From the IMG/VR virus record IMGVR_UViG_3300023175_000005, positions 62,001 through 126,000 of that record: a DNA stretch of 64,000 nucleotides, one strand, 5' to 3'. This document shows positions 1-64,000 of this stretch, piece by piece. Made by a program: the position numbers and the translations under genes. How positions within the stretch are numbered: position 1 is the first letter of the stretch; each line of letters begins with the position of its first letter. The notes under the pieces are model-generated. The model did not search any database, was not told the origin of the DNA, and saw only the letters and a program-made list of their open reading frames with translations.

Positions 1-2110
1 CAAATTCATCATCTCTGTCATCAAAGAACAGATCAAACTTAAAGTTAGGATTAATTTCAACATTTCTGCTTTTAATCCAAAACATTTCTGTTGTAGACTT
101 ACTAAGTGCCTCTAAGTATTCATCATAATTATCTACTTCAAAAATATTGTAAAGAACAGGTCCAGTTACTATTTGTTCATACTCTTTTCTTTCAACAATA
201 TGTTTGTAATCAATTTCTTTTTTAGTTACAGGCTTATGCTTTGAAAACAAATATAGTCCGTCATAAGTTAGTTTATCGTTGACTTTGTGTAAAAACGCAT
301 GATTCATTTTTCTATCAAACGTATTGTCATGTTTAAAATATAAATCAAAAATTGATTCATCGATAATTGTTAAATTTTGTAACTTACCCCAAAACATCTC
401 TGTTTTAGATTTTTGCATTGCATCTAAATAATCATCATAAGATCCGATATCAAATACGTCATATCTAGTTTTTGTACTTGCAATTTCATTCCATTCTTTG
501 CGTTTTACTGGATGTCTAAATTCTATTTCTTTTTTAGAAATCTTTGAGTGTTTACTACATAAAAATACACCACTATAAAGTTTTTCACCGTCAACATCGT
601 GTAAAAACGCATGATTAATTTTTCTATCAAAAGCATTGTCGTGTGTGAAATACTTGTCAAATTTGAAGTTTTTCTTTATCTTTACATTTCTACTTAATGC
701 CCAAAACATTTCTGTCTTGCTTTGTTCTAATGCATTTAGATATTCACCGTAAGTGTCAATATAAAATTTTTCATATTCTACTTGTGTTGAGCCAATGACT
801 TTCCATTCTTTTCTTTCAATAATGTGTCTGTGTTCGATTTCTTTTTTGTTAAGAGGTTTTTTCGTTGAACAAAGGAATAAGCCGTTGTATAATTGCCTTC
901 CATCAGCATCATGTATAAAGGCATGGTTTGTCTGTCTATCATACTCGTTTTCAAAGTCAAAATATATCTCCGGTATATTGCTACTAATGTTTCTACTATC
1001 CATCCAAAACATTTCTGTTTTAGAATTATTCAATGCATATTCGTATTCTTCATATGAATCAATATAGAATCTATCATAAATTACTGGACCAGTTGCTACA
1101 ATATCATGCTCAATACGTTCTACAGGAAATCTGTAAGTAACTTCCTTTTCTGAAAGTATTTTGTTTTTAGAACACAAAAATAATCCGTTGTACTTGTTAT
1201 TGCTATGCAAAAATGCATGTGTTTTGTTTTTAAGATCTTTTTCATGATGTGGAATATAAAAGTCAAGATCGATGTTAACTTTTATATTTTTACTGCTCAT
1301 CCAAAACATTTCTGTTGTAGATGATTCAAGTGCAGTTTTATATTCATTATAATTATCAATTTCAAAAAAGTCATACTGCTTTGGTGTACTTGCAATCATA
1401 CGTACTTCTTTTTTGTTAACTAAAAATCTATAGTCAATCTCTCTATCTGAGGGATTATAAAATTTGTTACACAAAAATATGCCATCAAATTGATTTCTTT
1501 TTCCATTTCCGAACACATGATTATATTTGTAACTCCATTCGTCTGGTTCAAAAGAAAAGTCAAAGTTTTCTGATACATTAACATCATTTGGTATTAACCA
1601 AAACATATCAGTTGAGGTTAGTTCTTGTGCTTGACTATAAGTGTCAACAATTTGTATATTATATTTTTCTTTTAATTTTTTGTATTCGCTATCTTTACGG
1701 CTACCTAAGAAAAATATATCAAATTTTTCTTTGCCATAATATGGATCATATACGCCACAAATATTGCTGTGTGTATATTTCTTTTTTGCATCAAACTTTG
1801 TTGGAACTAGTTGTACTTTATTCCAACTTTTAGGATGTCTACTTTTTTTTCTTACGTAAGGAAATAAGTGAATACCGTTACTTTGTTCAGCACTTGGTCT
1901 AAAATGCCAAGGAAATGTATCTAATACTTTAATTGACTTATCAACAAGCCAAACATAATCAGCAACTTCTGCATAATCTTTTACTTGTTCATAATCTTCT
2001 ACATCGTCTGTATGTAGTATTGGATAACATTGAAAAATGTGGTTTTTTAGGACGTCTTGTCCGTTATAGATGTTTTTACTAAATCTTTCAAATCTACTAA
2101 CTGAATTCAT
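1..2110 (-). CDS. Tandem ~100-aa repeat protein, possibly degenerate glycosyltransferase-like domains; truncated at the window edge and absent from the ORF track
   Basis: ATG at 2110 with an AAGGA RBS; reads MNSVSRFERFSKNIYNGQD... and is in the same frame at position 2. The MFW motif (ccaaaacat on +) recurs at 77, 389, 701, 1004, 1301 and 1598. Confidence 0.8.
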   Translation of the reverse strand, partial: MNSVSRFERFSKNIYNGQDVLKNHIFQCYPILHTDDVEDYEQVKDYAEVADYVWLVDKSIKVLDTFPWHFRPSAEQSNGIHLFPYVRKKSRHPKSWNKVQLVPTKFDAKKKYTHSNICGVYDPYYGKEKFDIFFLGSRKDSEYKKLKEKYNIQIVDTYSQAQELTSTDMFWLIPNDVNVSENFDFSFEPDEWSYKYNHVFGNGKRNQFDGIFLCNKFYNPSDREIDYRFLVNKKEVRMIASTPKQYDFFEIDNYNEYKTALESSTTEMFWMSSKNIKVNIDLDFYIPHHEKDLKNKTHAFLHSNNKYNGLFLCSKNKILSEKEVTYRFPVERIEHDIVATGPVIYDRFYIDSYEEYEYALNNSKTEMFWMDSRNISSNIPEIYFDFENEYDRQTNHAFIHDADGRQLYNGLFLCSTKKPLNKKEIEHRHIIERKEWKVIGSTQVEYEKFYIDTYGEYLNALEQSKTEMFWALSRNVKIKKNFKFDKYFTHDNAFDRKINHAFLHDVDGEKLYSGVFLCSKHSKISKKEIEFRHPVKRKEWNEIASTKTRYDVFDIGSYDDYLDAMQKSKTEMFWGKLQNLTIIDESIFDLYFKHDNTFDRKMNHAFLHKVNDKLTYDGLYLFSKHKPVTKKEIDYKHIVERKEYEQIVTGPVLYNIFEVDNYDEYLEALSKSTTEMFWIKSRNVEINPNFKFDLFFDDRDDEF

Positions 2111-2708
2111 TTGTTTCCTTTAACATATATGCCTTAGTGCCGAAGTGTGCAACTTTTTCACTTATATCAGCATCTACATATATTTTATAACCATTATCTC
2201 TGGCTAACTTACAAAAGTGAATATCTTCACCGCTAAGGTCATGTGTGTCGTCGTTCCATGTATAGTTAAACCAAGGTGAATCTAATACACGATACACATC
2301 TCTATCAACTAACATACACCCAAGACCTACTGCAAAAACTTCATGCAAACCTTTTGACTCTGTTAGTCTACTATCTAAGTTGTATTGATCAGTAAACGCA
2401 ACACTACGTTGAGGTTTGACTCGTGTGCTGTATGTTGCAGCAACAATATCTTTTTTATGTTTAAGGAACACATCGACAACATTTGATGGTATGTGCATAT
2501 CGCTATCTAACCAAAGTATGTGGGATGCCCCTTTGGCAAAGGCATCCCAAACTAGCGTGTTTCTTTGGTTGGCAATCACACTGCCAAGATTGAATAGAAC
2601 ATCAAATTCTATTCCGTCTTGTTGCAGACGTGCTGTGAGATTTGCTAAACATAAAGCAAATCCTGTGTGAACTGTATCCCGTGCTGGAATACAAATCGCG
2701 ATTCTCAT
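2097..2708 (-). CDS. Glycosyltransferase family 2-like (GT-A fold) protein
   Basis: N-terminal IAICIPA strand, QRN motif, DxD in HILWLDSDM, GLGCMLV, and GEDIHFC catalytic-base motif. Confidence 0.75.
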   Translation of the reverse strand: MRIAICIPARDTVHTGFALCLANLTARLQQDGIEFDVLFNLGSVIANQRNTLVWDAFAKGASHILWLDSDMHIPSNVVDVFLKHKKDIVAATYSTRVKPQRSVAFTDQYNLDSRLTESKGLHEVFAVGLGCMLVDRDVYRVLDSPWFNYTWNDDTHDLSGEDIHFCKLARDNGYKIYVDADISEKVAHFGTKAYMLKETNEFS

Positions 2709-2709
2709 C

Positions 2710-3108
2710 TTAAACTAGAGAATCATCAACTGTGTCTGTGTTTAATTCTTGCTCTGCAGCCACAGTATCATTATTCCACTGTCTTGCAGTACCAGTTGCT
2801 ACTTTTACTGCTTCGCGGAAATCTTCGGATGGAAGGTTGCCCATTTCAAGCATTGTTTCAGGCTGAACCTTACCAAGTGTTAGTAGATCAGCAGCGGCCT
2901 TTTTACCGATAGCACGAATCCAATGTTCTCTATCATCATCTGCTGCTCGCGCCATTACTACAGTTTCTTTTTCACCGTCAAGAATAGCGTCTTTGATTTC
3001 TGTTAGAATACTTTCATCTACTTCAAGAGATGAAAGTTTAGTTAGTTTACGGGCCTTGCTGTATTCATTTGCAAGTTCGATATTTTCAATTTGATAACGT
3101 GTTAGCAT
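2710..3108 (-). CDS. Hypothetical helical protein (132 aa)
   Basis: ORF with an AAGGAG RBS, tightly packed upstream of the GT2 gene. Confidence 0.75.
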   Translation of the reverse strand: MLTRYQIENIELANEYSKARKLTKLSSLEVDESILTEIKDAILDGEKETVVMARAADDDREHWIRAIGKKAAADLLTLGKVQPETMLEMGNLPSEDFREAVKVATGTARQWNNDTVAAEQELNTDTVDDSLV

Positions 3109-3132
3109 ACGTCTGCTCCTTTACTTTGCTAG

Positions 3133-3306
3133 TTATACTCCTGGAGTTCCTAAACCGCCAAATGTTGAACTCATAGGAATTGTTGTACCACTTGAGATAC
3201 CCAAGTAGCTACCCAAAAAACTCATTGTAATTGGGGTTGTTGAAGAGCCAAAATAGTTTCTAATTTGACTCATAGTAATTTGTGATCCTGTTGGAGGTAA
3301 TGCCAT
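3133..3306 (-). CDS. 57-aa Ser/Thr/Gly-rich protein resembling the small proteins that follow chaperone-bearing tail fibres
   Basis: Translated by hand: MALPPTGSQITMSQIRNYFGSSTTPITMSFLGSYLGISSGTTIPMSSTFGGLGTPGV*. AGGA RBS; below the 60-aa track cutoff. Confidence 0.7.
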   Translation of the reverse strand: MALPPTGSQITMSQIRNYFGSSTTPITMSFLGSYLGISSGTTIPMSSTFGGLGTPGV

Positions 3307-3336
3307 AAGTGATCCTATCTACAGTTAATATAATAT

Positions 3337-3365
3337 ATACTAACTGCAAATAGAATCTTTGTCAA
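3337..3365 (-). promoter_or_regulatory. Sigma70-type promoter for the small-ORF/glycosyltransferase cluster
   Basis: TTGACA-N17-TAGTAT on the minus strand. Confidence 0.6.
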
Positions 3366-3374
3366 GAACTTTTT

Positions 3375-6300
3375 TTAATTTTTTTCAATTAATTTTTGCA
3401 CCATTGCTTTAAGTTCAGCAATCTCAGCAGCCTGCGCTTCAATTTTGTCATCTGCTTCTTTTACTGCTTCGATTAGCAACGGAACCATACGCTCATACTT
3501 AACTGTTAGATAGTCTTCGCCTGACTTACTGTTACCATCTTCGTCTAAGTCGAACGGTGCAGCAACAACTGCTTCTGGTAGTACCTTTTGTACTTCTTGA
3601 GCACTAACACCTACTTGTGTATTGTCATTGTTGTATCCGTACTTCTTAGCAGTTTCGTTTTCAACATATAGATAACCATTAAGTGCTTTTACTTTATCAA
3701 GGGCGCCTTCTAGTTTACCTGTGAATGTTTTCAAACGTTCGTCTGAGTAGTATGCTGTAACTTCGCTTGTTGCAAGCAATTGACCGTTTACATACCAACC
3801 TTCGTTTTGTGCTCTTGCTTTCCATGCACCATTATAGTAGATGTATGTGTAAGAGTTTTGTTGTCCGTATAAAGACCACTCGTTATTAGTATCGTTATAG
3901 ATACCGTAAGCGCCCGCACCATTTGACATAAACACCCAGTCATCTCTAATAGACCACCCTGCGTATGATCCGCTTGTACCGTATACACCTTCTGCTCTGA
4001 ATGTACCATAGTTCTGTCCATTAGCAGGAGCAATATAGTTAGAAGTGTTACCACCGATACCAATAACATTTTTAACCATCAAGTTACCGGCAGTAGTAAG
4101 TGACATAGCACCATCAGATGCTGCATCGCTTGTATCTCTCCACAGGAAGCCTCTATCATTATCAGCGTTCATAGTAAATGTCATTGCATAGTCGTTAAGC
4201 CAACCATAACTTTGAGCACTTATCATACCAATTGTATATGAACTCGAACTCCAAACCCTGAGCTTATCGTATGAGTTGCCACCATAACCGTCAATTAAGC
4301 CAATGTTATAGCGTGTACTAGGACTAAATCTATCTGGGAATGTACCACTTGTAATGTTACCAGCATTGATACTAGTAATACTTGCACCATTACCACTAAA
4401 CGTACCACTAATAGTACCACCGTTGGTAATATTGTTTGAGTTCATATTCAATGTTGATCTCAATGTAGGAACAGCATTTCCAGTACCTAAATACAAGGTA
4501 TTTGCACTATGATCTCTCCAAATATAGTTTGTTGTGCCGTCTGTAGTATCTTGAACAATAAAGTCTGCATCGTTAACTTTAATCGTAGTAGCACCGTTGT
4601 CTACTCCTGCACCGTTAACAAAATCACCAATGTCTTGTCCGTCAACTGTATCAGCATCTAGACCTGAACCTGCACCATCATTGCCAGCATGCCATACTTT
4701 ATTACCGTTAACATAGAAGTCACCCGGTCCATCGATAGCAACCATTAGGTTTGGTTCTGTTGTTTGGAACTTAAATGACGCACCGTATCCACTACCAACT
4801 GAAGCACCGTCTGAATGTTCAAAGTTTAGTCTACCATACTGTGTATTTGATGCGTGGTCAGTAAAGTCGATTCTTGCGCCGCCTGCGTTAGTTGTGTTTC
4901 TAATAACAAGTCTTTGTGCGCCAGAGCCTACCAAACTAATAACGCCACTTGCTGTATCATTTGCATCTGAACGTAAGAACTGTGTACTATCAATACCGTC
5001 TAGCGTATCTGCACTAACATTTGTAAGCCCACTACCGTTACCAGTAAATGTACTTGTACCAATGTTAATGTTACCAAAGCCGCTTGTGATTTGACCTGCA
5101 TTTAGAGCACCTGTACCTGTGATACTTGTATAACTACCACTAATTCTTGCGTTAGGTACTGTACCGCTTGACAAGTTACTTGCATTTAGTGATGTTAATC
5201 CGCTACCATTACCTGTAATTGTTCCACCAACATGTAGGTTTTTAGCAATACCAACACCACCACTTACTTTTACAGCACCAGTTGTTGTGCTACTTGCTTG
5301 AGTTGTGTTTGAGAACGTCTTAATACCACTCATTGACTGGTTGCCACCTAGTCTTGCTCCAGCAACAGTACCACTTGACAAGTTACTTGCATTTAGTGTT
5401 GTCAATCCACTACCGTTACCAGTAAATGTACTTGTACCAATATTAATGTTACCAAACCCGGAACTAATTGCACCTGCGTTTAGCGTACCTACAGCATCAA
5501 TGTCAGTTTCGTGTTGTGTTACACTTGAACTTGAAATTCTACCATCTGGTACAGTTCCGCTTGTAAGTTGGCTTGCATTAAGTGCAGTAAGTGAAGAACC
5601 AACACCTGCAAAGCCTGTAGTACCACTGAATGATAGTGTTGTAGTGTTAACAGTTAGTCCTACACCTGGTATTCTTACATTTGCATGTGAAGCATTACCT
5701 AATGTAATTTCATTGTTTGTTGTGTTTGCTGTTGGTGCAGCATCTTTACCAATAACAATGTTATTACTACCTGTTGTAATTGTTGCACCTGCGCCGTAGC
5801 CAATAATTACGTTATTACTTGCATTTGCAATTTCTAGTGCTTTATATCCAATAGCAACGTTTGCATTAGCAGTAATTGAGTTTTGCATACTTTCAGCACC
5901 GATTGCTGTATTACCGCCTGTTGCTGCATCAATTTGTGAAAGGGTATATGCACCCATTGCTGTGTTATTTGCTGAAGCAGTAGCTAATGCAAGAGCATCT
6001 TTACCAACACCTGTGTTTTGATTACCTGTTAATACAGCACCAAATACACCATCTCCGACTCCAACTGAGTCAATACCAGTTGTTACAGCAGCACCGCCTC
6101 CTGCAAAGAAGTTGGTAGCACTACTGCCGCCACCTTCGCCAATTAAGTGTCCGTTTACTGTGATATCACTTGTAAATGTTTTGCCTGATTGTGAAGTAGG
6201 AAGCACTGCATCTGGGATAGTACCACTTAGTAACTGAGACGCATTTAAGTTTGTTAGTCCGCTACCATCACCGTATATAATACCACCAACTCTAAGTTTT

Positions 6301-9300
6301 TTAGCAATACCAACACCGCCTGCTACAACTAAAGCACCGTCTGTTGCTAGTGTAGATTCAGTTGTGTCGCTGACTGTTACAATTGTACTCGTTGCAAAAT
6401 TAATGCCTGTACCTGCATCTTTTTGAATTGTATCTAAACTAATTGTACCAACATTTGTGATGTTATTGTCATTAAAACTAGTAGCCCCTAGGCTTACTGT
6501 TCCTGTTGCTGTTAGATTTGATGATCCAATGTTAATATTACCAAAGCCTGAACTTATTGCACCAGTATTAAGTGTTCCTACAACAGTTAAACTTGAGTTT
6601 ACAATATTTGCACCTAGTGTTGTAGAATTTAGAACACTTACGTCATTGATATAATATGCTTTACCGCTTACAAGATTAATGTCTTCGCTTGAATCCCAAC
6701 TAGTGTTTGTAGCATCATAAGTCCATGTTGCATTTGCAGCGTCTACAGTAAGTCCTGCGCCGTCTGCTGCGGCAGCATTCGCTGCGCCCTTTGCTACTGT
6801 AATGTTTAAATCTTCAACATCTAGTGTAGTTGTGTTGAGTGTAACAGTTGTTCCGTTTACAGTTAAATTACCGTCAATAGTAGTGTCACCTGTTGTAAAG
6901 TCAATTGTAAATTTGTTTAAACCGTCACCAAACAGTAAGTTACCAGTTGATGCAACTTGCATACGCTGTGTACCAGCAGTGTAAAAATCTAGTTCATCGT
7001 TATCTGCACCAGCACTACTTTCTGCTTCAATTTTAGTATCTTGGTCTACATCTTTCACACCACCTAGTGATCCCCAGTTACTTCCATCGTAACCTTCAAA
7101 TGTACTATCGCTAGTATTATAACGAATTTGACCTTGTGCTGCTGCTGTACTTACACCAGTTTCGCCCGGACGTTGAGCACTTGTACCTACTGGAATTTTT
7201 AAACCAGTACTTGTTGTAAATACTGCATAACCTGTATAAGTTAAGACGCCACTTGTGTCAATACGTAATCTTTCTGTAGGACTTTGAATAAAATCGCTTG
7301 TTGTTGTAACTGTACCAGTTTCTACAACAAAGTCACCACCTGTACCTGCGCCAGTACCAAGGCCGCCTATAATTTTAATTTCGCCGCCGCCGATATCTGT
7401 ACCAATACCTGCTGCGCCGTGTATCTCAACATCTGCTGGTGTTGCACTTGCTTCTGCATCACCAAAAATTACTTTTTGATGTTTAACAATTAGTTTATTA
7501 TTAATTTCTGCACTACCTGCAACGCCGCCTGAACTACTTACTGTAACATTTAATTCTGTTTGCACAGTAAACGAAGTTGCATTAATTGTTGCCCCTAATA
7601 CTGGCCATGTACCATCTAGTGAAGCAACACCGCTGCTTGCAATAGTTACAAAATCACCTGCTCTAATACCTAACACTTCTGGTGTGTAAGTAAATGTTAA
7701 TGAAGTTGTTGTAGGAATAGTACCTACTGTAGGTTTGTCAATATATACAACATCATCTGCAACACCTGATACTACTGTGTTTGCTTGTATACTTGCACTT
7801 CCTGTAACAACCATACCAACTTCAATTGTTGCTGTGCTAGAAAGCGGAATAAAGTCGTCTGTGTTGTTTACGTTTTCATTTGTTGTTCTAGAAAATCCGT
7901 TTAAGTTGACAGCAACAACTTGACTTGTTGCAGCATCATATCCGTCAATAAATGAAGTGATTGCTCTAGTTGTTGTGCTTGCACCAATTCTAGTTACATC
8001 TGCTTCGCCGCTTATTTCAACAGTTGTAAGATTTTCGTTGTAAACCTTACCAGTAGCAGTACTCTTAGAACCTGTATCTGCTGCACCGATATCTAAACTA
8101 TCTATGATATCAACCGCATCACCCCACACAGGATAACCACCATCTACTACAAGTATATTTCCTTCTCTACCAATATTAAGAGAATTAAGTGTACCTGATG
8201 TTTGTGCATAAATTAAATCACCATCAGCATATGTACTTAGGTTAGTACCGCCTCTGTTAACAGGTACATTACTTGTTAGGTTAGCAGGATTGAGGAAATA
8301 ACTGCTATCTAAACCGTCTAATGTACCTGCATCAACAACACCATCTTTGATAAACACTTGGCCTGACCCAGCAGCGTCAACATCAAATTGTGCTTGGAAG
8401 AATCTACTTGTACCTAGTGTAGAATATGTTCCACCTGGGTCATAATCAGCATTTGAAATACCAATATCTACTGCACCATAATAATCGCCACTGGTATTAG
8501 GACCAGTAAGTGTAATTGGATTATCAGTTGTGCTGGCTTTTGTAAGGGTTTGAACTGCAACAGCATAAGCACTGTCACCTCTTAAGAATGTGTCACTACT
8601 TGCAATACCGCTTGCACCTAATCTGCTTGGTGATATAGTACCTGAAATAATGTTACTTGCATCAATGTTTGTAACAGCAAGAGTGTTCCAGTTTGCTTTC
8701 AATCTACTTGATGTATTGATTACTACATTAACTTGCACATTGTTTGGAATAACCTCCGCATCGCCTGTACCAGTTGCAGTAATATCTGAAGCATTTGTTA
8801 CAAGTCCGTTAATACTGCTTAAAGCATCTGATCGTAGTGTATGTAGTGTAACACTGTTAGTTGTAACAGAACCAATAAAGAATCTTGCACCTGATACAAC
8901 TTGAACACCGTTTATAGAAAATAGTCCAGTTCCAGAACTTCCATCATCTTCTTCTTCTATTCTAATAGCGTCACCAGTTGTTAAACCGTGGTTCGGAACA
9001 ATAATACTGTTATCATAAATGTTAACGTTAAATCTTGTCCATTGATGAGCATTATTAGCAGGAGTTGTTAAAAATTCAATTTGATTTAACAAACTAAAAT
9101 CTTCGTATACTTCGATAGTGTCTGCGTCAATACGCTTTGCATAGTACACACTACCATTTAGTAGTCCGCCGATTGCAACATTACCTAATGTATTATATCT
9201 AATAGGATCACCGTCTGTGTACCCATGGGCTGTCATTGTAATTCTATCGAGTGTATAGTCAACATTACCACCGCCTCCTGTGGTACCTGCTAAAAACTGA

Positions 9301-12300
9301 TTTACAATGCTATCATCTAGTGTGATATTAATTTTAGAACTTACTGCATCATTGTCTTCAATAAAGTCAATTGACGATGCACTTGCTACGTAAAGTTCAC
9401 CGCCTAAAATGTTTACATAAGCTCTATCCTCAATAGCAGCAATTTCAATTTCAAAACCACTACCTGTGCCGCCTACATCGCTTGCATTTAATTCAAGTAA
9501 ATCACCTACTGCGTAGCCTGTGCCACCTCTACGTAAATCAACATCGCTGATTTGTCCTGCTGTAACAGTAACATCTGCTTTTGCTCCTGTACCTACTCCA
9601 GTCTTTGCTTGCAAGTCTACCATTTCGTAAACAAGAGTACCTAGTGTAGGTGTATAACCACTACCGCCAGTGATATTAGCGTTATCTACGTTTGTACATA
9701 TACCATAACGTGTTTCTGTAACTGCACCTTGTGCGTTACCGTCCGCAGAAGTAACAATGGTCCTTACTGTACCTGTTGCTGATTTACTGCCTTCATTAGA
9801 TCCTGTATTTGCAATTGTAAAGGTTGTCGAACTTGGTACACTTGTAACTAGGCCATTTACGTTGTAAAGTGTATCATCACACTCAACTTCAACGTTATTA
9901 CCAATTGATAGATTATGGTTGCCGCTTGTTGTAATTGTAGCAACATTACTTGTTCTTTCAACATCTGTAATTGTTTCAACTGTAAAGTTGAAAGGCGCAC
10001 CACTTGAATCTAATACTAGATACTGACTAGAGTTAGAACTTTTTAAGAAGAAGTTATCGGTAATTTCTGATACTGCACCAAGTGTTAATGGTGCTTGTCC
10101 AGAGTCAACACCCGCAATAAAGATATTGTTTGTAGTATCAAAGTCAGTACCTGTTGAGTCTTCACCTGGCTTGAATTGATTATCTAAGCTAGCAACTAGT
10201 AGGTTAGTTGATGAAGCATAATCACCTTTTGCATATCCAACGGCTCCTGTTGTCGGTTGTGTAATTAAATCACCGTCAGTTGCTGAAATTGGTGATGAAA
10301 ACGTTAATTCAATCTGATCATATTCTTCAGTACCAATATCACCTGCTTTTAGATCAATTGCTGGAATTTCATCAACTTGTGTAAGCCTTGACAAATATCC
10401 ATCTGTGTTTGTACTTGTAAACTGTCTTGTAGCAGGAATCAAATCTGGGTTCAACTGACCGTTAGTATTCAACTGAACAATAGCACCTGGAACTGCCGCT
10501 GTTGACACAGATTTATCAATAAATCCGCCCAATCTGTTTGATAAGAAACTTCTTGTTGCTAACTGTGTAGATAGTCTTGCATCACTCGGACCGCCGATTT
10601 CATCGTCACCTAAGTTAACACTTGTTGAAATTTCTTCAATAGCAACATTAGAAAGACTTAGTCTCAAAGCATCAAGTTCGTCCACCTGAACTTTGTTTCT
10701 AAATGTAATGTTACCAGTTCTGTTGAACGCTGTAATAAAGTCACCAACTTTAAAGTCACCAAGTTCGTTTGTACCTGATGAGTAACAACGTCCTGGTAAT
10801 TCTTCAAACTGTTCAAATTCAGTTCTTGTGTTACCGCCGTTTTGTGGTAGTGCGTTATAGTCTGTACCTGACCCTGCAAATTCCCAAGTATGTGATGATG
10901 AGTTAACAATTGAAGGTCTATGTAACCAAATTGCTTTCTCAGGAAGTGCAACTAGATTTGTTAGTAGTTCGCCTGCAACTGTAGGTTCGATTGTAAATGT
11001 TGCAGTTGAATAACCATTAAATGGTTGAACTTCATTTACACCGATATTTGAAAAAGGACTAGGTGTATGATCATCATCAATAATACTTAAATTACTAAAT
11101 TGCACTCTTTGTGTAGATTCACCTACTGCAACTTCTTCAATTGAAACTACAAGTTCTCTAAGATTAGGTGTCCAACTATATACAATAGCACGGTTATTTG
11201 CTGCGCCTGTTGTAGCAGTAATTTGTCTACCTGGAACAAATGCATAACCTTCACTACCTGATGGTAAAATAAGCTTTTGATATGTTGTGTGACTTGAAAT
11301 AACTTCTTTTACAAAGAATTCTTTGATGTTTGTAAGGAATTTGTGAGTACCGCTAGATGTTGCAATAATATTAACATCAAACTCTAAACTGTCATCAAAT
11401 GTCAAACTAAATTCATTTAGGTTGATTAGTTTTACATAATAGGTTTGCTCTTCGTCAAGTCCTTGAATTGGAGGATTTCCGTTAGCACTATATACAACTT
11501 GTTCACCATTTACAAGTCCGTGTGATGTTTTTGTAAAAATATTTGTTACTTCAGAAACACCTGATCCACCATTAATTAAAACTTCATCGGGCGGATCTTT
11601 AAATTGATTTGTGATTTCACCTTCTGAACTTACGTCAAACGATGCTGGAATACTGTCTGGATCTGAAATTGCATCTTTTATCAAATCGAACAGTTCATCT
11701 ACGTATGCTCTAGGCTCACTATCAAGATCTGTAAGTACAATGCCTGTTAGTCTACTTGCTTCTTCAATTGCATCAATTGTTTGTTCTTCTTGTCCACTGA
11801 TAGTAATGTTAGAACTATCTGCGATACGTTGTGAATAGTATGCAAGTGCTGCCTGTCTAGTCAAAGCGTTAGCAGTTGCCCATGTATCTCTACTCACAGC
11901 ATCTAATATAATACTTAAATCCCTACGACACTTTGCTTCATCGTAATTAAACAAATACCATATATCGCCAGGCGTTGCTGCTGCAACACTGTTTGTGATG
12001 TAAGTTATAGTATCGTCAATAATATTTTGTGTTTCACCTTGAATAAGATCGTAAGCAATTTTATATTCAGGATCTCTAAAGCGTAAAACGAATTCTTCAA
12101 CTGGTGCAGTACGGTTTAAACCGACAATACTAATTGTTTGTAAGCCTTCACTTTGACCTGTTGCTGTAACATAAGCACGGTCAAACACAAATGCTTTAGG
12201 TGAATAACCTGATGAACGTAGTGCATACAAACCAAAGTTTGTAGCAGAGTTAGTAATTGAACAATAACCACCTGACTGTGTATAAACACCGTTGAGTAGG

Positions 12301-13478
12301 AAAATTTGGAAACAAGACACGATCTGTGCGTAAGCATCATTGAGTAGTCGCCAGCCTGTACCTCCAAAACTAAGCATAGTAAATGCGTTAGCAACCATCG
12401 ACTTACCTTGTTCAGGTGTAGCGCCAATTACTGGATTTTCTTGTTCGATAGGAATCAAACCGATGTTTGGAGAAACAATCTTAGCACCATCAATTTTAGC
12501 ACCGTTTAGACCAAGGAAGGAAAGAATTGAACAGTTTTGGACATACGGTGATGTTGTAATAAAAGGAGCAGTATCAGGTAGATTTGTGTAACCTACTCTG
12601 TCTACAGTTGCATCAGACGGATCGTCAAATGCAACACAGTAATCACCTGTCCATAACGGAACAAAATTAGCATCAACCTTGTCTCTAAATGTAAATTCAC
12701 CAAAGTAACAAGCGTTACGAACACGGAGAATATCTTGGTTTGCATTTGCAGGACGAATAATACAACCACGCAAACCGTCACCTTTGATAACTGTGTTATC
12801 TGGAACAATAACCGGGTTTTGTTCCTCGTAATCACCTACAGCAATTTTAACGTTTACACGTATACCATTTGTTGTACCATCAGGATTATAAACTAAACCA
12901 GAAGCAATTTGACATGCACGTTTAATTGTTCTTACAGGTTTGTTCAGGCCATCATTAGAATCATTACCACGTTCTGCAGACACATACACAACGTTACCAC
13001 CATAAACATCTGGGTTTTCAAATGCTAAAGAACCATCACCTGTTAGACGTAAAACCTGTCCATCGATACCATTTTCTGTTGGTAAAACAATATCATATGA
13101 ACTAGGAAGAGTAGTCGGTGCTTTTATGTTAATACTATCAAGACCTGATGCAGTTGCTTCTCTCATCTTCAATGCCTTAGCATTGTCGATAGTAACATCG
13201 TCTAGAAATTCCATATCGCTGATAGAAGCAATAAATTTCTTTTCACCGTCGACTGTCATATCAATAGTACCAGATGTACTATCATCAGGTTCGTTAACTG
13301 CTAGTTCTGTATCTTTGGAAAAAATTCTTCTTGTAATGTCTTGAACAGTATTGTCATCTCTAAGCAGGAAAACTTTACCGTCTGCTGTGTTAATTGCTAG
13401 TTCGCCGCTCTCTAATTGTGAAACTATAGGTTTCTTGTCAGCGACCGCACTTCGCTTGTGTCTAATTTTGGTTGCCAT
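3375..13478 (-). CDS. Giant tail fibre (3367 aa) with a C-terminal intramolecular chaperone (peptidase S74)
   Basis: N-terminus KRS...GELAINTADGKVF typical of fibres; beta-helix-like domain; YadA-head-like NxAxG repeats; GNGSGLT/LNASNL repeats; C-terminal YSDERLK...GVSAQEVQKVLPEAV...YERMVPLLIEAVKE followed by a coiled coil. Confidence 0.85.
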   Translation of the reverse strand: MATKIRHKRSAVADKKPIVSQLESGELAINTADGKVFLLRDDNTVQDITRRIFSKDTELAVNEPDDSTSGTIDMTVDGEKKFIASISDMEFLDDVTIDNAKALKMREATASGLDSINIKAPTTLPSSYDIVLPTENGIDGQVLRLTGDGSLAFENPDVYGGNVVYVSAERGNDSNDGLNKPVRTIKRACQIASGLVYNPDGTTNGIRVNVKIAVGDYEEQNPVIVPDNTVIKGDGLRGCIIRPANANQDILRVRNACYFGEFTFRDKVDANFVPLWTGDYCVAFDDPSDATVDRVGYTNLPDTAPFITTSPYVQNCSILSFLGLNGAKIDGAKIVSPNIGLIPIEQENPVIGATPEQGKSMVANAFTMLSFGGTGWRLLNDAYAQIVSCFQIFLLNGVYTQSGGYCSITNSATNFGLYALRSSGYSPKAFVFDRAYVTATGQSEGLQTISIVGLNRTAPVEEFVLRFRDPEYKIAYDLIQGETQNIIDDTITYITNSVAAATPGDIWYLFNYDEAKCRRDLSIILDAVSRDTWATANALTRQAALAYYSQRIADSSNITISGQEEQTIDAIEEASRLTGIVLTDLDSEPRAYVDELFDLIKDAISDPDSIPASFDVSSEGEITNQFKDPPDEVLINGGSGVSEVTNIFTKTSHGLVNGEQVVYSANGNPPIQGLDEEQTYYVKLINLNEFSLTFDDSLEFDVNIIATSSGTHKFLTNIKEFFVKEVISSHTTYQKLILPSGSEGYAFVPGRQITATTGAANNRAIVYSWTPNLRELVVSIEEVAVGESTQRVQFSNLSIIDDDHTPSPFSNIGVNEVQPFNGYSTATFTIEPTVAGELLTNLVALPEKAIWLHRPSIVNSSSHTWEFAGSGTDYNALPQNGGNTRTEFEQFEELPGRCYSSGTNELGDFKVGDFITAFNRTGNITFRNKVQVDELDALRLSLSNVAIEEISTSVNLGDDEIGGPSDARLSTQLATRSFLSNRLGGFIDKSVSTAAVPGAIVQLNTNGQLNPDLIPATRQFTSTNTDGYLSRLTQVDEIPAIDLKAGDIGTEEYDQIELTFSSPISATDGDLITQPTTGAVGYAKGDYASSTNLLVASLDNQFKPGEDSTGTDFDTTNNIFIAGVDSGQAPLTLGAVSEITDNFFLKSSNSSQYLVLDSSGAPFNFTVETITDVERTSNVATITTSGNHNLSIGNNVEVECDDTLYNVNGLVTSVPSSTTFTIANTGSNEGSKSATGTVRTIVTSADGNAQGAVTETRYGICTNVDNANITGGSGYTPTLGTLVYEMVDLQAKTGVGTGAKADVTVTAGQISDVDLRRGGTGYAVGDLLELNASDVGGTGSGFEIEIAAIEDRAYVNILGGELYVASASSIDFIEDNDAVSSKINITLDDSIVNQFLAGTTGGGGNVDYTLDRITMTAHGYTDGDPIRYNTLGNVAIGGLLNGSVYYAKRIDADTIEVYEDFSLLNQIEFLTTPANNAHQWTRFNVNIYDNSIIVPNHGLTTGDAIRIEEEDDGSSGTGLFSINGVQVVSGARFFIGSVTTNSVTLHTLRSDALSSINGLVTNASDITATGTGDAEVIPNNVQVNVVINTSSRLKANWNTLAVTNIDASNIISGTISPSRLGASGIASSDTFLRGDSAYAVAVQTLTKASTTDNPITLTGPNTSGDYYGAVDIGISNADYDPGGTYSTLGTSRFFQAQFDVDAAGSGQVFIKDGVVDAGTLDGLDSSYFLNPANLTSNVPVNRGGTNLSTYADGDLIYAQTSGTLNSLNIGREGNILVVDGGYPVWGDAVDIIDSLDIGAADTGSKSTATGKVYNENLTTVEISGEADVTRIGASTTTRAITSFIDGYDAATSQVVAVNLNGFSRTTNENVNNTDDFIPLSSTATIEVGMVVTGSASIQANTVVSGVADDVVYIDKPTVGTIPTTTSLTFTYTPEVLGIRAGDFVTIASSGVASLDGTWPVLGATINATSFTVQTELNVTVSSSGGVAGSAEINNKLIVKHQKVIFGDAEASATPADVEIHGAAGIGTDIGGGEIKIIGGLGTGAGTGGDFVVETGTVTTTSDFIQSPTERLRIDTSGVLTYTGYAVFTTSTGLKIPVGTSAQRPGETGVSTAAAQGQIRYNTSDSTFEGYDGSNWGSLGGVKDVDQDTKIEAESSAGADNDELDFYTAGTQRMQVASTGNLLFGDGLNKFTIDFTTGDTTIDGNLTVNGTTVTLNTTTLDVEDLNITVAKGAANAAAADGAGLTVDAANATWTYDATNTSWDSSEDINLVSGKAYYINDVSVLNSTTLGANIVNSSLTVVGTLNTGAISSGFGNINIGSSNLTATGTVSLGATSFNDNNITNVGTISLDTIQKDAGTGINFATSTIVTVSDTTESTLATDGALVVAGGVGIAKKLRVGGIIYGDGSGLTNLNASQLLSGTIPDAVLPTSQSGKTFTSDITVNGHLIGEGGGSSATNFFAGGGAAVTTGIDSVGVGDGVFGAVLTGNQNTGVGKDALALATASANNTAMGAYTLSQIDAATGGNTAIGAESMQNSITANANVAIGYKALEIANASNNVIIGYGAGATITTGSNNIVIGKDAAPTANTTNNEITLGNASHANVRIPGVGLTVNTTTLSFSGTTGFAGVGSSLTALNASQLTSGTVPDGRISSSSVTQHETDIDAVGTLNAGAISSGFGNINIGTSTFTGNGSGLTTLNASNLSSGTVAGARLGGNQSMSGIKTFSNTTQASSTTTGAVKVSGGVGIAKNLHVGGTITGNGSGLTSLNASNLSSGTVPNARISGSYTSITGTGALNAGQITSGFGNINIGTSTFTGNGSGLTNVSADTLDGIDSTQFLRSDANDTASGVISLVGSGAQRLVIRNTTNAGGARIDFTDHASNTQYGRLNFEHSDGASVGSGYGASFKFQTTEPNLMVAIDGPGDFYVNGNKVWHAGNDGAGSGLDADTVDGQDIGDFVNGAGVDNGATTIKVNDADFIVQDTTDGTTNYIWRDHSANTLYLGTGNAVPTLRSTLNMNSNNITNGGTISGTFSGNGASITSINAGNITSGTFPDRFSPSTRYNIGLIDGYGGNSYDKLRVWSSSSYTIGMISAQSYGWLNDYAMTFTMNADNDRGFLWRDTSDAASDGAMSLTTAGNLMVKNVIGIGGNTSNYIAPANGQNYGTFRAEGVYGTSGSYAGWSIRDDWVFMSNGAGAYGIYNDTNNEWSLYGQQNSYTYIYYNGAWKARAQNEGWYVNGQLLATSEVTAYYSDERLKTFTGKLEGALDKVKALNGYLYVENETAKKYGYNNDNTQVGVSAQEVQKVLPEAVVAAPFDLDEDGNSKSGEDYLTVKYERMVPLLIEAVKEADDKIEAQAAEIAELKAMVQKLIEKN

Positions 13479-13553
13479 AAGGCTTATCTCCTATCAAGGT
13501 ACGGGTCAGGTCTATATAGACGCCCATGTTAACGCAATAGAAATTGCTAAAAG

Positions 13554-13580
13554 TATTTATCAAGGAAATTAATAGTGGTA
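13554..13580 (-). promoter_or_regulatory. T4-like late promoter (TAAATA) with an upstream TACCACT-ATT element
   Basis: gaTAAATAct about 75 nt upstream of the fibre gene start. Confidence 0.6.
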
Positions 13581-13584
13581 GTTT

Positions 13585-16500
13585 TTAGAAAGTACCACCA
13601 TCTATAGTATCTGTCCAAACTGGTGTAGCATCTGCGTCACTAGTTACTGTAAGTATTTGGAAACTGTTGCTTGCGTCTGCTGTGCCTGCGGCATCAGTAA
13701 CTTGTACAGGATCTGCTGTGTTTCCATATAGTATACCGTTTTCAGTAAATGTGCTTGCTCCAGTACCACCATATTGTACTTCAAGATCACTAGTTAAAAT
13801 AAGCGTTCCGATGTCAGCGTTTACAACAGTTATTTTATTATTAACTGCATCAATAATTTCAGTACTATCGTCTGCAAAAATACTACCAGTAAATCCTGCC
13901 GCATCAAGTATACCATCTACAACTAAGTTTGTTGTAAATGTTGAATTTAGTTCGCTGATTCTAAATTTTTCAGTTAGCAATCCATTATGCATGGTGCTAA
14001 TAATCATATCAAAGTCTTCACCACCGCCTGTTACATCTGTGCTAACAACATCAACTTGTGCTGCTGTTTCAAAGTTGTTTAGGAATGTTTCTAACTCGAA
14101 CTTCATACCAGTACCAGCACCAGAAGTAATTGCACCAGTGGTAGTATGGTGTGCAAGTGTTAACGGATATACAATATCATCTGCTGCGCTATCAGGTGCA
14201 TCTGTAATAAGTCTAATTGTATCTGGAGCATAAACAGTTTCGCCTCTAATTGTAAGTGTGCTTGTTCCTAAATGACCAATTTGAATATCACCGCCTATTG
14301 TGCCGCCGACATATAAGTTGCCACCTATACCCATGCCGCCTGTAACAACAACTGCTCCGCTTTCAGTACTTCTTGATTGTGTATCACTGTTAATTGTAAT
14401 ATCAACAGACTCGTCAACATCCAATTCACTTGCATTCAAATACATTCTCTTTGAACCGTCGGCGTAAAATTCTAACGTATCTTCGTCTGTTCCTGGGCCA
14501 GTTTCTGGTCTAATAAATGTATCTTGGTCAGCATCAATAGTACCAACTAATGAACTCCAGTTTACACCATTGTAGCCTTCATAAAACTGTAAGTCTGTAT
14601 TAAAGCGTACTTGACCAATTACTGGTACAGACGGACGAGCACTTGTGTCTCCTACCGGAACTTGAATACTCTTGTCACTATCAATAATAACAAAGTCGTT
14701 GTTAATCGTCAAAGTACCAGTATCTGCACCAATAACAATTGTAGTCGCTTCGCCCATTGCATTAACTGTTGTTACTGTTGTGTTTAGTAAGTTTACAGTT
14801 AATGAATCAGTTGTAACATTGGTAGTAGGATTTTCTCCTAATTTGATATCATCTTTAACAACTAGGCTGTTATTAATAGTTGTTGTACCAATCAAATCAC
14901 CAATGTTAATGTTTGCAGCGCCGCCCGCAAAGTTAACGGTATTAGCATTATCGTTAACTAGATTAAACTCACTTGCAGTAGTTGTCAAGTCTCCGCCATC
15001 GACTGCAATGTCTAGTTCAAAAGTAACATCGCCTTCAACTGTGCCACCCGTGATTTTATTTAGATAGTTGTTGCTTAGGAATTGTACCACAGCATTTTGT
15101 GTAGGTACAGTATTAATATCTGCTGTACCTGTACTTGCTATAAGATTTGTATTGTCACTAACTTCTTTTAATTCAACACCAACTGGAATACCAAATCTTT
15201 GGAAAGGACCAATGCTTGCAATACCTGTTAAATCAATTTGGTTAGCATTAAGTGTAATAGCACCTGTAAGTGCGTTAACTGCAAAGAAATTACCAACTCT
15301 AAAGTTACCAATTTGGTCAACAGTACCACCTGCAAACACTTTACCAGTATTAGACTCGACAATTTCGTTTTCAGCAATCGGTGAACCGCCAAAGAATGGA
15401 AGTGCGTTATAGGTAATACCTGCACCAACATATTCAAATGCATGACCTGAAGTTGACACAGTACTTACACGCTGCATGTTACCTAGTGTTCCCTTTGTTA
15501 CTGATAGAACACCTGGGAATAATGTAAGTTCTGCAACACCACCATATTCTAAGTTTAATAATCTAATTGCTTCATCTTCAATGTCTTGTGCTTTAAACAT
15601 GATCAATTGTCTGTCAGCATAGTCTGCCATAGATGCTAAACCTGCATAATTATGATCTTGTTCAATAGGAAGATATACTGTGTTTCCTGTTTCAGCAATT
15701 ACAGTAGTTTCAATAACTTCGGCAATTTTAGATACAAGCGTTTTTAGAATCAATCCTGCTGCTGCACTACCATTTGTACCATCTGTTTCTTGTAGTAATG
15801 TAGGTGTACCACTAGGTGTAATATCTATGTTTTGTGCAACATCGCTTAAAACTCTTGCTAGATGCTTATATGTAAATTCGGTAATATCTTGTTGGTCTGC
15901 ATTACCTTCTGATGCTGCACTTAAAATTGTGCCGCTGTAATAAGCTTCTGCTGCTCTGCGAGTTTGTTTGTTACCACCATACATCATATCATAAACTGCT
16001 GCATCAATAATGTAGTTTGTATCTCTTTTACACTTTTCTACATTATATCTAAAGCCAATGATATTTTGAGTAATATAATCAATTACTTGCTGCTGATATG
16101 TTGTGCTATTTGTAAGGACATTATCTGCTGCTTCTACAAGACTGCTACTGATCCAACTGTAATCTGGATCAGTATTTTGAGGAGTAGTACCTAGTCCTAA
16201 ACTGTCTGTAATAGCAAGGATTAAAATATTATAAAGATCATTTGCAACTTCACTTTCTGTTGAAGTGCCAAATGTTCCGCTTAAATCTTGTGTTTCACCG
16301 TTTCCAGGTTGTACAGCAATTGGAACACCTTCAATGATACTAACACTAATATCTCTCAAGTGTTCAATAGCATCAGCAGTTTGAAACTCTTGTCCAACAA
16401 TAGTAGAAACACCGTCATCAAAATATGCTCTAGTGCTTACTAGTATACTTCTGTTTCCGCCGTATAGCATATCATGTGACACACTGTCAATAATGTATTC

Positions 16501-19500
16501 ACTGTCTCTACGACATTTTGCTTCGTCGTAACTCAAACCATTTAAACTTGTGTTAATATAATCAATTACACTTTGTACAAGATCTGATTGAGAACTGTCG
16601 CCGCTTGCTAAAATTAAATCTCTTGAGTTTGTTAAGTTAGAAGCAACCCAAGTTAAATCGGGCTCATAAAGAGATGGAAGATTTTCTGTGCTTTCTTCTT
16701 GTAACACATCAACAATATAAGTTACTAAGCCTGCCAATTCATCCATTTCTGCTGAACTTGCTGGATTACCTGTAAGCGTTTGTCCTGCTCTGTTTTCTAT
16801 AATTATATCGTCAGCAATATCAATTAATTGTTGGTATGCAGCAATTGTTTCGTCTTTTTGTGATGCAGGAATTTGCGATGCAGTTCCTTCAAAATACGCT
16901 AATGCTGCTGTTCTTGTTGCAAAGTTTGTACCGTATTGTATGTCATGCGATACAGCATCAATGATATATCCTGTGTCTCTTTCGCACTTTGCTTGATCGT
17001 AAACTAAAGTTGGGAAACTTAAATTGATCCAAGCAATTAATTCACTAATAATGAACGTTCTGTTACTTTGTAATAGTGTTCTAGCATATGCTTTATTAAC
17101 ATCTGATCCAGGATCAGTAAATGTTAATGGATCAGCACTAAGGACACCATTTTGTAAAATATCAATAATTTCATCAAACAAGTCATTACATGCTGTTACG
17201 CTTGCACTATCTGCCGCAACAAGTGTTGCTACTTCTGTTCTTAGATATGTGATTGCTGCAACAGTTTCTGTTAATTGATCACTGATTACTAAAGAAGCAT
17301 TTGCATTATAATATGCCAGTCCTGCTTGTACACTGTTATAATTTGTACCTAGAACTAAGTCATAAGTTACAGCATCTAGAATTAAAGCAGTATCTCTTGC
17401 ACATTTTGCACTGTCATAAACAAAATAGTTGTTAGCAATATACTTAATTGTATCTTCAACTAGGAAATCTCTGTTTGCTTGTAATAATCTATTTGCATCA
17501 ATTAATTCTTGGCTTGCAGGTGTTGGTGCAGGGAATGTTCTACCTTCACTAGGCAATGCAGTTTGTGCGCCAAAGCCGCCATCTGGAACAGTAGTTAAGG
17601 TTTGATCTGCAAATTCGATTAAGTTTAGAATAATATCAAATCTGTCATTTACTCTTTCAACTGCAACACTGCTACCTGCTGCGCCTGCTGCTGCTAGTGT
17701 TTTTAAATATCTAATTGAAATAATAGTTGCAGGTTTTTGTGCAACATCAAAATATGTTGCTGTTGCTCTTTGATATGCTTGTCCTGCTTGAATACTATTG
17801 TGATTTGTGCCTAGTTTAACATCTCTTACAACAGCATCTAAAATAAGTTCTACATCTCTTTTACACTTTGTTCTATCATATGTAAAGTTTGGATATGTTG
17901 TAAGCAAATAACTTGTAATATTAGTTGCAAAATTATCTTGTGCTGCAAACAATGAACTTCTTGCTGCTTGCACATCTGCTGCTGCCCAAATAACACTTGG
18001 ATATTGTACTTCAGGTAAGTTTGTCAATGCACCTGTGTTAATTACTTCAATAATAATATCAATATAATCGTCTGCACGTTCTGCTTCAACACCTGTTGCA
18101 TTTGCTGCTGATGTATCTTGTACTAACAAGTTACCAGTAGATCTAAATACTGGATCTCCTTGCAAAATCTGTGTTGTAATTTCTTTTAATCTGCCATATG
18201 CTGCAATAGTAGCAGTAGTTTCGTCTGCTCCTAATTGACTTGCTGTTCCTACAAAATACGCTTGTGCTACGTCCCTAGTTGCATAGTTACCGCCATATAA
18301 GATATCGTAAACTAATCCGTCAACAATGTGACCTACATCTTTATAACATGCATCTTGATCATAATCTAATGAAGGATAGTTTTCGTCTACCCATTTAACT
18401 ATTTCTTCTTGAATAAAGTCTTTGTTGTTAACAAGTTGATCTCTTGCATTTTCTCTTGCTGCAATAACACCCGTCGGTGAAGGATATGTGTAATCGTCTG
18501 CACTTGTGCTATCACCTCTCGAAAGGATTTCGATAATCTCATCCATTGCATTGTTTACTCTGCTTGTAGCAGTTGAACTTGCTACAACATTAGGTAAAGC
18601 AAGCATTAGTGTTTTTAGATATTGGTATGCTGCAATAGTTTGTACTTTTTGTTTTTGGTATACAACACTTGCATTTGCACGAGCATATGCTCTACCTGCT
18701 GTAACACTTGAATAGTTTGTTCCTAAAGCAGTATCATATGCAACCGCAGTTGTAATTTGCCTAACATCTCTTTCGCACTTATCTTGATCATATGAAAGAT
18801 CTGTAAATTGGTCTGAAATATAATTTACAACTTCGTCAATAATAAAGTCTTTATTTTGAACAATATTATCTTTTGCAGCAATTACACCGCTGTCAATATT
18901 TGTAAGTTCGTTATAAACTACATCCGGTACCGCAGTACTATCGCCTTGTGTAATTGTATTTGTAATAATTGCAAAGTTTTCAATTATGTTATATCTATAG
19001 TCTATGTTAGCAGGATCTGTATCAGGAACACATTTTAGCATTTCGTCTCTTGCTGCTTCAATACCATATATTGTAGGTGCTAACTGTTGGTTAAGAACTT
19101 TTTGTGATGTTGCACGAAGATAACTTCTGCCTGCATTAATACTTTGATAGTTTGTGCCAAGTGCAGAATCTCCTGATACTGCATCAATAATTCTTTGTAT
19201 ATCTCTTCTACAAATTGTTTCATCATAAATGAATGGTCGTGTTGTAATTTCAGATGAAGTTACATAATATCTTGTTTCATCGCCTTCAAACGTTATAATA
19301 GAACCTGTCTGTGGAATATCACGTAAACTATCTACTTCAACTATTCTGTTTGTAATTAAGTTTACAGTACCTGTTGCAGGAACACTAAACCCACCGCCTG
19401 TAAATGTAATGTTAGGTATAAAATCATATCCACTACCCTGATTACTAATACTTACAGCAACAACTTTACCTGTTGCAGGATCAATACTTGCATTGCCTGT

Positions 19501-20571
19501 TGCTTGTACACCGCCTGGCGTAGTAGGAGGATCAATAGTTACAGAAGGTGCATTTGTATAGCCAGCACCTTGGTTATTAATAGTCACACTACCAACAACA
19601 GAATAATAGTCTTGTGTAGGTCTAGCAGTTGTAAATACTTTCTCAAATAATCCATCAGCAATAATTGCATAAGTACCAAAGTCACTAACAGAGTTCGAGA
19701 TCGAAAGATACCCGCCTGCGGTTGCTTGGAAACCAACTCTTGTAAAAACTGAGAAGCAACTAACAATCTGTGTATATCCTTCATTAAGTAGCCAAAAGCC
19801 AATACCACCTTGTGCAACTTGTGTAAACGCATCAGCAACAAAGGATCGTACAAGACTTCTCTGATCGTAGGCGGCACCGTCAACTTTCATACCGTTGCCG
19901 CCACCGTTGTCGTTTACACGTTTTTCAAGCGGTACATTAGGATCATCTATAATTGGTCTAGCACCTGCCGGTACACCTGGAATTTGTTCTGTTTGAAAAG
20001 GAACAAATTCAGTACCGTCGTTTAACCACGGACCATTCATGTTTGTACAGTTTTGTACATATGGTGAAACAGTTACAAGTGCACCTGGTCTAATTTCTGC
20101 ACACCAACCTGGATCTGCTAATCCTCTAAATGTAAGTTGAAACAAGTAACATGCACAATCCATATAAAAAATTGTTTCAGTATTATTGAGCGGCCAAATT
20201 TGACAGTTACGTAAACTATCACCTCTAACAGTCATACGTTCTTTTAACGTAATCGGATTATCTTCGTAATAGTCTCCTGGTGCAACTTTAATAGTTGATC
20301 CTGCTGGTGCTGCTTCAACAGCAGATTTAACTGTTCGTTTTGCACGATCAGGTCCTTGACCTAATCCATCATTTTCGTCACTACCTTGTAATGACACATA
20401 ATAGATTAGTGTATCAGTAGGACCACTTGAACTACCTGTAACTTTTAGATCACCGTTAATTTCAACAGTGCCGCTACCCGGATTAAGTTCAATTGTACCG
20501 TCACCTTTAATTATAAGTTGACGGTCTCCTATTTTCCTGTCGTGTAATATCTGCTGCTTTACATACTTCAT
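13585..20571 (-). CDS. Large virion structural/fibre protein (2328 aa) with eight helical C-x-R/K-D repeats
   Basis: N-terminal beta-helix-like domain paralogous to the 3367-aa fibre (GDYxExNP, SPYVQNC, QIVSCF); eight YxxxxCxRD-type repeats; shared VPVG...RP...GQVRFNT...EGY module; C-terminal IDGGTF. Confidence 0.8.
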   Translation of the reverse strand: MKYVKQQILHDRKIGDRQLIIKGDGTIELNPGSGTVEINGDLKVTGSSSGPTDTLIYYVSLQGSDENDGLGQGPDRAKRTVKSAVEAAPAGSTIKVAPGDYYEDNPITLKERMTVRGDSLRNCQIWPLNNTETIFYMDCACYLFQLTFRGLADPGWCAEIRPGALVTVSPYVQNCTNMNGPWLNDGTEFVPFQTEQIPGVPAGARPIIDDPNVPLEKRVNDNGGGNGMKVDGAAYDQRSLVRSFVADAFTQVAQGGIGFWLLNEGYTQIVSCFSVFTRVGFQATAGGYLSISNSVSDFGTYAIIADGLFEKVFTTARPTQDYYSVVGSVTINNQGAGYTNAPSVTIDPPTTPGGVQATGNASIDPATGKVVAVSISNQGSGYDFIPNITFTGGGFSVPATGTVNLITNRIVEVDSLRDIPQTGSIITFEGDETRYYVTSSEITTRPFIYDETICRRDIQRIIDAVSGDSALGTNYQSINAGRSYLRATSQKVLNQQLAPTIYGIEAARDEMLKCVPDTDPANIDYRYNIIENFAIITNTITQGDSTAVPDVVYNELTNIDSGVIAAKDNIVQNKDFIIDEVVNYISDQFTDLSYDQDKCERDVRQITTAVAYDTALGTNYSSVTAGRAYARANASVVYQKQKVQTIAAYQYLKTLMLALPNVVASSTATSRVNNAMDEIIEILSRGDSTSADDYTYPSPTGVIAARENARDQLVNNKDFIQEEIVKWVDENYPSLDYDQDACYKDVGHIVDGLVYDILYGGNYATRDVAQAYFVGTASQLGADETTATIAAYGRLKEITTQILQGDPVFRSTGNLLVQDTSAANATGVEAERADDYIDIIIEVINTGALTNLPEVQYPSVIWAAADVQAARSSLFAAQDNFATNITSYLLTTYPNFTYDRTKCKRDVELILDAVVRDVKLGTNHNSIQAGQAYQRATATYFDVAQKPATIISIRYLKTLAAAGAAGSSVAVERVNDRFDIILNLIEFADQTLTTVPDGGFGAQTALPSEGRTFPAPTPASQELIDANRLLQANRDFLVEDTIKYIANNYFVYDSAKCARDTALILDAVTYDLVLGTNYNSVQAGLAYYNANASLVISDQLTETVAAITYLRTEVATLVAADSASVTACNDLFDEIIDILQNGVLSADPLTFTDPGSDVNKAYARTLLQSNRTFIISELIAWINLSFPTLVYDQAKCERDTGYIIDAVSHDIQYGTNFATRTAALAYFEGTASQIPASQKDETIAAYQQLIDIADDIIIENRAGQTLTGNPASSAEMDELAGLVTYIVDVLQEESTENLPSLYEPDLTWVASNLTNSRDLILASGDSSQSDLVQSVIDYINTSLNGLSYDEAKCRRDSEYIIDSVSHDMLYGGNRSILVSTRAYFDDGVSTIVGQEFQTADAIEHLRDISVSIIEGVPIAVQPGNGETQDLSGTFGTSTESEVANDLYNILILAITDSLGLGTTPQNTDPDYSWISSSLVEAADNVLTNSTTYQQQVIDYITQNIIGFRYNVEKCKRDTNYIIDAAVYDMMYGGNKQTRRAAEAYYSGTILSAASEGNADQQDITEFTYKHLARVLSDVAQNIDITPSGTPTLLQETDGTNGSAAAGLILKTLVSKIAEVIETTVIAETGNTVYLPIEQDHNYAGLASMADYADRQLIMFKAQDIEDEAIRLLNLEYGGVAELTLFPGVLSVTKGTLGNMQRVSTVSTSGHAFEYVGAGITYNALPFFGGSPIAENEIVESNTGKVFAGGTVDQIGNFRVGNFFAVNALTGAITLNANQIDLTGIASIGPFQRFGIPVGVELKEVSDNTNLIASTGTADINTVPTQNAVVQFLSNNYLNKITGGTVEGDVTFELDIAVDGGDLTTTASEFNLVNDNANTVNFAGGAANINIGDLIGTTTINNSLVVKDDIKLGENPTTNVTTDSLTVNLLNTTVTTVNAMGEATTIVIGADTGTLTINNDFVIIDSDKSIQVPVGDTSARPSVPVIGQVRFNTDLQFYEGYNGVNWSSLVGTIDADQDTFIRPETGPGTDEDTLEFYADGSKRMYLNASELDVDESVDITINSDTQSRSTESGAVVVTGGMGIGGNLYVGGTIGGDIQIGHLGTSTLTIRGETVYAPDTIRLITDAPDSAADDIVYPLTLAHHTTTGAITSGAGTGMKFELETFLNNFETAAQVDVVSTDVTGGGEDFDMIISTMHNGLLTEKFRISELNSTFTTNLVVDGILDAAGFTGSIFADDSTEIIDAVNNKITVVNADIGTLILTSDLEVQYGGTGASTFTENGILYGNTADPVQVTDAAGTADASNSFQILTVTSDADATPVWTDTIDGGTF

Positions 20572-20904
20572 TTATACTTCCAAATAACTTATTGTCGCAT
20601 TCAGTTTATCCGAATCCGGACTAATCATTACTATTCTGTCACCTTCTTCTAAAATCAATCTCTCAACATTAAAAGAAAATGTTTCCTGAGCAGGCATAGA
20701 TATATTGTTAAGGACTTTATTATCGTCTGATTTAACTCCGCCACTTCCTTGTATTACATGCATATCAAAACTACTGTCGTTTACAGATGTTATCGAAGTA
20801 GAATAGTTGCTAACTAACACGGTCGTGATGGCATATTTCTTTCCTGCTGGAACATCTAGCAATGTTGTATCAGTTTCGAGTATTTTTACACTGTTAATCG
20901 CCAT
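20572..20904 (-). CDS. Small beta-rich virion-associated protein (110 aa)
   Basis: Translationally coupled within the fibre operon; ends ERLILEEGDRI...ATISYLEV as in many myovirus fibre-adjacent proteins. Confidence 0.6.
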   Translation of the reverse strand: MAINSVKILETDTTLLDVPAGKKYAITTVLVSNYSTSITSVNDSSFDMHVIQGSGGVKSDDNKVLNNISMPAQETFSFNVERLILEEGDRIVMISPDSDKLNATISYLEV

Positions 20905-20913
20905 CTTTCTTCC

Positions 20914-22239
20914 TTAAAAAATAATACTATAAAGCAGAGCTTTATTCCTGCTTATTAATTCGTCTTGTGTACCTAATTCGTTTATAAAATATAAACCTGT
21001 GCCGCCATCAGCTTCGTCTTTTGCATATATCTTTGTACCATCAGTAGGTGGTGTATCTTCTGTATCAGTTAGTGCAGGATCTATTAATTTAGGAAACAAC
21101 ATAGGTGTTAGTACTTGTACATCACCTAAATTATTACCTGATAATTTCAAATCACTATCAAGTCCAGATGCTGAAATGGTATTTTCATCTATGGTAACCA
21201 ATGCAATTTCTGCAGATGTTTCATAAAAGTATGCAATTTCACTACCGTCTACAGTAATTCTAACATTACTTAGAGATGTAACACCATCTAGTGTACTAAA
21301 TGCTTCAACTTTTGTTGTTCCATCTGGTTCAACAGCATTAATTCTATATTGCCAATTATATTTGTGATAATCTCTAACATAATCTTTTAAGAACTGCAAA
21401 TTAGGAATAGCATCTGGTTCATACCCTGGCCAATCTGCTCCTGACAATCTGTTAGAATTTGTAGGAACATTTTTTATTTCACTGCCGTCGTATTCAGCAA
21501 GGCGTTTTTCATAATCAAGTGTGCCTGATACAGAAACAACGCCGCCTAAATTGGATCCTGGTAACAAGTTAAGATCATTACCATCTTCAGTTTTAATGCT
21601 GCTTGTATAGATACCTAAGTATCCTGAACCTTCTAAACCAAACTTAAATGCACCTGCATTTGCTTCTAACACACCGTTAGTGTATGACAATAAGTTTTCA
21701 TCGTAAAACATAACAGCATTTGGCAATGTGCCTCTGTCCATTATGATACCAGAAATTTCATCGCCACCAATACCAGTTGCAATTACTCTTTGTATATTAC
21801 CATCACTTATGTATGCAATAAACCCTGATGTATCTACAGGAGTAGTTAATGCAAAGTCTGCAAATAATTCAACTGTAGTAGGATCAACAACATTTACATA
21901 GTAAGTGTTATTGTTTAATTCTACCATTCCTAAAACATTAGTAATAATTACTTCGCTACCATCAGTAAAACTGTGAGCATCTGATAATTCTACTTGTGCT
22001 GGGTTTGCTTGTGTTATACCAACAATGTCGTATAGTGTATTAGATTGATTGTTTAGTGTTAGTGTTTTATCACTTACAATTAATTCAGACGAAGTAATCG
22101 AAGTTTGAGAGCCGTTGACATCTAAATCACCATTGATAACAACAGTGCCGGAACCTACATTAATTTCAATAGTTCCGCCATCGTTAATTGTTAACTTATA
22201 ATCGTCGACTCCATACTGTTCGATTCTAGACGCTGTCAT
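20914..22239 (-). CDS. Virion/tail protein containing an E1 FCCH-like beta domain
   Basis: ITQANPAQVELSDAHSFTDGSEVIITNVLGMVELNNNTYYV motif; N-terminus resembles that of the 2328-aa protein. Confidence 0.6.
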   Translation of the reverse strand: MTASRIEQYGVDDYKLTINDGGTIEINVGSGTVVINGDLDVNGSQTSITSSELIVSDKTLTLNNQSNTLYDIVGITQANPAQVELSDAHSFTDGSEVIITNVLGMVELNNNTYYVNVVDPTTVELFADFALTTPVDTSGFIAYISDGNIQRVIATGIGGDEISGIIMDRGTLPNAVMFYDENLLSYTNGVLEANAGAFKFGLEGSGYLGIYTSSIKTEDGNDLNLLPGSNLGGVVSVSGTLDYEKRLAEYDGSEIKNVPTNSNRLSGADWPGYEPDAIPNLQFLKDYVRDYHKYNWQYRINAVEPDGTTKVEAFSTLDGVTSLSNVRITVDGSEIAYFYETSAEIALVTIDENTISASGLDSDLKLSGNNLGDVQVLTPMLFPKLIDPALTDTEDTPPTDGTKIYAKDEADGGTGLYFINELGTQDELISRNKALLYSIIF

Positions 22240-22255
22240 TTATATCTCCAACTTA

Positions 22256-22702
22256 TTACTGTCTTGGTAGAGATACACTTAATACTGCGTTTGGTACACC
22301 TGAATCTTCTCTTGCATCTGGATGATTACCAATTTCGTAGATTACATTGTCTGCTTTGTCACCATCCGGCGGTGTTGCAGTACCTTTTGCAGTGTTTTCA
22401 ATTTGCACTGTTCTGTTACGAAGTTGTGTTACTTGATAAACTGTTGAATCAGAACCTGTTGCATCAATTCTAAATGTACCTTCTGGCATACTTCCGTTGC
22501 CTTCTGTTGTTAATTTTAGAATTTCACCTGCTGTTGGATCTGCATTATCACTATCTAAGCGTACCCAGAATTGATTAGCACCTTTTACTTTGTAAATGTG
22601 TGCTGCTGTGGTTGCTTCTGAACCACCTGTAAAATAGTGACGGCTTACAGCAATTCTACCTGAACCGTATCCTATTTTTGATTTATTAATTGGACGTCCC
22701 AT
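22256..22702 (-). CDS. Probable structural protein (148 aa, MGRP start)
   Basis: Own late promoter, AAGGAG RBS, first gene of the fibre operon. Confidence 0.65.
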   Translation of the reverse strand: MGRPINKSKIGYGSGRIAVSRHYFTGGSEATTAAHIYKVKGANQFWVRLDSDNADPTAGEILKLTTEGNGSMPEGTFRIDATGSDSTVYQVTQLRNRTVQIENTAKGTATPPDGDKADNVIYEIGNHPDAREDSGVPNAVLSVSLPRQ

Positions 22703-22792
22703 TTGTTTCTCCTTTTTGACGTTCTAAGTCTACGCGGTTGGTCTTCCGCATAAGTCCTCATCTAGAGGCTCTCCTCTTGACACAAGTATTTA
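22703..22792 (-). promoter_or_regulatory. Late promoter (ggaTAAATA) followed by a structured 5' leader
   Basis: Hairpins AGAGG-AGAG-CCUCU and UAUGCGG-AAGACCAA-CCGCGUA lie before the RBS. Confidence 0.55.
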
Positions 22793-22823
22793 TCCAAAAG
22801 ATTAAAATGGGTTATTATGTCAT

Positions 22824-22857
22824 AAAAAAAGGCCTGCAATTATGTTGCAGACCTTTT
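22824..22857 (-). terminator. Intrinsic terminator, possibly bidirectional
   Basis: GGUCUGCAA/UUGCAGGCC stem followed by U7. Confidence 0.75.
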
Positions 22858-22867
22858 CTATAATATT

Positions 22868-23078
22868 GATAGGTTGGACTACTGATTACCAACAACCGCA
22901 CTATGCCCCATCAGGCTCAAAACAGCACGGAACCTCACAATAGAATGGTTAATCCTACTTTTCCTGCAATGCTTTGTCTCCAAAGTCTTACAGCGCCACC
23001 ACAGCGTGTGAGTCAAGTTAATGCCTGGGTAAGCATCGTTTCCTTGCACTATCTAACTTGGACCGTCGTCTTCGTTAT
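22868..23078 (-). ncRNA. Putative ~210-nt highly structured non-coding RNA
   Basis: Bounded by a sigma70 promoter and a terminator; GC-rich relative to flanks; at least 8 helices whose G-U pairs work only on the minus strand; GAGA tetraloop. Confidence 0.7.
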
Positions 23079-23084
23079 GTTTAT

Positions 23085-23112
23085 AATATAGCATCTAAAA
23101 AAAGTTTGTCAA
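23085..23112 (-). promoter_or_regulatory. Sigma70-type promoter driving the ncRNA
   Basis: TTGACA-N16-TATATT with an extended -10 TG, or N18-TATTAT. Confidence 0.65.
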
Positions 23113-23321
23113 CGATAATCTTGAACTTTTTTTTGAATTTTTTCAATTTTTGTTGCAATTTTTCTGTCTTTGACATCATCTGCAAAATATTGTACTCTGT
23201 CACCAATTTTTAGATCATGTAAACGTGGATCAAACACAATATCTTTACGTGTGGCTTTCCATCTATCTGGTCTAATAAATCCATGCATTTTTAATTTCTT
23301 ATATACTGTACCTGTTTCCAT
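23109..23321 (-). CDS. Cold-shock-domain-like (OB-fold) nucleic-acid-binding protein
   Basis: METGTV...HGFIRPD...KDIVF...LKIGDRVQY...IATKI follows the CspA pattern with divergent RNP motifs; 70 aa; GGAG RBS. Confidence 0.6.
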   Translation of the reverse strand: METGTVYKKLKMHGFIRPDRWKATRKDIVFDPRLHDLKIGDRVQYFADDVKDRKIATKIEKIQKKVQDYR

Positions 23322-23344
23322 TAGTATCTCCTTACAGTATTTAC

Positions 23345-23370
23345 AAAAAAATAGGCCCCGTAGGGCCTAT
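23345..23370 (-). terminator. Intrinsic terminator after the major capsid gene
   Basis: AUAGGCCC-UACG-GGGCCUAU (UNCG tetraloop) followed by a U run. Confidence 0.85.
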
Positions 23371-23393
23371 CTTAAAATTATATAATCTAAAAC

Positions 23394-24572
23394 TTACGCG
23401 AAGCTTAGGTTTGCTGTTGTTACACCAACTAGACCTAGGTAATCCGCTGCATTGCCTAAAGACGATGCTGCGTTTGATAGTTCTACATAACCGTAACGTG
23501 TCATGAATGACACTGTTGGTTCGAATGTTGATGGATCTAGTACAACACCACTGCTCATTAATGGAATGTATGGGCAGTAGAACGCTGCTGCGTCTGATTC
23601 TGATGTACCTTTGTAGCCAACTAGAACATTGTCACTACCTGCATATGTGTTTACATATACTTTCATACTGTTGTTTAGTGTACCAACCATTTTTGTGTTA
23701 GTTGGTGCTTCAAATGTACCTTCTGTTGTACGAGCAAATGCAGATGTTGTTGCACTTTGTAGTAGTGTTAGTACTGTTGGTGATACAACTGCCCAGTTAC
23801 CTGCGCCTCTGCGTGTACGCTGTGCAATCAAGTTTGCAACTCTGTTGATTTGAACTGCTAGTGCAGCATGTTCGTCACCAACAAATGTTGCTGTACCTGA
23901 TACAGCAGCTTGGTCGTATGTTTCAACCGCTGAACCTGCAAGAGTTGTTAGGCTGCGGATGATTTCCTGATCGATCTCAGCAGTAATCTCTTGAGCAAGT
24001 GCTGCCATGATTTCTGCTTCTACGTCGATGCCGTGCTGTGACTGAGCGTCTTGTGCTGACTCAAATGTCCAACGTGCGCTTAGTTTACGTGACTTTGCTT
24101 CGACTGTTTGCTTTAAGATCTGAATGCTTAGTCTGTTACCAGCAGTACCTTCTAAAGCGCCTGTTGCAGCCGCTGTATCTGAAGATGCTGTGTTACCTGA
24201 ATAACCTTCTGCAATCTTAAATGGTGATAGTGCTTCTTCACCTGCCACAGTGTTTCCACCTGCGGAACCTGTGAATGCGTCACTATAACGTACACGTAAT
24301 GTGTGAATTTGACCGACTGGACCGGTCATTGGCTGAACGCCTACCAATTCGTTAGCAATAACGGTTGGCATAACACGTCTGATCACAGGAAGGATCACAC
24401 GGTTTAGTGTTGCGATGTTACCAGCAGCAGTTGCGCCTGAAGTTGCACTCTCTGACAAATACTTGCGTGTATTTTCAAGTGTTGCCGCCATTACGGCTTT
24501 CTTGTTACCATTTAGGCCTTCAAGTAGTGCACCTTTTGTCTCCTGCCAGCGACTTTCTAGTAGTTCTGACAT
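23394..24572 (-). CDS. gp23: T4-like major capsid protein
   Basis: LVGVQPMTGPVGQIHTLR, AKSRKLSARWTFESAQD, EITAEIDQEII, AFYCPYIPL and FMTRYG motifs. Confidence 0.97.
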   Translation of the reverse strand: MSELLESRWQETKGALLEGLNGNKKAVMAATLENTRKYLSESATSGATAAGNIATLNRVILPVIRRVMPTVIANELVGVQPMTGPVGQIHTLRVRYSDAFTGSAGGNTVAGEEALSPFKIAEGYSGNTASSDTAAATGALEGTAGNRLSIQILKQTVEAKSRKLSARWTFESAQDAQSQHGIDVEAEIMAALAQEITAEIDQEIIRSLTTLAGSAVETYDQAAVSGTATFVGDEHAALAVQINRVANLIAQRTRRGAGNWAVVSPTVLTLLQSATTSAFARTTEGTFEAPTNTKMVGTLNNSMKVYVNTYAGSDNVLVGYKGTSESDAAAFYCPYIPLMSSGVVLDPSTFEPTVSFMTRYGYVELSNAASSLGNAADYLGLVGVTTANLSFA

Positions 24573-24582
24573 TGTCTTCTCC

Positions 24583-25671
24583 TTAATTTAAACCAGCAAG
24601 TCTTTTCATGTCCACAACGTTTGTGTCAATCTGCTTGCTGTCTGAACTAATTTCTCTATTGCCTGTTACTTCTGTTGCCTCTGTAAGTGGTGCCTTCTGC
24701 TTTGCTGGACTTTTACCGTCAATAACTGATGGTAGGTACTTGTCAAACGACTCACGTAGTTTTGTAGTCTGAACTGTTTCCAGTAAATCCGTCATAATGT
24801 CTTTTTGGTCTTTGCTCAATGGTGAAACAAGTTCACTCATGATTTTAGCACGTTCTTGTGCTTCAACAAGACGCTTAACTTCTGCATCTTTGCTTTCTGC
24901 AATTTCCTTTGCTTTCGTTACGAAAGTTTTTGCTTCTGCAATTTGTTTATTTTTTGCGTCAACAATTTTTAAGAGTTTTGCAGTTTCTGATTTTTCATTT
25001 AGATGTGAGTTCATGTACTCAGATGTAAATGCTTCAAAAATCTTACGTCCAAAATCATTTTTGCGAGCCGCTTCAATATCTTCTTTTAATTGAGATATTT
25101 CTGCTTTAAGACCGGTAGATACAACATTTTCAATTGCTGTTGCACTTCTTTCGATAAAGTTCTTACGTACTTTTTCGAAGTGAGCCTTAGCTTCACGTAC
25201 TAAACGTACTTTTGTTTCAGCCAGGTCCTTTTTATCTTCTTGGAACTCTGCAATTTCTGATGCAAGTTGCTCTACTACGAAATCTTCTAACACTGAAAAC
25301 TTAGTTGCCATTGTTTTTTGATCTTCGTGTAGTTCTGAAATTTCATTTGCTAGTGTCTTAGTTACAAACTGAGACATTAGATCCGCATTTTCCTTCATTG
25401 CTACAGCATACTTTGCTTTTTGTTCTGCAAGTTGCTTACGATCTTCGTGGAATTCTGCCATTTCTTCTGAAAGTTTTTCAGATACCATAGCGTCAATTGC
25501 TTCGATCATAACACCTTTATCGTGCTCATATTTCTTAGCAAACTCCTCACGTAGTTCTGCTGTAACAGCAAGTTTATTTTCTTGAACTTTTGCGTCAAAT
25601 GCTTCTTGAATTTCAGATGCCATTTGCTCTGTAATTGCATCGCTCTCTAAAAGGTCTTTGATAGCTTCCAT
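24583..25671 (-). CDS. gp22: Prohead core scaffolding protein
   Basis: Acidic coiled-coil protein between the prohead protease and the capsid gene. Confidence 0.8.
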   Translation of the reverse strand: MEAIKDLLESDAITEQMASEIQEAFDAKVQENKLAVTAELREEFAKKYEHDKGVMIEAIDAMVSEKLSEEMAEFHEDRKQLAEQKAKYAVAMKENADLMSQFVTKTLANEISELHEDQKTMATKFSVLEDFVVEQLASEIAEFQEDKKDLAETKVRLVREAKAHFEKVRKNFIERSATAIENVVSTGLKAEISQLKEDIEAARKNDFGRKIFEAFTSEYMNSHLNEKSETAKLLKIVDAKNKQIAEAKTFVTKAKEIAESKDAEVKRLVEAQERAKIMSELVSPLSKDQKDIMTDLLETVQTTKLRESFDKYLPSVIDGKSPAKQKAPLTEATEVTGNREISSDSKQIDTNVVDMKRLAGLN

Positions 25672-25683
25672 GATTTTCTCCTT

Positions 25684-26307
25684 TTATTGGAGCCTGTCTA
25701 TTATTTTAAATAGACTCTCTGCAATATATTTTTGTGCCTTTTTATCGCCTTGAACTTCCTTAGAAGTTAGTATTGCCTTGTATCCACCATTCATATTCAT
25801 TAGGTGTTCATAAATTGGTGTAGGATAAGCACCTGGTGCGCTCGGTTGAGCAACAACATCTACAGTGATTATCTCAAATTCTGATACTTCGCCGGATCCA
25901 TCTTCTTTTACGTTTCCAGATCCACGTGACGAAACCCCAAGTTTAACGCCGCTTTCTAGCATTGTTTTAACAAGGGATCCCATCGGTGTTGGTAAAATTT
26001 TTAACTTGCCGTAACCGTTTGGGCCATCCATCCACATATCTGTGATCATATGACTTACACGATCTAAGTTAATGTTTAGTCCTTCAGGATGATCAACTTC
26101 GCCACACACTGAGTATCCGCCGGCTATCTGATCATTAAGAGTTTGGACAGCCCTGCTAATCTCTTGTACAGGATAGACACGCTGATTGGCGTTTCTAACA
26201 CCGCCTTGTATGCAAATACCTTTCATGTAAAGGTCTTTGCCTTCGTTAGCAGACTCAACGACCATTCTGGCCTGGTCAAAACTCATATGTTCACGTAGTA
26301 AATTCAT
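25684..26307 (-). CDS. gp21: Prohead protease
   Basis: NANQRVYP, GEVDHP, INLDRVSH, LGVSSRGSG and DVVAQPSAPGA motifs. Confidence 0.95.
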   Translation of the reverse strand: MNLLREHMSFDQARMVVESANEGKDLYMKGICIQGGVRNANQRVYPVQEISRAVQTLNDQIAGGYSVCGEVDHPEGLNINLDRVSHMITDMWMDGPNGYGKLKILPTPMGSLVKTMLESGVKLGVSSRGSGNVKEDGSGEVSEFEIITVDVVAQPSAPGAYPTPIYEHLMNMNGGYKAILTSKEVQGDKKAQKYIAESLFKIIDRLQ

Positions 26308-26331
26308 CCGTTCGTCCTATTATACTGCTGC

Positions 26332-27300
26332 TTAAGAGCCCATCATCGACTTTTTATTGTCAGCAGTCTCTGGCTTGCCCTTTTTCTCAGCGCCATGGCC
26401 AGGTTGTGACTTCATTGATTTTGAAGCCTTACCGCCTGGAACATTTACGTTCCCTGCGTTATCTTCTTTAGGAGCACCGGCACCTGTGCCTTCGCTTTTG
26501 CTTTCACCGCCTGCTGCGATGTTTGCTGCTGTGCCGCCCATGTTGTTTGGACCTGCTACAGTTGACTTAGTGTTTGCACCGTTGTCACCCATTGTTGCAG
26601 ATACTTTTTCTACATATTCACGCATTTGTTCGCCTGCGCTTTTTGGAGCAGTTGATTCGTCAGTTTCTTCGTCTGCTGCTTCATCTACTTCTTCGTCTGA
26701 TGCTTCGTCGACTTCTTCGTCACTTGCTTCATCTACTTCTTCGTCTGATGCTTCAAATGCATAGCCTTCTTCTTCTGGCTCTTCATCGTCGCCTGCTTCA
26801 TCACCCATCATTTTTTCAAATTCTGCTTTTAGGTCTTCTAAAGCATCTTCTAGATCCATAACTTTATCTTCTAGATCATCGTGATCCATGTCGCCTTCTT
26901 CGTCGCCTGCGTCCATGTCCATGTCGTCGCCTTCTTCGTCATCTGCACCAGCGTCTTTCATTAGGTCCATTACTGGATCATCTGCTTCTGCTTCAATGTC
27001 GTCTAGGCCAAACATTTCGTCAATGTCATCTTCTGATTCATCAACTTCTTCTTCTGATTCATCAACTTCTTCATCAGTTGCTTCGTCTAAATCATCTTCT
27101 GATTCGTCTACTTCTTCATCAGTTGCTTCATCTACTTCTTCGTCTGTAGTTTCTTCAACTTCTTCTTCTGTTTCAATAATTGATTGATAAATCTCACGTG
27201 ATTTTTCTACAACAATCTCGTGGAATAATTCTTCAGCACCTTCACGGTCTTCATTAACTAGTTTTTCGAGCATTTCCTCGAACTTATTAGTGTCAGTCAT
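26332..27300 (-). CDS. Highly acidic prohead core protein (gp67/gp68-like position)
   Basis: EEVDE(A/S)xD repeats, basic Gly-rich C-terminus, upstream of gp21 with a late promoter at 27337-27342. Confidence 0.65.
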   Translation of the reverse strand: MTDTNKFEEMLEKLVNEDREGAEELFHEIVVEKSREIYQSIIETEEEVEETTDEEVDEATDEEVDESEDDLDEATDEEVDESEEEVDESEDDIDEMFGLDDIEAEADDPVMDLMKDAGADDEEGDDMDMDAGDEEGDMDHDDLEDKVMDLEDALEDLKAEFEKMMGDEAGDDEEPEEEGYAFEASDEEVDEASDEEVDEASDEEVDEAADEETDESTAPKSAGEQMREYVEKVSATMGDNGANTKSTVAGPNNMGGTAANIAAGGESKSEGTGAGAPKEDNAGNVNVPGGKASKSMKSQPGHGAEKKGKPETADNKKSMMGS

Positions 27301-27405
27301 GTTACTCTCCTTTACTGATTACAAGGCTGTCAGTATTATTTAACAAGAATGGGAAAATATACGTAGAAATAGGCTCAAAATGAACTATTTTGAGAAGAAT
27401 CCTAT

Positions 27406-28146
27406 TTAAAGGCTGAATTTTTTTCTAAAATCTTCAACAGTTATGTGTGTTAAGTTATCTAATCCTAATAAGTTGTCTGGTATAAAACTTGATTTGTCTT
27501 CAATCACTCTTATATATCTCACAGTGGAGTTCTTTTTTATACATGTATTTGTCTGTCTAGACCAATTTCCGTAATAAGTTGCTCTATCTTCTTTTTGTTT
27601 ATAATTTGGAGTGCCAGCAAAAATATTATTAACTTTTGTTCCGTTATCAAGTCCTTTATAATCAAAACCTAAAATATAAATTTCTTCATGGTTATGTTGT
27701 GTTGCAAGCATAAGTGCAGTAGGTCCACTACTCCATCCTAAATTTGGACTCATTAAATTAAGAGATTCTAGTCCTCTTGTGTATCTATTAGGATTTGTCC
27801 AAACCATATTATCATAGTTGTATCTTGTATCGGTAATCTCTCTTACCATCTTTGTATCAACTGCAATTAAATGATCAGGTCTAAAATCTCTGTACACTGC
27901 GTTACATGCATAAACTAAACCATATTGTTTTAATAATTCTAAAGGAATATCTTTTCTACTAGTTCCGTTACCTAATACAAATGCAATATTAGTTTTAGTC
28001 GAAGGTGTACCGTCGTCAAATTTAATTGACTTTTCTAAATGTTTTCTTAATTTATCTTTTTGTTTTTGGTAGCGTTCTAAACGTTTTCTTGCTTTTCTTT
28101 CTAGTTTAGTTTCGCCTTCGATACGATGTTTTTCTTTATCGGGCAA
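27406..28146 (-). CDS. Maf/DUF115 (MptE-like) sugar-transferase-fold protein
   Basis: AFVLGNGTSR, YACNAVYRDFRPDHLIAVD, GWSSGPTAL and EEIYILGFDY motifs. Confidence 0.6.
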   Translation of the reverse strand: MPDKEKHRIEGETKLERKARKRLERYQKQKDKLRKHLEKSIKFDDGTPSTKTNIAFVLGNGTSRKDIPLELLKQYGLVYACNAVYRDFRPDHLIAVDTKMVREITDTRYNYDNMVWTNPNRYTRGLESLNLMSPNLGWSSGPTALMLATQHNHEEIYILGFDYKGLDNGTKVNNIFAGTPNYKQKEDRATYYGNWSRQTNTCIKKNSTVRYIRVIEDKSSFIPDNLLGLDNLTHITVEDFRKKFSL

Positions 28147-28158
28147 GGCTGGTTACTC

Positions 28159-28410
28159 CTACACTGCGGCTTCTCCAGCGTTTGCTGCTATACCATACAT
28201 TGCCCTCACATATACAAGATCTTTTTGACTTTCTTGTCTATGCATATCATCTGCTTTACGTGCTTTATTAATGTCTTTAAATGTCAATCTTGTTTTACGA
28301 GTGTCATCCATTGCTACAACAGAAGTTGTATCATCGTCACTATTGTAACGCTGATCCTCTACAGGTTCCATTGTTTGTTTATCAAAATAGTAAAGCTCTC
28401 TTAGTATCAT
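28159..28410 (-). CDS. Small head-module protein (83 aa)
   Basis: Directly downstream of the portal gene; MILRE start resembles a gp21 cleavage motif (L-x-E). Confidence 0.6.
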   Translation of the reverse strand: MILRELYYFDKQTMEPVEDQRYNSDDDTTSVVAMDDTRKTRLTFKDINKARKADDMHRQESQKDLVYVRAMYGIAANAGEAAV

Positions 28411-28418
28411 GTAATTAT

Positions 28419-30149
28419 TTATGCTGTTGCTTGTGGAGATGGCTCAGCAGGGTTTTCTTCACCGCCAATTACACTTCCATCATCGCCCCCAATAGCATCA
28501 TCTCCTGTTAGTTCTTCGCCTTGTGCGCCTTCAATATCTCCTGCAATATCAGAACCAGTAATGCCTGCGCCTCTCATTTGTGCAGAAGCATCTTGTTCCT
28601 GTGCTGCAAAGAATTCATCATTTTCTTCCATCCATAAACGTTCATTTTCTTTAACTTCTTCTTCTGATAGTCCAAGGAAACGTTTCAAGGCAAAACGATT
28701 TGATATAAACGGAATTTGTTGCATCTGTGCAAATGTTGAAATTCTATTGTTATCAAGTTCTGCTTGTCTATAACTTGCAAAGTTTTGTGGAGGTTGTAAA
28801 ACAAGATCAAACATGCTTACATCTATGTTTACACCCTTTTTGCTTAGATAAAGTTTAAATTCTTGATTAAATTTGTCTGTAAGTAATTTTTGTAAACGTT
28901 CACAGTAATTGTTAAAACGTAGTTCTTGAATGTATGCTGTACCTACTCGTCCATCATTGTACTGTGAATTGCTGTCATCAGCGCCTGTGGGTAGATAAGA
29001 AGAAGGTATGCGTAAACCACGAACTAACTTGTTAGTAAAATACCTAAGATCATCAATCTCTCCTAAGTTAGTGCCACCTGGTAGCGTTTCAACTTTACTG
29101 CCGCGGCCTTCAGCAGTTTGTGGAAAGAAGTAGTCTTCGTTGATTGACAGTGGATTATAACTTGAGTCTATAACATTTTGGCCACCACCTGTCTTGGATG
29201 GGATACGTCTTTGATGTATTTCCGTTTTAACACGCTCCACAAACTGCATAGCAAGGTGTGAAGGCATGTTGCCCACATCAACGTAGAATACTCTGCGCTC
29301 TGGCGCACGTTGGACACGATAGATAATAATCGCATCTTCAAGCAGTTCTTTCTGCTTGTATACTTTAAAAATTGTTTCTAATAGACTGTTACCAAACGGA
29401 TAGTTGTTATCTAGCCCTTCGCTCATTGATAGATGAACAACATGTTCTGCATCGATTGCAGTTTCATTTGCATCTTGACTCCAACGGCTTGTGCTTTGAT
29501 CAGGAGTTCTACCTGTCATATATTTGTTGTCAAGTGTTTGGTATCCAGGATTGTTACCGCCTGGACCGTAAACTTGATTTGTATTGATTTTTGTTGCACT
29601 TAATCCTTCAAAGGCAATGTTAAGATCTTTTACAATATATTGCTCAGGACGTTTGCCTTCCGATTCGTTAACGATAATTTTTGTTACATTAGCAGGATCT
29701 ACATGATACCATTTTTGTGTTTCAGGATCTCTAATAAAAAATTGGTCGCCAAACTTAAATGCATTTCTTATAACACGGAACATGCGTTTTTCAAATTCTT
29801 GTATCTTGCACCATTGTTTTAGATACTGACCAAGAATTTGTACTTCGCTTTTTGTTGCACCTTTGTTAAACTCAATATTAAAAGGTGTGTTGTTTTGTTT
29901 GTTCTTTTGTGTGCAAAATTCTGCTAGGATGTCTAGTGCAGCATTAACTTCAGAGTCATTATCCATTGTGTTATATTGACCATAACGCTCAACACGATTT
30001 GGTGATCCGACATAAACATCAGGAAGGTGAGATGAATAGTTTGCTGCTGCTGGTCCCATTCCTTGACCTTGTGTAAAACTAAATGGACTGAAGTTACCGG
30101 TAGGATTGGCACTCGTTGCTACTGGTGTAAAATATTTTTTCCAACTCAT
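28419..30149 (-). CDS. gp20: Portal vertex protein
   Basis: LLEDAIIIYRVQRAPERRVFYVDVGNMP, EDYFFPQTAEGRGSKVETLPGG and ELRF motifs. Confidence 0.97.
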   Translation of the reverse strand: MSWKKYFTPVATSANPTGNFSPFSFTQGQGMGPAAANYSSHLPDVYVGSPNRVERYGQYNTMDNDSEVNAALDILAEFCTQKNKQNNTPFNIEFNKGATKSEVQILGQYLKQWCKIQEFEKRMFRVIRNAFKFGDQFFIRDPETQKWYHVDPANVTKIIVNESEGKRPEQYIVKDLNIAFEGLSATKINTNQVYGPGGNNPGYQTLDNKYMTGRTPDQSTSRWSQDANETAIDAEHVVHLSMSEGLDNNYPFGNSLLETIFKVYKQKELLEDAIIIYRVQRAPERRVFYVDVGNMPSHLAMQFVERVKTEIHQRRIPSKTGGGQNVIDSSYNPLSINEDYFFPQTAEGRGSKVETLPGGTNLGEIDDLRYFTNKLVRGLRIPSSYLPTGADDSNSQYNDGRVGTAYIQELRFNNYCERLQKLLTDKFNQEFKLYLSKKGVNIDVSMFDLVLQPPQNFASYRQAELDNNRISTFAQMQQIPFISNRFALKRFLGLSEEEVKENERLWMEENDEFFAAQEQDASAQMRGAGITGSDIAGDIEGAQGEELTGDDAIGGDDGSVIGGEENPAEPSPQATA

Positions 30150-33100
30150 CTACCTAAACTCCTATACAGGTTAGTACTGCCTTTTGTATTTCTTGCAATG
30201 CCTTTTTCGACACTTAGCCCTTCACTTAGCAAATGCACAGCCATTTTCATATTGTTATTTAACTGATCTATCTTCTGAATTAACTGAGTCTGGTCCGTAC
30301 TTGAACCTTGCCTTTCGTAGAACGCATCTAGAAGTTGTCCTGCTTCTGTATTCCTAGGCACAACTGCTTCATTACCGTGCAATATTGCATGAGTTCCTCT
30401 ACCAAAATCTCGGAACCCATTTGTTCCAGTGGCAAATTCAGGAAAGGAAGGACTATTAGGATAAAGTGCCATGATACTCTGACGTAATGCATCAGGATCG
30501 GTCATAAGAGCATCTAAATTAAGTGCGTCTGAGACAGGATCAGTTACTAAGTTTAAAAATTTAGCAAAATTTCCAGAAATAACACTGCCATTGTCAATTG
30601 ATCGTTGAACTTGTTCTGCACGTATAGTTTGTATTAAACTTTGTAATTCGTTCTTGTCAAGTTGTTCGCCTGACATAAAGCGAGTCATAGCATCATCACG
30701 TTGCGTGTCTGTCATCTTAGCACCTGGGATAAATGACTTTGCATATTGACCTAAAGATTTTAGAATTTGCATCATGCCTGCTTCAATTGAGATTGTCATC
30801 TCTTGAATTAATCTATCAATATAACTAGCAAAATCTTCGGTAGCCTCCATGCCTAGTAAATCTCTTACAGCGTTAATTTGGGTATTAATAAATGTTTGCA
30901 TTTTGGTTTGTAAATCAGTAAGTGTTGTGTTCATCCACTCTTGAAACGTTTGGCCCCCTGGTGCAAATCCAAATGTATCTGCTATTGTATCCATTACAGT
31001 AATGATAGTGTTATTAATAGCATTCATGGTATTTGAAATACTTGTCCAAGTACTGTCAAACCATTCACGAAGTGTTTGTCCTTGTCCAAAACCTAGTGCA
31101 TCTCTAAAGTAATTAACAGTACTATTCATTGTCGTTGTTACAGTGTCTATCATATTACTTATAGTTGCTAACGTATTGTCAAACCATTGTGTTAGACTTG
31201 TTTGGCCGCTTGTGCCTATAAATCCCTTTATATCGTTGTACAATGTAGTTATTTTAGATAATATACCGTCTGGACCGTTAAATGCATTCTCAATTGCTGT
31301 TACTTGAGTAGTAACAAATACCTTTATATCGTCGTACAATGTAGTTACTTTAGATAACACACCGTCTGGACCGTTAAATGCATTCTGAATTGCTGTTAAT
31401 TGAGTAGTAAGCCAATCTGATACTGTTGTACCTTGTGGCATTCCTAGTATTTTAGATAAATGGGTATCAACAGTGTTAAACGCATTTGTTATACTATCAG
31501 TAATTGCTTTTCCAAATTCAGTACCCGAAAAGAAGCCTGCTATGCTTTGTTTGATACTATCAAACATACCACCACTTCTTGACTGTTCTCCATTTGGCCC
31601 TTGCTGAAGTTCTCCAAATGCAAAATCCATTATATTTGCAAACGTGTCTCTAAGAAGTGTTTTAAGTCCTTCAATAATTGTTAACTTACCGTCTTGATCT
31701 GTAAAAATACTTTCTAAATAATTAGCAAACTCTACAAGTTTTTCTTGAAGGTATCCTAATGCATCTCTTGCTTCTCCTGAATTTAAAAAATCGTTAAATC
31801 TTCTCAACCCTCTAGTAACAAATCCTTGTGGACCAAAAATTGCATTTAAAAAATCTTTTACAGTGTTTGTTACTGTGCTAAGACCGCCTGCTGCACCTGG
31901 AGAAAAGAAATTTTTCAAAGCGTCTCCAAACTCTCCAAACACTTCAAGTAATCCGCCTCTGCCGTCAGTACCGTCTACAATTTCAAAGAATGCCCTAACA
32001 ACTGATTTTCTCACGTCAGTTATTGCTTGTTCAAAGTTTCCTAGTGCAGATGTTAATCTATTCCTGCGTCCCTGTTCTTCTTCACTAAGTCCTGCATCTA
32101 TTCCTCTGATACTGTTGAATTGGTATGCATAGTCTGCAACACTTGCAAGTGCAGCAACAACACCGTTACTACTGTTTTGCATTGATGTAAGTTGTGCAGG
32201 GCCATACTGTTGCGAAAATCTTTCTAGCGTAGGACCAAATCTGTTTTGCAAAGTTGAAATAACATCAGATAGTTCTTCTTCACCTGTAAAAACTCGTTGC
32301 ATATAAGTTTCAATGCCAGGCATAGCCTGTACTAAAGCCTTGCCTAAATCAGTTTGTGCAACGCCATCCATTAGGTCTTGGAAGCCATCACTGAAACCCG
32401 GAAGTCTTGTGTCAAAGAACGTCAACGCACCACGCAAGTTGTTTCGTTCATTTTCATTTAATCGATTCAACTGATTTCTAATTCTAGCTTCAGTCATTTG
32501 CTGTGCCATTCTATCAGCAAGTTGTCTGCGTTCTTCACCTGTTAGTTTTGCTAGTCTATCAAGTTGTAAAATATAATTTGCTGCACTTGCTTGTGTTTGT
32601 CCATCAAATCTCAGTGCTTGTGACTGTCTCATTCTTTCGTTTGATAGAAAATCAATAAGTCCTTCGTTAACATCTTCAATAGTGAAACCCATTGCAAAGA
32701 ATTGTCTACCTAATCCTGTTCTAAACTCTTGACTGAATGTTCCAAGAAGTTTTGCACCGTTAGTTACAGTGCCTCCAAAAAACGCTAGATTTGCAGCATT
32801 GTCTCTTACCATTTGTGCAAAATCATCAAGACTCATTGATGCTTCTGCACTTATTTTCATCATTTCAAAAATACTATTTTCAAAACTTGCACCTACTGAT
32901 GCTAAACTTCTAAATTGATCAACTGTGTGATCCAAGTAGCGTGTAAGTCTTGTTACAACATTTGTACTTCCAAAGATTGCTTCAGCAAAGTCACTAGCCC
33001 GTGTGCCTCCAAACGCAAGTTCTTTAGCAAAACCTTTAAGGCCTTTGCCTGCTGCTTCTGCTGCTTTGCCTAACTTACTGACTTTGTCAGTGCCATCTTT

Positions 33101-33265
33101 TTGTGCTTTATTATAATTTTCTTGTATACGTGTTGCTGTATCAGGGCCGCCACCGCCACCACGTCTTTCAGTTGCTGCTAATAAAGCCTGTAAGGTGGCT
33201 TCACTTGCTACGCCGTCTCTTGGACGGGGGCCGCCTACATTACTAATTTCTACATCTTCTGCCAA
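30146..33265 (-). CDS. Tape measure protein (1039 aa, TTG start)
   Basis: Long helical Ala/Gly/Thr-rich protein with periodic aromatic residues; C-terminal FATGT...LHGNEAVVP motif; divergent from gp26. Confidence 0.75.
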   Translation of the reverse strand: MAEDVEISNVGGPRPRDGVASEATLQALLAATERRGGGGGPDTATRIQENYNKAQKDGTDKVSKLGKAAEAAGKGLKGFAKELAFGGTRASDFAEAIFGSTNVVTRLTRYLDHTVDQFRSLASVGASFENSIFEMMKISAEASMSLDDFAQMVRDNAANLAFFGGTVTNGAKLLGTFSQEFRTGLGRQFFAMGFTIEDVNEGLIDFLSNERMRQSQALRFDGQTQASAANYILQLDRLAKLTGEERRQLADRMAQQMTEARIRNQLNRLNENERNNLRGALTFFDTRLPGFSDGFQDLMDGVAQTDLGKALVQAMPGIETYMQRVFTGEEELSDVISTLQNRFGPTLERFSQQYGPAQLTSMQNSSNGVVAALASVADYAYQFNSIRGIDAGLSEEEQGRRNRLTSALGNFEQAITDVRKSVVRAFFEIVDGTDGRGGLLEVFGEFGDALKNFFSPGAAGGLSTVTNTVKDFLNAIFGPQGFVTRGLRRFNDFLNSGEARDALGYLQEKLVEFANYLESIFTDQDGKLTIIEGLKTLLRDTFANIMDFAFGELQQGPNGEQSRSGGMFDSIKQSIAGFFSGTEFGKAITDSITNAFNTVDTHLSKILGMPQGTTVSDWLTTQLTAIQNAFNGPDGVLSKVTTLYDDIKVFVTTQVTAIENAFNGPDGILSKITTLYNDIKGFIGTSGQTSLTQWFDNTLATISNMIDTVTTTMNSTVNYFRDALGFGQGQTLREWFDSTWTSISNTMNAINNTIITVMDTIADTFGFAPGGQTFQEWMNTTLTDLQTKMQTFINTQINAVRDLLGMEATEDFASYIDRLIQEMTISIEAGMMQILKSLGQYAKSFIPGAKMTDTQRDDAMTRFMSGEQLDKNELQSLIQTIRAEQVQRSIDNGSVISGNFAKFLNLVTDPVSDALNLDALMTDPDALRQSIMALYPNSPSFPEFATGTNGFRDFGRGTHAILHGNEAVVPRNTEAGQLLDAFYERQGSSTDQTQLIQKIDQLNNNMKMAVHLLSEGLSVEKGIARNTKGSTNLYRSLGR

Positions 33266-33284
33266 TGAATCATTCCAAATTAAC

Positions 33285-33347
33285 TGCGCACATTATATTA
33301 ATTCATATATATACGTGTAGTATTTATCCGGAGAAAAAATACATGCA
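33285..33347. promoter_or_regulatory. Overlapping late promoters on opposite strands for gp26 (+) and the tape measure gene (-)
   Basis: Plus: TGCGCAC-ATT...TATATA (33285/33306). Minus: TGCATGT-ATT...TAAATA (33347/33326). Confidence 0.55.
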
Positions 33348-34200
33348 GACAGCAACAGCAAACCCGCTGTCTAAACATTTTAGACAGCCTAAATTATATA
33401 TCAAATTACCTAGTGGTGGAAATTTTTATCGTCCTGGTAGTCTTGTGCCTGAGCAAACGGGTGAATACCCTGTGTATGCTATGACAGCAAAGGATGAACT
33501 TATGTTCAAAACTCCTGATGCTTTGTTAAACGGCCAAAGCACAGTAAACGTAATTCAAAGTTGTATGCCCAATATCAAAGATGGTTGGTCAATACCTAGC
33601 ATCGACATTGATGCTATATTAATTGCAATTAGAATCGCAACCTATGGCGAAGTAATGGAACTAGGTGTTAACATCAAAGAAATAGATGAAGAAAGATCAT
33701 TTGAACTTGATTTGCGCACAGTTCTTGATGGACTAATTGCAAGACAGTATGATAATGTTTTTCAAATCGGCGACTTTACTTTTGAAATTGCGCCGATGGT
33801 GTACAAAAAGTTTACAGAAATTGCTTTAAAAACATTTGAAGAACAACGTTTGTTTAGAATTGTTAACGACGATAACATGAGCGAAACAGATAAAATTACT
33901 CAGTTTAATGAAGCATTTGTTAGAGTTACCGAACTTAACATTAGTAATATTCTAAACAGTATTATGTCAATACAGTTTCAGGATGAAGAACCTGTTACTA
34001 ACAGAGATCATATTATAGAATTTTTTGAAAACGCCGACAAAGACATTTACACTTCTCTTATAGTTCATTTAGATGAACAAAGAGAAAAGTTTGCAATACC
34101 GCCATTCAAGGCACGTCTAAGTCCAGCGGATATCGAAAGAGGAGCACCAGAAACTATTGATGTTCCGATTACTTTCGATCAATCAAATTTTTTCGCCTAA
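33343..34200 (+). CDS. gp26: Baseplate hub assembly chaperone, gp26-like (true start probably ATG 33343)
   Basis: IKLPSGG...VYAMTAKDEL...DIDAILIAIRIATYGE motifs; GGAG RBS before 33343; ends NFFA. Confidence 0.8.
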   Translation: MQTATANPLSKHFRQPKLYIKLPSGGNFYRPGSLVPEQTGEYPVYAMTAKDELMFKTPDALLNGQSTVNVIQSCMPNIKDGWSIPSIDIDAILIAIRIATYGEVMELGVNIKEIDEERSFELDLRTVLDGLIARQYDNVFQIGDFTFEIAPMVYKKFTEIALKTFEEQRLFRIVNDDNMSETDKITQFNEAFVRVTELNISNILNSIMSIQFQDEEPVTNRDHIIEFFENADKDIYTSLIVHLDEQREKFAIPPFKARLSPADIERGAPETIDVPITFDQSNFFA

Positions 34201-34250
34201 GGATCTCAGCTCTGTCCTTAGAGGACATTCTTAAACAAGTTGAGATCCTT
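34185..34250 (+). other. Putative -1 programmed ribosomal frameshift signal
   Basis: In-phase slippery heptamers A-AAT-TTT (34185-34191) and T-TTT-TTC (34188-34194), then a 13-bp stem 34199-34211/34238-34250. Confidence 0.75.
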
Positions 34251-34424
34251 GACAACGAATCAAAACAAATAAAATATGATCTCTACAAATTGTCTTGGTA
34301 CATGCGTGGAGGTGTTTCGGTGTCAGAACTTTACGAGATGAGTGTTGAGGACAGAGAAATCCTAGCAGGTATAGTAAAAGAAAATTTAGAAACTAGTAAA
34401 AAGACAGGACAGCCGTTTTGGTAA
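34194..34424 (+). CDS. gp51: gp51-like baseplate hub chaperone domain, reached by a -1 frameshift from gp26
   Basis: Open -1 frame RLRISALSLEDILKQVEILDNESKQIKYDLYKLSWYMRGGVSVSELYEMSVEDREILAGIVKENLETSKKTGQPFW*; no start codon at its 5' end. Confidence 0.7.
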   Translation, partial: RLRISALSLEDILKQVEILDNESKQIKYDLYKLSWYMRGGVSVSELYEMSVEDREILAGIVKENLETSKKTGQPFW

Positions 34425-34943
34425 TTAAGAAGGCTGTGAAACTTTGTAGCCTTTTTTCTTAAGCATTGCAATTGCTGTTTTTTCTTCAGGTGAAATTCTT
34501 GATGTTGCCCACTGTGGTGTAGCATCCGGTGATGCAAACTTACTACGTTTCTTAGGATCACCAGCACCAGATCTTTGAAAGCCTTGCTGTGTTACTTTCT
34601 TTAAAATCTCATCTACTTCAGGATTGCTTAGTGGTTCATTTTCATCTCTACCACCTGCTTCTCTTGACTTACCTAAAATCATATCAACATCAGTAGTAGG
34701 TAAACCTTTTTGTCTTAGAAAACCCTTGAGTTGATCAGGTTCTAGTTTTCCTTTTTTAATGCCACTACCTGCCATCCATACACTTAGATCTTTTTTGGTT
34801 TGGTTTGCATCTTTGCCTACATCAAGTTTTGCTTTTGCAGTTTTACTGCCTAATTTACTCATAGCACCAAGTCCTGCTCTTTTTAGCAATCCCATTGGTT
34901 TTTCACTTACGTTATCTTCACTAATAATCTCAAATACTTTCAT
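34425..34943 (-). CDS. Basic protein, probable internal head protein
   Basis: MKVFEIISE N-terminus resembles a capsid-targeting/gp21-cleavage leader; Lys-rich; TAAATA boxes upstream. Confidence 0.55.
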   Translation of the reverse strand: MKVFEIISEDNVSEKPMGLLKRAGLGAMSKLGSKTAKAKLDVGKDANQTKKDLSVWMAGSGIKKGKLEPDQLKGFLRQKGLPTTDVDMILGKSREAGGRDENEPLSNPEVDEILKKVTQQGFQRSGAGDPKKRSKFASPDATPQWATSRISPEEKTAIAMLKKKGYKVSQPS

Positions 34944-35065
34944 AAGACAATCCTTTTTGATGTTGTTATATTTATTTATATGAATTATTTAGTATTGCTA
35001 CTACGTAGCAATAAGTTTTCGCTATCGCTCAAACTATATTTGTTTTTTTATTAGTGCGAAGCACT

Positions 35066-35362
35066 TAGTTTCATGTAGATTAATTAGTCAGACGGAACCT
35101 TGCAGCGGTTCCATCCTCCTCGAGCTTCATGTGAGTTGCATAGCCGAGACTTGGAAGTAGGTATTTGACTTTGCTACTGGGCTCTAACCTTTCCCAACCT
35201 ACGTCGACATCACGCAAAATGCGCTATCCCCCGCTTCGTTCCTAGTGCTAAGGGGTTTTCGTAGCATACAGCCTGTGGGACTTCACCAGTGTCTGATCAC
35301 GTGGTTACGTGAAGCTCAAGGTGGATCGAACAATTCCGATCAAACAGTGTCCTGATGTGCCT
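35066..35362 (-). ncRNA. Putative ~290-nt structured RNA immediately 3' of the GIY-YIG gene
   Basis: GC-rich island; long-range helix UCCACCUUGAGCUUCA/UGAAGCUCGAGGAGGA; several hairpins; H-type pseudoknot; G-U pairs favour the minus strand. Confidence 0.6.
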
Positions 35363-35774
35363 TTAAATTTTCTCTAAGTATTTTTGAACCACCAACTCGA
35401 ACGTTTATAATACCATTATAGTATTCATCTGTTTCTAAAACTCTACGTTCAAATTGTTCTCGTGCCTCTAAATATGACATTTCGCCTCTAGATTTACAAA
35501 AATAAAGTATTTCTCTTGTAAACTTGTTTTCGCCTAATTTTTCTACGTCTGCTATTAGTTTATCTGACGATCCCCAATAGTCTCGCCAATCTGATTCCTT
35601 GTAGCCTCGTCTTTTATTTTTTTTGCCTTTAAGCGGTGGTTTGGTTGTTTTAAACTTTGCTAGTTTTTTGCCTACGTATTTGCGATTGTCCGTTAAATTA
35701 GTAATAAGGTAAACAAACCCTTCGTACTCGTTTGGTATTTCTGTTACTTCTTTACCTTGATATATCCAATTCAT
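35340..35774 (-). CDS. Stand-alone GIY-YIG endonuclease (144 aa)
   Basis: GFVYLITN...KYVGKK, YWGSS, catalytic Glu in SYLEAREQ, and YYN motifs. Confidence 0.85.
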   Translation of the reverse strand: MNWIYQGKEVTEIPNEYEGFVYLITNLTDNRKYVGKKLAKFKTTKPPLKGKKNKRRGYKESDWRDYWGSSDKLIADVEKLGENKFTREILYFCKSRGEMSYLEAREQFERRVLETDEYYNGIINVRVGGSKILRENLKAHQDTV

Positions 35775-35792
35775 ACAGTAATTTATGTGTGC

Positions 35793-36020
35793 CTATGTGC
35801 TTTCTTCTCTTGTTTTGGATAGAGGATGTTTTTTTAGTGCCTGTTGGTGTATTTCTTGTATTTCTAAACGTCTTACCTTTGCTAGTTTCATAATTTGACT
35901 TAAATGTTTGCGAACTACTCGTCTTTTTGCCTCAGATGGCCTTTGTAAAAATATTTCATTGGCTTTAAAGTAAGCCAAATACTCTTTTACCAATTGATCA
36001 TGTACATCGTCTTCAATCAT
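35793..36020 (-). CDS. Small basic helical protein, possibly Hc1/histone-H1-like family
   Basis: HDQLVKEYLAYFKANEIF...RRVVRKHLSQIMKLAKVRRLEI pattern. Confidence 0.4.
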   Translation of the reverse strand: MIEDDVHDQLVKEYLAYFKANEIFLQRPSEAKRRVVRKHLSQIMKLAKVRRLEIQEIHQQALKKHPLSKTREEST

Positions 36021-37792
36021 TCTACCACTTCAATGTCGTTTTCGTATGAAGTAAAGCCATTTTCCTTTACAACCTTTAGAATATTGTTTACTCTGCCTAC
36101 TAGTTCGTCTTTATGACTAATCAAATAGATGTTTTTCTGTCTTTCTCTGCCCATCTTCTTTAGTACACTCAAAGAATTCTCGACACCCTGACTGTCCATA
36201 CCACTATCAATAAGTTCGTCAATGAATAATAGGTTCAGTCCTTGGTACAATGACTCCCAAACATCACGGAATGCAAAACTCATACCAAGTATTAGCCTAT
36301 TGCGTTCACCTCTTGACAAGTTATCAAAGTCTAAGTCTTGGCCAAGTTGTGTTATTTCAACGGCTAAGTCGTTTTGGAATGTAACTTGATGAGGTAAGCC
36401 TAACTTATCGAGATAATTCGTAAGCCTGTTGTTTAGATATGCAAGATTTTGATCAATAATCTTCTTTCTTATGAAAGAATCTTTGTTTGTTAGTAGTTTT
36501 AACAAAAACTCTTGGTGTTCTTTGAAAGTATTCAGTTGATTTATAACTGACCAATCGATATCTTGCAGTGCTGTGTTAGTTAAATCGTCAATTTGTGCCT
36601 GATAAGGGTCTTCTTCTTGCTCTTTACTTAGCAATGTATTCTTTAAGTTATCTACGTTGTTTCTATGTTCATATGCTTCACGCATTGTATCATAAAATGT
36701 AGTAGGACGACCGTCAATATCACCAATTATACCCAATTCAACAGCGTTATCATCAAATTTATTTTTTATTTCAATGAAATATGCTCTGGCATCGGCTAGA
36801 TCTTTAGTTTTAGTTGCAAGAATCTCTGCTTTCTTAGTTTCATGTAGTTCTTGACCACATGTATAACAAATAGCATCGTCTAATTCTGCAATGTCTTTAG
36901 TAACCTTTTTTACAGACTTGTCTGCACGTTGTAGTGCAGGCTCTAACGTGCTTAATTCTTTTCTAAGAGCCGTTATTTTGTTGTTTAGTTCTTGCCAATT
37001 CTGTAATTGTTCGTGATTTTCAAGTTCTTTTTCAATATCTACTTGTTCTAGTTCTTTAATACCGTTTTTTAACTTTTCAATGTCTGTTTTTTGCTTTGTT
37101 TTCCATGCAGACTGTCTAGTTCTTAGTGTATTAATACTTTGAGAGATTTTTTCATTAGAAGATTGTATTGCATTAATCTTTAATTGTTCTTCTGTAATGC
37201 TATCTTTGGTATATTTGATTTGTTCTTTAAGATTATCTGCCTTTTCTGATAAAATAGTAATACCTAGCAGTTGCTCAATGACTTCACGTTGATCATTTTG
37301 TCGCATACTTAGGAAAGGCTCGGTGTATGTGTTCAATGCAACCACGTGCTTGAACATATTGTGACTCATTTCAAGTAAACCATTAATAGAGTCTTGTGTT
37401 TTACGGCTATCGCCTTGCGATTCGTCAGTTAAATCTTGTTGTTCGTGGTCGTTTACATAAAATTTTAGTACATTAGGCGATCTTCCACGTTCAATTCGAT
37501 AACTGTTTCCACCTTTTTCAAAGTTTAGTGTAACCAACATGCCCTTACTATTGGTTTTGTTAATCAAGTTATTACGCTTGATGTTTGTTAGTGCTTGGCC
37601 GTACAAGGCATAGGACAATGCATTGATTATCGTAGTTTTACCTGTACCGTTGCGTGATCCTGAATCATCACCTCCTTGGTCTAAGTTTTCACCAAGCACT
37701 AGAGTTAACTGTTCACGGTCAAAGTCAACAGCTTGGGTAACATTACCCACACTCATAAAGTTTTTTACGGTTAAATCTTTAAATTTTATCAT
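36017..37792 (-). CDS. gp46: Rad50/SbcC-like recombination ATPase
   Basis: KNFMSVG, Walker A NGTGKTT, CxxC hook (CYTC), signature LSRGE, Walker B LFIDE, ISH. Confidence 0.95.
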   Translation of the reverse strand: MIKFKDLTVKNFMSVGNVTQAVDFDREQLTLVLGENLDQGGDDSGSRNGTGKTTIINALSYALYGQALTNIKRNNLINKTNSKGMLVTLNFEKGGNSYRIERGRSPNVLKFYVNDHEQQDLTDESQGDSRKTQDSINGLLEMSHNMFKHVVALNTYTEPFLSMRQNDQREVIEQLLGITILSEKADNLKEQIKYTKDSITEEQLKINAIQSSNEKISQSINTLRTRQSAWKTKQKTDIEKLKNGIKELEQVDIEKELENHEQLQNWQELNNKITALRKELSTLEPALQRADKSVKKVTKDIAELDDAICYTCGQELHETKKAEILATKTKDLADARAYFIEIKNKFDDNAVELGIIGDIDGRPTTFYDTMREAYEHRNNVDNLKNTLLSKEQEEDPYQAQIDDLTNTALQDIDWSVINQLNTFKEHQEFLLKLLTNKDSFIRKKIIDQNLAYLNNRLTNYLDKLGLPHQVTFQNDLAVEITQLGQDLDFDNLSRGERNRLILGMSFAFRDVWESLYQGLNLLFIDELIDSGMDSQGVENSLSVLKKMGRERQKNIYLISHKDELVGRVNNILKVVKENGFTSYENDIEVVE

Positions 37793-38802
37793 TATAACTC
37801 TTTGTAAATGTCCAACAGCATCTTTTTATTGAAAGATTCAGAGTCAATTGCAAGAATTTCGTTGCTAACAATTTGATCCACACTCTCAAACTGTGCAATA
37901 TCAAGTTCTGTTGTAATTTCTTCAATTTGTTTTTGTGGTATTAGTGTAATTTCTCTACATTTGTACTGATCTATAAATGTTTCTTTAATAAAACTTGCTT
38001 CTTCGTATGAAATAGGAAGGTCAAGTGTTACCCTCAAGTACATATTAGGTTTGATCAGTGTGTCTTTTTCGTCAATCAACTGAGATAACTTAACTGTACG
38101 AAACTTTGGACAGTCTAGCCAGTTGATATACTCTGGTTCTGCATCGTTCTCACGGTCCAGTATCATCATACCACGGTCATCATCCCAAGTATCTGCATAG
38201 TTGTGTGGGAAAGCATTACCTATGTAGTGGATCTTGCCCTGCCGTTGACGTTTGTGGAAGTGTCCGCTGAACACATACTCTTGATTCTTGAAGTGTTGTG
38301 ACTTTAGTTCACCGTGATCTGGCATCTGCACCATAGCATTCATATAGAAACTAGGTAATTCAAAGTGTCCAAACAAATATTTGGCTTGTATCTTCTCTAT
38401 ACGGCGCCATTCATCGCCTACTAACCAAGGAACTAGTGCTACATCTTCTACAACTTGTATTTCGTTAACAACTGTTATACCTGGAATGTGTTTTGCCCAT
38501 TCGGTGCTTTTAACATCACGTTTATCTTTGTAATACAAATCGTGATTGCCTGCAAACATATAAAAGTTTTCAAATGCTGCACCTAGTTTTTCTAAACTAC
38601 GAATACCTGCATCCATAGTTGTTAAATTAAGACTATTTCTGTTATGATTCCAGTCACCGCAGAAAATACCAGTCTCGCAACCGTTTTCTTTTGCTGTTTC
38701 GATGTACCAGTCTATGAAGTTTTCACAATCTTGGTTATGTACTCGTGAATTACCCTTCATACCAAAGTGTATGTCAGTAAACACTGCTGCTTTTTTAAAC
38801 AA
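37792..38802 (-). CDS. gp47: Mre11/SbcD-like recombination nuclease
   Basis: Metallophosphoesterase motifs TDIHFG, GD, GNHD, GHFE and SGHFH. Confidence 0.95.
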   Translation of the reverse strand: MFKKAAVFTDIHFGMKGNSRVHNQDCENFIDWYIETAKENGCETGIFCGDWNHNRNSLNLTTMDAGIRSLEKLGAAFENFYMFAGNHDLYYKDKRDVKSTEWAKHIPGITVVNEIQVVEDVALVPWLVGDEWRRIEKIQAKYLFGHFELPSFYMNAMVQMPDHGELKSQHFKNQEYVFSGHFHKRQRQGKIHYIGNAFPHNYADTWDDDRGMMILDRENDAEPEYINWLDCPKFRTVKLSQLIDEKDTLIKPNMYLRVTLDLPISYEEASFIKETFIDQYKCREITLIPQKQIEEITTELDIAQFESVDQIVSNEILAIDSESFNKKMLLDIYKEL

Positions 38803-38825
38803 ATTTATACTCCGTATTGAGTTTT

Positions 38826-38854
38826 ATTATAAGATCAAAGGAAAACAAAGTCAA
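38826..38854 (-). promoter_or_regulatory. Sigma70-type promoter for gp47-gp46
   Basis: TTGACT-N17-TATAAT. Confidence 0.75.
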
Positions 38855-38857
38855 CTA

Positions 38858-39685
38858 TTATTTTTTTGAGTCTTCTTCCCAACGTGCCTTAGAACGTTCG
38901 TGTTCGCCTTGGCTTTGTCTTGTGTAACTTGGGTTGAGATTGTTCATTTCTAGGATATCATCTCTAATATTTTGATTTCGTTTTTCTAAATTAATTACTC
39001 TTACAAATGAATTTGTAACTGCGGCTGTATAATAAGCAAATGGGTTTTGTGATTTTGATTCATCAAACTGCAAACCAATTTGTGATAATTGCAAAATAGC
39101 CTGACCTTTCATTTCGTCATTGTACGTGTAGCCACGCACATTTCCTCTAGTTGCATATCTTTCACACAATTTCATCCACATCATTGCTAATTTGTTTGTA
39201 GCCATACCGTGTGTTTTGTCAAAATGTCCATTTTCCATTCCACCTGTCCAATGGCTTTTGCCTACACAGACAAGTTCATCGTTTTCGTTAAACTTGTAGT
39301 GCTGAAATGGAGGAAAATTCAATTTTGTTTTAGTATCTGCAATAGTTTTAGGATTTTTCTTACGTCCTGGTTCTTCTGGAACATGATCAAACGTCATAAT
39401 ACGAAAAATTAGTTCATATTTGCTAATTTTACGGTAATCAACTTCGCATTCGGAGAGTTTTTTCTTGCGTCCAGCAGCTTTTTCTGCTTCATAAATTCTT
39501 TGTGTTTGTTTTTTTGCTTTGTTCTTTTTTGCCTCAGCAATTGTTCTAATGTTTACCTTTTCAATACTAGGTAAAATGATATCATAATCAGCATAACTAT
39601 TATCAGTATAACTGCAAAAAGTATTTTTTGATTTGTGTATCTCGGCTAGAATGTCCTTGTTGTTTAAATAATTGACTTTTTTCAT
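38858..39685 (-). CDS. gp55: Late-transcription sigma factor (start probably ATG 39685)
   Basis: NYLNNKD, YTYNDEM and FDESKSQNPFAYYT...EKR motifs; adjacent to gp47; GGAG RBS. Confidence 0.85.
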   Translation of the reverse strand: MKKVNYLNNKDILAEIHKSKNTFCSYTDNSYADYDIILPSIEKVNIRTIAEAKKNKAKKQTQRIYEAEKAAGRKKKLSECEVDYRKISKYELIFRIMTFDHVPEEPGRKKNPKTIADTKTKLNFPPFQHYKFNENDELVCVGKSHWTGGMENGHFDKTHGMATNKLAMMWMKLCERYATRGNVRGYTYNDEMKGQAILQLSQIGLQFDESKSQNPFAYYTAAVTNSFVRVINLEKRNQNIRDDILEMNNLNPSYTRQSQGEHERSKARWEEDSKK

Positions 39686-39708
39686 TTTTTCTCCAAGTTG
39701 ATACACAT

Positions 39709-39744
39709 ATAATAATATATGTATTTAATTTTGTCAACTAAATA
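39709..39744. promoter_or_regulatory. Overlapping promoters: sigma70-type for gp55 (-) and late-type for the baseplate operon (+)
   Basis: Minus: TTGACA-N17-TATTAT (39737-39709). Plus: TAAATA at 39739. Confidence 0.65.
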
Positions 39745-39762
39745 TATGTAGGAGATTCGATT

Positions 39763-40791
39763 ATGGGAATAGTAAGAGATAGCAAAGGGAATCCTGTTAG
39801 AGACAGTAGCGGTAATGCAGTTAGAACAGGCACTTCTCGAGGAAATTCGCCTGCACAAAGAAACAATGCACAGCCTCTTGATCCAAGAGTTGCTAGTGCT
39901 GTAAACGCAGGCGCAAATCAATTTCTTCAAACAGCATCAGGTAGAATTAAAAATCCTTTTTTAAAATCATTGTTTAATTTAGGTGCTGCTGCAATGAAAA
40001 GTGAAATGCGTAAAAGCACATCTCTTAACACTCTTACTAATAGACAAAATCAAATTAGCACACAAAGACAAAACTCGTATGGTTTATCAACTAATGTAGC
40101 AAAGTCATCTTATGCAGCCAACAGTAGATCTACTACAGATGATTGGCGTGTTAAAATTAAATTACCTAATATTTCAAGTTTTCAGACTAGTCCACAACTA
40201 AATCCTTTGGTTGTTAAAACAGACGGATACATGGTATTTCCAACATTACCGCAACTTCTTGTTACACATGGAGCAAACTATGATGTAATGAGTCCAACTC
40301 ATACAAATTATGGCTATCAAATCTATCAAAACAGTCAAGTTGAAGATTTGACAATTGCTTGTGAATGGCCAGTAGAAAACGAACAAGATGGATTGTATTG
40401 GATAGCAGCAACACACTTTTTAAGAAGTGTTTCTAAAATGTTTTACGGTAGTGATGCACAAAGTAATTTAGGTGCTCCGCCGCCTGTTGTTGAATTGTCA
40501 GGATATGGCGACTTTATATTTCCAAATGTTCCGATTGTAATTAAAATGTTCTCTTTAGATCTAAATGATGGTGTTGATTATATCAAAGTACCATTGTACA
40601 ATAGGTCTCAATTTGATGGAACAGCAGAAACTTACGGCGCAAGTCAAGGATATGATTATAGTTACGTTCCGACACTAAGCAGATTGTCAATTGTTGCAGG
40701 TATTGCACTAAGCAGAAATGAAGTAAGTCAGTTTAACTTAGACAGTTATGTGCAAGGCGATTATATTCAAGGTAATGGGAGATTTATCTAA
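39763..40791 (+). CDS. Baseplate tail-tube cap/initiator (gp48/gp54-like)
   Basis: VFPTLP, PTHTNY, HFLRSVSKMFYG and GAPPPVVELSGYG motifs; first gene of the baseplate operon. Confidence 0.6.
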   Translation: MGIVRDSKGNPVRDSSGNAVRTGTSRGNSPAQRNNAQPLDPRVASAVNAGANQFLQTASGRIKNPFLKSLFNLGAAAMKSEMRKSTSLNTLTNRQNQISTQRQNSYGLSTNVAKSSYAANSRSTTDDWRVKIKLPNISSFQTSPQLNPLVVKTDGYMVFPTLPQLLVTHGANYDVMSPTHTNYGYQIYQNSQVEDLTIACEWPVENEQDGLYWIAATHFLRSVSKMFYGSDAQSNLGAPPPVVELSGYGDFIFPNVPIVIKMFSLDLNDGVDYIKVPLYNRSQFDGTAETYGASQGYDYSYVPTLSRLSIVAGIALSRNEVSQFNLDSYVQGDYIQGNGRFI

Positions 40792-41090
40792 TGCCATATG
40801 CAAACACTAGTCCATATTCACAAACAAAATATACTAGAAACGGAGCATTAGGTATATTTTCACCTAGATTTATACCCGAAACAGAAGACGATATTTTATA
40901 TACAATAGAACCTGTTTATAATTATAGACCAGACTTGCTTGCTTTTGATGTGTACGAAACACCTAAACTATGGTGGGTATTTGCACAACGTAATATGGAT
41001 ATTTTAAAAGATCCTGTATTTGATTTTAAAACAGGAACACAAATATATTTGCCAAAAAAATCTACATTGTTATCAGTATTAGGAGTTTAG
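40791..41090 (+). CDS. gp53: Baseplate wedge subunit, gp53-like (LysM-like)
   Basis: YRPDLLAFDVYETPKLWWVFAQRN...IYLP motif. Confidence 0.8.
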   Translation: MPYANTSPYSQTKYTRNGALGIFSPRFIPETEDDILYTIEPVYNYRPDLLAFDVYETPKLWWVFAQRNMDILKDPVFDFKTGTQIYLPKKSTLLSVLGV

Positions 41091-41091
41091 T

Positions 41092-43857
41092 ATGGCGATG
41101 CAGCCAAATATATTAAACCAATTTAGGAGTTGCAACTATAGATGGTCTCTTGGAGTTTTAGAACCTCAAGATTACAACGAAAGTGGTTTTTTAAATTATA
41201 AACCAAACCTTATTATTAGAGATGGCGGCATCGGTCAAAAAACTGTTTTAACAGAATTAGAAAAACAATACGGACAAGTTGAATTTTTTATGGATGATGT
41301 TGAAATAGAAGGGTTGTATAATCCAAATCCTGCAACAGGTACAACAAATAATGTAACATTTCAATTTAATGTTTACGAACCATACAGTGTTGGGTTGTTT
41401 TTACAAGCACTTGCAATTGGTGCGTTGCAAGCAGGGTATGCGAATTATATTGAAGCACCGTTTTATATTTCTGTAGATTGGATCGGACATACAGATCAAG
41501 GAGAGCATGGCAAAACGGTAAGTAGTAGAGGTTATGCAATTAAATGGGTTGATATACAATTCAGTGTAGATGCAGGAGGAGCAAATTATAGTTGCACTGC
41601 TACACCTTTCAACCATTTAAATTTACTAGACCAAATTGCTAATATGCAGACTACAACAAGTATTTCTGGTACAAGTGTTGTAGAGGTTTTACAAAAAGGT
41701 GATAATAGTTTAACTTCTAGTCTAAATAGAATAGAAGAAAAGGCAGTTAGAGAAGGCAAGAAACTTGTAGGCGATAGATATACAATTGTTTTTCCAAAAA
41801 ATCCTGAAGGCGGCTTAATTAATGAAGATGATATTTTTATTCCCGAAATTGATCCTGTTCTAAATGCACCTATAGGATATTTTCAAGGAGCAGTTGATCC
41901 TGCACTTGCAAGAGCACAAAAAGATTCCTTACGCAGACAATTAGACACTGTGATTTCTAATATAGATGCACTGGATGATTTATCAGGGGTTGGAGATCGT
42001 GCAATTTCAGAAGCAGCACGAGCAAATTTAGAAAAAGAAAGACAAGAGATACAATCTCGTCTTAATGGTCCTGCTACACCTACAGTAACAGATACAGGAT
42101 TAGGAATACCAGGTAGGATAGAATCTTTTAGAGCAGCTGAGCAATCTGGCAATGTTCAGTATGGAGATTTCTCAGCAGCAGATGTTACACTGTTCCAAGA
42201 TGCAAATTCTAATTACATCGGAAACAGTCCTATTGTAAGAACATTTGAAGATCCTGGCAACATACGTTTTGCATTTGAAAACAGTAGTTGGGATGAAACT
42301 ACAAGAACAATTAGAGATGCTCAATTTACAATTGATCCGTTGACAAGAGATTTTGTATTTCCGCAAAATACAAGTATACCGATAATAATTGAAGATGTAA
42401 TTTTAACTAGTGAATGGGGAAGAAGTTTAATTGAACAATATCCTGATTCTGATGGTATGATGACATGGTTTAAAATCGATGTAAAAAACAGAATACTTGA
42501 TACTATTGAAATGACAAAAAGTGGTAGATCTGCTATGGAGTTTCAGTACATTGTAATTCCTTATAAAGTACATTCTAGTGTTTTTGGTGCTCCTACAATT
42601 CAAACTAATTATTCGCAAAGGGCGTTAAATTTAGACAAAGGATATTTTTATTCTTATACTGGAAGAAATACTGATATTATTGATTTTAATTTTACAATTG
42701 ATAATAGTTTTCACAAACCTTGGACTAATATACAATCAGGAGAAGATAGCGATGTACCAAATGTTACAAATAATAAAGTAACTTCAAAATCAGGTACTAA
42801 CATTCCTCCTAATGCAAATGCTGGAATTAGGAATGTAGTATATCCATATACATTAGATATGGCAAATTCAGGCGGCGCGAGGATAAGCACGAACACTAGA
42901 AGAATAGCAGAACTTTTTAATAATTTAATTCTTAACAGTGATACAGAAAATGTGTCATTAGAATTAACAATTTGGGGAGATCCTTACTATATGGCAGAAT
43001 CTGATGCAAGTAATTTTAGATTACCTGCTGATCAATCTAGATCATATGTTGCTGGAAATGTTCAAGCACCGTTTGTTTATGAACAAGTAGATATTCTTGT
43101 GTATTTTAGAACTGGATTTGACTATAGACAAGGACAAATGGTAATAGACTCTTTACAACAGTTTACAGGTTTATATAATATTGTTACTGTTAGAAATAGT
43201 TTTTCGAAAGGCAGATTTACACAAACACTGGAATTAGTAAGACGTCCAGGACAAGACGAACAAACACTTAATTCTATTGCAAGTTTGTTTGATGAAAATC
43301 TTTCTGGAGATTTAGCAACACAATTAATTAACCAATCGATTATAAATGTAGTAGATGACTTTAATAAAATACTTGAAAGACTACCACAAGAATATTTGAA
43401 AGTTACAGGATTGGAAAGAATAGATATACAAAAAGTTGTATCTGCAAGTGTAGATAATTTGTTCCAAAGAACAGGCGGAGAATATGGTGATTTTGTAGGA
43501 TTTTTTAGAGACGTAACAACAAATGCACTTGCACCTGCAATAAATGTTCTAGGAGGAAATGTTAGCGATTTAGGAAATTTCCAACTACCAAATGAAGTTG
43601 GATCTAATGCATTAAATCAACTTCGACAGAAGGTGTTAGAAAGAGGTGCAGTAGACGGATCAGAAATTGCTCAAGATATTTTTAAGGCAAAAATGGAAGC
43701 ATTAGATGGAGCAATAGAAACAGCAATAAGTGGAGCATTAGACGAAGCAGCAAATCAAGTTGCACCTGTGCTAAATGATATTGTAACAGCAGGAAAAAAT
43801 GCAGCACCTGATGTGTATAATACTGCAAGAAAAATGACAAGAGGATTTTTCACATAA
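41092..43857 (+). CDS. Baseplate hub protein (gp27/gpD-like)
   Basis: Lies between gp53 and gp5; LELTIWGDP and FTGLYNIVTVRNSFSKGRFTQTLELVR motifs. Confidence 0.6.
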   Translation: MAMQPNILNQFRSCNYRWSLGVLEPQDYNESGFLNYKPNLIIRDGGIGQKTVLTELEKQYGQVEFFMDDVEIEGLYNPNPATGTTNNVTFQFNVYEPYSVGLFLQALAIGALQAGYANYIEAPFYISVDWIGHTDQGEHGKTVSSRGYAIKWVDIQFSVDAGGANYSCTATPFNHLNLLDQIANMQTTTSISGTSVVEVLQKGDNSLTSSLNRIEEKAVREGKKLVGDRYTIVFPKNPEGGLINEDDIFIPEIDPVLNAPIGYFQGAVDPALARAQKDSLRRQLDTVISNIDALDDLSGVGDRAISEAARANLEKERQEIQSRLNGPATPTVTDTGLGIPGRIESFRAAEQSGNVQYGDFSAADVTLFQDANSNYIGNSPIVRTFEDPGNIRFAFENSSWDETTRTIRDAQFTIDPLTRDFVFPQNTSIPIIIEDVILTSEWGRSLIEQYPDSDGMMTWFKIDVKNRILDTIEMTKSGRSAMEFQYIVIPYKVHSSVFGAPTIQTNYSQRALNLDKGYFYSYTGRNTDIIDFNFTIDNSFHKPWTNIQSGEDSDVPNVTNNKVTSKSGTNIPPNANAGIRNVVYPYTLDMANSGGARISTNTRRIAELFNNLILNSDTENVSLELTIWGDPYYMAESDASNFRLPADQSRSYVAGNVQAPFVYEQVDILVYFRTGFDYRQGQMVIDSLQQFTGLYNIVTVRNSFSKGRFTQTLELVRRPGQDEQTLNSIASLFDENLSGDLATQLINQSIINVVDDFNKILERLPQEYLKVTGLERIDIQKVVSASVDNLFQRTGGEYGDFVGFFRDVTTNALAPAINVLGGNVSDLGNFQLPNEVGSNALNQLRQKVLERGAVDGSEIAQDIFKAKMEALDGAIETAISGALDEAANQVAPVLNDIVTAGKNAAPDVYNTARKMTRGFFT

Positions 43858-46349
43858 TGATAGCACCTAAACCTATAAGAACAGAACTTGGTAGAACTAG
43901 TAGAGAAGCAGCGCAACCGCATACTCCTGGTACATATCTTGCTAAAGTTGTAAGTCATTTAGATCAAAGATTTATGGGCGCTCTTAGAGTGCAAATTATT
44001 AAGACAAGATCTAGTGCTGATGACGATTCAGATCCTGGACAAGTTGTTGATGCATTTTATGCAAGTCCGTTTTTTGGTACCACACCACTTACAGGTGCAA
44101 CAGGACCAAACGATTATACTCATACACAACAAAGTTACGGATTTTGGGCAGTACCGCCAGATCCTGGATCACGTGTTCTTGTAACATTTGTCGAAGGCAG
44201 ACATGACTATTGTTTTTGGTTTGCATGTGTGCCAGATGAATATATGAATTTTACTGTGCCTGCAGGTAATACTGCAACTGCTGTTACAGATCCTACAATG
44301 ACACCTGGTACACTACTCGGTAAAAAATTACCAGTGGGAGAGTACAATAAAAATAGAGTAGATCCGCAAGGACAAAAACAACCAACATACTATCCTAAAC
44401 CTCCAAATGATAGGATAACAGATCAATTGTTTAAAGCAGGTTTATTAGATGATGATACAAGAGGACTAACAACAAGCGGTGCAAGACGTGAAGCACCTAG
44501 TAATGTATATGGAATGAACACTCCGGGCCCACTTTATAAAGGTCCTGGTGCTCCTAGAGTAGATAAAGGTGTTGCAGGTGCTACAGCATCTATGTTCTCA
44601 AGTAGGATAGGCGGCCATAGTATTGTTATGGACGACGGCGATGAAAAAATACTACGTAGAGGTCCTGCACGTGAAACACCATCTGAATATGTGCCTTTAG
44701 AACAAAACGAAGGTGGCGGTAATTATGAAATACCTGCAAATGAACTGTTTAGAATTCGTACTCGCACAGGACATCAAATTTTATTACATAACAGTGAAGA
44801 TTTAATTTACATAGGAAACGCAGGAGGCACTGCATGGATTGAACTTACAGCAAATGGAAAAATTGACATTTATTCTCATGATAGTGTAAGTATACACTCT
44901 GAAAACGATTTAAATTTTGTTGCTGATAGAGACATTAATTTAACTGCCTATGAAGATATGAATATCATAGTTGGTAAAGAATTAAGAATAGATGCTGGAG
45001 ATCAAATAGGACTAACAAGTGGTGCAAAAATTGCAGCAAATGCTGAAGAAGGTATTAGTTTATCTGCTGGTACGTTTTTAGCAGGATATGCACCTGATAA
45101 TGTAAGTTTTATTTCCCAAAACACAGCAGACTTTTTAGCAGAATCTACAGTTAATATCGGATCAGCCGCAGGAGAAGTTGCGATTGAAGGTTGTTCTTAT
45201 GTTAAAATTGCAACTGACGGTGATTTCCATACAAAAGCATTGGGAACAATTTTTATGCAAAGTGATGAATCTAGCATTAATTTGTTAGCAAAACTTTCAA
45301 CAAAAATTACTGCTGATAATACTGTAGAAATTAAAAGCACAGGTGCTGCAATGAAACTTTATTCCGCAGCAACAATGAGTTTAAAAGCAGACGGAGCAAA
45401 TATACAAGCAACAGGAACTAATATTCATCTTAACACAGCAGGAAGTCCTGCAGATACTGCTAGTAATGCACAAGCAGCAACACTTCCTGCTGTACCTGAT
45501 CCTGCGCTGCCTGAAAGTCCTGCAAGAGCAAAACAAGCCGCAAGACAACCAATGCACGAACCTTGGTATCAGCACGAAAATCTAAATCCAACGGAATATA
45601 CTCCAGAAAAAACAAGAGCAGGTCAACAGCAAATTGATACATTTGTTGATGCTGTGCCTGATACTTATTTGCCTCCACAAAATCAGCCATCGGTTGGCAG
45701 AACACAAAGTCAGCAGCGTCCACAACAAGATTTTGCAGGACCTCCTGGCGCATATACAGATCCAAATGCTAATGTACCTAGAGCACAAGGCGGAACACCA
45801 GCAGAACCTTTAACTGCTGCACCTGGGCGTATTCCTGGATTCACAGAACAAGAAACATTAATTTATCTAAATGCTCTAGGTCAAAGAGAAAGTGGAAATT
45901 CATATGACGTTGTAAACAGTATATGTTTTGCAGGAAAATACCAATTTGGACACGCTGCACTTGAAGACATGGGATATATTAGATCGGGAACATTTGCAAG
46001 AGGGTTAAGAAACTGCACTGTTATGCGTGATTCTTCATTCTGGACAGGAAGAGACGGCATTTCAAGTTTACAAGATTGGCTAGGCAGTCCAGATGTTCAA
46101 GAAGCAACAATAATTAGATACACAACACAAAATTTAAATACACTACGTAGAATTGACGCTTTGTTTGCAGGCGATAGTGTAAGTGTTATTTCAGGATTGC
46201 TAATGGCAGCACACCTTAAAGGCCCAGGAGATGTAAAAGATTGGCGAGTCGGTAATTTAGTAAATCCTGATGCATATGGAACTACAGTGCAAGCTTATTA
46301 TAATTTAGGAAGGTCGACAATTTCAAATGAAACAGTATGGAGTGCATAA
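43857..46349 (+). CDS. gp5: Baseplate central spike (gp5/VgrG-like) with a C-terminal lysozyme-like domain
   Basis: OB-fold (VPPDPGSRVLVTF), RIRTRTGHQILL, beta-helix repeats, HEPW motif, and LGQRESG...GKYQFG lysozyme-like motif. Confidence 0.8.
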   Translation: MIAPKPIRTELGRTSREAAQPHTPGTYLAKVVSHLDQRFMGALRVQIIKTRSSADDDSDPGQVVDAFYASPFFGTTPLTGATGPNDYTHTQQSYGFWAVPPDPGSRVLVTFVEGRHDYCFWFACVPDEYMNFTVPAGNTATAVTDPTMTPGTLLGKKLPVGEYNKNRVDPQGQKQPTYYPKPPNDRITDQLFKAGLLDDDTRGLTTSGARREAPSNVYGMNTPGPLYKGPGAPRVDKGVAGATASMFSSRIGGHSIVMDDGDEKILRRGPARETPSEYVPLEQNEGGGNYEIPANELFRIRTRTGHQILLHNSEDLIYIGNAGGTAWIELTANGKIDIYSHDSVSIHSENDLNFVADRDINLTAYEDMNIIVGKELRIDAGDQIGLTSGAKIAANAEEGISLSAGTFLAGYAPDNVSFISQNTADFLAESTVNIGSAAGEVAIEGCSYVKIATDGDFHTKALGTIFMQSDESSINLLAKLSTKITADNTVEIKSTGAAMKLYSAATMSLKADGANIQATGTNIHLNTAGSPADTASNAQAATLPAVPDPALPESPARAKQAARQPMHEPWYQHENLNPTEYTPEKTRAGQQQIDTFVDAVPDTYLPPQNQPSVGRTQSQQRPQQDFAGPPGAYTDPNANVPRAQGGTPAEPLTAAPGRIPGFTEQETLIYLNALGQRESGNSYDVVNSICFAGKYQFGHAALEDMGYIRSGTFARGLRNCTVMRDSSFWTGRDGISSLQDWLGSPDVQEATIIRYTTQNLNTLRRIDALFAGDSVSVISGLLMAAHLKGPGDVKDWRVGNLVNPDAYGTTVQAYYNLGRSTISNETVWSA

Positions 46350-46352
46350 AAA

Positions 46353-47168
46353 ATGTGTCAAGTTATAATACCAGCAAATGCAGTTGTGCCTCCAAGACAG
46401 TCTCCAACTGATCAAATAGCACAACAAGATAGTCAAGGTACACAAGCATTACAATGGCCACCAGGAACAATCGGCGATTTGCGAGATGGAGATCCTGTTA
46501 CAGGAGTAGATGGCGGACAGGGTGGAACAGGTGGCAGTCCTCATTTTTTCAGTTATAATAATCCTAACAGAGGTGGAGTAGAACAAATTACCAATATTCC
46601 TCCAGCAGATACTCCATACGGTGCGCTTGCAAATACGCTTGTTGCCTTTAACAGACTAGACTGGACTGAAAAAGGATCTCCACCAAATCCTAATATCTAT
46701 GCTTGTTATGTAACTGCTGGCAGATCAGGATATACAAGAGATTCGGGTGCAATTGATTATGCATGGTGTGCAGCATTTGTAAGTCATGTATTAGCAACCG
46801 CAGGTTTAGAAAGTTTTAACACTATGGGAAGTCAAGAATATAAGCGGTACGGACGGGCAATTGATTGGAGAGATTTGTCTAAGATTAGAAAATACGATAT
46901 TGCTGTTTTAAAATCTAGAACACGTAGCGGAGGTCATGTAGGGTTTGTTTGGGCTGTAGAACCAGGAAGTTTTAAGATACAAATTGCCGGAGGCAACCAA
47001 GGCGACAATTATAAAGTTTCTAACTACTGGATTAACAATCCTGATGCAAATTTATATCTTACTGATATTCGTAGGAATTGGGACATACCTCCCAAATATG
47101 ATATTGCATATCCAACAGGAGATACAGCAGTTGACACTGGCGGAATAACACAAGGGAGTGTGATATGA
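46353..47168 (+). CDS. CHAP/NlpC-type (TIGR02594-like) peptidoglycan hydrolase
   Basis: AWCAAFV, GHVGFV and GGNQ motifs. Confidence 0.8.
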   Translation: MCQVIIPANAVVPPRQSPTDQIAQQDSQGTQALQWPPGTIGDLRDGDPVTGVDGGQGGTGGSPHFFSYNNPNRGGVEQITNIPPADTPYGALANTLVAFNRLDWTEKGSPPNPNIYACYVTAGRSGYTRDSGAIDYAWCAAFVSHVLATAGLESFNTMGSQEYKRYGRAIDWRDLSKIRKYDIAVLKSRTRSGGHVGFVWAVEPGSFKIQIAGGNQGDNYKVSNYWINNPDANLYLTDIRRNWDIPPKYDIAYPTGDTAVDTGGITQGSVI

Positions 47169-47713
47169 GTTCAATTGATAATGTTTTAACAACTTATCCT
47201 ATGTCTAGTAGAGAAATCAACAGACTTATTGATAAAATTGATATGAGCACTGATATAGCAGATGACGGTTATCCTGTAGGATTGACTGATTTAGAAAAAC
47301 AGCAATATGATAATATAATTGGACCTTTACAATTTTACGCTGCACAAATCGCAAGACAAGCAGAAGCAGCATTTGCTGAACAAGTAGAAGATTGGGATGC
47401 TAGAGTTGATACTAGGGTAAATGGAAGAGAGTTTATACGTAATGGATTGATGTTAAATTCTACTCCTGAAGAAGTACAAAAACTTATATCTCAAGCACTA
47501 CTAGACGATTTTAATCGTCAAAAATTTGAATTAGATTTAGCGTACAGATTAGAAAGAATTTTTCCTTGGCAAAAAGAGGAAGTTACTTGGAAAAACGCAG
47601 ACGCACCCATAAACTTAGGTCTAGATTGGGCTCTTGAAATGTATGACAAATACAATGCAAGATCTGATGAAGATTTTAGACGTCTTGCAATTAGACAAGC
47701 AATCAGATACTAA
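47165..47713 (+). CDS. Hypothetical protein (182 aa)
   Basis: Overlaps the upstream stop (ATGA-type coupling region), GGGAG RBS; no recognised motif. Confidence 0.7.
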   Translation: MSSIDNVLTTYPMSSREINRLIDKIDMSTDIADDGYPVGLTDLEKQQYDNIIGPLQFYAAQIARQAEAAFAEQVEDWDARVDTRVNGREFIRNGLMLNSTPEEVQKLISQALLDDFNRQKFELDLAYRLERIFPWQKEEVTWKNADAPINLGLDWALEMYDKYNARSDEDFRRLAIRQAIRY

Positions 47714-47721
47714 ATATTATT

Positions 47722-48168
47722 ATGAGTACACTAGAAAAAAATCTGTATAAAAATTTAAAGGTAAGACAAAAATCTTATCAAGTGTCTAATCCTGTAAGAA
47801 GTAAATCTTATAGAGGAGTAAGCACTACAGATCCTAACACAAAAAATTTCAACTATACAGATATTGAACTAATAAAAAGAGATATTTTAAATCATTTTCA
47901 CATTAGAGTAGGTGAAAAATTAGAAAATCCTAATTTTGGTACAATTATATGGGATCTTTTATACGAGCCGTTTACACCGGATGTAGAGCAAGCAATTATT
48001 GCAAATGTAACTGAAATTGCAAATGCAGATCCTAGAGTTACATTAACAGATGTACAAGTAGATTCTTTTGAATCAGGTATACAAATACAGTTAACTTTAC
48101 TATTTTTAGAGTACAATATATCTGAAGTTTTACAATACGAATTTGACCTAAATAACGAAATCTTTTAA
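47722..48168 (+). CDS. gp25: Baseplate wedge subunit gp25
   Basis: LIKRDILNHFHIRVGEKLENPNFGTIIWDLLYEP...DPRV. Confidence 0.9.
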   Translation: MSTLEKNLYKNLKVRQKSYQVSNPVRSKSYRGVSTTDPNTKNFNYTDIELIKRDILNHFHIRVGEKLENPNFGTIIWDLLYEPFTPDVEQAIIANVTEIANADPRVTLTDVQVDSFESGIQIQLTLLFLEYNISEVLQYEFDLNNEIF

Positions 48169-48224
48169 AGTACGTGTATTATAATCCTAGATAAATATTA
48201 TAAATTAATGTTAAGGAAGTGCCC

Positions 48225-51200
48225 ATGTCTTCTATAGATAGACAAAACAGATTATTGCTTGCTGAGGATTGGACAAAGATCTATCAGAGTTTTAATAACG
48301 CAGAATTCAAATCATATGACTTTGATACATTACGTAGAACAATGATAAGTTACCTACGTAAAAATTATCCAGAAGATTTTAATGATTATATTGAAAGTTC
48401 AGAATATCTTGCAATAATTGATATGATTGCGTTTCTTGGGCAAAACCTTTCATATAGAACAGATTTAAATGCAAGAGAAAACTATTTAGAACTTGCAGAA
48501 CGTAGAGAAAGTGTACTCCGTTTAGCAAGACTATTAAGTTATAATGTAACACGTAACCAAGCAGCAAACGGCTTTCTTAAAATTACAGCAGTTCAGACAT
48601 CCGAAAATGTAATTGACAGTAATGGAAATAGTCTTTCAGGTAGAAGCATTTTATGGAATGATAACGTTAACAATGACTGGTTTGAACATTTTGTTAAAAT
48701 ATTAAATGCAGCAAACAATGTATCTAATCAATTTGGACGTCCTGTAAACAATCAAGTTATTGACGGTATTCCAACAGAGCAGTATACATTTGAAACTAAT
48801 AATGGCGGTATTCCAATTTATGCGTTCAATCGTGACGTAAATGGCGAAGGTTTAGATTTTGAAGTTGTAAGCACAATTATTGACAATGGTGAATTAAAAG
48901 AAGCAACACCTAAACCTGCAGAGCCATTAAGTTACATTTATAGAGATAACGGCAGAGGACCTGGTGCATCTAGTACAGGATTCTTTATGCATTTTAGACA
49001 AGGTAGATTACAAAGAGGTGACTTTGGTGTAGACTTTCCAGTGCCTAATCAAAAAATTGACATTGATACAACAAACATTAACAATTCAGATGTTTGGCTT
49101 TTTGGATTAGATAGTTCTTCAAGAGAAACTACAGAATGGACAAAAATTGATGCTGTAGAAGGAAATAATATTGTTTACAATAGCATTTCAAAAAATATTA
49201 AAAATGTCTTCAGTGTGCTATCTAGAGCAGACGACAGAATTAGTTTAATTTTTAGTGACGGCGTTTTTGGCAATTTGCCTACCGGAACATTTAGAGTATA
49301 TTATAGAACAAGTGCAAATTCAGATGTTGTTATATTGCCAACCAATATAAAAGATGTACAAGTTACTATTCCTTATATCAGTTCAACAGGTAGAACTGAA
49401 ACACTTGTTCTTACATTGTCATTACAAGAAACAATTTCTAACAGTGCAAGTAGTGAAAGTACAGATAGCATTAGAAATAATGCATCTTCAACTTACTATA
49501 CTCAAAACAGAATGGTAACAGGCGAAGATTACAATGTTGGTCCACTAGGTGTAAGCCAAGACATTATTAAGGTAAAATCACTAAACAGAATTGCAAGCGG
49601 TATTAGTAGAAATTATGATATTTTAGATGCTACTGGAAAATACAGTAGCACTAATCTATTTGCTACTGATGGTATTTTGTATAAAGAGTATATTGACGAA
49701 GTTACAAGCTTTGACTTTACAACACGGTCAGATATTTTACAAACAGTTTTAAACAAAATTACTCCATTGTTACAAAGTAAAAATATTAGAAACTTTTACT
49801 TAGAAAATTATAACAGACAAGATTATCGTGAATTAGGTTTAGTGTGGCACGAAGAAACAATCGATACAAACAGAACTACAGGTATGTTTGAAGATAGTAA
49901 CTTAATTAGATATACAGTAGGATCATTCACTGAAGGACCGTTGCGTTTTATTGAACCTGGTGCAATGGTTAAATTTACTGCACCATCAGGTTATCATTTT
50001 ATGACTAATGATGACAATAAACTTATGCTAGGTGATGCAACACATAGATATTCAACTTCATATATTTGGACAAAATGTATTAGTGTTACAAACGGTGGAA
50101 ACACTGTTGATGAAACTACAGGACTAGGCGGTGTTGTTTTTAATGATGCTATACCTGACGGTGCTGTTTTAGATAGTACAATTCCTAAACTTAGCACACA
50201 ATTGATTGTAGATATTCAAGGTCAAATGGTAGATCAAATTTTCTCGTACAATACTTTTGGTTTGCGGTACGATAGAGAATCTAGATCTTGGAAAGTTATT
50301 ACTCAGGACAATTTAAATATCACAGGTAATTTTAGTTTAGGACAGGCCGGAGATGTAAGTAATTCACGTATTGATAGCAGTTGGTTGTTTTTGTTTGAAA
50401 CTGACGGCGAAACTTATACTGTAACTTATAGAACATTGCGTTACATATTTGAAAGCGATTCAGAATTAAGATTCTATTTTGACAACAACAAAAAAATATT
50501 TGATAGTAAATCAGGTAAAATTATTAGAGATAGAGTATCAGTGCTAAACATCAACAATGATGTAAATTCTAGTACAGGAACAGAATCTTACACATTAGAT
50601 TATGATTGGGAAATATCAAGTGTATATAGAGACCAAGACGGTTATATAGATAGTACTAGAGTTGAAGTTGCGTTTTTTGATAGCGACGATGATGGGGTAA
50701 TTGATAATCCAGACTTGTTTACAGAAATTGTAGATTCTACAAATTATATTTTCTTAAAAGCCAAACAGCAAAATAATACAACTGTCTACAATTATGTTTC
50801 TGCAGAAAGTGAAAATATGAATGTTGTAGGGTTTAGCACAGACATTAATTTATTAACACCTAATAATCCTAAGTATTATGTAAGTGCAACAGACGAATTT
50901 TATATTTTAGACTCTGTTAATAGAACATTATCACCTTCTTATGATTATAAAGCATTTATAGGTCGTGATAGTATAAGTTTTAGATATGTACATGCAAGTG
51001 ATGAAAACAGCAGGATTGATCCTAGCAGCACAAACGTAATTGATGTGTATCTAATGACACGAGCATACGATACAGCATTTAGACAATACCTAAGAAACAT
51101 TGTTACAACTAAACCTTTACCATTGAGCAGTGATCAAATGGCAAGGTATTATGGCGGTGAAATTGAAAAAGTAAAATCTATAAGTGATGAAATAATTTAC

Positions 51201-51692
51201 CATCCTGTTAAGTACAAAGTGCTATTTGGAGATAAAGCAGATATAGATTTACAAGCAGCAATTAAAGTTGTAAAATCTAAAGAACGTGTAATAAATGATA
51301 ATGAATTAAAAGTTCGTATTGTGCAAGCAATGAATGAATTTTTTGCATTAGACAATTGGGACTTTGGCGAAACATTTTATTGGAGTGAATTAAGTGCATA
51401 TATTATGAAGCAATTAGCACCTGATATAAACAGTATTGTAGTTGTTCCAAGACTTGCAAGTAGTTCATATGGAAGTTTACAAGAAATTAAATGTGATTCA
51501 GATGAAATATTAATAAGTGGTGCAACTGTTTCTGATATAGAAATAATTGAGGCACTAACTTCAGAAAGACTTAAAGCGTCTGGTACAGTAGTTACTCAAA
51601 GCGAATTTGTAGGAAGCGGAATACAAAGTGCAGAAGAAACTACAACAGATAATTTTATAATTGGTTCTACAGATAATACCGGAGGCTATTAA
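48225..51692 (+). CDS. gp6: Baseplate wedge subunit gp6
   Basis: SYDFDTLR, ARENYLELAERRESVLRLARLLSY, FSDGVFGNLP and TQNRMVTGEDY motifs; late promoter at 48192. Confidence 0.85.
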   Translation: MSSIDRQNRLLLAEDWTKIYQSFNNAEFKSYDFDTLRRTMISYLRKNYPEDFNDYIESSEYLAIIDMIAFLGQNLSYRTDLNARENYLELAERRESVLRLARLLSYNVTRNQAANGFLKITAVQTSENVIDSNGNSLSGRSILWNDNVNNDWFEHFVKILNAANNVSNQFGRPVNNQVIDGIPTEQYTFETNNGGIPIYAFNRDVNGEGLDFEVVSTIIDNGELKEATPKPAEPLSYIYRDNGRGPGASSTGFFMHFRQGRLQRGDFGVDFPVPNQKIDIDTTNINNSDVWLFGLDSSSRETTEWTKIDAVEGNNIVYNSISKNIKNVFSVLSRADDRISLIFSDGVFGNLPTGTFRVYYRTSANSDVVILPTNIKDVQVTIPYISSTGRTETLVLTLSLQETISNSASSESTDSIRNNASSTYYTQNRMVTGEDYNVGPLGVSQDIIKVKSLNRIASGISRNYDILDATGKYSSTNLFATDGILYKEYIDEVTSFDFTTRSDILQTVLNKITPLLQSKNIRNFYLENYNRQDYRELGLVWHEETIDTNRTTGMFEDSNLIRYTVGSFTEGPLRFIEPGAMVKFTAPSGYHFMTNDDNKLMLGDATHRYSTSYIWTKCISVTNGGNTVDETTGLGGVVFNDAIPDGAVLDSTIPKLSTQLIVDIQGQMVDQIFSYNTFGLRYDRESRSWKVITQDNLNITGNFSLGQAGDVSNSRIDSSWLFLFETDGETYTVTYRTLRYIFESDSELRFYFDNNKKIFDSKSGKIIRDRVSVLNINNDVNSSTGTESYTLDYDWEISSVYRDQDGYIDSTRVEVAFFDSDDDGVIDNPDLFTEIVDSTNYIFLKAKQQNNTTVYNYVSAESENMNVVGFSTDINLLTPNNPKYYVSATDEFYILDSVNRTLSPSYDYKAFIGRDSISFRYVHASDENSRIDPSSTNVIDVYLMTRAYDTAFRQYLRNIVTTKPLPLSSDQMARYYGGEIEKVKSISDEIIYHPVKYKVLFGDKADIDLQAAIKVVKSKERVINDNELKVRIVQAMNEFFALDNWDFGETFYWSELSAYIMKQLAPDINSIVVVPRLASSSYGSLQEIKCDSDEILISGATVSDIEIIEALTSERLKASGTVVTQSEFVGSGIQSAEETTTDNFIIGSTDNTGGY

Positions 51693-54600
51693 TGGCATAC
51701 GATAAAGAACAAAACGAAAGTGGTTTGCCTACTGATAACAACGAAAATCCAAAAGCAATTGATTTTCTGCCAAAATATTTTAGAACAGATGTAAACAAAA
51801 AGTTACTATCTAGCACCATACAGCAAATGATCAATCCAGGTGCTGTTGAAAAAATTAATGCTTTTGCAGGTAGACGTAATTCTAAAGTAAACCAAGTCAG
51901 TGATGTTTATCTTCCTGATGTAACTCCTGACAGAGAAAATTATCAATTTGAACCTAGTATTGTATACAAAGACGAATTAGATAATGTTTTGTTTTATAAA
52001 AACTATCCTGATTTTATCGGACAAATTAAAAACTTTAAAGGCCCTACAGAAAATCATAATAGTTTAAACTCGCAAGAAATGTATTCTTGGAATCCACATA
52101 TTGATTGGGATAAGTTTGCTAATTTCCGTGAATACTATTGGTTACCTTTAGGTCCTTTGCCTATTCCTGTATTTGGTGAACAAAAAGAAATTGAAAGCAC
52201 TATTGTTGTGTCAACAGTAGTTGACGACGATAATACTGCATTCTTGTTTAGTTCGAGGGGAGCAACAAGAAATCCTACACTAAGATTGTTTAAAGGACAA
52301 ACTTATGTTTTTGAAATTAACACTCCTGGGCATCCATTTACTATTGGAATTACAAGAGATTTTACTGATACAGATCTAGGATTTAGTGTAGAGCAAGAAA
52401 TTAGTAGTGAAATTTATGACAAGGATATGTTAAAATATGTTTATGACGAAGAAGGTAGACTTGTTTTAACAGAAGATGATTATATTGAGGAAGGGGTAAT
52501 AAAATGGACTATACCTGACGATGTTCCAGACAGTCTTTATTACCTTAGCCAAAACGATATAAACACAAGTGGTATTATTTTAAGTTTTGCTATAGAAGAA
52601 AACACAGAAATCGATCTTGCTGAAAATGTTATTGGTAAGAAAACCTATAAAACAGGCACAGGCGTACAACTTTCAAATGGCATGAAAGTTTATTTCCAAG
52701 GTACTGTTACACCACAAGAATACAGTGAAGGTTTTTTTTACATTGAAGGTGTAGGCACAAGCATTAAATTAATTCCAGAAAATGATTTAGAAGTTCCTAG
52801 TATCTTTACAAGTGATGTAGAAATTGCATGGGATGAATATGGATTTGACGAAGTACCGTACGAAGACGCTGCAAGTTTTCCAGGTACAAAAGATTATATT
52901 ACAGTTAATAGATCAAGTCATGACAGAAACCCTTGGTCACGTTATAATAGATGGTTCCATAAGGATGTAATTGAAAAAAGTTATGAAGTTAACAATACTG
53001 AAATAAATCTAGATCAAAACTTTAGAGCAAAAAGACCGATCATTGAATTTAACGCAGGACTTAAATTATTCAACCATGGTACATTTGCAAAGAAAAATGT
53101 TAATTTAGTTGATAATTTTACAAAAGATGCTTTTAGTAATGTAGAAGGAAGTCTTGGATACAACATAGACGGTGTAGATCTAACTGACGGAATGCGTGTA
53201 TTATTTACAGCAGACCCTGACAGTTTTGTAAATGGTAAAATTTACGAAGTTAATTTTATTACACATAACAGCCGTAGGCAAATTAGTCTTGTTGAAACTA
53301 CTGACACTATGCCTTTAGAAAATGAAACTGTACTTGCGTTAGAAGGTGAATCGCTAGGCGGCAAGATGTTTTGGTACAATGGTACACAGTGGATTCAGTC
53401 ACAAGAAAAAACAGGTGTAAACCAAGCACCACTTTTTGACGTTTTTGATCATGACGGAACAATTTTAAACGATGAAATAACATATCCTGCGTCAGACTTT
53501 ATTGGTAATAAAATTTTTAGTTATAAAGAAGGCACCGGATCTGATGATACAGAATTAGGATTTCCTCTAAAGTATAGAAATATTTCTAATATAGGAGATA
53601 TTGTATTTTCGTTTGATTTACAAAACCAAACAGTAAGATATCAAAACGAATTGCGCGAAACACTTACAACACAAACTGATACAGGATTTTTGAAAAAGTT
53701 TTCCGATATTAGCACATTTGATTATGTAAACGGATGGACAAAAACAAATATATTAAGCAGACAGGCAGTAATACAACAGCAACTTACAGTTGATGATGAA
53801 GTTAATAATTTTCCAATTACTGTTTTTAACAAAAGCGGTACTCTAAGTGATTTAGTTGTTAAAGCTTATGTTGATGGTAAAAAAGTTTTAGATTCTAAAT
53901 TTACTATAGACAATATAAACAATATAGCAACTGTAATTTTTCAAGAAGATTTAGAAGTTGGAAAAACACTTGTGTTTAGATGTTTTTCTAACACTCCAAA
54001 AAATGAAAATGGTTACTATGAAATACCTGTAAACTTAGAAAAAAATCCATTAAATGATAACTTAGTTGACTTTACGTTAGGTGAAGTAAATGATCATGTA
54101 GAATCTATTATTGAAGAAGTACAAGGCTTTGACGGCATTTATCCTGGCGTTAGTAATCTTAGAGATTTAGGAAATGTTACACATTATGGTAAGCGTTTTG
54201 TACAACACAGCGGACCATTTAATTTAGCAGCATTCCATATTACTGATAAAGAAGCAAATATTGTTAAAGCAATTAATTTTGTTAGATCAGAATACGGTAA
54301 AACAAAACGAAGACTAATTGCACTTGCTAATGAAAGCGGTATAGAAGGAACTGCAAAAGATCAATTAGATGCAGTGCTTGAAAGATTTTCTAAAGAAACT
54401 GTTTCATATAGAAATTTCTATTATGGTGACATGGTTGGTAAGAAAGCAAATACAAGCACAACACACAATATAGATAACAGTGAAGAAACATATTTTGCTA
54501 TTGGTCTTACAAATTTTGATATAAACAAGTTGTCTAATCAAGCAGTATATGTTTATCTTAACGGAGTTCAACTTCTAAAAGATAGAGATTATACAATAAG

Positions 54601-57600
54601 CGATAACTTTGTTAATATAACAGCAACACTTGCAAAAGGCGATGTTGTAAGAGTTGATGAATTTGAAAATACAAATGGATGTTATATTCCGCCAACACCT
54701 ACTAAATTAGGTTTGTTTCCTTTATATTATCCTGAAATTCAAAAAGATCATACAGTAAGACCTGCTGTAAAAACATTTGTTACACCTAGAGCCCAAACAC
54801 GCTTTGTACTAGAAAATGTTAACAAAATTATCGAAGCAACTGATCTTATTGTACAAGTAGGTGATGTCAAAGCATATGCTAATGTTGATTATAATATAGA
54901 AAAAGTAAGAAATGGTTTATTTTATGTAGACTTTGTAGAACCAGTTGCAGCCAATGAAAATGTAATCATAGGATTTCCGCAAGTAGTTATTCAAGGACAT
55001 GATGGAAGTTTAACAAAAGCATGGAATGATTTTAGAGATGACTTTTTGCTAGAGTATGAATATAGAGTATATAATAATATTAAATTAAAATATGATGCTA
55101 GTGTTTTAGATGTAAACAATTTTATTCCTACATTTGACAGAGATACTAAATTTACCAAAGAACAAATTGATAACAGTATACTTGGAGATTTTACAAGTTG
55201 GTTAGAAGATGCAGGAAATTTAACTTATACTGAAAATAACTTTTATGATGCAAGAGACGGATTTACATACAACTATAGTTTTATGTCAAATACAGACGGC
55301 GAGCCCTTAAAAGGATTTTGGAGAAGTGTGTATAAAACATATTATGGCACTGATCGTCCTAATACTCATCCATGGGAAATGGTAGGATTAACAATTAAGC
55401 CTACATGGTGGGATGAACAATACGGACTTGCTCCTTACACAAGTGATAATATTTTACTTTGGACAGACATGGCAGAAGGTATTGTAAGAACACCTGGCAC
55501 TGTTCCACAAAAAAATAAAATGTACAAGCACTCAAAATTACTTAATGCTATTCCGGTAGATAGCAACGGTAAGTTAGTTGATCCGTATAATGCAGGACTT
55601 GCACAAAACTATAAATTTGACACAGCAAGTAATAACTTTGTGTTTGGCGACGAAGCACCTGTCGAGACTGCATGGAGAAGAAGTTCAGAGTTTCCGTTTG
55701 CATTATTAAAGGCATGGATGTTAAATCAATCTGCACAAATTTTTGGTCTAGCTTTTGATAGATCACGCATAAAAAAGAATTTATCAAATCAATACGTCTA
55801 TACTGAAACAAACAAAGCAATACGTTGTGAAGATTTAGTATTCCCTAGTATTACAAGTGACGAAGATATTACTCTTACAAGTGGACTTGTAAACTTTGTT
55901 GCGAGTTACATGTCTTCCAAGTATAGTTCAAATTATAATAATTATAAGCAAAGACTAAAAGGATTAAAAAATCAACTGTCAATTAGAGTTGGCGGGTTTG
56001 CAAGTAAAGAAAAATTAAAATTAGTTTTAGATGCAAGAAGTCCTCTAAACAAAAGTAGTAATTTTGTACCAGAAGAAAATTATCAAATTTTCTTAAACAC
56101 ATCAAGTCCGTTGGAAACGTTTGTCTTCAGTGGCATGATAATTGAAAAAACAGCAGATAACACATATATCTTAAAAGGCTACGATGGCGATAATCCTACG
56201 TTTCCTTTTTACAGACCATTAGAAACAAATTCAGATACATCGATTACTGTAGGCGGCATTTCTGCAGATTATGTTGTATGGACTGAAGATCAACAATATA
56301 CAATTGGTACAATTGTTGAGTATCAAAATAACTGGTATAGAACAACAACTACTCACAAGAGTGCTGAAACATTTGACGCAACAAAATTTGCTAAGTTGCC
56401 TACACTTCCAGTTACTGGTGGCATTAGTGCAAAAATTAGAAAAAGATATGAAACTACCGTTTCGTATATTTCTTATGGCACAATTTTAGAATCAGTGCAA
56501 GAAGTTGTTGACTTTATGCAAGGATATGAAAAGTTTTTAAAACAGCAAGGATTCAGACTAGACTATTACAATAGAGAAACAGATAGTTTAGAAGACATGA
56601 CTTTATGCATACAAGAGTTTATGTTCTGGGTAACACAAAACTGGGAAGCAGGGACAATCCTTACAACTAGTCCGTGTGCAAATAGGTGTATCTTTACTGC
56701 TCCGTATTATGTTGTAGATGATATATTTGATGATTTTTACGGTTATAACCTGTTGTCGGGAAATGGTGAAAAACTAGGCAGAGATCTAAGCAACATTTAT
56801 AGAGATGATACAAATACATTTGGTATTACACCTTCAAACACAAATGAAGGAATTTATTTAATTAAACTACCGCTTGTGCAAACAGAGCATGTTATTTTGT
56901 TAGATAACGCAACAGTTTTCAACGATGTAATTTACGATGTAGCGCCGGGCTACAGACAGGAAAGAATCAAACTTGTAGGTTATAGAACAGACAATTGGGA
57001 AGGTGGCTTAAACATTCCTGGATTCTTCTATGACAATGTGAAAGTTGATTTTTGGAAAACTTATGAAGATTATGCAGTAGGCGATGTTGTTAAATTTAAA
57101 GAATTCTTTTATTCGGCAAATGTAAAACACAACAGTGGAGAAGTTTTTGTTTCTGCAAACTGGAATAGATTATCAGAAGAACCTAAAGCAGAACTATATC
57201 CTAACTTTGATTACAGAGTAAATCAGTTTACTGATTTTTATGATTTAGATACTGACAATTTTGACACAGAACAACAGCGTTTAGGACAACATTTAATCGG
57301 TTATCAAAAACGTGAATACCTAAGTAATATTATTCCTGACAGTGTAAGTCAATATAAGTTCTACCAGGGATTTATACAAGAAAAAGGAACAAAAAATTCT
57401 CTTACAAAATTGTTTGATGCACTAAGCACATCGGGCGAAGAAAGTCTAAAGTTTTTTGAAGAATGGGCAATTAGAGTCGGATCTTATGGTGCATTAGATA
57501 ATAAGCAAGATTTAGAGTTTAAATTAAACGAAAGTAACTATAAACTAGAACCTCAATTATTTGAATTAACAAACAACAAAACAGATGATGCAGATTTAAT

Positions 57601-60600
57601 TTATAAAATTGCTGATTATGAAGTATATGAAAAACCCGAGGACTATGCCAATGCGCCGTTTGTAATGTCTACTGCAAAACTAAACACAAGCCGTAATAAT
57701 GGTTGGGTGCGTTTACAAGATGTTAAAGGTGCTGTTACAACTTATAAAGGACTGTTAGATCTTAACATAGCAACTACATATATTGGCGATAATATTTGGA
57801 TACAAAACAAAAAGAATGAATGGGATGTTGTAACTCAAGTTAAAGAAACAAATAAAATTGTAGGTTATGATATTGAAGTTGAAGGAGCATATACTGATTC
57901 TAGAGGTAACACATTAAATGTATTAAAAATTGTGTTTGACAAATATGTTGATTTTACTAAAGGTGAAATTATTGGCATTTATGGCGGCTTGTCTACTATT
58001 ACAGGATATTGGGAAATTTTAGAAGTAGGTATAGATTATGTTATAGTTGACACAGGAACATTGTCAGTAACTGAAACACAAATTAACACATTCCCAGATA
58101 GTACAGAAAATGCAGTATCTAGATTTGTTACTAGAAGATTTACTGATATAGAAGAATTAAACGAAGAAGTTAAAGATTTATTCCATGTAGAAAATGATAA
58201 AGTATGGATTGAAAAGGTTGATGGCAATTGGGGATTATACGAAAACGAAGGTATCTTTACTTTACAAAAAGAAGTTTATAATCCATCGGGCGATCAAGAC
58301 GGATTTGCAACTGCTTATGATGTAAATTCAAATAACACATACATTCCTATTGCAAGTTTAGGACACCCTGGAGAAGAAGGCATACTTAGACTTTTCTATC
58401 GTCCAAATGAACAATTAGAAATCAGCCTAAGACAAATAATGGAACCTGAATTAGTAAGCGATCCAGAAATTGGATTTGGCAGAACAGTTGCAATTTCAGA
58501 TGATGCAACTTATATTGCTGTAGGTGCTCCTTACACAAGTAATGTAAAAACACTTTATATTGATGAATTACAACCTGATGTAATTTATTATGAAGGAGAT
58601 ATTGTTAGAGATAGAGGTGTTTTATGGCAAGCAAACAAAGACATTGGACTATACTATGATAGCGTAGGTGATAGTTCTACTATTACTATTAATGATGCTG
58701 ATTGGGACGAAGTTAATCTAATTACAGGATTAGAACCATCGTTAGACATATTGAAAAACCGTTTAGTACCTAGTGTAGAATTTACAGATCAAATGCTGAA
58801 TGTTGCATTGTCTAACCCAACAGCACCAGCAGAGTTTGAAACTTGGGCACGTAGCATTGCAGACGATGGGTTTGCATTTGGTAACATTGACAAAAGCACT
58901 TCACCACCAACAATTAGAAGTGCAGATGTTTTGCAGTTTATAAAAATTAGAGCGGGTACTGCTGCACAAGACAACGTTGACCGTTGGAAAGATATTATTT
59001 TACCTAGTTTATTAGAACAGTCTTGGTACAATGATACCTTTACTTTAGGTCATAGCGGTAGCGGTATTGAAAAACAAGGTACAGTTTATCTATACAAACA
59101 AGATGCTGATACAGGATTGTACGAAGTTGAACATATTATTTGCTCACCGTTTCCAAAGGCAAACGAACAATTTGGTACAAAGGTACAATTAAGGAAAGCA
59201 GCAAACGGTTCTCTTAAAATGTTTGTTGGTGCTCCTGGTGCAGACGGAACTGATGTTGGTAGAATTTACATGCTAGATAACGAAGGCGGTGAATGGAAAT
59301 ATAGTGCTGACAGAAGTTATAAAGGTGTGTACAATGATCTATTCAAATACAATGAAAATGATTTAACGTTCTATAACGGTGCATTGTATAAAGCTGTAAC
59401 TAACATTGCACCTGGTACAAGTTTACCTTCTGATGCTCCTAATTTATGGATTGAACAAACAGATGTAAACACAGAATATACAGGATACGTGCCTAGACAA
59501 AACTTTATTGCAAGTGAAAACGAAGGAGATGTTACTAACCAAAGTATTAACATTGGTAAAGTTTTTGATACAAACAAATTAGGCGATGTACTGGCATTTA
59601 GTGCAAAATCTGGCAATGACGAACTTGTTAGTATCTATACTAATGTTTTTGCTAGATGGAGGCTAAGTCAAAGTATTGTAAATCAAGAAGGTATTGATTA
59701 TAGTGTTGCTGTAAATGATACAGGAGATACAATAGGTATTGGAGCTCCATTATATAACACTGAAGAAATTACAGATGCAGGTAGTGTAAAATTATACACT
59801 CAAAACTCAACAGGCGATACTTGGGAATTAACTCAAACTCTTACAAGTCCATACAAAGAAAAAAACGAAGCATGGGGACTTGCAATTGATTTTTCTGCAG
59901 ATAAACTATTAGTTGTAGGCAAGAATACTGACACACGTACTACTACAACATTTGACAGATATGTTGAATATAAAAAGTATGCAATAGGAAAAAATGAATT
60001 TAAAAATACAATTTACAGTAGATATGTAAATGATAACACAGGTACACAAAATACAGAAAAAACTACATTTGACGGCGGCAGGACTACCTTTGTAACAAAA
60101 GAAATTGATTCGGGAAGATTAGGTATCTACGAAAAGTTAGGTGATAAGTTTATATTTGGTGAAGATCTACCTTACTCAAGAAAAACAATAGCCAATGATT
60201 TAAGTAATATTAAATTACAAGACAACAATGTATATGTTGGATTACCTATGATTAATCCATCTGAATTTACAGATTCATCTCGTTTAGAAAATGAAGATTC
60301 TACTGCCGGTATGTTTGTAAACTTTAGAGCAGATAAGAATAAGAATAGTTGGAAAGTAATTACATCAGAAACTGGTCAAGTTGATCTAAATAAAATTGGT
60401 AGAGTATTTTTATACAGTCAAGCAACAAATGATATTATAACTAATTTAGATGTAATTGATCCTAGACAGGGAAAAATTGCAGGTGTTGCTGATCAAGAAA
60501 TAAATTATAAAACACCTTATGATCCTGCAATTTATAGCAATGGTGGTGCAAAAGTTATTGTTGATCAAGCAGCAAATTGGTGTGAAGAACACGTAGGGGA

Positions 60601-63600
60601 AATTTGGTGGAATATTGATACAGTAAGTTGGTTTAATCCATACCAAGGTCCAATACAATATAGATCTGCAAATTGGCACAAGCAAACACAAACAAGTCTT
60701 GTTACTGTGCTAGAATGGGTAGAAAGCACGGTTCCTCCACAAGAATATATTTCACTTGCTGACACTACACAAGGATATGCACAAGGTATAAGCGGCACAC
60801 CTTACTATGATGCAAACACATATAGTGTAAAAAGCAAAGTTGATTCTGTAAGCGGTCAAGCAAAACTTTACTATTACTTCTGGGTACAAAATAAACAAAC
60901 TATACCTAATATTCCTAATAGAGCATTAAGTGTATTTGAAATAGCAAAATTAATTGAAGATCCATCTAGATATGGATATAGATACATTCAGTTACTTGAT
61001 GACAATAAATTTAGTTTGCATAATGTAAAATCATTTATTAATGACAAAGACACTATTTTACACTTTACATTAATTGATGATGCAGAGCAAAAAACACCAA
61101 TTCATAATGAATATCAATTAATGAGTTCAGGGTTAGCAACAAGCAAACCAAACGATGAAATAGAATCTAAATGGATTGATAGTTTAGTAGGTTATGATCT
61201 AAATAATGCAACAGTTCCTGATCCAAATCTATCTCCTAAAATGAAGTACGGCATATTAAACTATCCAAGACAGGGTATGTTTATCAACAGAATTGAAGCA
61301 TTAAAACAAGTTGTTGAAAGAGTCAACACGGTATTTGCTAAAACACAAATTGTAGATAATTATGATATTAGTTTGCTACAGCAAAATGATCCTGTACCAA
61401 ATGTTTCTGAAAACCTATACGACACAACAGTTGAAACAACTGATTTATTAAGATTTGTGGGTACTGCAAAAGTACAAACAGCTGAGTTTACACCAGTAAT
61501 TGAAAACAGTAAAATTGTTTCAGTTACAATTACTAATCCGGGACGTGGATATGTTTATCCGCCTACTGTTAGAATAGAAGATACCTATGGCAAGGGTGCT
61601 GTTATCAATACCACAATAAACAACTTAGGACAAGTTACAGGAGCAACTGTAAGAAAGCAAGGTAAAAATTACAGTAATGCAACAACAATAACTGCAAGAC
61701 CATTTAGTGTTCTTGTAAATTCTGATAGTGATATTGGAGGTAGATGGGCAATCTATACATATGATGCAACATCAAGTGAATGGGATAGATTAAGGTCTCA
61801 GTCATATGTAACTACAGGTTATTGGAATTATGCTGATTGGTATGCAACAGGATATAATTCACAAACACCAATTGATCAAACAGTTGATTTGGCATATGAA
61901 TTATTTAGACTAGAAAACAATATTGGCGACATTGTAAAAATTAAAGAAGTTGGCACAGGCGGCTGGCTATTGTTGAAAAAAATTGATGACCAGTTAATTG
62001 AGGATTACACAATTAATTACGAAACTATTGGTCGCCAAAACGGCACTATTAAATTAAGTAACAAACTTTATAATTTCTTAGAAGCTGCTGGCGGTTTTGA
62101 TACTGAAATATACGATACATCATTCTATGATAGAGAACCTATCCAAGAACTTAGAAATATTTTAAGTGCATTAAAAAATGACATCTATATAAATGATTTA
62201 GCAGTAGAGTGGAATAACTTATTCTTTGCAAGTTTAAAATATGCAATGAGCGAACAAACTGACTTAGACTGGGCGTTTAAATCTAGTTTCATTAGAGTAA
62301 AACACGTACTTGGCGATTTTGAACAAAAATTGTCTTACCAAAATGACAACTTAGAAAATTATGAAGACTACGTAAAAGAAGTTAAGCCATATCATAGTAA
62401 GATAAGAGAGTACATTAGTTCTTATGATCATGTTGAACCTACAAACAGTTTAACAACTGACTTTGATGTACCTCCTAGTTATAGTACTTCAAAAGAAATC
62501 GAAACAATTGCTGCAAAATATGATAATGGTAATGTTACAGATATTATTGAAAAGTATCAGCAATATCCTTACAAAAGTTGGGTAGACAATAACGGATATG
62601 ACATCATTCAAATAGAAGTTACTAACGGAGGATCAAACTATAAAGAAACTCCTCCTGTGACTATTTTAGGAGATAGCGGAGCAACAGCAAAAGCATATTT
62701 GTCTAAAGGTAGTGTTAGCAAAATTGAAATTGTCAATATAGGTAGTAAAGTTTATGAAGCACCATTAGTAGTAATTGACGAACCAAGTCCTGGAGGAATA
62801 CAGGCTAAAGCAACTGCTATTATTGGAAACCCATTAGTGCGTTCTACACACATGGTAATGAAGTTTGATAGAACAACAGGCACATACTTGATGACAAATG
62901 TAGACGAATCTGAAACGTTTACTGGCACAGGTTCTACTACTAAGTTTTCTTTAAAATGGCCAATTAATAGAAATACAAATACGTATGAAGTAACTGTAGA
63001 TGGATTACCAATTTTAAAAGGTGAATATTCTGTAGACAATGAAAACGACACATCAAAAGGTTATGACAGAGAATTAGGGTATATTACATTTGAAGAAGCA
63101 CCTGCGACAGGAGCAACAATTGTAATTACATATAAGCGTAATCTAAACATGCTTACAGCAGCAGATAGAATTTATCATGCTTATAACCCAACCGCAGGCA
63201 TGCCTGGCAAGGACCTATCACAACTAATGGACGGTGTTGATTATGATGGCGCTGTATATGATGGTATTAGTTTTGGTACTGAACAAGGTTTTGATATCGG
63301 CGGTTTTGCAGAATACAGATTTGATACCATTGCAAATACAACAGATGATGAAATTTTTGTTTTAGATGGTAGCACAACAACATTTACACTAAGCACTCCG
63401 TTAGAAGACGGTGTGCAATACAACGTATATTGGAAGTCGATAAATGCAAAATTAAATGATGATCCAATAAGACTAGATGATCCTGACTATGATGGAATAA
63501 CAGTATTAGATAACAAATATGCACTAATGTTGCCATTATCAGGTGATGGTGTTACTGATACTGTAAATATCGATTGGACAAAATGGAAAACTGTAGAAGA

Positions 63601-64000
63601 CAGAGATTTTCTTGTTGCAGGTGACACAGTAATAATTAGAAAATCAACAAGTGACGGAAGTTTTGAACTTGCAGGAAGCACATATGACGTTGATTTATCA
63701 GGTGGTGATATTGACTATGGAGATGCACTGGGCGTAAGTCCTAGCGATATTGTTGTAGATGGTGATGGATTTGTAACTCCAACAACTTCAAAAGGACCTG
63801 AGGAACTTGTACCAGGACAATTATTAGATACACTAGACATTTCAGTATATCATAGAACAACAGACGGTACAGGAATGATTGGTTCAATAAATTATATTAT
63901 TGATGAATCAACTTCAGTTTATGTGTTGCCTAGTGTTCCACATAGCAATGATGCTATTATTGTAAAACTAGATAATGAAACTATTGATAATGATAGATAT
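51692..64000 (+). CDS. Giant baseplate-associated protein (gp7-like position), >4100 aa, truncated at the window edge
   Basis: ATG overlaps the gp6 stop (TAATG) with a GGAGG RBS; same frame at the window end (...DNETIDNDRY); N-terminal DFLPKYF and later YVKEVKPYHSKIR motifs. Absent from the ORF track, consistent with no in-frame stop. Confidence 0.8.
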   Translation, partial: MAYDKEQNESGLPTDNNENPKAIDFLPKYFRTDVNKKLLSSTIQQMINPGAVEKINAFAGRRNSKVNQVSDVYLPDVTPDRENYQFEPSIVYKDELDNVLFYKNYPDFIGQIKNFKGPTENHNSLNSQEMYSWNPHIDWDKFANFREYYWLPLGPLPIPVFGEQKEIESTIVVSTVVDDDNTAFLFSSRGATRNPTLRLFKGQTYVFEINTPGHPFTIGITRDFTDTDLGFSVEQEISSEIYDKDMLKYVYDEEGRLVLTEDDYIEEGVIKWTIPDDVPDSLYYLSQNDINTSGIILSFAIEENTEIDLAENVIGKKTYKTGTGVQLSNGMKVYFQGTVTPQEYSEGFFYIEGVGTSIKLIPENDLEVPSIFTSDVEIAWDEYGFDEVPYEDAASFPGTKDYITVNRSSHDRNPWSRYNRWFHKDVIEKSYEVNNTEINLDQNFRAKRPIIEFNAGLKLFNHGTFAKKNVNLVDNFTKDAFSNVEGSLGYNIDGVDLTDGMRVLFTADPDSFVNGKIYEVNFITHNSRRQISLVETTDTMPLENETVLALEGESLGGKMFWYNGTQWIQSQEKTGVNQAPLFDVFDHDGTILNDEITYPASDFIGNKIFSYKEGTGSDDTELGFPLKYRNISNIGDIVFSFDLQNQTVRYQNELRETLTTQTDTGFLKKFSDISTFDYVNGWTKTNILSRQAVIQQQLTVDDEVNNFPITVFNKSGTLSDLVVKAYVDGKKVLDSKFTIDNINNIATVIFQEDLEVGKTLVFRCFSNTPKNENGYYEIPVNLEKNPLNDNLVDFTLGEVNDHVESIIEEVQGFDGIYPGVSNLRDLGNVTHYGKRFVQHSGPFNLAAFHITDKEANIVKAINFVRSEYGKTKRRLIALANESGIEGTAKDQLDAVLERFSKETVSYRNFYYGDMVGKKANTSTTHNIDNSEETYFAIGLTNFDINKLSNQAVYVYLNGVQLLKDRDYTISDNFVNITATLAKGDVVRVDEFENTNGCYIPPTPTKLGLFPLYYPEIQKDHTVRPAVKTFVTPRAQTRFVLENVNKIIEATDLIVQVGDVKAYANVDYNIEKVRNGLFYVDFVEPVAANENVIIGFPQVVIQGHDGSLTKAWNDFRDDFLLEYEYRVYNNIKLKYDASVLDVNNFIPTFDRDTKFTKEQIDNSILGDFTSWLEDAGNLTYTENNFYDARDGFTYNYSFMSNTDGEPLKGFWRSVYKTYYGTDRPNTHPWEMVGLTIKPTWWDEQYGLAPYTSDNILLWTDMAEGIVRTPGTVPQKNKMYKHSKLLNAIPVDSNGKLVDPYNAGLAQNYKFDTASNNFVFGDEAPVETAWRRSSEFPFALLKAWMLNQSAQIFGLAFDRSRIKKNLSNQYVYTETNKAIRCEDLVFPSITSDEDITLTSGLVNFVASYMSSKYSSNYNNYKQRLKGLKNQLSIRVGGFASKEKLKLVLDARSPLNKSSNFVPEENYQIFLNTSSPLETFVFSGMIIEKTADNTYILKGYDGDNPTFPFYRPLETNSDTSITVGGISADYVVWTEDQQYTIGTIVEYQNNWYRTTTTHKSAETFDATKFAKLPTLPVTGGISAKIRKRYETTVSYISYGTILESVQEVVDFMQGYEKFLKQQGFRLDYYNRETDSLEDMTLCIQEFMFWVTQNWEAGTILTTSPCANRCIFTAPYYVVDDIFDDFYGYNLLSGNGEKLGRDLSNIYRDDTNTFGITPSNTNEGIYLIKLPLVQTEHVILLDNATVFNDVIYDVAPGYRQERIKLVGYRTDNWEGGLNIPGFFYDNVKVDFWKTYEDYAVGDVVKFKEFFYSANVKHNSGEVFVSANWNRLSEEPKAELYPNFDYRVNQFTDFYDLDTDNFDTEQQRLGQHLIGYQKREYLSNIIPDSVSQYKFYQGFIQEKGTKNSLTKLFDALSTSGEESLKFFEEWAIRVGSYGALDNKQDLEFKLNESNYKLEPQLFELTNNKTDDADLIYKIADYEVYEKPEDYANAPFVMSTAKLNTSRNNGWVRLQDVKGAVTTYKGLLDLNIATTYIGDNIWIQNKKNEWDVVTQVKETNKIVGYDIEVEGAYTDSRGNTLNVLKIVFDKYVDFTKGEIIGIYGGLSTITGYWEILEVGIDYVIVDTGTLSVTETQINTFPDSTENAVSRFVTRRFTDIEELNEEVKDLFHVENDKVWIEKVDGNWGLYENEGIFTLQKEVYNPSGDQDGFATAYDVNSNNTYIPIASLGHPGEEGILRLFYRPNEQLEISLRQIMEPELVSDPEIGFGRTVAISDDATYIAVGAPYTSNVKTLYIDELQPDVIYYEGDIVRDRGVLWQANKDIGLYYDSVGDSSTITINDADWDEVNLITGLEPSLDILKNRLVPSVEFTDQMLNVALSNPTAPAEFETWARSIADDGFAFGNIDKSTSPPTIRSADVLQFIKIRAGTAAQDNVDRWKDIILPSLLEQSWYNDTFTLGHSGSGIEKQGTVYLYKQDADTGLYEVEHIICSPFPKANEQFGTKVQLRKAANGSLKMFVGAPGADGTDVGRIYMLDNEGGEWKYSADRSYKGVYNDLFKYNENDLTFYNGALYKAVTNIAPGTSLPSDAPNLWIEQTDVNTEYTGYVPRQNFIASENEGDVTNQSINIGKVFDTNKLGDVLAFSAKSGNDELVSIYTNVFARWRLSQSIVNQEGIDYSVAVNDTGDTIGIGAPLYNTEEITDAGSVKLYTQNSTGDTWELTQTLTSPYKEKNEAWGLAIDFSADKLLVVGKNTDTRTTTTFDRYVEYKKYAIGKNEFKNTIYSRYVNDNTGTQNTEKTTFDGGRTTFVTKEIDSGRLGIYEKLGDKFIFGEDLPYSRKTIANDLSNIKLQDNNVYVGLPMINPSEFTDSSRLENEDSTAGMFVNFRADKNKNSWKVITSETGQVDLNKIGRVFLYSQATNDIITNLDVIDPRQGKIAGVADQEINYKTPYDPAIYSNGGAKVIVDQAANWCEEHVGEIWWNIDTVSWFNPYQGPIQYRSANWHKQTQTSLVTVLEWVESTVPPQEYISLADTTQGYAQGISGTPYYDANTYSVKSKVDSVSGQAKLYYYFWVQNKQTIPNIPNRALSVFEIAKLIEDPSRYGYRYIQLLDDNKFSLHNVKSFINDKDTILHFTLIDDAEQKTPIHNEYQLMSSGLATSKPNDEIESKWIDSLVGYDLNNATVPDPNLSPKMKYGILNYPRQGMFINRIEALKQVVERVNTVFAKTQIVDNYDISLLQQNDPVPNVSENLYDTTVETTDLLRFVGTAKVQTAEFTPVIENSKIVSVTITNPGRGYVYPPTVRIEDTYGKGAVINTTINNLGQVTGATVRKQGKNYSNATTITARPFSVLVNSDSDIGGRWAIYTYDATSSEWDRLRSQSYVTTGYWNYADWYATGYNSQTPIDQTVDLAYELFRLENNIGDIVKIKEVGTGGWLLLKKIDDQLIEDYTINYETIGRQNGTIKLSNKLYNFLEAAGGFDTEIYDTSFYDREPIQELRNILSALKNDIYINDLAVEWNNLFFASLKYAMSEQTDLDWAFKSSFIRVKHVLGDFEQKLSYQNDNLENYEDYVKEVKPYHSKIREYISSYDHVEPTNSLTTDFDVPPSYSTSKEIETIAAKYDNGNVTDIIEKYQQYPYKSWVDNNGYDIIQIEVTNGGSNYKETPPVTILGDSGATAKAYLSKGSVSKIEIVNIGSKVYEAPLVVIDEPSPGGIQAKATAIIGNPLVRSTHMVMKFDRTTGTYLMTNVDESETFTGTGSTTKFSLKWPINRNTNTYEVTVDGLPILKGEYSVDNENDTSKGYDRELGYITFEEAPATGATIVITYKRNLNMLTAADRIYHAYNPTAGMPGKDLSQLMDGVDYDGAVYDGISFGTEQGFDIGGFAEYRFDTIANTTDDEIFVLDGSTTTFTLSTPLEDGVQYNVYWKSINAKLNDDPIRLDDPDYDGITVLDNKYALMLPLSGDGVTDTVNIDWTKWKTVEDRDFLVAGDTVIIRKSTSDGSFELAGSTYDVDLSGGDIDYGDALGVSPSDIVVDGDGFVTPTTSKGPEELVPGQLLDTLDISVYHRTTDGTGMIGSINYIIDESTSVYVLPSVPHSNDAIIVKLDNETIDNDRY

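Follow-up and report, generated by a model that had tools for sequence, protein, structure and literature searches.

Eight tandem domains, predicted to be phycobiliprotein-like, in a giant tail-fibre protein of an uncultured coastal jumbo phage

Phycobiliproteins (PBPs; Pfam PF00502), the light-harvesting proteins of cyanobacteria, are globin-type subunits with helices A to H, in which a C-x-R-D motif on helix E attaches a bilin through Cys84 (numbering of alpha-phycocyanin, CpcA). An N-terminal X–Y helix hairpin builds the alpha-beta monomer, and the monomers assemble into the (alpha-beta)3 discs of the phycobilisome. A PBP-type domain is also found, in single copy, in ApcE, the large core-membrane linker of the phycobilisome core, which attaches its bilin without a lyase. 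Bilin biosynthesis-associated globins (BBAGs) of heterotrophic bacteria are PBP paralogues outside the light-harvesting antenna. CXRD is the recognized attachment motif in PBPs and BBAGs, and BBAG-1 and BBAG-3, which carry it, attach several bilins without lyases (PMC10151467). Among viruses, T4-like cyanophages encode giant tail or virion structural proteins, and some of these phages also carry cpeT, a T-type bilin-lyase gene. That a virus particle carries bilin pigment has never been shown for a phage.

We analyzed a stretch of 64,000 nt from an uncultured T4-like jumbo phage of coastal (salt-marsh) water (IMGVR_UViG_3300023175_000005:62001-126000; hereafter, the window). A sequence-only reading of this DNA had pointed to eight helical repeats with an invariant Cys in a virion protein, and had interpreted them as PBP-like domains. 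The observation was confirmed. The ORF at 13585–20571 (−) encodes 2328 aa, and C-x-[RK]-D occurs in it exactly eight times, at aa 454, 599, 742, 903, 1057, 1196, 1353 and 1514, with a spacing of 139–161 aa and a Tyr five residues before each Cys. The Cys codons lie where that reading had placed them, and the sequence it gave for repeat 5 was correct. A profile built from homologues found eight domains, with E-values of 8e-29 to 1e-55 each, so the repeats are not due to chance. The description of the region as nearly free of other Cys was also right, as aa 440–2328 contain only two others (Cys514 and Cys1128). The features are as follows.

13585–20571 (−), gene for the 2328-aa virion appendage (tail-fibre-like) protein
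19246–20571 (−), N-terminal part (aa 1–442), not PBP-like, with 6 of the 16 Cys and an Ig-like stretch at aa 323–393; matches PHROG tail fiber phrog_17885 over aa 56–177 and phrog_460 over aa 323–393
18913–19245 (−), repeat 1 (aa 443–553), lacking helices A/B; Cys454 codon at 19210–19212; profile match E 8e-29
18481–18903 (−), repeat 2 (aa 557–697); Cys599 codon at 18775–18777; profile match E 1e-46
17998–18474 (−), repeat 3 (aa 700–858), long form with a G–H insertion; Cys742 codon at 18346–18348 (C-Y-K-D); profile match E 1e-55
17602–17991 (−), repeat 4 (aa 861–990); Cys903 codon at 17863–17865; profile match E 2e-40
17128–17523 (−), repeat 5 (aa 1017–1148), the best PBP match; Cys1057 codon at 17401–17403
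16660–17109 (−), repeat 6 (aa 1155–1304), long form; Cys1196 codon at 16984–16986; profile match E 2e-53
16165–16653 (−), repeat 7 (aa 1307–1469), long form; Cys1353 codon at 16513–16515; profile match E 3e-43
15676–16158 (−), repeat 8 (aa 1472–1632), long form; Cys1514 codon at 16030–16032; profile match E 8e-44
13585–15675 (−), C-terminal fibre part without Cys (aa 1633–2328), likely the distal or receptor-binding region; matches PHROG tail fiber, baseplate wedge and virion structural families over aa 1703–2092
11655–12068 (−), one further intact PBP-like domain (YDEAKCRRD) inside the neighbouring 3367-aa fibre gene (3375–13478, −), which ends in a Peptidase_S74 chaperone domain; profile match E 1.6e-23

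The last of these domains lies outside the range considered by the sequence-only reading. That reading had also proposed that the helix preceding each Cys is missing before repeat 1 and reappears after repeat 8, hinting at a permuted or domain-swapped chain. The first half of this held: repeat 1 aligns only from profile position 33, and most homologues show the same. The second half did not, as a search for the trailing helix gave no profile match even at an E-value of 1000. Moreover, AlphaFold models of one and of two repeats fold confidently in the normal PBP helix order.

Assignment of the gene to the virion rests on sequence and position. The protein matches PHROG tail fiber, short tail fiber and virion structural families (E 1e-118 to 1e-28), with tail fiber families at E 1e-118, 1e-76 and 1e-44. 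It lies between the head genes and the second fibre gene, and neighbouring genes encode the major head protein, protease, portal, and baseplate hub and wedge. Cyanophage counterparts are annotated as virion structural proteins.

To assess the relationship to PBPs, we used profile and structure comparisons. PF00502 scored above its curated cut-off of 22.2 bits for the whole protein (23.1 bits) and for repeat 5 (26.6 bits, E 6.5e-6). Repeat 3 reached 19.2 bits (E 0.0013), and the other six repeats had no listed PF00502 hit. Of 148 diverse repeats compared with 24,736 Pfam families, 13 hit PF00502 at E<0.01, whereas no other family was hit by more than two. The AlphaFold model of repeat 5 has seven helices, with a pLDDT of 94.3 and a pTM of 0.88. 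Essentially all of its 50 listed Foldseek matches in the PDB were phycobiliproteins, the bilin domain of ApcE or smURFP, at TM 0.64–0.73 and up to 26% identity, although the E-values were modest (2.6e-3 at best). A model of repeats 5 and 6 together (pTM 0.88, which implies rigid packing) gave the same result. The two models retrieved almost only PBPs from 350,542 PDB chains, with 130–146 aligned columns. Profile-to-PDB alignments placed the Cys on alpha-phycocyanin Cys84, with a shared Y-D...K-C-x-R-D-[IV]-G-Y. Sequence-only matches to solved PBPs were marginal, however (E 0.06–2), and a type IV pilin scored as well. A protein language-model search gave no named neighbour. The X–Y hairpin is absent: Pfam coverage starts at profile position 47 of 155, the PDB alignments start at chain residue ∼37–41, and only two short helices precede helix E in the model.

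The repeat family is large, with at least 1661 clusters and up to ∼40 repeats per protein. Within the protein studied here, repeats are only 17–31% identical, yet all eight keep Y40, C45, D48, D59, N65, Y75 and T91. Across 1280 homologous repeats, mean column identity is ∼24%, whereas the Cys is kept in 90%, the Arg in 90% and the Asp in 95%. In the 1157 repeats that have the Cys, D48, D59 and Y75 are kept in 100%, and R/K47 and T91 in 98%. In the remaining 123, the Cys is replaced by Y, F or W, and the partners are mostly lost too, with R47 lost in 84%, T91 in 76% and Y75 in 60%. Thus, the site behaves as all-or-none, an observation that goes beyond the sequence-only reading. There is usually exactly one Cys per repeat (973 of 1280).

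Among 50,697 cultured phage genomes, the repeat was found only in cyanophages (213 of 213 and 362 of 362 records). In S-RSM4, S-CAM1, S-H9-1 and S-PM2, cpeT lies ∼1–1.5 kb upstream of a giant PBP-repeat tail protein. By coordinates, the same holds, at ∼1–3.5 kb, in ACG-2014e, ACG-2014j, S-CAM3, S-RIM44, Sf-FP1 and S-H9-2. Yet cpeT is present in only 83 records, against 362 with the repeat, and T-type lyases of PBPs serve Cys153/155 rather than Cys84. P-HM2, which shows light-dependent adsorption, has no detectable repeat in the 25 kb scanned next to its cpeT. For the phage studied here, no haem oxygenase, bilin reductase or lyase gene was found in the 64-kb window, in line with the sequence-only reading, or in a 31-kb locus of a relative; nor was a haem oxygenase or ferredoxin-dependent bilin reductase found in relatives' loci L001 and L012. 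The major capsid protein is closest (65–70% aa identity) to those of jumbo phages of Vibrio, Sinorhizobium and enterobacteria, not to cyanophages, and so groups this phage with jumbo phages of Proteobacteria. The host may therefore make no phycobilins. The gene is present in metatranscriptomes from the same habitat.

Taken together, our data show that the gene encodes a large protein, assigned by sequence and position to a virion appendage (tail-fibre-like), whose middle 1200 residues form an array of eight domains of PBP type, with a predicted globin fold (helices A, B, E, F, F', G and H, apart from helices A/B in repeat 1) and with the attachment motif kept on helix E in each. Neighbouring domains are predicted to pack rigidly. 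Homology to PBPs is near certain. From the pattern of conservation we infer that the Cys belongs to a ligand site (Y40, C45, R47, D48, D54, D59, N65, Y75 and T91) that is either kept whole or lost whole, and hence is a selected binding site rather than scaffold; this is likely. That the ligand is a bilin is likewise an inference, plausible but tentative, as is the full reading that includes this step. The interpretation offered by the sequence-only reading was thus partly supported: fibre location, PBP-type domains and the match of the Cys/Arg/Asp triad held, whereas binding of bilin or haem remains conjecture, and nothing points to haem.

In the mechanism we consider most likely, each domain would take up a linear tetrapyrrole during assembly in the infected cell. 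This could be biliverdin or a reduced bilin, made by the host or the phage. It would bind in the PBP cleft with a thioether bond to the Cys, while the Arg and Asp would hold the propionate and pyrrole nitrogens. Attachment would be autocatalytic, as in ApcE and BBAGs, or lyase-assisted, as the cpeT next to the cyanophage counterparts suggests. The fibre shaft would then be a rod carrying one pigment per domain, which might serve in light sensing for adsorption, photoprotection or stabilization.

Other explanations can be entertained. An ancestral PBP or BBAG-type globin may have been captured and multiplied as a rigid helical spacer for fibre shafts, with the conserved polar residues building the fold and the domain–domain or chain–chain interfaces and no chromophore bound. 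Arrays of 5 to ∼40 copies in giant fibre proteins do look like length-setting spacers, and the rigid two-repeat model, the loss of the X–Y hairpin, the absence of bilin genes from the window and the heterotrophic hosts of the capsid's cultured kin all fit this view, as does the fact that the ∼10% of repeats lacking the Cys remain in the array. But a pure scaffold does not explain why the exact PBP chromophore triad is the best conserved feature, or why C, R, D, D59, Y75 and T91 are kept or lost together, with bulky aromatics replacing the Cys. A lone, unpaired Cys conserved in a particle exposed to oxygenated seawater would also be unusual for a scaffold. We consider this alternative unlikely, though less so than the others.

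Alternatively, the cleft may have been re-purposed to bind or react with something else, such as a host surface component bound multivalently along the fibre, a metal ion held by the Asp/Asn cluster, or a covalent cross-link through the Cys. The position aligned to PBP Arg93 is Asp here, and the all-or-none site includes residues (D54, D59, N65, Y75 and T91) that are not known to be part of the PBP motif; several of these (D59, N65, Y75 and T91) are invariant. Fibres are receptor-binding organs, and many copies would give avidity. On the other hand, the residues shared with PBPs are exactly those that hold the bilin in PBPs (PMC10151467), no known carbohydrate-, metal- or thioester-type domain family was hit, and one Cys per domain leaves no disulfide partner within the domain. 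This possibility also appears unlikely. Chance or convergent resemblance of an unrelated helical repeat is very improbable: individual sequence scores are weak, and most single repeats do not reach PF00502, but the 13 independent hits to one Pfam family, the two high-confidence models and the alignment of the motif in register with Cys84 argue against it.

A bolder reading, which we regard as unlikely but not excluded, is that the fibre shafts of both marine T4-like cyanophages and this jumbo-phage lineage are covalently bilin-loaded rods. These would be the missing acceptor for phage-encoded bilin enzymes and CpeT, and would act as a light sensor on the virion that gates adsorption, the unexplained 'light-sensitive tail fibre' proposed for S-PM2. 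If so, they would be the first pigmented, photoreceptive virus particles. We found no paper describing the PBP-like repeats reported here.

Compared with PBPs, and alpha-phycocyanin in particular, the phage domains have the same predicted globin-type fold, the same motif in register with Cys84 and a unit size of ∼140–160 aa. They differ in lacking the X–Y hairpin, which makes a PBP-style alpha-beta monomer and (alpha-beta)3 ring unlikely, in the Asp at the Arg93 position and the extra invariant residues, and in that 8 to ∼40 domains are fused in one virion protein, encoded next to head and baseplate genes, instead of forming free subunits; any pigment is conjectural. The fusion of the domains in a phage structural protein also argues against assembly into the (alpha-beta)3 discs of a phycobilisome. 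ApcE (PDB 4xxi), one of the best structural matches (TMq 0.72), similarly embeds a PBP-type domain in a large multi-domain protein and offers a precedent for self-loading, but sequence identity is only 16–17%. BBAGs show that this fold binds bilins in non-photosynthetic settings (PMC10151467); they are single-domain proteins clustered with haem oxygenase and pre-PcyA genes, and no such genes were found near this fibre.

The giant tail or structural proteins of T4-like cyanophages (S-PM2d088 and S-PM2d218, T4-like GC 830 and 734; SRSM4_214; and tail proteins of Syn9, S-CAM1, S-WAM2 and S-H9-1) carry the same repeat with the same invariant residues, K-C-x-R-D-x-G-x-x-V-D-A...D...G-G-N. They are annotated as tail fibre or virion structural proteins, and are structural neighbours in BFVD. 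In the records and papers searched, the repeat is not annotated or discussed as PBP-like. These proteins are only ∼25% identical to the one studied here, and only in the repeat region; they have fewer repeats, some degenerate, and belong to a different phage lineage by capsid, the capsid protein of the phage studied here being nearest to those of Vibrio, Sinorhizobium and GAP32-like jumbo phages, so neither orthology over the whole protein nor a Kyanoviridae genome backbone is supported. Ig-like and other decorative repeat domains of phage fibres and capsids are likewise small tandem domains in giant virion proteins with variable copy number. Those are beta-sandwich folds without a conserved cofactor-type site, whereas the fold predicted here is all-helical and carries a chromophore-site signature.

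To examine the repeats identified in the sequence-only reading, we first returned to the ORF itself. The repeats lie in one ORF of 2328 aa on the minus strand (window 13585-20571). The motif C-x-[RK]-D occurs exactly eight times in its product, at aa 454, 599, 742, 903, 1057, 1196, 1353 and 1514, corresponding to the eight Cys codons that the sequence-only reading had picked out, and the spacing is 139-161 aa. From aa 440 to the C-terminus there are only two other Cys. Alignment of the eight units showed invariant Y40, C45, D48, I52, D59, G63, N65, Y75 and T91, even though the units are only 17-31% identical to one another. A profile built from homologues found eight domains, with E-values of 8e-29 to 1e-55. 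These data confirm the observation made from the sequence alone.

The ORF product matches PHROG tail fibre, short tail fibre and virion structural families (E 1e-118 and weaker), and the genes around it are typical of a phage structural region. These include the major head protein, a protease, the portal and a tape-measure-like protein, a second fibre, baseplate hub and wedge, the late sigma factor, SbcCD, and a T4 baseplate protein. In about 10 kb of flanking sequence, the next genes on the left are neck and sheath genes. The following features of the window are relevant:
13585-20571 (-), the 2328-aa fibre-like protein with eight PBP-like repeats
3375-13478 (-), the neighbouring 3367-aa fibre, with a C-terminal Peptidase_S74 chaperone domain
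11655-12068 (-), a single intact PBP-like domain (YDEAKCRRD; YDEAKCRRDLSIILDAVSRD) inside gene 3375-13478
20914-22239 (-), a 441-aa protein just upstream of the repeat-bearing fibre, with a match to the ubiquitin-E1 FCCH domain, a small beta-barrel (PF16190, 34.5 bits)
2097-2708 (-) and 27406-28146 (-), glycosyltransferase-like genes (Anp1 family; sialyltransferase-like PHROG) inside the structural gene cluster, which may modify virion proteins
35340-35774 (-), a SegE-type GIY-YIG homing endonuclease gene (PF19835, E 1e-34) between the baseplate gene and the SbcCD genes
51692-64000 (+), an ORF of more than 4100 aa that runs off the right end of the window, matches phrog_10938 (virion structural protein, E 0) and contains Ig-like stretches, but has no PBP-like repeat
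Thus, two different fibres of this phage share the PBP-like module.

The capsid protein is 65-70% identical to those of 350-470-kb jumbo phages of Vibrio, Sinorhizobium and enterobacteria. No near-identical DNA was found among cultured phages, the rest of the window giving only a short capsid stretch. A scan of GTDB representative genomes with the whole protein found no relative, and so provides no prophage or host clue. The sequence lies on a 256,558-bp IMG/VR contig and is found in many salt-marsh metagenomes as well as in metatranscriptomes from the same setting. For the fibre region (15545-19230), 85-97% of sampled words are present in salt-marsh metatranscriptome assemblies, so the gene appears to be expressed in situ, although this rests on shared words rather than on mapped reads. 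These data indicate an uncultured, apparently transcribed, T4-like jumbo phage from coastal water.

To assess whether the repeats are related to phycobiliproteins, we used profile searches and structure prediction, including the Pfam and Foldseek comparisons that had been proposed beforehand. Pfam PF00502 (Phycobilisome protein) was the only family above its cut-off for the whole protein (23.1 bits against 22.2). Repeat 5 alone scored 26.6 bits (E 6.5e-6) and repeat 3 scored 19.2 bits. Of 148 repeats chosen to be under 50% identical to each other, 13 hit PF00502 at E<0.01, whereas no other family was hit by more than two. The AlphaFold model of repeat 5, built with that alignment, is confident (pLDDT 94.3, pTM 0.88) and contains seven helices. 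Its 50 best PDB matches are essentially all phycocyanin, phycoerythrin, allophycocyanin, the ApcE bilin-binding domain or the APC-derived smURFP, with TM scores of 0.64-0.73 over about 120-140 columns and up to 26% identity. A two-repeat model (pLDDT 93.5, pTM 0.88) again retrieved PBPs, and its high pTM implies that neighbouring domains pack rigidly. Profile searches of PDB sequences were only marginal (E 0.06-2, with a pilin scoring as well). Yet six of the eight hits are alpha-phycocyanins, and the alignments put the phage Cys on Cys84, with a shared Y-D...K-C-x-R-D-[IV]-G-Y. The ESM Atlas gave no informative neighbour. The unit starts at about PBP residue 37-41, so the X-Y hairpin that builds the PBP alpha-beta monomer is absent.

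The sequence-only reading had also proposed a permuted or domain-swapped chain, based on a helix missing before repeat 1 and appearing after repeat 8. This is only half right. Helices A/B are indeed missing before repeat 1, but a sub-profile of the A/B helices found nothing after repeat 8, and the models fold in the normal helix order. We therefore rejected the permuted unit as stated.

We next asked how widespread the repeat is. A word-indexed search found more than 1000 giant metagenomic proteins (2000-4000 aa), some on contigs of 200-346 kb. About a tenth of these already carry an automatic PF00502 label, and none has a meaningful name. An exhaustive profile search found 1661 clusters at E<=1e-3 and 734 at E<=1e-30, with some proteins having up to about 40 matched stretches and reaching 6382 aa. 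Structural neighbours in BFVD are tail and structural proteins of Synechococcus phages and of uncultured caudoviruses. When the repeat profile was used to search 5.8 billion proteins for short stand-alone relatives or true PBPs, only fragments of giant proteins appeared, and no PBP at E<=10. An apparent excess of even repeat numbers among the first 120 homologues did not hold in the broader family.

From 120 homologues we extracted 1280 repeats. Overall conservation at the key positions is 90% for C45, 90% for R47, 95% for D48, 85% for D54, 97% for D59, 91% for N65, 94% for Y75 and 91% for T91, compared to a mean column identity of about 24% in the 148-repeat alignment. In the 1157 repeats with the Cys, D48, D59 and Y75 are kept in 100%, and R/K47 and T91 in 98%. 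In the 123 repeats without it, D48 is lost in 47%, D59 in 29% (36 of 123), Y75 in 60%, R/K47 in 84% and T91 in 76%. Where the Cys is absent it is replaced by Tyr, Phe or Trp. These degenerate units sit mostly at array positions 1-3, giving patterns such as C-F-Y-C-C-C..., whereas all eight repeats in the window are intact. The counts are not independent, since the repeats are related to each other. This all-or-none pattern, with bulky aromatics replacing the Cys, is what one expects of a ligand pocket that is either in use or filled in, a reading inferred from sequence conservation alone.

For comparison, we searched 50,697 phage genomes by tblastn. The repeat region hit 213 records, all of them cyanophages. 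With the S-RSM4 repeats as query, 362 records were hit, again all cyanophages, including S-PM2, Syn9 and some Prochlorococcus phages. The cyanophage repeats keep the same residues. In S-RSM4, S-CAM1, S-H9-1 and S-PM2, the gene order is cpeT, then tRNAs, then usually a 2OG-Fe(II) oxygenase, then a giant PBP-repeat protein, then a short tail fibre. In S-RSM4 an HNH endonuclease takes the place of the oxygenase. The bilin-lyase gene cpeT lies about 1-1.5 kb upstream of the giant PBP-repeat tail protein. In S-H9-1, cpeT is unannotated and falls in a gap of the RefSeq annotation (NC_070961.1 31999-32520; positions 11306-11827 of L004, the S-H9-1 locus), its protein being 82% identical to S-RSM4 CpeT. 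Coordinates indicate the same arrangement, at about 1-3.5 kb, in ACG-2014e, ACG-2014j, S-CAM3, S-RIM44, Sf-FP1 and S-H9-2. But this may be inherited gene order rather than functional linkage. Other copies of the repeat proteins lie elsewhere, and cpeT is in only 83 records. Moreover, in P-HM2, cpeT is also directly upstream of the tail-fibre module (YadA-domain protein, tail fiber proteins), yet no repeat is detectable in the 25 kb after cpeT (NC_015284.1 17000-42000). Because P-HM2 shows light-dependent adsorption, the link between the repeat and light-dependent adsorption is not general on present evidence.

The idea that the fibre carries bilin was not helped by its gene context. The window and the relatives' loci contain no haem oxygenase, bilin reductase or lyase, and the supplements of the phage tetrapyrrole paper do not list these contigs. 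The host may be a heterotroph, given the kinship of the capsid. However, biliverdin needs only a haem oxygenase, and BBAG-type globins self-load bilins in heterotrophs (PMC10151467). Overall, the interpretation offered in the sequence-only reading is partly supported. The analysis itself shows the profile and predicted-fold relationship to phycobiliproteins, which we regard as nearly certain homology, and the coordinated conservation around the Cys. That these residues form a selected ligand site at the chromophore position is an inference, which we consider likely. That the ligand is a covalently bound bilin is likewise inferred, and remains a tentative proposal, somewhat less likely than not. 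It is possible, but unlikely on present evidence, that such a bilin would serve as a virion light sensor or that the domains would be the acceptor for phage bilin genes.

These findings bear on three open questions, each of which becomes directly testable. One is why marine phages, including phages of Prochlorococcus and of heterotrophs, which have no phycobilisome to serve, carry haem oxygenase, bilin reductases (pebS, pcyA, pcyX) and cpeT. Reviews and recent work call this unclear or enigmatic, and a BBAG-type acceptor has been floated only as a possibility (PMC2984593; PMC11480375). A predicted virion protein with 8 to about 40 intact, putative bilin-attachment sites is a concrete candidate acceptor, and in at least ten cyanophages, six of them judged by coordinates, cpeT sits just upstream of such a gene. 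Another is why adsorption of some cyanomyoviruses, S-PM2 among them, is light-dependent yet independent of host photosynthesis. This has been tentatively ascribed to light-sensitive receptors or tail fibres (PMC6628666), and S-PM2 has two giant proteins with these domains. The third is where phycobiliproteins came from, as a large viral branch of the bilin-binding globin family adds a new lineage and a possible vehicle for transfer. Even if the domains turn out to be pigment-free, this would be a striking case of a light-harvesting fold recruited as a building block of phage fibres, and would give a ready annotation for more than 1600 unannotated protein clusters.

Targeted full-text literature searches, and a broader one that returned nothing relevant, found no paper describing PBP-like domains in phage virion proteins. 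CXRD as the PBP/BBAG attachment motif, and bilin-binding globins outside the antenna, are both already known (PMC10151467). Compared to these, what is new here is a viral branch of the bilin-binding globin family that is tandem, lacks the hairpin, and is fused into virion fibres.

What the first reader, a model, noticed from the sequence alone, without database searches (positions are those of the whole stretch)
22824..23112. Stand-alone ~210-nt ornate ncRNA gene in the middle of the late structural region
Seen: sigma70 promoter, no credible ORF, then a terminator. Helices: CAAGUUA/UAACUUG; AUGCUU-ACCC-AGGCAU; a four-way junction closed by CUCACA/UGUGAG holding CGCUG/UGGCG, CUGUAA/UUGCAG (capped by CUUUG-GAGA-CAAAG) and AGUAGGAU-UAACC-AUUCUAUU; CCGUGCUGU/AUAGUGCGG; GUUGG/CCAAC. 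Possible pseudoknots are GAUAG with the 3' CUAUC and loop UAACC with GGUUG. The G-U pairs become A-C mismatches on the other strand. Inference: an early-expressed structural, decoy or catalytic RNA. Size and some words (CGAUGC..CAGGCA..AAC..CAC..GUAAG..AGCAU) loosely recall raiA- or manA-type motif RNAs, but I cannot assign it.
Basis: partly seen in the sequence, partly recalled or inferred. Interest (0 to 1): 0.72.

Follow-up and report, generated by a model that had tools for sequence, protein, structure and literature searches.

The report
Stand-alone manA-family phage RNA gene
An uncultured marine jumbo phage carries a promoter-to-terminator gene for an abundant, roughly 250-nt folded RNA of the manA family, which has been filed as a leader "switch" and was recently shown to self-assemble into cages in vitro; here it appears as a free RNA in natural samples.

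Summary
On the minus strand a near-consensus sigma-70 promoter (23112-23085) drives a structured RNA (core 23076-22863) that ends at an intrinsic terminator (22857-22824). The RNA is not unassignable. It is a divergent member of the manA family (RF01745): 50.7 bits, E 6e-12, just under the 55.2-bit cut-off, which is why a standard Rfam scan reports nothing. A model built only from this clade finds classical cyanophage manA RNAs in return. About 100 viral contigs carry it. Across 46 distinct sequences 96.6% of pair cells are paired, and 29 of 63 base pairs show compensatory changes. Salt-marsh metatranscriptomes hold a discrete high-depth contig (23068-22827, depth 275) against flanks of 2-12. 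Promoter and terminator are conserved. The downstream gene keeps its own promoter-like motif and leader in relatives that lack the RNA. The same RNA also sits beside tRNA arrays. Two loop-loop complementarities (L5:L7, L8:L9) covary independently. By my mapping, these are the intermolecular kissing loops that build manA pentamers and cages in a 2026 cryo-EM preprint. Best reading: a trans-acting, probably self-assembling RNA rather than a cis riboswitch. Its biological role is unknown.

The parts
23107..23112 (-). -35 hexamer TTGACA; it overlaps the TGA stop of the upstream 70-aa ORF
   Evidence: TTGAC(A/C/T) is kept in 30 of 31 distinct upstream stretches of relatives while the spacer sequence varies.
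23085..23093 (-). Extended -10, TGcTATATT
   Evidence: The TG extension is present in 30/31 distinct relatives, always at the same distance from the RNA body.
23076..23078 (-). Predicted transcription start (A-U-A, 7-9 nt after the -10). Inferred, not mapped.
   Evidence: Spacing rule for sigma-70 promoters (established knowledge). The abundant RNA-seq contig starts 8-10 nt further in, at 23068.
22863..23076 (-). manA-family RNA core (Rfam RF01745, model positions 1-192)
   Evidence: 50.7 bits, E 6e-12 to 5e-13, gathering score 55.2. The reciprocal search is.
23061..23070 (-). P1, the 5' hairpin GAC-GACG-GUC (GACG loop as in the family consensus)
   Evidence: It is invariant in 35 variants. 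L232 has CAC/GUG, one compensatory change seen by eye.
23049..23053 (-). P2 closing stem, 5' strand GAUAG
   Evidence: It pairs with 22872-22868 and is 99.4% paired.
22868..22872 (-). P2 closing stem, 3' strand CUAUC
23014..23046 (-). P3 hairpin (CAAG/CUUG plus GAUGCUU-ACCC-AGGCAUU)
   Evidence: One pair covaries: CG 29 / AU 16.
22934..23012 (-). Four-way junction domain. P4 is CUCACA/UGUGAG and encloses P5 (23006-22994), P6 (22993-22964) and P7 (22958-22940).
   Evidence: Pairs with compensatory change: P4 3 of 6, P6 9 of 11, P7 4 of 7. Coordinates checked.
22998..23001 (-). L5 loop UGGU, complementary to L7
   Evidence: UGGU:ACCA or UAGU:ACUA in 48 variants, never A.C.
22977..22980 (-). L6 GNRA tetraloop (GAGA; GUGA in two variants)
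   Evidence: The family consensus has GAAA here.
22946..22949 (-). L7 loop ACCA, complementary to L5
22896..22930 (-). P8 long hairpin; its loop strand L8 is CUGAU (22914-22910)
   Evidence: 6 of 9 outer pairs covary.
22873..22893 (-). P9 hairpin GUUGG/CCAAC with an 11-nt loop; L9 is AUCAG (22886-22882)
   Evidence: L8:L9 forms 5/5 pairs in 48/48 variants, with two pairs covarying.
22824..22857 (-). Intrinsic terminator: A4, a 9-bp GC-rich stem, then U7
   Evidence: A hairpin plus T-run follows the RNA in 30/37 distinct contexts. The stems covary between GGUCU and AGGCC.
22827..23068 (-). Stretch covered by the discrete high-depth metatranscriptome contig
   Evidence: X15 record 18 has depth 275 and an Illumina adapter directly after 23068. 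Flanks are 11.7 (downstream gene) and 2.4-0 (upstream).
22785..22793 (-). Boundary feature, not part of the RNA: conserved ATAAATACT (like the T4 late promoter TATAAATA), which starts the downstream gene's own leader
   Evidence: It is kept in relatives that lack the RNA (L007/8, L014/15). It is not enriched in the window as such (3 found, 1.6 expected).
22700..22770 (-). Boundary feature: freshwater-2 motif (RF02980) forming the 5' leader of the 148-aa gene (22702-22256)
   Evidence: 46.5 bits here and 54-61 bits (above the cut-off of 49.9) in relatives.

Best explanation
This is an independent RNA gene of an uncultured marine/coastal jumbo phage. Host-type (sigma-70) RNA polymerase starts near 23077 and stops at the intrinsic terminator near 22827. 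The product is an abundant, roughly 245-250-nt RNA that is a divergent member of the manA family.

The RNA folds into a closing stem that holds one hairpin (P3), a four-way junction (P4-P7) and two 3' hairpins (P8, P9). It most likely acts in trans as a free RNA rather than as a leader of the next gene.

Its most likely mode of action is homo-oligomerisation. The heterotypic loop pairs L5:L7 (UGGU:ACCA) and L8:L9 (CUGAU:AUCAG) would join neighbouring copies head to tail into a pentamer-based closed particle, with the GNRA loop L6 as a further contact. This is what cryo-EM reports for classical manA RNAs in vitro.

Shown here: the gene structure, family membership, fold, loop complementarities, and the abundant discrete transcript. 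Inferred: the start site, early timing, that the loop pairs are intermolecular in this RNA, and any cellular role (scaffold, sequestration or decoy).
For: Family. RF01745 gives a full-length match at 50.7 bits and E 6e-12. Syntenic relatives score 37-56 bits, and one (L004) passes the cut-off. Model R1, built only from 8 sequences of this clade, finds classical manA RNAs over their full length at E 1e-14 to 1e-6.

Fold. In 46 distinct sequences, 96.6% of cells are paired and 29 of 63 pairs show compensatory change. Slid controls give 32-43% paired and 1-8 such pairs. A structure-blind MAFFT alignment gives 96.1% paired and 14 of 46 pairs. Conserved G.U pairs, the fold energies and the Rfam hit all put the RNA on the minus strand.

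Own transcription unit. The promoter hexamers and TG extension are kept in 30/31 distinct upstream stretches while spacers vary. A terminator is present in 30/37 contexts, with covarying stems.

Transcript. X15 has a 242-nt contig at depth 275 that ends in adapter at 23068. Its flanks are 11.7 and 2.4-0. X14 shows 113 against 3-10. X17 shows 985, from a sister variant, against 30 on the downstream side and 192 on the upstream side, only a fivefold contrast there. The RNA's 31-mers occur in at least 14 metatranscriptomes from at least 10 studies.

Not tied to the next gene. Relatives without the RNA keep the ATAAATACT motif, the freshwater-2 leader and the gene. Nearly the same RNA lies about 250 nt upstream of a tRNA-Trp/Pro/Met array in L059/L076/L090 and L052/L077. 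The terminator shares no nucleotides with the fold, and its distance varies from 29 to 149 nt.

Assembly. L8:L9 forms 5/5 pairs in 48/48 variants. The variable L5:L7 pair is G-C in 16, A-U in 31, G.U in 1 and never A.C. All four combinations of the two loop-pair types occur. Classical manA RNAs covary at L8:L9 as well (CUGU:ACAG versus AUGU:ACAU). The preprint 10.64898/2026.07.01.735769 reports manA decamers and a 60-mer cage built from pentamers held by intermolecular L5-L7' and L8-L9' kissing loops.
Against: - No experiment or structure exists for this subfamily. Covariation cannot tell intermolecular from intramolecular loop pairing.
- My mapping of the preprint's P/L numbers onto this RNA rests on counting helices and on L6 being the GNRA loop. 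The figures could not be read.
- This RNA scores far below classical manA (about 50 against 150-197 bits). It lacks the conserved CUGAAUAA-CUU junction stretch and has a different P8, so its assembly geometry may differ.
- Assemblies were made in vitro at high RNA and Mg concentrations.
- Logan contigs carry no strand and break at graph branch points. The 22827 boundary overlaps its neighbour contig by k-1 bases, so the 3' end is not mapped to the base. One run (X1) has a single flat contig across the region.
- The RNA does lie directly upstream of, and co-oriented with, a gene, as a cis-regulator would.
- The core's fold energy is not exceptional (z = -1.31).
Confidence: 0.55

Rival explanations
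1. It is a trans-acting free RNA that works as a monomer, for example as a decoy or sponge for a host or phage protein or a small-molecule binder. In this reading L5:L7 and L8:L9 are intramolecular tertiary contacts that lock the fold.
For: All the evidence for a stand-alone abundant RNA applies equally. Weinberg 2010 drew a possible intramolecular pseudoknot in manA. Covariation is blind to the difference between intra- and intermolecular pairing.
Against: In the only structures of family members, these loop pairs are intermolecular. P8 is about 14 bp long with an internal loop, and P9 is 5 bp, with 2 nt between them. Their loops therefore sit at very different heights, which makes an intramolecular kiss awkward (inference).
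Confidence: 0.25
2. It is a cis-acting riboswitch or leader, the original manA hypothesis. The fold is an aptamer, the hairpin plus U7 is its expression platform, and regulated read-through gives sigma-70-driven expression of the 148-aa gene.
For: Rfam and Weinberg 2010 file manA as a cis-regulatory riboswitch candidate found in 5' UTRs. The RNA is co-oriented with the next gene and 160 nt upstream of it. Low-level coverage continues downstream (11.7 against 275). Terminator-like hairpins are enriched after classical manA RNAs: 22/61 against a 4.3% background.
Against: - The terminator does not overlap the fold. Both form together in the MFE, separated by unpaired A/U-rich linker.
- The terminator's distance (29-149 nt) and sequence vary, with about 100 nt of unrelated spacer in one subgroup. 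No conserved anti-terminator was found. The P6/terminator similarity in the window is absent from relatives.
- The gene keeps its own promoter-like motif and freshwater-2 leader when the RNA is absent (L007/8, L014/15) or half deleted (L036).
- The same RNA precedes tRNA arrays elsewhere.
Confidence: 0.15
3. It is not a functional RNA gene: either a small protein-coding gene, or a decaying remnant or chance fold between two structural genes.
For: A 56-codon sense ORF (23049-22879) and a 62-aa antisense ORF exist in the window. The core fold energy is unremarkable. One relative (L036) has lost the 3' half.
Against: The sense ORF carries 2-8 stops in most relatives, including near-identical ones. 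Length differences are not multiples of three. Substitutions are concentrated in compensatory pairs. The promoter and terminator are conserved. Transcripts are abundant. The covariance-model matches are significant in both directions.
Confidence: 0.03

Closest known systems
manA RNA motif (Rfam RF01745; Weinberg et al. 2010, PMC2864571), classical form in T4-like cyanophages, marine metagenomes and two gamma-proteobacteria
   Same: It has the same architecture in the same order: a 5' hairpin with a GACG loop, a closing stem, a hairpin, a four-way junction, and two 3' hairpins. The arm loops of the junction are GUGGUG, GNRA and UAACCA, and the last hairpin loop is GGUA..A..A(A/G)UCC. The L8:L9 complementarity is shared. 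Covariance-model matches are significant and full-length in both directions. The habitat is marine/coastal and the carrier is a phage.
   Different: It scores 37-56 bits against 150-197 for classical members and falls under the gathering cut-off in this window. The conserved CUGAAUAA-CUU junction stretch is replaced, P8 differs, and P6 and P7 are longer. The carrier is a non-cyanophage jumbo phage, with a capsid protein 65-70% identical to those of Vibrio phage 2.275.O, Sinorhizobium phage Phosso and Serratia phage BF. Those three cultured genomes have no manA match. It lies in the head-gene module, not ahead of a metabolic gene, and has its own promoter and terminator.
manA homo-oligomers and the 60-mer cage (bioRxiv 10.64898/2026.07.01.735769, July 2026)
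   Same: The elements named as assembly interfaces are all present here and under selection: L5:L7 and L8:L9 loop complementarity and a GNRA L6.
   Different: That work is in vitro only and uses classical manA sequences, and it still calls manA a putative 5'-UTR element. The window adds a natural free transcript but no structural data. Whether this subfamily forms decamers, 60-mers or nothing is untested. The numbering correspondence is my inference.
Other RNA-only multimers of bacteria and phages: ROOL, GOLLD, OLE and raiA, as cited in that preprint and from my own knowledge of the 2024-25 cryo-EM papers
   Same: These are ornate, highly conserved, often phage-borne non-coding RNAs of unknown function that multimerise through loop-loop contacts. 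GOLLD and ROOL are often found near tRNA genes (my knowledge), as this RNA is in some contigs.
   Different: Those RNAs are several hundred nucleotides long and unrelated in sequence. No Rfam match to raiA, ROOL or GOLLD was found here at E<=10.
Transcription-terminating riboswitches
   Same: The linear order is the same: promoter, structured domain, hairpin plus U-tract, then gene.
   Different: There is no overlap or conserved alternative pairing between the fold and the terminator. The spacer is variable, the gene has its own promoter-like motif, and the element also occurs away from any mRNA.

Membership tests
manA RNA (RF01745) | Statistically significant, full-length match to the family covariance model, confirmed reciprocally | tested here: met
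   50.7 bits, model positions 1-192 of 192, E 6e-12 and 5e-13 on the whole record. The clade-only model R1 hits 23 classical manA loci, 20 of them over full length (model 1-212) at E 1e-14 to 2e-6.
manA RNA (RF01745) | Score at or above Rfam's curated gathering cut-off (55.2 bits); an operational rule rather than a structural one | tested here: inconclusive
   The window copy scores 50.7, which is below the cut-off, so the default scan of the window returns nothing. Syntenic copies score 55.6 (L004, passes), 54.9, 53.2, 42.7 and 37.2. Classical members score 150-197.
manA RNA (RF01745) | Secondary-structure architecture: closing stem around one hairpin, a four-way junction and two 3' hairpins | tested here: met
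   The MFE fold equals the consensus architecture. 96.6% of cells are paired and 29/63 pairs are compensatory.
manA RNA (RF01745) | Conserved loop sequences: GACG, GUGGUG, GNRA, UAACCA, GGUA..A..AAUCC | tested here: met
   The window has GACG, GUGGUG, GAGA, UAACCA and GGUAAUCAGUAGUCC, with one A-to-G difference in the last. Sister groups change L5 and L7 together.
manA RNA (RF01745) | Conserved junction stretch CUGAAUAA-CUU between the closing stem and the first hairpin (a consensus feature, not known to be required) | tested here: not met
   The window has GUGCAAGGAAACG there. cmscan aligns it with a 4-nt deletion and few identities. This is the main reason I call it a divergent subfamily rather than a canonical member.
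manA RNA (RF01745) | Loop-loop complementarity of the two 3' hairpins (the 'pseudoknot?' of Weinberg 2010; that it is the preprint's L8-L9 is my mapping) | tested here: met
   5/5 pairs in 48/48 variants, with two covarying pairs. The classical set covaries at the same place.
manA RNA (RF01745) | Location as a 5' UTR of the regulated gene (Rfam type Cis-reg) | tested here: not met
   A terminator and a conserved promoter-like motif plus the freshwater-2 leader separate it from the next gene. There is alternative tRNA-array context, and the transcript is discrete.
manA RNA (RF01745) | Homo-oligomerisation into pentamer-based closed particles (preprint, in vitro) | not testable with these tools
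   Complex prediction refuses RNA-only jobs. Only the interface complementarities could be checked.
Riboswitch (generic) | An expression platform whose structure is mutually exclusive with the aptamer | tested here: not met
   The fold and the terminator coexist in the MFE with a linker between them. The distance is 29-149 nt and the sequence is not conserved. No conserved anti-terminator was seen.
Riboswitch (generic) | Specific ligand binding | not testable with these tools
   This needs in-line probing, ITC or termination assays.
   No raiA match among the 24 matches listed at E<=10 for 22600-23400.

The most novel reading that the evidence does not exclude
Phages make manA-type RNAs as free, highly expressed molecules that assemble inside infected cells into pentamer-based RNA particles or cages. 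The covarying loop pairs would act as lineage-specific 'assembly codes'; all four combinations exist, so some variants would be mutually orthogonal. On this reading the 16-year-old 'riboswitch candidate' label for the whole family is wrong. In this jumbo phage the gene's position directly after the major capsid gene might even hint at a role linked to the head or to packaging. That last point is pure speculation, because relatives place the gene in tRNA arrays.
Probability: 0.3. Interest if true: 0.85.

Novelty: new variant of a known kind. Interest (0 to 1): 0.62.

Why it matters
manA has been an orphan 'riboswitch candidate' since 2010. In 2026 it was shown to form the first natural RNA-only icosahedral cage, but only in vitro, and it is still described as a 5'-UTR element.

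This locus supplies the missing biological context. It is a divergent subfamily that standard annotation misses. It is deployed as a promoter-to-terminator gene, is seen as a discrete abundant RNA in many coastal and marine metatranscriptomes, and moves between genomic contexts, including tRNA arrays.

A free, abundant RNA is what a 10- to 60-subunit assembly would require. A leader tethered to an mRNA would fit that poorly.

The natural variants also provide ready-made compensatory loop mutants, with four combinations of two kissing-loop pairs. These make the question of whether the cage is real and specific directly testable. They also extend the family from cyanophages to jumbo phages whose capsid relatives infect proteobacteria.

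Tried and rejected
- A default Rfam scan of the whole window found nothing. The hit appears only below the gathering score.
- blastn of the locus against 50,697 phage records found no match.
- The cultured capsid relatives (Vibrio 2.275.O, Serratia BF, Sinorhizobium Phosso) have no manA match, so there is no host clue from them.
- The exact 32-nt leader has no hit in 185,579 prokaryote genomes, so no prophage or host assignment is possible. The window has no tRNA.
- The flanking proteins stay unknown. The 70-aa and 148-aa products have no Pfam or PHROG match. The Atlas hits are under 0.82 and uninformative. The 148-aa protein is not similar to the gene that follows the capsid gene in Serratia phage BF.
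- The plain MAFFT alignment mis-registers P4, P5, P7 and P8 between subgroups, so RNAalifold recovered only part of the fold. I therefore built a model from the window's own subgroup and realigned. This biases the alignment toward the structure, so I also report the MAFFT-based counts.
- The ATAAATACT 'late promoter' motif is not over-represented in the window (3 found, 1.6 expected). Its standing rests on positional conservation among relatives.
- An anti-terminator idea, P6 3' arm UUGCAG against terminator CUGCAA, holds only in the window's own variant and was dropped.
- The contig boundary at 22827 was first read as the 3' end. I downgraded it after noting the 30-nt (k-1) overlap with the neighbouring contig.
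Full report
**What is there.** The genes around the finding all run on the minus strand: prohead protease (26307-25684), a 362-aa scaffold-like protein, the major capsid protein (24572-23394, phrog_138, E 2e-102), a 70-aa ORF (23321-23109), and then the feature. After it come a 148-aa ORF (22702-22256), a 441-aa ORF and a 2328-aa ORF. The window is part of a 256.6-kb IMG/VR virus record estimated 72% complete. Its capsid protein is 65-70% identical to those of 350-470-kb jumbo phages of Vibrio, Sinorhizobium, Serratia, Yersinia, Erwinia and Xanthomonas.

**Promoter, terminator and coding potential.** On the minus strand, TTGACA (23112-23107), 16 nt and TGcTATATT (23093-23085) make an 11/12 promoter with an extended -10. 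The hairpin AAAAGGUCUGCAAC-AUA-AUUGCAGGCC plus U7 (22857-22824) closes the unit. The tool's terminator scan listed that hairpin only in its + strand reading. No ORF survives comparison: the 56-codon sense ORF has 2-8 stops in most relatives, even close ones.

**Identity.** A default Rfam scan of the window returns nothing. A sensitive scan of 22600-23400 gives one strong match: manA (RF01745), minus strand 23076-22863, model positions 1-192 of 192, 50.7 bits against a gathering score of 55.2, E 6e-12. On the whole virus record the E-value is 5e-13, and it is the only copy.

- Classical manA RNAs that I fetched from viral contigs score 150-197 bits, so this is a distant subfamily.
- Homology holds in reverse. 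A covariance model built only from eight sequences of the window's own subgroup finds classical manA RNAs over their full length at E 1e-14 to 1e-6.
- The main sequence difference is the junction between the closing stem and the first hairpin. The family's conserved CUGAAUAA-CUU is replaced.

**Relatives and fold.** Searching viral contigs with the downstream 148-aa protein gave 15 loci. The RNA sits at the same place in those with 70-100% protein identity and is missing in two lineages. Searching with the RNA's conserved 32-nt leader gave 74 contigs. Searching with its 3' motif gave 24 more. Together these make 48 distinct full-length variants.

- On the model-based alignment of 46 distinct rows, 96.6% of pair cells are standard pairs and 29 of 63 pairs show changes on both sides. 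When the partners are slid by 1-3 columns, 32-43% are paired and 1-8 pairs show such changes. None of 500 column shuffles reaches the observed covariation score.
- That alignment is fitted to the structure, so I repeated the count on a plain MAFFT alignment for the helices that stay in register. It gives 96.1% paired and 14 of 46 pairs compensatory.
- The single-sequence MFE of the 212-nt core reproduces the same architecture at -62.5 kcal/mol. Its z-score is only -1.31, so thermodynamics is not the evidence. The opposite strand folds to -43.3 kcal/mol with z = +0.59.

Three long-range proposals need correction.

- GAUAG/CUAUC is the family's ordinary closing stem.
- CAAGUUA/UAACUUG is conserved in sequence but shows no covariation and is mismatched in 6 of 35 variants at its only variable position. 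The consensus instead uses the second CAAG (23046-23043) with CUUG.
- UAACC:GGUUG fails in 19 of 35 variants.

**A transcription unit of its own.** In 31 distinct upstream stretches, 30 keep at least 10/12 promoter matches and the TG extension at a fixed distance from the RNA, while the spacers differ. A hairpin plus T-run follows the RNA in 30 of 37 distinct downstream contexts, and by eye in most of the rest. The stems covary between the conserved GGUCU and AGGCC ends. The T-run lies 29-40 nt after the fold in most variants but 70-149 nt in others, with about 100 nt of unrelated spacer in one subgroup. In the window, fold and terminator share no nucleotides and form together.

**Transcripts.** The locus is held by salt-marsh metatranscriptomes. 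Logan contigs of four of them were laid on 22200-23800.

- In X15 a 261-nt contig of depth 275 covers 22827-23068 and then continues into Illumina adapter (AGATCGGAAGAGCACACGT). The contig over the 148-aa gene has depth 11.7. The 70-aa ORF has 2.4, and 23280-23441 has none.
- X14 shows 113 against 3-10.
- X17 shows 985, with adapter at 23062. Its loose end identifies the expressed molecule as a sister variant with the other P8 type.
- X1 has one flat contig and is uninformative.

The adapter shows that many fragments end at 23068, which is 8-10 nt inside the predicted start (about 23077). That is what second-strand synthesis loss or 5' processing would give; which of the two applies is not known. 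The adapter is the Read-1 read-through type placed after + strand sequence. In a dUTP-stranded library that means a minus-strand RNA. This is my inference, because the library protocol is not stated.

One caution: the 22827 boundary overlaps the neighbouring contig by exactly 30 nt (k-1) and a variant contig starts there too. It is therefore a graph junction. The depth falls 24-fold across the terminator, but the 3' end is not mapped to the base.

A second index search with the RNA alone found 60-100% of its 31-mers in at least 14 metatranscriptomes from at least 10 studies, covering salt marsh, marine, seawater and biofilm samples.

**Independence from the next gene.** Between the terminator and the 148-aa gene lie a conserved ATAAATACT (22793-22785, resembling the T4 late promoter TATAAATA) and a freshwater-2 motif (RF02980, 22770-22700). 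The motif scores 46.5 bits here and 54-61 bits, above its cut-off, in relatives.

- Both are retained in L007/L008 and L014/L015, which lack the RNA, and in L036, where the 3' half of the RNA and its terminator are deleted.
- In L059/L076/L090 (the window's subgroup; the top scorers against the subgroup model, 263.6 bits vs 261.0 for the window copy) and in L052/L077 (another subgroup), the gene does not precede the 148-aa gene. It lies about 250 nt upstream of a tRNA-Trp/Pro/Met array on the same strand.
- Classical manA RNAs are also found next to tRNAs in several contigs. They are followed by terminator-like hairpins in 22 of 61 cases, against 4.3% of random windows.

None of this fits a regulator dedicated to one mRNA.

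**Mechanism.** A July 2026 preprint (10.64898/2026.07.01.735769) reports cryo-EM structures of classical manA RNAs. They form decamers, octamers and a 60-subunit T=1 cage, all built from pentamers. The pentamers are held by intermolecular kissing loops L5-L7' and L8-L9', or in another variant by L6-P6' GNRA-receptor, L5-L7' and L3-L8'. The preprint has no in-vivo data and still describes manA as a putative 5'-UTR element.

Numbering helices 5' to 3' makes L6 the GNRA loop, which fits their naming. On that mapping the window's RNA has L5 = UGGU (23001-22998), L7 = ACCA (22949-22946), L8 = CUGAU (22914-22910) and L9 = AUCAG (22886-22882).

- Both pairs are complementary in essentially every variant: 99.4% and 100% of cells, with three covarying pairs.
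- Over 48 variants, L8:L9 forms 5/5 pairs in all of them.
- The variable L5:L7 pair is G-C 16 times, A-U 31 times, G.U once and never A.C.
- All four combinations of the two loop-pair types occur. Each pair is therefore maintained on its own, not by linkage.
- Classical manA RNAs covary at L8:L9 too.

Covariation cannot say whether the contacts are within or between molecules. Two points favour the intermolecular reading: the published structures, and the unequal lengths of P8 and P9. A free, abundant RNA is also what a multi-subunit particle needs.

I therefore commit to a trans-acting, self-assembling RNA as the most likely mechanism (0.55). The rivals are a monomeric trans-acting RNA (0.25), a riboswitch (0.15), and a non-functional or coding element (0.03). 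The cellular role of such a particle is unknown.

**Novelty and score.** The family is known, and so, as of 2026, is its in-vitro assembly. What is new:

- a sub-threshold subfamily in jumbo phages outside the cyanophages;
- its organisation as a stand-alone gene;
- direct evidence of a discrete abundant transcript in nature;
- its mobility between contexts;
- independent covariation of both putative assembly interfaces.

I rate it a new variant of a known kind, with interest 0.62.

Noticed in passing
window 22700-22770 (-), with ATAAATACT at 22785-22793: A freshwater-2 motif (RF02980, 46.5 bits; 54-61 bits in relatives) forms the leader of the 148-aa gene, just after a conserved motif resembling a T4 late promoter. 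The same ATAAATACT also precedes genes at 13552-13560 and 33319-33327 on the coding strand. freshwater-2 may simply be the 5' UTR of a highly expressed late gene of this phage group.
   Followed up: partly
L007:2050-2370 (+) and the identical L008: In a relative that lacks the manA-type RNA, the same slot upstream of the 148-aa homologue holds about 300 nt of other non-coding sequence ending in a strong terminator. It folds to -94.5 kcal/mol with z = -3.5 and has no Rfam match at E<=0.001. It may be a different ncRNA occupying the same site.
   Followed up: partly
L059:2926-3420 (+), and likewise L052, L076, L077, L090: Here the manA-type RNA is followed by a possible 19-codon ORF with an RBS, a terminator, a long perfect hairpin (ACUACACUA...UAGUGUAGU) and then a tRNA-Trp/Pro/Met array. 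This looks like an ncRNA/tRNA island in these jumbo phages.
   Followed up: partly
L036:4197-4355 (+): A natural deletion variant. The RNA stops inside P6 and is fused directly to the ATAAATACT motif and freshwater-2 leader, so P7-P9, the closing stem's 3' strand and the terminator are gone. Either the RNA is dispensable in that lineage or this is an assembly artefact.
   Followed up: no
L096-L175 (classical manA loci), e.g. L102, L103, L109, L118, L130, L148, L171: Classical cyanophage-type manA RNAs often lie within 5-50 nt of tRNA genes on the same strand. 22 of 61 are followed by a hairpin plus T-run, against a 4.3% background. This questions the 'Cis-reg' label for the whole family.
   Followed up: partly
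window 20914-22239 (-): The 441-aa ORF two genes downstream has an E1_FCCH domain match (PF16190, 34.5 bits, above its cut-off). This domain recurs in Atlas clusters of phage proteins. The protein's role in this structural module is unknown.
   Followed up: no
window 13585-20571 (-): A 2328-aa ORF lies in the same gene string. It was not analysed.
   Followed up: no
window 23342-23396 (-): A strong terminator hairpin (AUAGGCCCUACGGGGCCUAU plus a U-tract) lies right after the capsid gene. It gives a weak, sub-threshold sbrA match (27 bits), which is just terminator resemblance. In X15 coverage drops to zero after it, so the capsid mRNA does not run into the RNA gene.
   Followed up: partly

Follow-up and report, generated by a model that had tools for sequence, protein, structure and literature searches.

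A conserved slippery site at the end of a gp26-like hub-chaperone gene suggests programmed -1 frameshifting in a giant T4-related phage

We examined a gp26-like locus in a 64,000-nt stretch (hereafter the window) of IMG/VR virus record IMGVR_UViG_3300023175_000005, a giant T4-related phage. The locus consists of a gp26-like gene, a slippery sequence just before its stop codon, a predicted stem-loop and an open -1 frame, and lies next to a tape-measure-like gene on the opposite strand. The features, in window coordinates, are as follows.

30146..33265, minus strand: tape-measure-like gene (1039 aa), transcribed divergently from the gp26-like gene.
33329..33332, plus strand: Shine-Dalgarno-like GGAG, 10 nt upstream of the ATG at 33343.
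33343..34200, plus strand: gp26-like baseplate-hub assembly gene in the 0 frame, with a short product of 285 aa and its stop at 34198-34200.
34185..34191, plus strand: first in-phase heptamer, A_AAT_TTT, not conserved.
34188..34194, plus strand: conserved slippery heptamer T_TTT_TTC, the proposed -1 slip site.
34194..34424, plus strand: -1-frame tail of 76 codons plus stop, predicted to fold as a small helical bundle.
34198..34251, plus strand: predicted stimulatory stem-loop, with an outer 14-bp stem (34198-34211 / 34238-34251) and an inner 6-bp hairpin (34213-34218 / 34222-34227).
34428..34458, plus strand: hairpin plus T-run (AAGGCT, 12 nt, AGCCTTTTTT) directly after the tail stop, a possible terminator closing the unit.

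The gp26-like gene matched PF12322 (T4_baseplate) at 28.9 bits against a cut-off of 24.5 and phrog_150 ('baseplate hub') at 4.9e-9. A search of the whole 256.6-kb virus record found no other PF12322 gene, this one scoring 29.2 bits. Homologue alignments begin at the NPL motif just after the ATG at 33343, which is therefore the true start, rather than the ORF-opening ATG at 33265. The AlphaFold model of the protein has a pLDDT of 86. The adjacent minus-strand gene matched phrog_167 (4.3e-11) and phrog_4200 (2.6e-9), both 'tail length tape measure protein'. The hairpin and T-run after the tail stop were not reported by a terminator scan, which allows loops of 8 nt or fewer, and overlap the 3' end of the minus-strand ORF 34425-34943.

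The 0-frame ORF ends TCA AAT TTT TTC GCC TAA. The -1 frame is open from 34161 to 34424 and, read from CGC at 34194, gives 76 codons. Its first possible start codon is TTG at 34290, 32 codons into the conserved peptide, and its first ATG is at 34302. The predicted junction peptide is ..DQSNFF|RLR, whichever heptamer is used. A first-pass annotation made from the sequence alone had proposed that two overlapping in-phase heptamers and a 13-bp stem (34199-34211 / 34238-34250) fuse gp26 to a gp51-like tail by -1 frameshifting, and every element it described is present. Two corrections were needed. Only the second heptamer is conserved, as relatives have AAT, AGT, GAT, TCT or GCT before TTT TTC, and the first was accordingly rejected as the functional site. 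The tape-measure-like gene, which the annotation described as abutting the pair, is divergent from it.

The slip site was conserved. T_TTT_TTC was invariant and in phase in 79/79 IMG/VR loci of the window clade, and in 121/121 distinct sequences when two clades were considered. The preceding amino acid varies (N, S, D, A) but its codon always ends in T. In the same genes only 74% of Phe codons are TTT, and 39-75% of such codons end in T. All 13 clusters at 50% amino acid identity and all 22 clusters at 60% keep a slippery site. With a neutral expectation of about 0.44 per lineage, this gives roughly 1e-5 for 13 clusters and 1e-8 for 22. The heptamer is also present in eight cultured phages (Atu_ph07, Phosso, RaK2, PA5oct, S-PM2, KVP40, Aeh1 and PhiW-14), with T_TTT_TTT in two more, and the site is followed by a 55-75-codon -1 ORF in these eight as well as in HTVC008M and phiM12.

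Next, the coding potential of the -1 frame was assessed. The peptide is conserved from FFR onward, at 77-78 aa in all complete relatives, and codon-position entropy was 1.08/0.69/1.43 in the -1 frame, starting right after the heptamer. The 0-frame stop sits 2 or 5 codons after TTC, while the tail length stays fixed. No conserved start or Shine-Dalgarno sequence exists: the first ATG falls anywhere from tail codon 4 to 39, or is absent in one sequence, and only 1 of 49 has an SD-like motif.

A stable RNA structure follows the site. In the window, ViennaRNA extended the 13-bp stem to 14 pairs, beginning 3-4 nt after the heptamer, with a fold energy of -24.7 kcal/mol (z = -4.71); 0 of 200 shuffles folded as well. 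No T-run follows this hairpin, and a role as terminator was rejected for that reason. RNAalifold on all 46 relatives found no single consensus structure, because the 3' arm differs between clades. Relatives keep the 5' arm and pair it with one of two alternative 3' arms, so each helix was counted separately: 71% and 74% of cells pair, against at most 55% in slid controls. A spacer of 3-4 nt is nevertheless short for a classical -1 stimulator, and a few relatives (L029, L032, RaK2, KVP40 and Aeh1) show no outstanding hairpin. Rfam gave no match. The 60 nt after the site fall in the most stable 10% of each gene's own windows in 72% of the window clade and 65% of the cyanophage clade.

We then compared the locus with phages in which short and long forms are separate genes. 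T4 gp26 and gp51 both match PF12322 end to end and are full-length paralogues, gp51 carrying the extra tail in frame. Twenty proteins of 319-351 aa likewise carry the window-type tail in frame at their C-terminus. The model of one such protein has a pLDDT of 89.5, with the tail as helices 271-345, and BFVD fold matches to 'baseplate hub assembly protein, T4-like' were found at E 1.6e-14 for the fused homologue. The junctions of these proteins are non-slippery (TTC AGA), and the two contigs examined each hold a second, short PF12322 gene just upstream. Short forms in two-gene phages encode the FF position as GAG TTC TTT (T4), GAC TTC TTT (the relative L190) or F-L (RB49, RB43). Phages with both genes (T4, RB49, RB43 and two metagenomic contigs) have mostly lost the slippery codons. 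By contrast, single-gene genomes include the window's own record, S-PM2, HTVC008M, phiM12, KVP40, Aeh1 and PhiW-14. In the tree, the T-even short and long forms make one clade beside frameshifting KVP40/Aeh1, whilst the metagenomic short forms nest inside the window clade.

Taken together, these comparisons make a programmed -1 ribosomal frameshift the most likely explanation, one in which we have high confidence although it is inferred from sequence and comparison without protein or ribosome data. Most ribosomes would stop at TAA 34198 and make the 285-aa short form. A fraction would slip back one base on U_UUU_UUC (34188-34194), where both Phe-tRNAs can re-pair with UUU and the downstream hairpin probably pauses the ribosome, and continue in the -1 frame to 34421. 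The result would be a 360-aa long form comprising residues 1-284 plus a 76-aa tail, predicted to be helical. In terms of T4, the short form corresponds to gp26 and the trans-frame form to gp51, rather than gp51 to the tail alone. The link between the window's tail and gp51 rests mainly on position and on intermediate phages. The window's own tail resembles that of gp51 only weakly, sharing an S..E...M...ER motif at the same position, and profile-profile comparison with hhalign gave P 0.028 with small alignments and P 0.0024 (probability 12%) with 66 vs 53 sequences, which we treat as suggestive only. Direct BLASTP of the window protein and tail against T4 gp26 and gp51 found nothing, and the window tail gave only chance-level hits to Pfam and PHROGs. 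The tails of S-PM2 and KVP40, however, hit phrog_634 (gp51), and the S-PM2 tail also hits the C-terminus of phrog_150.

Transcriptional slippage is an unlikely alternative, in which RNA polymerase would add one U in the T6 run and produce a subpopulation of T7 mRNAs with the tail in frame. The site is a homopolymer, HTVC008M has a T9 run and phiM12 a T7 run, and in RM378 a tail-like ORF lies in the +1 frame after a T7 run, which ribosomal -1 slippage cannot reach. However, six Ts would be short for efficient slippage by bacterial RNA polymerase, which usually seems to need 8-9 or more. The second Phe codon is never TTT in the 121 genes, so the run is never lengthened, albeit the -1-frame Arg codon also constrains that base. 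A hairpin positioned 3-7 nt downstream is the signature of ribosomal frameshifting, and it is enriched in two clades. Contigs from RNA libraries carry T6, but these are consensus only and would not show a minority form.

It is similarly unlikely that the tail is a separate small protein made by its own initiation, or by termination-reinitiation at the gp26 stop. The S-PM2 and KVP40 records annotate 57- and 55-aa 'baseplate hub assembly catalyst' ORFs starting at an ATG just after or overlapping the gp26 stop, Atu_ph07, Phosso and the relatives L009-L011 have ATGA overlaps, and 30 of 59 cyanophage-clade sequences have an ATG at tail codon 6. A separately initiated tail peptide is possible in those phages. 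In the window, however, there is no ATG, GTG or TTG for 32 codons after the heptamer and no SD, yet those codons are conserved as protein. Where the Met of WYMRG is Phe (relatives L033, L034 and L044), that ATG is missing. Independent initiation does not explain the nucleotide-level invariance of the heptamer, including the silent T before it, nor why the heptamer decays where the tail is fused in frame. T4 gp51 and the 20 metagenomic proteins also show that the tail works when covalently attached.

Although the split falls in a T6 run, a typical error site, and in-frame fused versions exist elsewhere, a sequencing artefact or decaying gene is effectively refuted: independent DNA and RNA-library contigs from four runs show no insertion or deletion across the run, the same split, phase and tail length occur in 79 IMG/VR loci, 43 or more cyanophage contigs and 10 cultured phages sequenced by different methods, and the in-frame versions have a different junction, with a single F encoded by TTC AGA and not a T7 run.

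The function of the two forms is less certain. From the T4 literature and context, both may act as non-structural chaperones of central-hub and tape-measure assembly, with the scarce long form matching the 'catalytic' gp51. T4 gp26 and gp51 are listed as hub assembly chaperones, and gp51 is required but absent from the particle (PMC3004832). We consider a G/GT-like chaperone role about as likely as not. Somewhat more likely than not, but still speculative, is that the frameshift is ancestral to the whole T4 superfamily (cyanophages, pelagiphages, schizo-T4 vibriophages and RaK2-, Atu_ph07- and PA5oct-type jumbo phages). T4 genes 26 and 51 would then be a later duplication that hard-wired the two decoding products, independently at least twice. 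This would make gp26/gp51 a non-homologous, convergent counterpart of lambda G/GT, would explain why gp51 acts 'catalytically', and would extend the rule that long-tailed phages need a fixed-ratio short/long chaperone pair to the one major group thought to lack it.

Programmed frameshifting in tail-chaperone genes is a hallmark of long-tailed phages, to which T4 and its relatives have apparently been the conspicuous exception, and we found no prior description of this frameshift in literature searches that did not cover subscription journals. A conserved recoding site would give the long-enigmatic gp26 and gp51 a rationale as one protein in two lengths, and comparison of frameshift with gene-duplication lineages offers a natural experiment on why a fixed short:long ratio matters. 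It would also correct the annotation of the region across the T4-related genomes carrying the site. In line with the expectation of the first-pass annotation that gene callers would mis-annotate the locus, called starts of the tail ORF are scattered over profile positions 1 to 39, and GenBank records call the tail a separate 55-57-aa 'gp51', a 'hypothetical protein', or nothing at all.

The first-pass annotation had inferred that gp26/gp51 are the T4-family counterparts of lambda G/T, but this likeness is an analogy of expression and presumed role. As in lambda G/GT and the P2 E / E+E' equivalents (Xu, Hendrix and Duda 2004), a -1 slip on an X_XXY_YYZ heptamer a few codons before the stop would yield an abundant short protein and a rarer C-terminally extended one, and gene callers routinely miss the extension. 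However, we found no sequence or fold similarity to known tail assembly chaperones. The only Pfam hit was PF12322, PDB sequence searches were empty, Foldseek gave a best E of 0.12 against PDB and no informative match among Swiss-Prot models, and a wide VIA-align search gave a best Z of 5.9, on the small helical tail only. The protein is also 3-4 times larger than G. In the window the gene is divergent from the adjacent tape-measure-like gene rather than directly upstream of it, and RaK2 and PA5oct have the same layout of portal, tape-measure-sized structural gene and divergent gp26-like gene. In S-PM2, a 1167-aa gene with tail-lysozyme and tape-measure-like hits does follow co-directionally.

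T4 gp26 and gp51 belong to the same family as the window protein. An 11-phage alignment showed an invariant F and a nearly invariant second F ending the shared domain, and the gp51 tail shares position and length class with the -1 tails. Gene 26 is divergent from the 51-27-28-29 (tape measure) cluster in T4, as the gp26-like gene is here. T4, RB49 and RB43 encode the two forms as two genes, whilst the window most likely encodes both in one gene through recoding. The 'gp51 baseplate hub assembly catalyst' mini-ORFs annotated in KVP40, S-PM2 and other T4-like cyanophages (phrog_634) are the same genetic element, the -1 tail directly after gp26, and the KVP40 annotators already noted its similarity to the last 40 aa of T4 gp51. 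Our evidence indicates these are the C-terminal part of a trans-frame gp26-gp51 fusion rather than free-standing proteins; the window-clade tail is longer (76-78 aa) and has no usable start. The E. coli dnaX tau/gamma frameshift would be a further parallel, as a bacterial-type -1 slip on a homopolymeric heptamer with a downstream hairpin that yields two forms with a common N-terminus, although in dnaX the frameshift product appears to be the shorter form, with a contribution from an upstream SD-like element.

The window lies in a 256.6-kb IMG/VR virus record with an estimated completeness of 72%, which is held by many salt-marsh metagenomes and metatranscriptomes. On the minus strand the local gene order is a gp23-like major head protein, a prohead protease, a portal and a tape-measure-like gene. 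A plus-strand, gp26-like gene starts divergently from the tape-measure gene, and is followed by an orphan ORF, a GIY-YIG endonuclease-like ORF and gp46/gp47 homologues. The features of the locus are as follows.

30146-33265 (minus strand): 1039-aa tape-measure-like gene.
33343 (plus strand): ATG of the gp26-like gene, with GGAG 10 nt upstream.
34161-34424: open -1 frame of the gp26-like gene, with no ATG, GTG or TTG before 34290.
34428-34458: hairpin plus T-run, which may be a terminator for the plus-strand unit.
34425-34943 (minus strand): 172-aa Lys-rich ORF convergent on the tail ORF, with no Pfam or PHROG match below E 0.1; its last codons overlap the hairpin plus T-run.
35340-35774 (minus strand): 144-aa ORF with GIY-YIG homing-endonuclease-like PHROG hits (phrog_7363, phrog_314), lying between an orphan ORF and the gp46 homologue; it may be a mobile insertion; its best hit, phrog_447, is labelled 'NAD synthetase', which may be a misnomer.

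The 285-aa product of the gp26-like gene matched PF12322 T4_baseplate above the curated cut-off and also matched phrog_150 'baseplate hub'. The nearest cultured relatives are jumbo myoviruses, namely Atu_ph07, Phosso, the RaK2, GAP32 and 121Q groups, and PA5oct, with identities of 26-36%. The description of the phage as T4-like in the first-pass annotation therefore holds only in the broad, superfamily sense.

We first checked the proposed frameshift site itself. The gene ends TCA AAT TTT TTC GCC TAA and, as noted in the first-pass annotation, two overlapping slippery heptamers are present in phase. The downstream stem it described is real and is the minimum-energy fold, at -24.7 kcal/mol (z -4.71), with no shuffle out of 200 folding as well. 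Contigs from two DNA runs and two RNA-library runs, one of the DNA runs being a 2024 marine sample from an unrelated study, covered the T-run without any insertion or deletion. A 309-nt contig from a related phage in the sample of run X1 matched the window only at the slip site (34183-34206) and at the WYMRG codons (34287-34309), with 80 diverged bases in between, giving two islands of nucleotide conservation.

Next, conservation of the site was examined in relatives. IMG/VR holds 80 loci encoding relatives at 43-100% identity, of which 79 include the end of the gene, and all 79 contain the in-phase T TTT TTC G. By contrast, the codons on either side differ between loci and the 0-frame stop sits 2 or 5 codons after TTC, whilst the -1 frame still runs on for 70-74 more codons in every complete locus. 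The -1 peptides are 77-78 aa long, align without gaps from FFR onward and share invariant F, F, R, K, W, R, G and N positions. Column entropy after the heptamer showed coding periodicity in the -1 frame (1.08/0.69/1.43 for codon positions 1/2/3), already visible in tail codons 4-15. The first ATG of the tail ORF lies anywhere from codon 4 to 39, or is absent, and only 1 of 49 has an SD-like motif. When a profile of the tails was searched against 1.84 billion proteins, gene callers were found to have started this ORF at profile positions 1, 4, 7, 11, 21, 35 or 39. This scatter is what one expects when no true start exists.

The RNA structure downstream of the heptamer was also compared across relatives. 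The 5' arm (AGGAUCUU-like) stays 3-7 nt after the heptamer but its partner differs by clade. In the window's clade it pairs with a 3' arm about 40 nt downstream, whilst in the more distant clade, and in the relative L023, it pairs with a 3' arm about 15 nt downstream. For each helix, 71-74% of cells pair, against 26-55% when the partner is slid by 1-3 columns, and double changes exceeded every shuffle. RNAalifold could not merge the two architectures. The 60 nt after the heptamer average -15.4 kcal/mol, against -8.1 for other windows of the same genes, and fall in the most stable tenth in 72% of sequences. An independent cyanophage set gave -13.2 against -8.1, and 65%.

The site is far older than this phage. 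Atu_ph07, Phosso, RaK2 and PA5oct have NNT TTT TTC followed by a 64-75-codon -1 ORF. Searches for PF12322 found a single gene in S-PM2, HTVC008M, phiM12, KVP40, Aeh1 and PhiW-14, and every one of those genes ends ..FF(x) before the stop. Each has in-phase T_TTT_TTC, or T_TTT_TTT in HTVC008M and phiM12, and a 55-62-codon -1 ORF. All 43 distinct cyanophage contigs in which the gene end was identified have the same site. Pooling two clades, 121 of 121 distinct genes read NNT TTT TTC, against a background usage in the same genes of 74% TTT for Phe and 39-75% T-ending codons for the residues involved. All 13 clusters at 50% identity and all 22 clusters at 60% identity are slippery.

We then asked what the tail is. 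In S-PM2 and KVP40 the -1 ORF is the 57- or 55-aa 'gp51 baseplate hub assembly catalyst' of the GenBank records, and the annotators of KVP40 noted its likeness to the C-terminal 40 aa of T4 gp51. The S-PM2 tail matched phrog_634 (gp51) and also positions 240-281 of phrog_150, the family of the gp26-like domain. T4 gp26 (208 aa) and gp51 (249 aa) both match PF12322 over the whole profile, after which gp51 continues for about 48 residues. That stretch aligns with the -1 tails through a Y-S-L..(I/L)..M.P.ER motif. The T4 record also annotates an internal in-frame start product, 26' (95 aa; L089:3803-4090), within gene 26, so T4 also makes more than one protein form from this family, by a different route. 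The window-clade tail shares the S..E...M...ER core, but only weakly in statistical terms (hhalign P 0.028 and 0.0024). The equivalence of the trans-frame product with gp51 therefore rests on its position after the homologous FF motif, on intermediate phages, and on genomes in which the tail is already fused in frame.

In line with this equivalence, twenty of the best 150 tail-profile hits are proteins of 319-351 aa with the tail at the C-terminus. Their junctions read ..SSSFRSRIL.. with a single Phe. The two encoding metagenomic contigs examined (L189 and L190) have non-slippery junction codons (TTC AGA) and a second PF12322 gene of 294 or 297 aa, without a tail, immediately upstream. RB49 and RB43, like T4, also have one short and one long gene. 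The codons at the FF position of the short form are listed below. The L189 short paralogue (L189:411-1295) still carries AAT TTT TTC near its end, although its -1 frame closes after two codons and a fused long paralogue follows it, and it looks like a relic of a former frameshift site.

Codons at the FF position of the short form where there are two genes.
Phage or contig; codons at the FF position; slippery or not
T4; GAG TTC TTT; no
L190; GAC TTC TTT; no
RB49; F-L (AGT TTC CTT); no
RB43; F-L (GCG TTT TTA); no
L189; AAT TTT TTC; apparent relic, its -1 frame closes at once

In a maximum-likelihood tree the six T-even-type short and long forms make one clade (support 87/88), which sits beside the frameshifting genes of KVP40 with Aeh1 and of S-PM2 with HTVC008M. 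The L189 and L190 short forms nest within the window clade whilst their long forms sit elsewhere in the jumbo group. Support is moderate, and PhiW-14 and phiM12 are long branches. Even so, the two-gene state appears to have arisen at least twice from a frameshifting single gene. The slippery heptamer is thus kept exactly where one gene must supply both forms.

To assess structure and possible function, AlphaFold models were made and were confident. The window's short form has pLDDT 86.2, and a natural fused homologue has pLDDT 89.5 and pTM 0.83, with its tail predicted to form helices between residues 271 and 345. The predicted fold recurs in 'baseplate hub' proteins of many myoviruses in BFVD, with E values down to 1.6e-14, but no counterpart was found among solved structures. 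That fits a protein that is absent from virion reconstructions. A 2010 review of T4 tail assembly lists gp26 and gp51 as hub assembly chaperones and states that gp51 is required but not present in the particle (PMC3004832). The hub contains the tape measure gp29. We therefore infer, from this literature and the gene context rather than from any binding data, that the short and long forms are assembly chaperones of the hub and tape-measure complex, and that the long form is the scarce one.

Among alternatives to ribosomal frameshifting, transcriptional slippage cannot be excluded from DNA alone. It is hinted at by Rhodothermus phage RM378 (NC_004735, 25929-26459 region), where the single PF12322 gene ends ..ESFFWNKL before its stop, at a T7 run (TCC TTT TTT TGG), and a tail-like ORF (..ISISELRVIAYMYTQQLEE..) continues for 67 codons in the +1 frame, not the -1 frame. 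This could be +1/-2 recoding, transcriptional slippage in a thermophile's phage, or a homopolymer error in an old record. HTVC008M and phiM12, with T9 and T7 runs, lack the otherwise conserved Arg as the first -1 codon, and their longer runs would favour transcriptional slippage as well. However, a T6 run is probably short for this mechanism, and the downstream hairpin points to the ribosome. Separate initiation of the tail is possible in phages with an ATG at or near the stop, but cannot explain the window or the nucleotide-level conservation. Sequencing error is excluded.

The first-pass annotation proposed that gp26/gp51 are the T4-family counterparts of the lambda G/GT pair. The -1 frameshift mechanism is standard, and the expression logic matches that of G/GT, as does the association with tail assembly next to the tape-measure gene. 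In S-PM2 the next co-directional gene (S-PM2p209, L105:5357-8860) encodes a 1167-aa protein that combines an ADP-ribosyltransferase-like N-terminal region (PF01129, 1.3e-5) with a tail-lysozyme domain and tape-measure-like PHROG hits. Database records annotate the tail separately or not at all, and full-text searches, which did not extend to subscription literature, found no description of this frameshift nor of gp26/gp51 as a recoding pair. The protein family is unrelated to G/GT, occurs in a phage group not known to use this device, and has a documented gene-duplication alternative. Membership in the G/GT chaperone families is not supported, as no sequence or fold similarity was found, the protein is much larger, and the tape-measure gene is divergent in this window, RaK2 and PA5oct.

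What the first reader, a model, noticed from the sequence alone, without database searches (positions are those of the whole stretch)
35066..35774. Minimal GIY-YIG nuclease followed directly by a ~290-nt pseudoknotted RNA
Seen: the structured, GC-rich region starts at the ORF's last codons. Elements: GAUCG/CGAUC; a 16-bp long-range helix with one mismatch (UCCACCUUGAGCUUCA/UGAAGCUCGAGGAGGA); UCACGU/ACGUGA; a pseudoknot UGCUA-[CCCC]-UAGCA...GGGG; GUAGGU/ACCUAC enclosing UGGG/CCCA; GAUGGAACC/GGUUCCGUC. Duplicated words include AUCAG(G)ACACUG, AAGUC..GGCU..AUGC and ACAUGAA. The 144-aa nuclease has no separate DNA-binding domain. Known: TnpB reRNA and IscB omega/HEARO RNAs sit beside or overlap their nuclease genes. 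Inference: a nuclease-RNA partnership (guide, scaffold or antitoxin), or a ColE1 RNAII-like primer processed at an origin. Small GIY-YIG enzymes such as T4 EndoII work without RNA, so the linkage may be only positional.
Basis: partly seen in the sequence, partly recalled or inferred. Interest (0 to 1): 0.72.

Follow-up and report, generated by a model that had tools for sequence, protein, structure and literature searches.

The report
New phage RNA beside mobile nuclease
The GC-rich stretch after the small GIY-YIG nuclease gene is a real, about 300-nt pseudoknotted RNA gene of a large, mostly undescribed family in marine T4-like phages, but the nuclease looks like a mobile homing-type gene parked beside it, not its partner.

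Summary
**Verdict.** The ORF and the RNA are both real.
- The ORF (35340-35774, minus strand) is a 144-aa SegE-type GIY-YIG nuclease with its catalytic residues intact.
- The GC-rich 300 nt after it (about 35053-35352, minus strand) is non-coding. It recurs in more than 200 viral contigs.
- Strong compensatory covariation supports a multi-domain, pseudoknotted fold.

The showpiece 16-bp long-range helix is not conserved. Both of its strands belong to other, covarying helices.

**No sign that nuclease and RNA work together.**
- A 72%-identical nuclease sits beside ribonucleotide reductase genes in phage Melnitz. Neighbouring core proteins there are only 25-34% identical, and no such RNA was found in that genome.
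- The RNA also occurs in an unrelated terminase/HNH phage group with no GIY-YIG gene nearby.
- Extra ORFs sometimes separate nuclease and RNA.

**Best reading.** This is an autonomous structured RNA gene with a mobile seg-like endonuclease gene lodged at its 5' edge.

**Relation to known families.** The window's version matches no Rfam family. In sister phages the RNA at the same locus carries Rfam's uncharacterised Polynucleobacter-1 motif as its 5' domain.

**Unexplained.** Two short identical boxes flank the 3' hairpin. They differ between lineages yet match each other within nearly every genome, and no complementary sequence was found nearby. The RNA's function is unknown.

The parts
35340..35774 (-). 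Minimal GIY-YIG nuclease gene, 144 aa (SegE-type domain only; PHROG 447).
   Evidence: Pfam PF19835 E=1e-34; phrog_447 E=5e-38. GFVY, YxGKK, R56, E88 and N120 are invariant in 8 diverse homologues. Homology to relatives ends near residue 135. The last codons are the RNA leader.
35053..35352 (-). Structured non-coding RNA, about 300 nt, the 'group 1' form of the family.
   Evidence: Present downstream of the GIY-YIG gene in nearly all of 80 related loci and in 120 loci found through the RNA core alone. Proposed structure on A3: 88% of cells paired, 25 pairs changed on both sides, covariation score 0.218 against 0.126 in shuffles, 0 of 500 shuffles as high. G-U pairs fix the strand as minus.
35278..35352 (-). 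5' domain, a three-way junction. Closing helix GGAC (35349-35352) / GUCC (35278-35281). Hairpin 35324-35341. Helix CACC (35320-35323) / GGUG (35284-35287) around hairpin 35297-35312.
   Evidence: GGAC/GUCC 100% paired with GAAC/GUUC and GGAU/AUCC variants. CACC/GGUG 96% paired with CUCC/GGAG, CGUC/GAUG and CGCU/AGCG variants.
35153..35266 (-). Core domain closed by helix UGCUAC (35261-35266) / GUAGCA (35172-35177). It holds CCCC/GGGG (35252-35255 / 35229-35232) with the loop GGAACGAAGC (35233-35242), a variable hairpin (35212-35224) and the 33-nt core (35178-35210). Proposed pseudoknots: GUAGGU (35197-35202) / ACCUAC (35157-35162) and GGAA/UUCC (35153-35156).
   Evidence: In the sister form the closing helix has 6 of 6 pairs changed on both sides. 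The 33-mer is almost invariant while flanking gp46 drops to 53% identity. By eye, GUAGGU/ACCUAC becomes ACAGGU/ACCUGU in the L269 type.
35118..35149 (-). Hairpin UCUCGG (35144-35149) / UCGAGG (35118-35123) with box R1 in its loop.
Evidence: UCUCGG/UUUGAGA and UCUUGG/UUCAAGA variants are seen (85% paired, 2 pairs changed on both sides). Mean duplex energy -6.7 against -3.8 kcal/mol for shuffles over 118 sequences.
35125..35136 (-). Box R1, ACUCACAUGAAG (variable core ACAUGAA at 35126-35132).
   Evidence: Identical to the R2 core in 109 of 110 unique homologues, although the core varies.
35091..35115 (-). 3' hairpin GAUGGAACC / GGUUCCGUC, followed by CUGACU (35086-35091). CUGACU may pair with GGUUAG in the core loop.
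   Evidence: 90-98% of cells paired, with G-U changes. The proposed loop pairing is 100% compatible, through G-U/G-C and C-G/U-G changes only.
35069..35080 (-). Box R2, AUCUACAUGAAA (core ACAUGAA at 35070-35076).
   Evidence: It lies at the 3' edge of the conserved element, just before the variable hairpin.
35053..35065 (-). Terminal hairpin AGUGC-UUCG-GCACU. No U-tract follows it.
   Evidence: 5 of 5 pairs changed on both sides across homologues. Metatranscriptome contigs stop between about 35032 and 34953.
34973..35033 (-). Downstream regulatory cassette: motif UUUGAGCGAUAGCGAAAAC (35015-35033), hairpin (34993-35013) and a T4-type late promoter ATATAAATA (34973-34981) ahead of the 172-aa gene.
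   Evidence: The motif is unique in the window. It recurs with a covarying hairpin after the RNA in relatives. Contigs of the 172-aa gene end at 34953-34965.

Best explanation
**Claim.** The GC-rich stretch is an autonomous gene for a large, compactly folded, pseudoknotted non-coding RNA. It belongs to a broad family resident at one locus of an uncultivated clade of marine and estuarine T4-like phages. That locus lies after gp47, gp46 and a small ORF, and before a hyperplastic region and the baseplate genes.

**The nuclease.** The GIY-YIG gene is a free-standing, horizontally mobile, seg-like endonuclease gene. It has lodged exactly at the RNA's 5' edge, and its ORF runs into the RNA leader. 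This matches how T4 segB sits in the tRNA cluster. The linkage is therefore positional, and at most a homing relationship in which the conserved RNA gene is the landing or target site.

**Shown**
- The RNA structure.
- Its distribution.
- That RNA and nuclease occur apart.
- The mobility of the nuclease gene.

**Inferred**
- The RNA acts in trans as a ribozyme-like or protein-binding scaffold.
- Its two identical single-stranded boxes, R1 and R2, are recognition sites for one common partner. That partner could be a nucleic acid that pairs with them or a sequence-specific RNase.
For: **The RNA is real**
- On the 46-sequence sister-form alignment, 95.6% of cells pair. 32 of 79 pairs changed on both sides. 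Slid controls pair in only 31-40% of cells.
- The window's own form gives 88% paired, and no shuffle reaches it.
- The core is nearly invariant while gp46 falls to 53% identity.

**The nuclease is mobile and independent**
- The nuclease is 72% identical to Melnitz's. gp46, gp47 and gp55 are only 25%, 30% and 34% identical.
- In Melnitz it sits after the ribonucleotide reductase genes.
- nhmmer with three profiles finds no such RNA in the complete Melnitz genome.
- 17 contigs with the reductase context also lack the RNA.
- PHROG 447 proteins are widespread in cyanophages and Felix O1-like phages.

**The RNA is independent**
- It occurs in the L125, L299 and L300 terminase/HNH phages, where tblastn finds no GIY-YIG gene.
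- Extra ORFs separate nuclease and RNA in L008, L101, L112, L129 and L163.
- RNA alleles are mosaic relative to their flanks. L008 has a 98%-identical gp46 but a different 5' domain.

**Boxes and expression**
- R1 equals R2 in 109 of 110 sequences, across 11 or more core variants and in every subfamily.
- Metatranscriptome contigs cover the RNA at a depth similar to its neighbours.
Against: - In the T4-like clade, every RNA locus with upstream sequence carries the GIY-YIG gene directly upstream, about 100 loci. This fits a functional tie as well as shared ancestry.
- The nuclease lacks a DNA-binding domain, so the source of its specificity is unexplained.
- No separate promoter for the RNA was found. 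Contigs run across the ORF-RNA junction, so co-transcription is likely.
- No discrete transcript ends could be seen, because only assembled contigs were available.
- The function and the partner of the boxes are not identified.
- Absence of the RNA in Melnitz rests on nhmmer, which would miss very divergent subfamilies.
Confidence: 0.55

Rival explanations
1. The RNA is the functional partner of the GIY-YIG nuclease. It would act as a guide or scaffold that supplies the missing DNA recognition, by analogy with TnpB/IscB omega-RNAs. The variable R1/R2 boxes would be the programmable part.
For: - The nuclease is a bare catalytic domain.
- The RNA starts inside its last codons.
- Adjacency is strict in about 100 T4-like loci.
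- The boxes vary between lineages but are kept identical within a genome, as a specificity element would be.
Against: - Orthologues 72-95% identical to the nuclease lack the RNA.
- The RNA occurs without any GIY-YIG gene.
- ORFs are inserted between the two.
- No variable guide-like end lies next to a transposon boundary.
- To my knowledge, no RNA-guided GIY-YIG enzyme has been described.
Confidence: 0.12
2. The RNA is a cis-acting 3' UTR element of the nuclease mRNA. It would block exonucleases, terminate transcription or act as an autoregulatory operator that limits a toxic nuclease. Alternatively it is a leader for downstream genes.
For: - The RNA is probably co-transcribed with the ORF. 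Contigs span 35247-35676, and no separate promoter was found.
- The leader helix overlaps the stop codon, so terminating ribosomes would unfold it (sequence).
- Rfam's curators listed the related Polynucleobacter-1 motif as possibly cis-regulatory.
Against: - 300-450 nt with three domains, pseudoknots and an invariant 33-mer is far more than a stabiliser needs.
- The same RNA follows unrelated ORFs and sits in other phages.
- Downstream genes vary and have their own late promoter.
Confidence: 0.12
3. The RNA gene is the homing target of the endonuclease. The roughly 55-65-nt hairpin segment between R1 and R2 would be an immunity insertion that splits the target site, like the T4 mobA / gene 60 cassette.
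For: - The nuclease gene is mobile and abuts a highly conserved sequence.
- The segment is an imperfect palindrome flanked by direct repeats.
Against: - The segment, with its flanking repeats, is present in every homologue, including phages without the GIY-YIG gene.
- An old insertion would not keep its flanking repeats identical while they diverge between lineages.
Confidence: 0.08
4. The RNA is an origin transcript or primer, ColE1 RNA II-like or T4 oriF/oriG-like.
For: Only position: it lies next to the recombination and replication genes gp46 and gp47.
Against: No repeated origin elements or AT-rich unwinding element were identified. The RNA is also present in an unrelated phage next to its terminase genes. 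No test of this idea was possible.
Confidence: 0.04

Closest known systems
Polynucleobacter-1 RNA motif (Rfam RF01718; Weinberg et al. 2010, PMC2864571)
   Same: In sister phages with the same gp46 then GIY-YIG locus (L254, L256, L273, L278), the RNA's 5' domain matches this family at 63-108 bits, against a threshold of 37. The habitat listed for it, fresh water and estuary, also fits. By eye, the first hairpin of the group 2 5' domain resembles the motif's.
   Different: Rfam's model covers only a 141-nt 5' domain, and its function is unknown. The window's RNA and the group 2 form give no hit at E<=10. The core, the R1-hairpin-R2 module and the phage locus are not part of the described motif.
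Free-standing homing endonuclease genes of T4-like phages (segB in the tRNA cluster, SegE, mobE by the nrd genes, F-CphI by psbA); from my own knowledge
   Same: A GIY-YIG gene is inserted between conserved genes, next to a highly conserved RNA gene. Identity is incongruent with the core genes (72% against 25-34%). Alternative insertion sites exist, after gp46 or after the reductase genes.
   Different: It has only 144 aa and no C-terminal DNA-binding domain. The gene is fixed in the RNA-bearing T4-like clade instead of sporadic. Cleavage activity and target are untested.
TnpB reRNA and IscB omega-RNA (HEARO)
   Same: A structured RNA of a few hundred nt starts at or inside the end of a small nuclease ORF.
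   Different: The nuclease fold differs (GIY-YIG, not RuvC/HNH). There are no transposon ends and no guide next to a boundary. Nuclease and RNA occur independently.
Large phage-borne structured RNAs of unknown function (GOLLD, ROOL)
   Same: It is a large, multi-domain, pseudoknotted RNA carried by phages. Variable hairpins often end in GNRA loops. No function is assigned.
   Different: There is no sequence or model match. It is smaller. It has the R1/R2 box pair. Multimerisation was not tested.
Type III toxin-antitoxin RNA (ToxI) and phage pseudo-ToxI mimics; from my own knowledge
   Same: Direct repeats that would give identical cleavage sites on both sides of one structured unit.
   Different: There are only two 7-12-nt boxes, not tandem 34-45-nt repeats. 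No ToxN-type gene is adjacent. A large extra scaffold lies upstream.

Membership tests
GIY-YIG nuclease superfamily (SegE-type domain) | GIY and YIG motifs plus the conserved Arg, Glu and Asn | tested here: met
   PF19835 E=1e-34. GFVY, YxGKK, R56, E88 and N120 are invariant in 8 homologues.
Free-standing homing endonuclease (Seg-like) | C-terminal DNA-binding domain joined to the catalytic domain | tested here: not met
   The protein is 144 aa and the Pfam match covers residues 3-123. No other domain was found, and there is no PDB sequence match.
Free-standing homing endonuclease (Seg-like) | Mobility: distribution and identity incongruent with core genes; alternative insertion sites between conserved genes | tested here: met
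   72% identity to Melnitz against 25-34% for gp46, gp47 and gp55. It sits after gp46 here and after the reductase genes there.
Free-standing homing endonuclease (Seg-like) | Site-specific cleavage of the allele that lacks the gene, and preferential inheritance | not testable with these tools
   Needs enzyme assays and mixed infections.
Polynucleobacter-1 RNA (RF01718) | Score at or above Rfam's gathering threshold (37 bits) | tested here: not met
   No hit for the window or for L026, even at E<=10. The threshold is met only by sister loci L254, L256, L273 and L278.
TnpB/IscB-type nuclease with omega-RNA | Obligate co-occurrence of nuclease and RNA | tested here: not met
   Nuclease without RNA. 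RNA without nuclease.
TnpB/IscB-type nuclease with omega-RNA | Conserved scaffold with a variable guide at a transposon end | tested here: not met
   The locus is syntenic, not transposed. The variable parts are structured domains and a paired set of boxes, not one terminal guide.
Group I intron (with an intron-borne GIY-YIG gene) | Match to the Rfam intron model and flanking exons of one gene | tested here: not met
   No Rfam hit at E<=10. No reading frame continues across the element. No spliced joints were seen in RNA contigs.
tmRNA (including two-piece) | tRNA-like domain and a tag reading frame | tested here: not met
   ARAGORN finds none in the window. Melnitz's true tmRNA is unrelated by nhmmer.
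Reverse-transcriptase template RNA (retron, DRT2/DRT10-like) | An associated reverse transcriptase gene | tested here: not met
   No PF00078 match in the 256-kb record, which is about 72% complete. The R1-R2 spacing is 53-68 nt and falls in all three phases.

The most novel reading that the evidence does not exclude
The RNA is a catalytic or protein-bound machine. Its two identical, fast-evolving boxes would form a programmable recognition element. For example, they could pair with both half-sites of a target, or mark two cleavage sites that release the hairpin unit. The phage would use this, possibly together with the adjacent minimal GIY-YIG nuclease, in phage-phage or phage-host conflict.
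Probability: 0.1. Interest if true: 0.9.

Novelty: new variant of a known kind. Interest (0 to 1): 0.62.

Why it matters
- **An abundant unknown.** This adds a widespread RNA family to the short list of large structured phage RNAs with no known function.
- **Context for an orphan motif.** It shows that Rfam's uncharacterised Polynucleobacter-1 motif is one domain of a bigger, modular phage RNA.
- **A testable puzzle.** The paired R1/R2 boxes are kept identical within nearly every genome while they diverge between genomes, and no complementary partner lies nearby. That is an unusual signature, and mutating one box or both would test it.
- **A clean case of mobility.** It documents a minimal GIY-YIG gene moving between distant T4-like lineages and settling beside a conserved RNA gene.

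Tried and rejected
- **Known RNA families.** Rfam at gathering threshold on the whole window, and at E<=10 on the region and on a group 2 member, gave nothing. ARAGORN found no tRNA or tmRNA. By eye, I found no RNase P, SRP, 6S or glutamine-riboswitch signatures.
- **Protein coding.** Rejected. There are stops in all frames. The invariant 33-mer shows no synonymous variation. Indels are not multiples of three.
- **Group I intron or C-terminal exon for the nuclease.** No continuing frame and no joints.
- **BLASTN against phage records.** No match.
- **Reverse-transcriptase template idea.** No RT gene, and the spacing falls in all three phases.
- **A complement of the boxes in cis.** No exact 7-mer complement in or near the RNA tracks the box variants. 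RNAduplex found no consistent partner column.
- **Variants lacking the segment between the boxes.** None among 125 unique sequences.
- **TAWAGGCA as a promoter motif.** Not enriched in the window. The sigma-70 scan was uninformative.
- **Covariance model.** Not built. The MAFFT alignment was not register-consistent across subfamilies, so nhmmer profiles were used instead.

Full report
**Setting**

The window is bases 62001-126000 of a 256.6-kb IMG/VR viral record. The neighbourhood is T4-like.
- gp47 lies at 37792-38802, gp46 at 36017-37792 and a gp55-like sigma factor at 38858-39706, all on the minus strand.
- A baseplate protein lies at 33265-34200 on the plus strand.
- DNA and RNA runs from salt-marsh samples hold the sequence.

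**The observation**

- ORF 35340-35774(-) encodes 144 aa. It matches Pfam SegE_GIY-YIG at E=1e-34 and PHROG 447 at E=5e-38. In many phage records PHROG 447 proteins are mislabelled 'NAD synthetase'.
- The hallmark residues are invariant in eight diverse homologues: GFVY, YxGKK, R56, E88 and N120.
- Downstream, 35066-35340 is a GC island of 51-53% GC against about 30%. It has stops in every minus-strand frame.
- Single-sequence folding is only mildly better than shuffles: z = -1.6 on the minus strand and -0.15 on the plus strand.
- Rfam and ARAGORN find nothing.

**Comparative evidence**

- The nuclease has more than 597 relatives in viral contigs. The best 80 all share the order gp47, gp46, a roughly 75-aa ORF, the GIY-YIG gene, a GC-rich element, variable genes and then the baseplate gene.
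- BLASTN finds the element after the nuclease in nearly all of them.
Wherever upstream DNA was available the context was the same, with one exception, L125.
- Three hits in bacterial metagenome-assembled genomes have the same phage context, so they are probably mis-binned phage contigs.
- The element comes in a roughly 300-nt form, 'group 1', as in the window. It also comes in a 420-450-nt form, 'group 2', with a larger 5' domain.

**Structure**

On 46 group 2 sequences my structure pairs in 95.6% of cells.
- 32 of 79 pairs changed on both sides.
- The covariation score is 0.235 against 0.123 in shuffles, and 0 of 500 shuffles reach it.
- Slid controls pair in only 31-40% of cells.

On 28 group 1 sequences including the window, 88% of cells pair and 25 pairs changed on both sides. 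Frequent G-U pairs fix the RNA strand as that of the nuclease gene.

The window RNA has three parts.
- **5' three-way junction.** It is closed by GGAC/GUCC.
- **Core domain.** It is closed by UGCUAC/GUAGCA. It holds CCCC/GGGG with the conserved loop GGAACGAAGC, a variable hairpin (GNRA-tipped in many relatives) and the near-invariant 33-mer AUGUCGACGUAGGUUGGGAAAGGUYAGAGCCCA.
  - Likely pseudoknots are GUAGGU/ACCUAC, GGAA/UUCC and a loop pairing of GGUYAG with CUGACY.
  - Their partners are invariant within the family, so they are compatible but not proven.
  - By eye, GUAGGU/ACCUAC becomes ACAGGU/ACCUGU in a divergent subfamily.
- **3' module.** This comprises a hairpin UCUCGG/UCGAGG carrying box R1 in its loop, a 9-bp hairpin, box R2 and a covarying terminal hairpin.

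Both of its strands are used by the better-supported helices above.

**The box pair**

- R1 (ACUC + ACAUGAA) and R2 (AUCU + ACAUGAA) flank the 3' hairpin, 53-68 nt apart.
- The 7-nt core varies between phages: ACAUGAA, GUAUGAA, GCAUGAA, ACAUAAU, ACAUGAU, ACAUGAG, ACGUGAA, ACAGGAA and others.
- Even so, the two copies are identical in 109 of 110 unique sequences.
- The longest exact repeat averages 7.5 nt, against 4.7 nt in shuffles.
- By eye, the rule also holds in divergent subfamilies: GGUGAAG, AUGUCAAG, AGAUAAU, AGAUGAUG, UGGUAAAGUU.
- It also holds in the unrelated L125, L299 and L300 lineage: AUCAUCAAGU and ACAUCAAGU.
- No complementary partner exists in or near the RNA. No reverse transcriptase gene is present. 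No homologue lacks the intervening segment. RNA contigs show no joints.
- This feature is unexplained. A shared partner acting in trans, either a pairing nucleic acid or a sequence-specific RNase, is my inference.

**Is the nuclease tied to the RNA?**

Four observations argue that it is not.
1. The closest isolate nuclease is in Methylophilales phage Melnitz.
   - It is 72% identical. gp46, gp47 and gp55 are only 25%, 30% and 34% identical, so the gene has moved horizontally.
   - In Melnitz it follows the ribonucleotide reductase genes, with only a short AT-rich spacer after it.
   - Three nhmmer profiles find no such RNA in the complete Melnitz genome. Its tmRNA and glutamine riboswitch are unrelated.
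   - Seventeen further contigs with the reductase context also lack the RNA.
2. L125, L299 and L300 are phages with TerS, TerL and HNH genes. They carry the RNA with no GIY-YIG gene in the held DNA.
3. Extra ORFs lie between nuclease and RNA in five loci. In each, the RNA leader follows the inserted ORF.
4. Homology between nuclease orthologues stops near residue 135. The tail is simply the RNA leader read through to a stop. This is as expected if the gene inserted next to an RNA gene that was already there.

RNA alleles are also mosaic. L008 shares 98%-identical gp46 and gp47 and the window's 3' module, but it has a group 2 5' domain and an inserted ORF.

Against independence:
- Within the T4-like clade the adjacency has no exceptions.
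- The protein has no DNA-binding domain.

**Relation to known RNAs**

- Many other gp46 then GIY-YIG loci carry more divergent GC-rich elements at the same place.
- In L254, L256, L273 and L278 the 5' domain of that element is Rfam RF01718, Polynucleobacter-1, at 63-108 bits.
- That motif was proposed in 2010 from Burkholderiales and freshwater or estuarine metagenomes, with no function assigned. The library holds no later paper on it.
- These loci keep the same 3' module, including matched boxes.
- The window RNA is therefore an undescribed relative within a modular superfamily. Only one domain of one branch of that superfamily is catalogued.

**Expression**

- Four metatranscriptome assemblies cover the RNA at about 10x, similar to the neighbouring genes.
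- Contigs run across the ORF-RNA junction.
- Breaks fall between about 35032 and 34953. That is between the RNA's terminal hairpin and the transcript of the 172-aa gene, which has a T4-type late promoter, ATATAAATA, at 34973-34981.
- Contigs give no strand and no true transcript ends.

**Verdict**

- This is a real structured RNA of unknown function, and the window's form is not described.
- The evidence points away from a nuclease-RNA partnership and towards a mobile seg-like gene parked at a conserved RNA gene.

Noticed in passing
window 34993-35033 (-): The motif UUUGAGCGAUAGCGAAAAC plus a covarying hairpin follows the RNA here and in many relatives (L210, L211, L126, L139, L150, L256). It is unique within the window. 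Its role is unknown.
   Followed up: partly
window 35616-35624: One metatranscriptome assembly (X16, depth 9 of 9) has an extra T in the T8 run, which is an A8 run in the mRNA inside the Lys-rich linker of the GIY-YIG ORF. That would shift the frame. It could be a strain variant, an error or transcriptional slippage.
   Followed up: no
L008 / L087 / L178 (236-kb contig) compared with the window: The flanking gp46 and gp47 are 98% identical. The RNA, however, has a group 2 5' domain joined to the window's 3' module, plus an inserted ORF. Recombination breakpoints therefore lie inside the RNA gene.
   Followed up: partly
L101, L129 (small Cys-rich ORF); L008, L112, L163 (another ORF): Small ORFs are inserted between the GIY-YIG gene and the RNA. 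In each case the RNA leader sequence follows the inserted ORF.
   Followed up: no
L009, L018, L027, L036 and many others: Many contigs end within a few hundred bases after the GIY-YIG gene. RNA contigs also break at 35247-35276. This suggests an assembly breakpoint caused by microdiversity in the RNA's variable domains.
   Followed up: no
L210, L211, L212: Contigs of 73-335 kb, binned as Crocinitomicaceae and Neomarinimicrobiota genomes, carry this T4-like phage locus. They are probably phage contigs mis-binned into bacterial genomes.
   Followed up: no
phage records: Homologues of this GIY-YIG protein (PHROG 447) are annotated 'NAD synthetase' in many cyanophage and Felix O1-like records. That looks like a propagated misannotation.
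   Followed up: no
window 35793-36020 (-): A 75-aa ORF overlaps the gp46 stop and is conserved in synteny at 36-100% identity. It has no Pfam or PHROG match.
   Followed up: no
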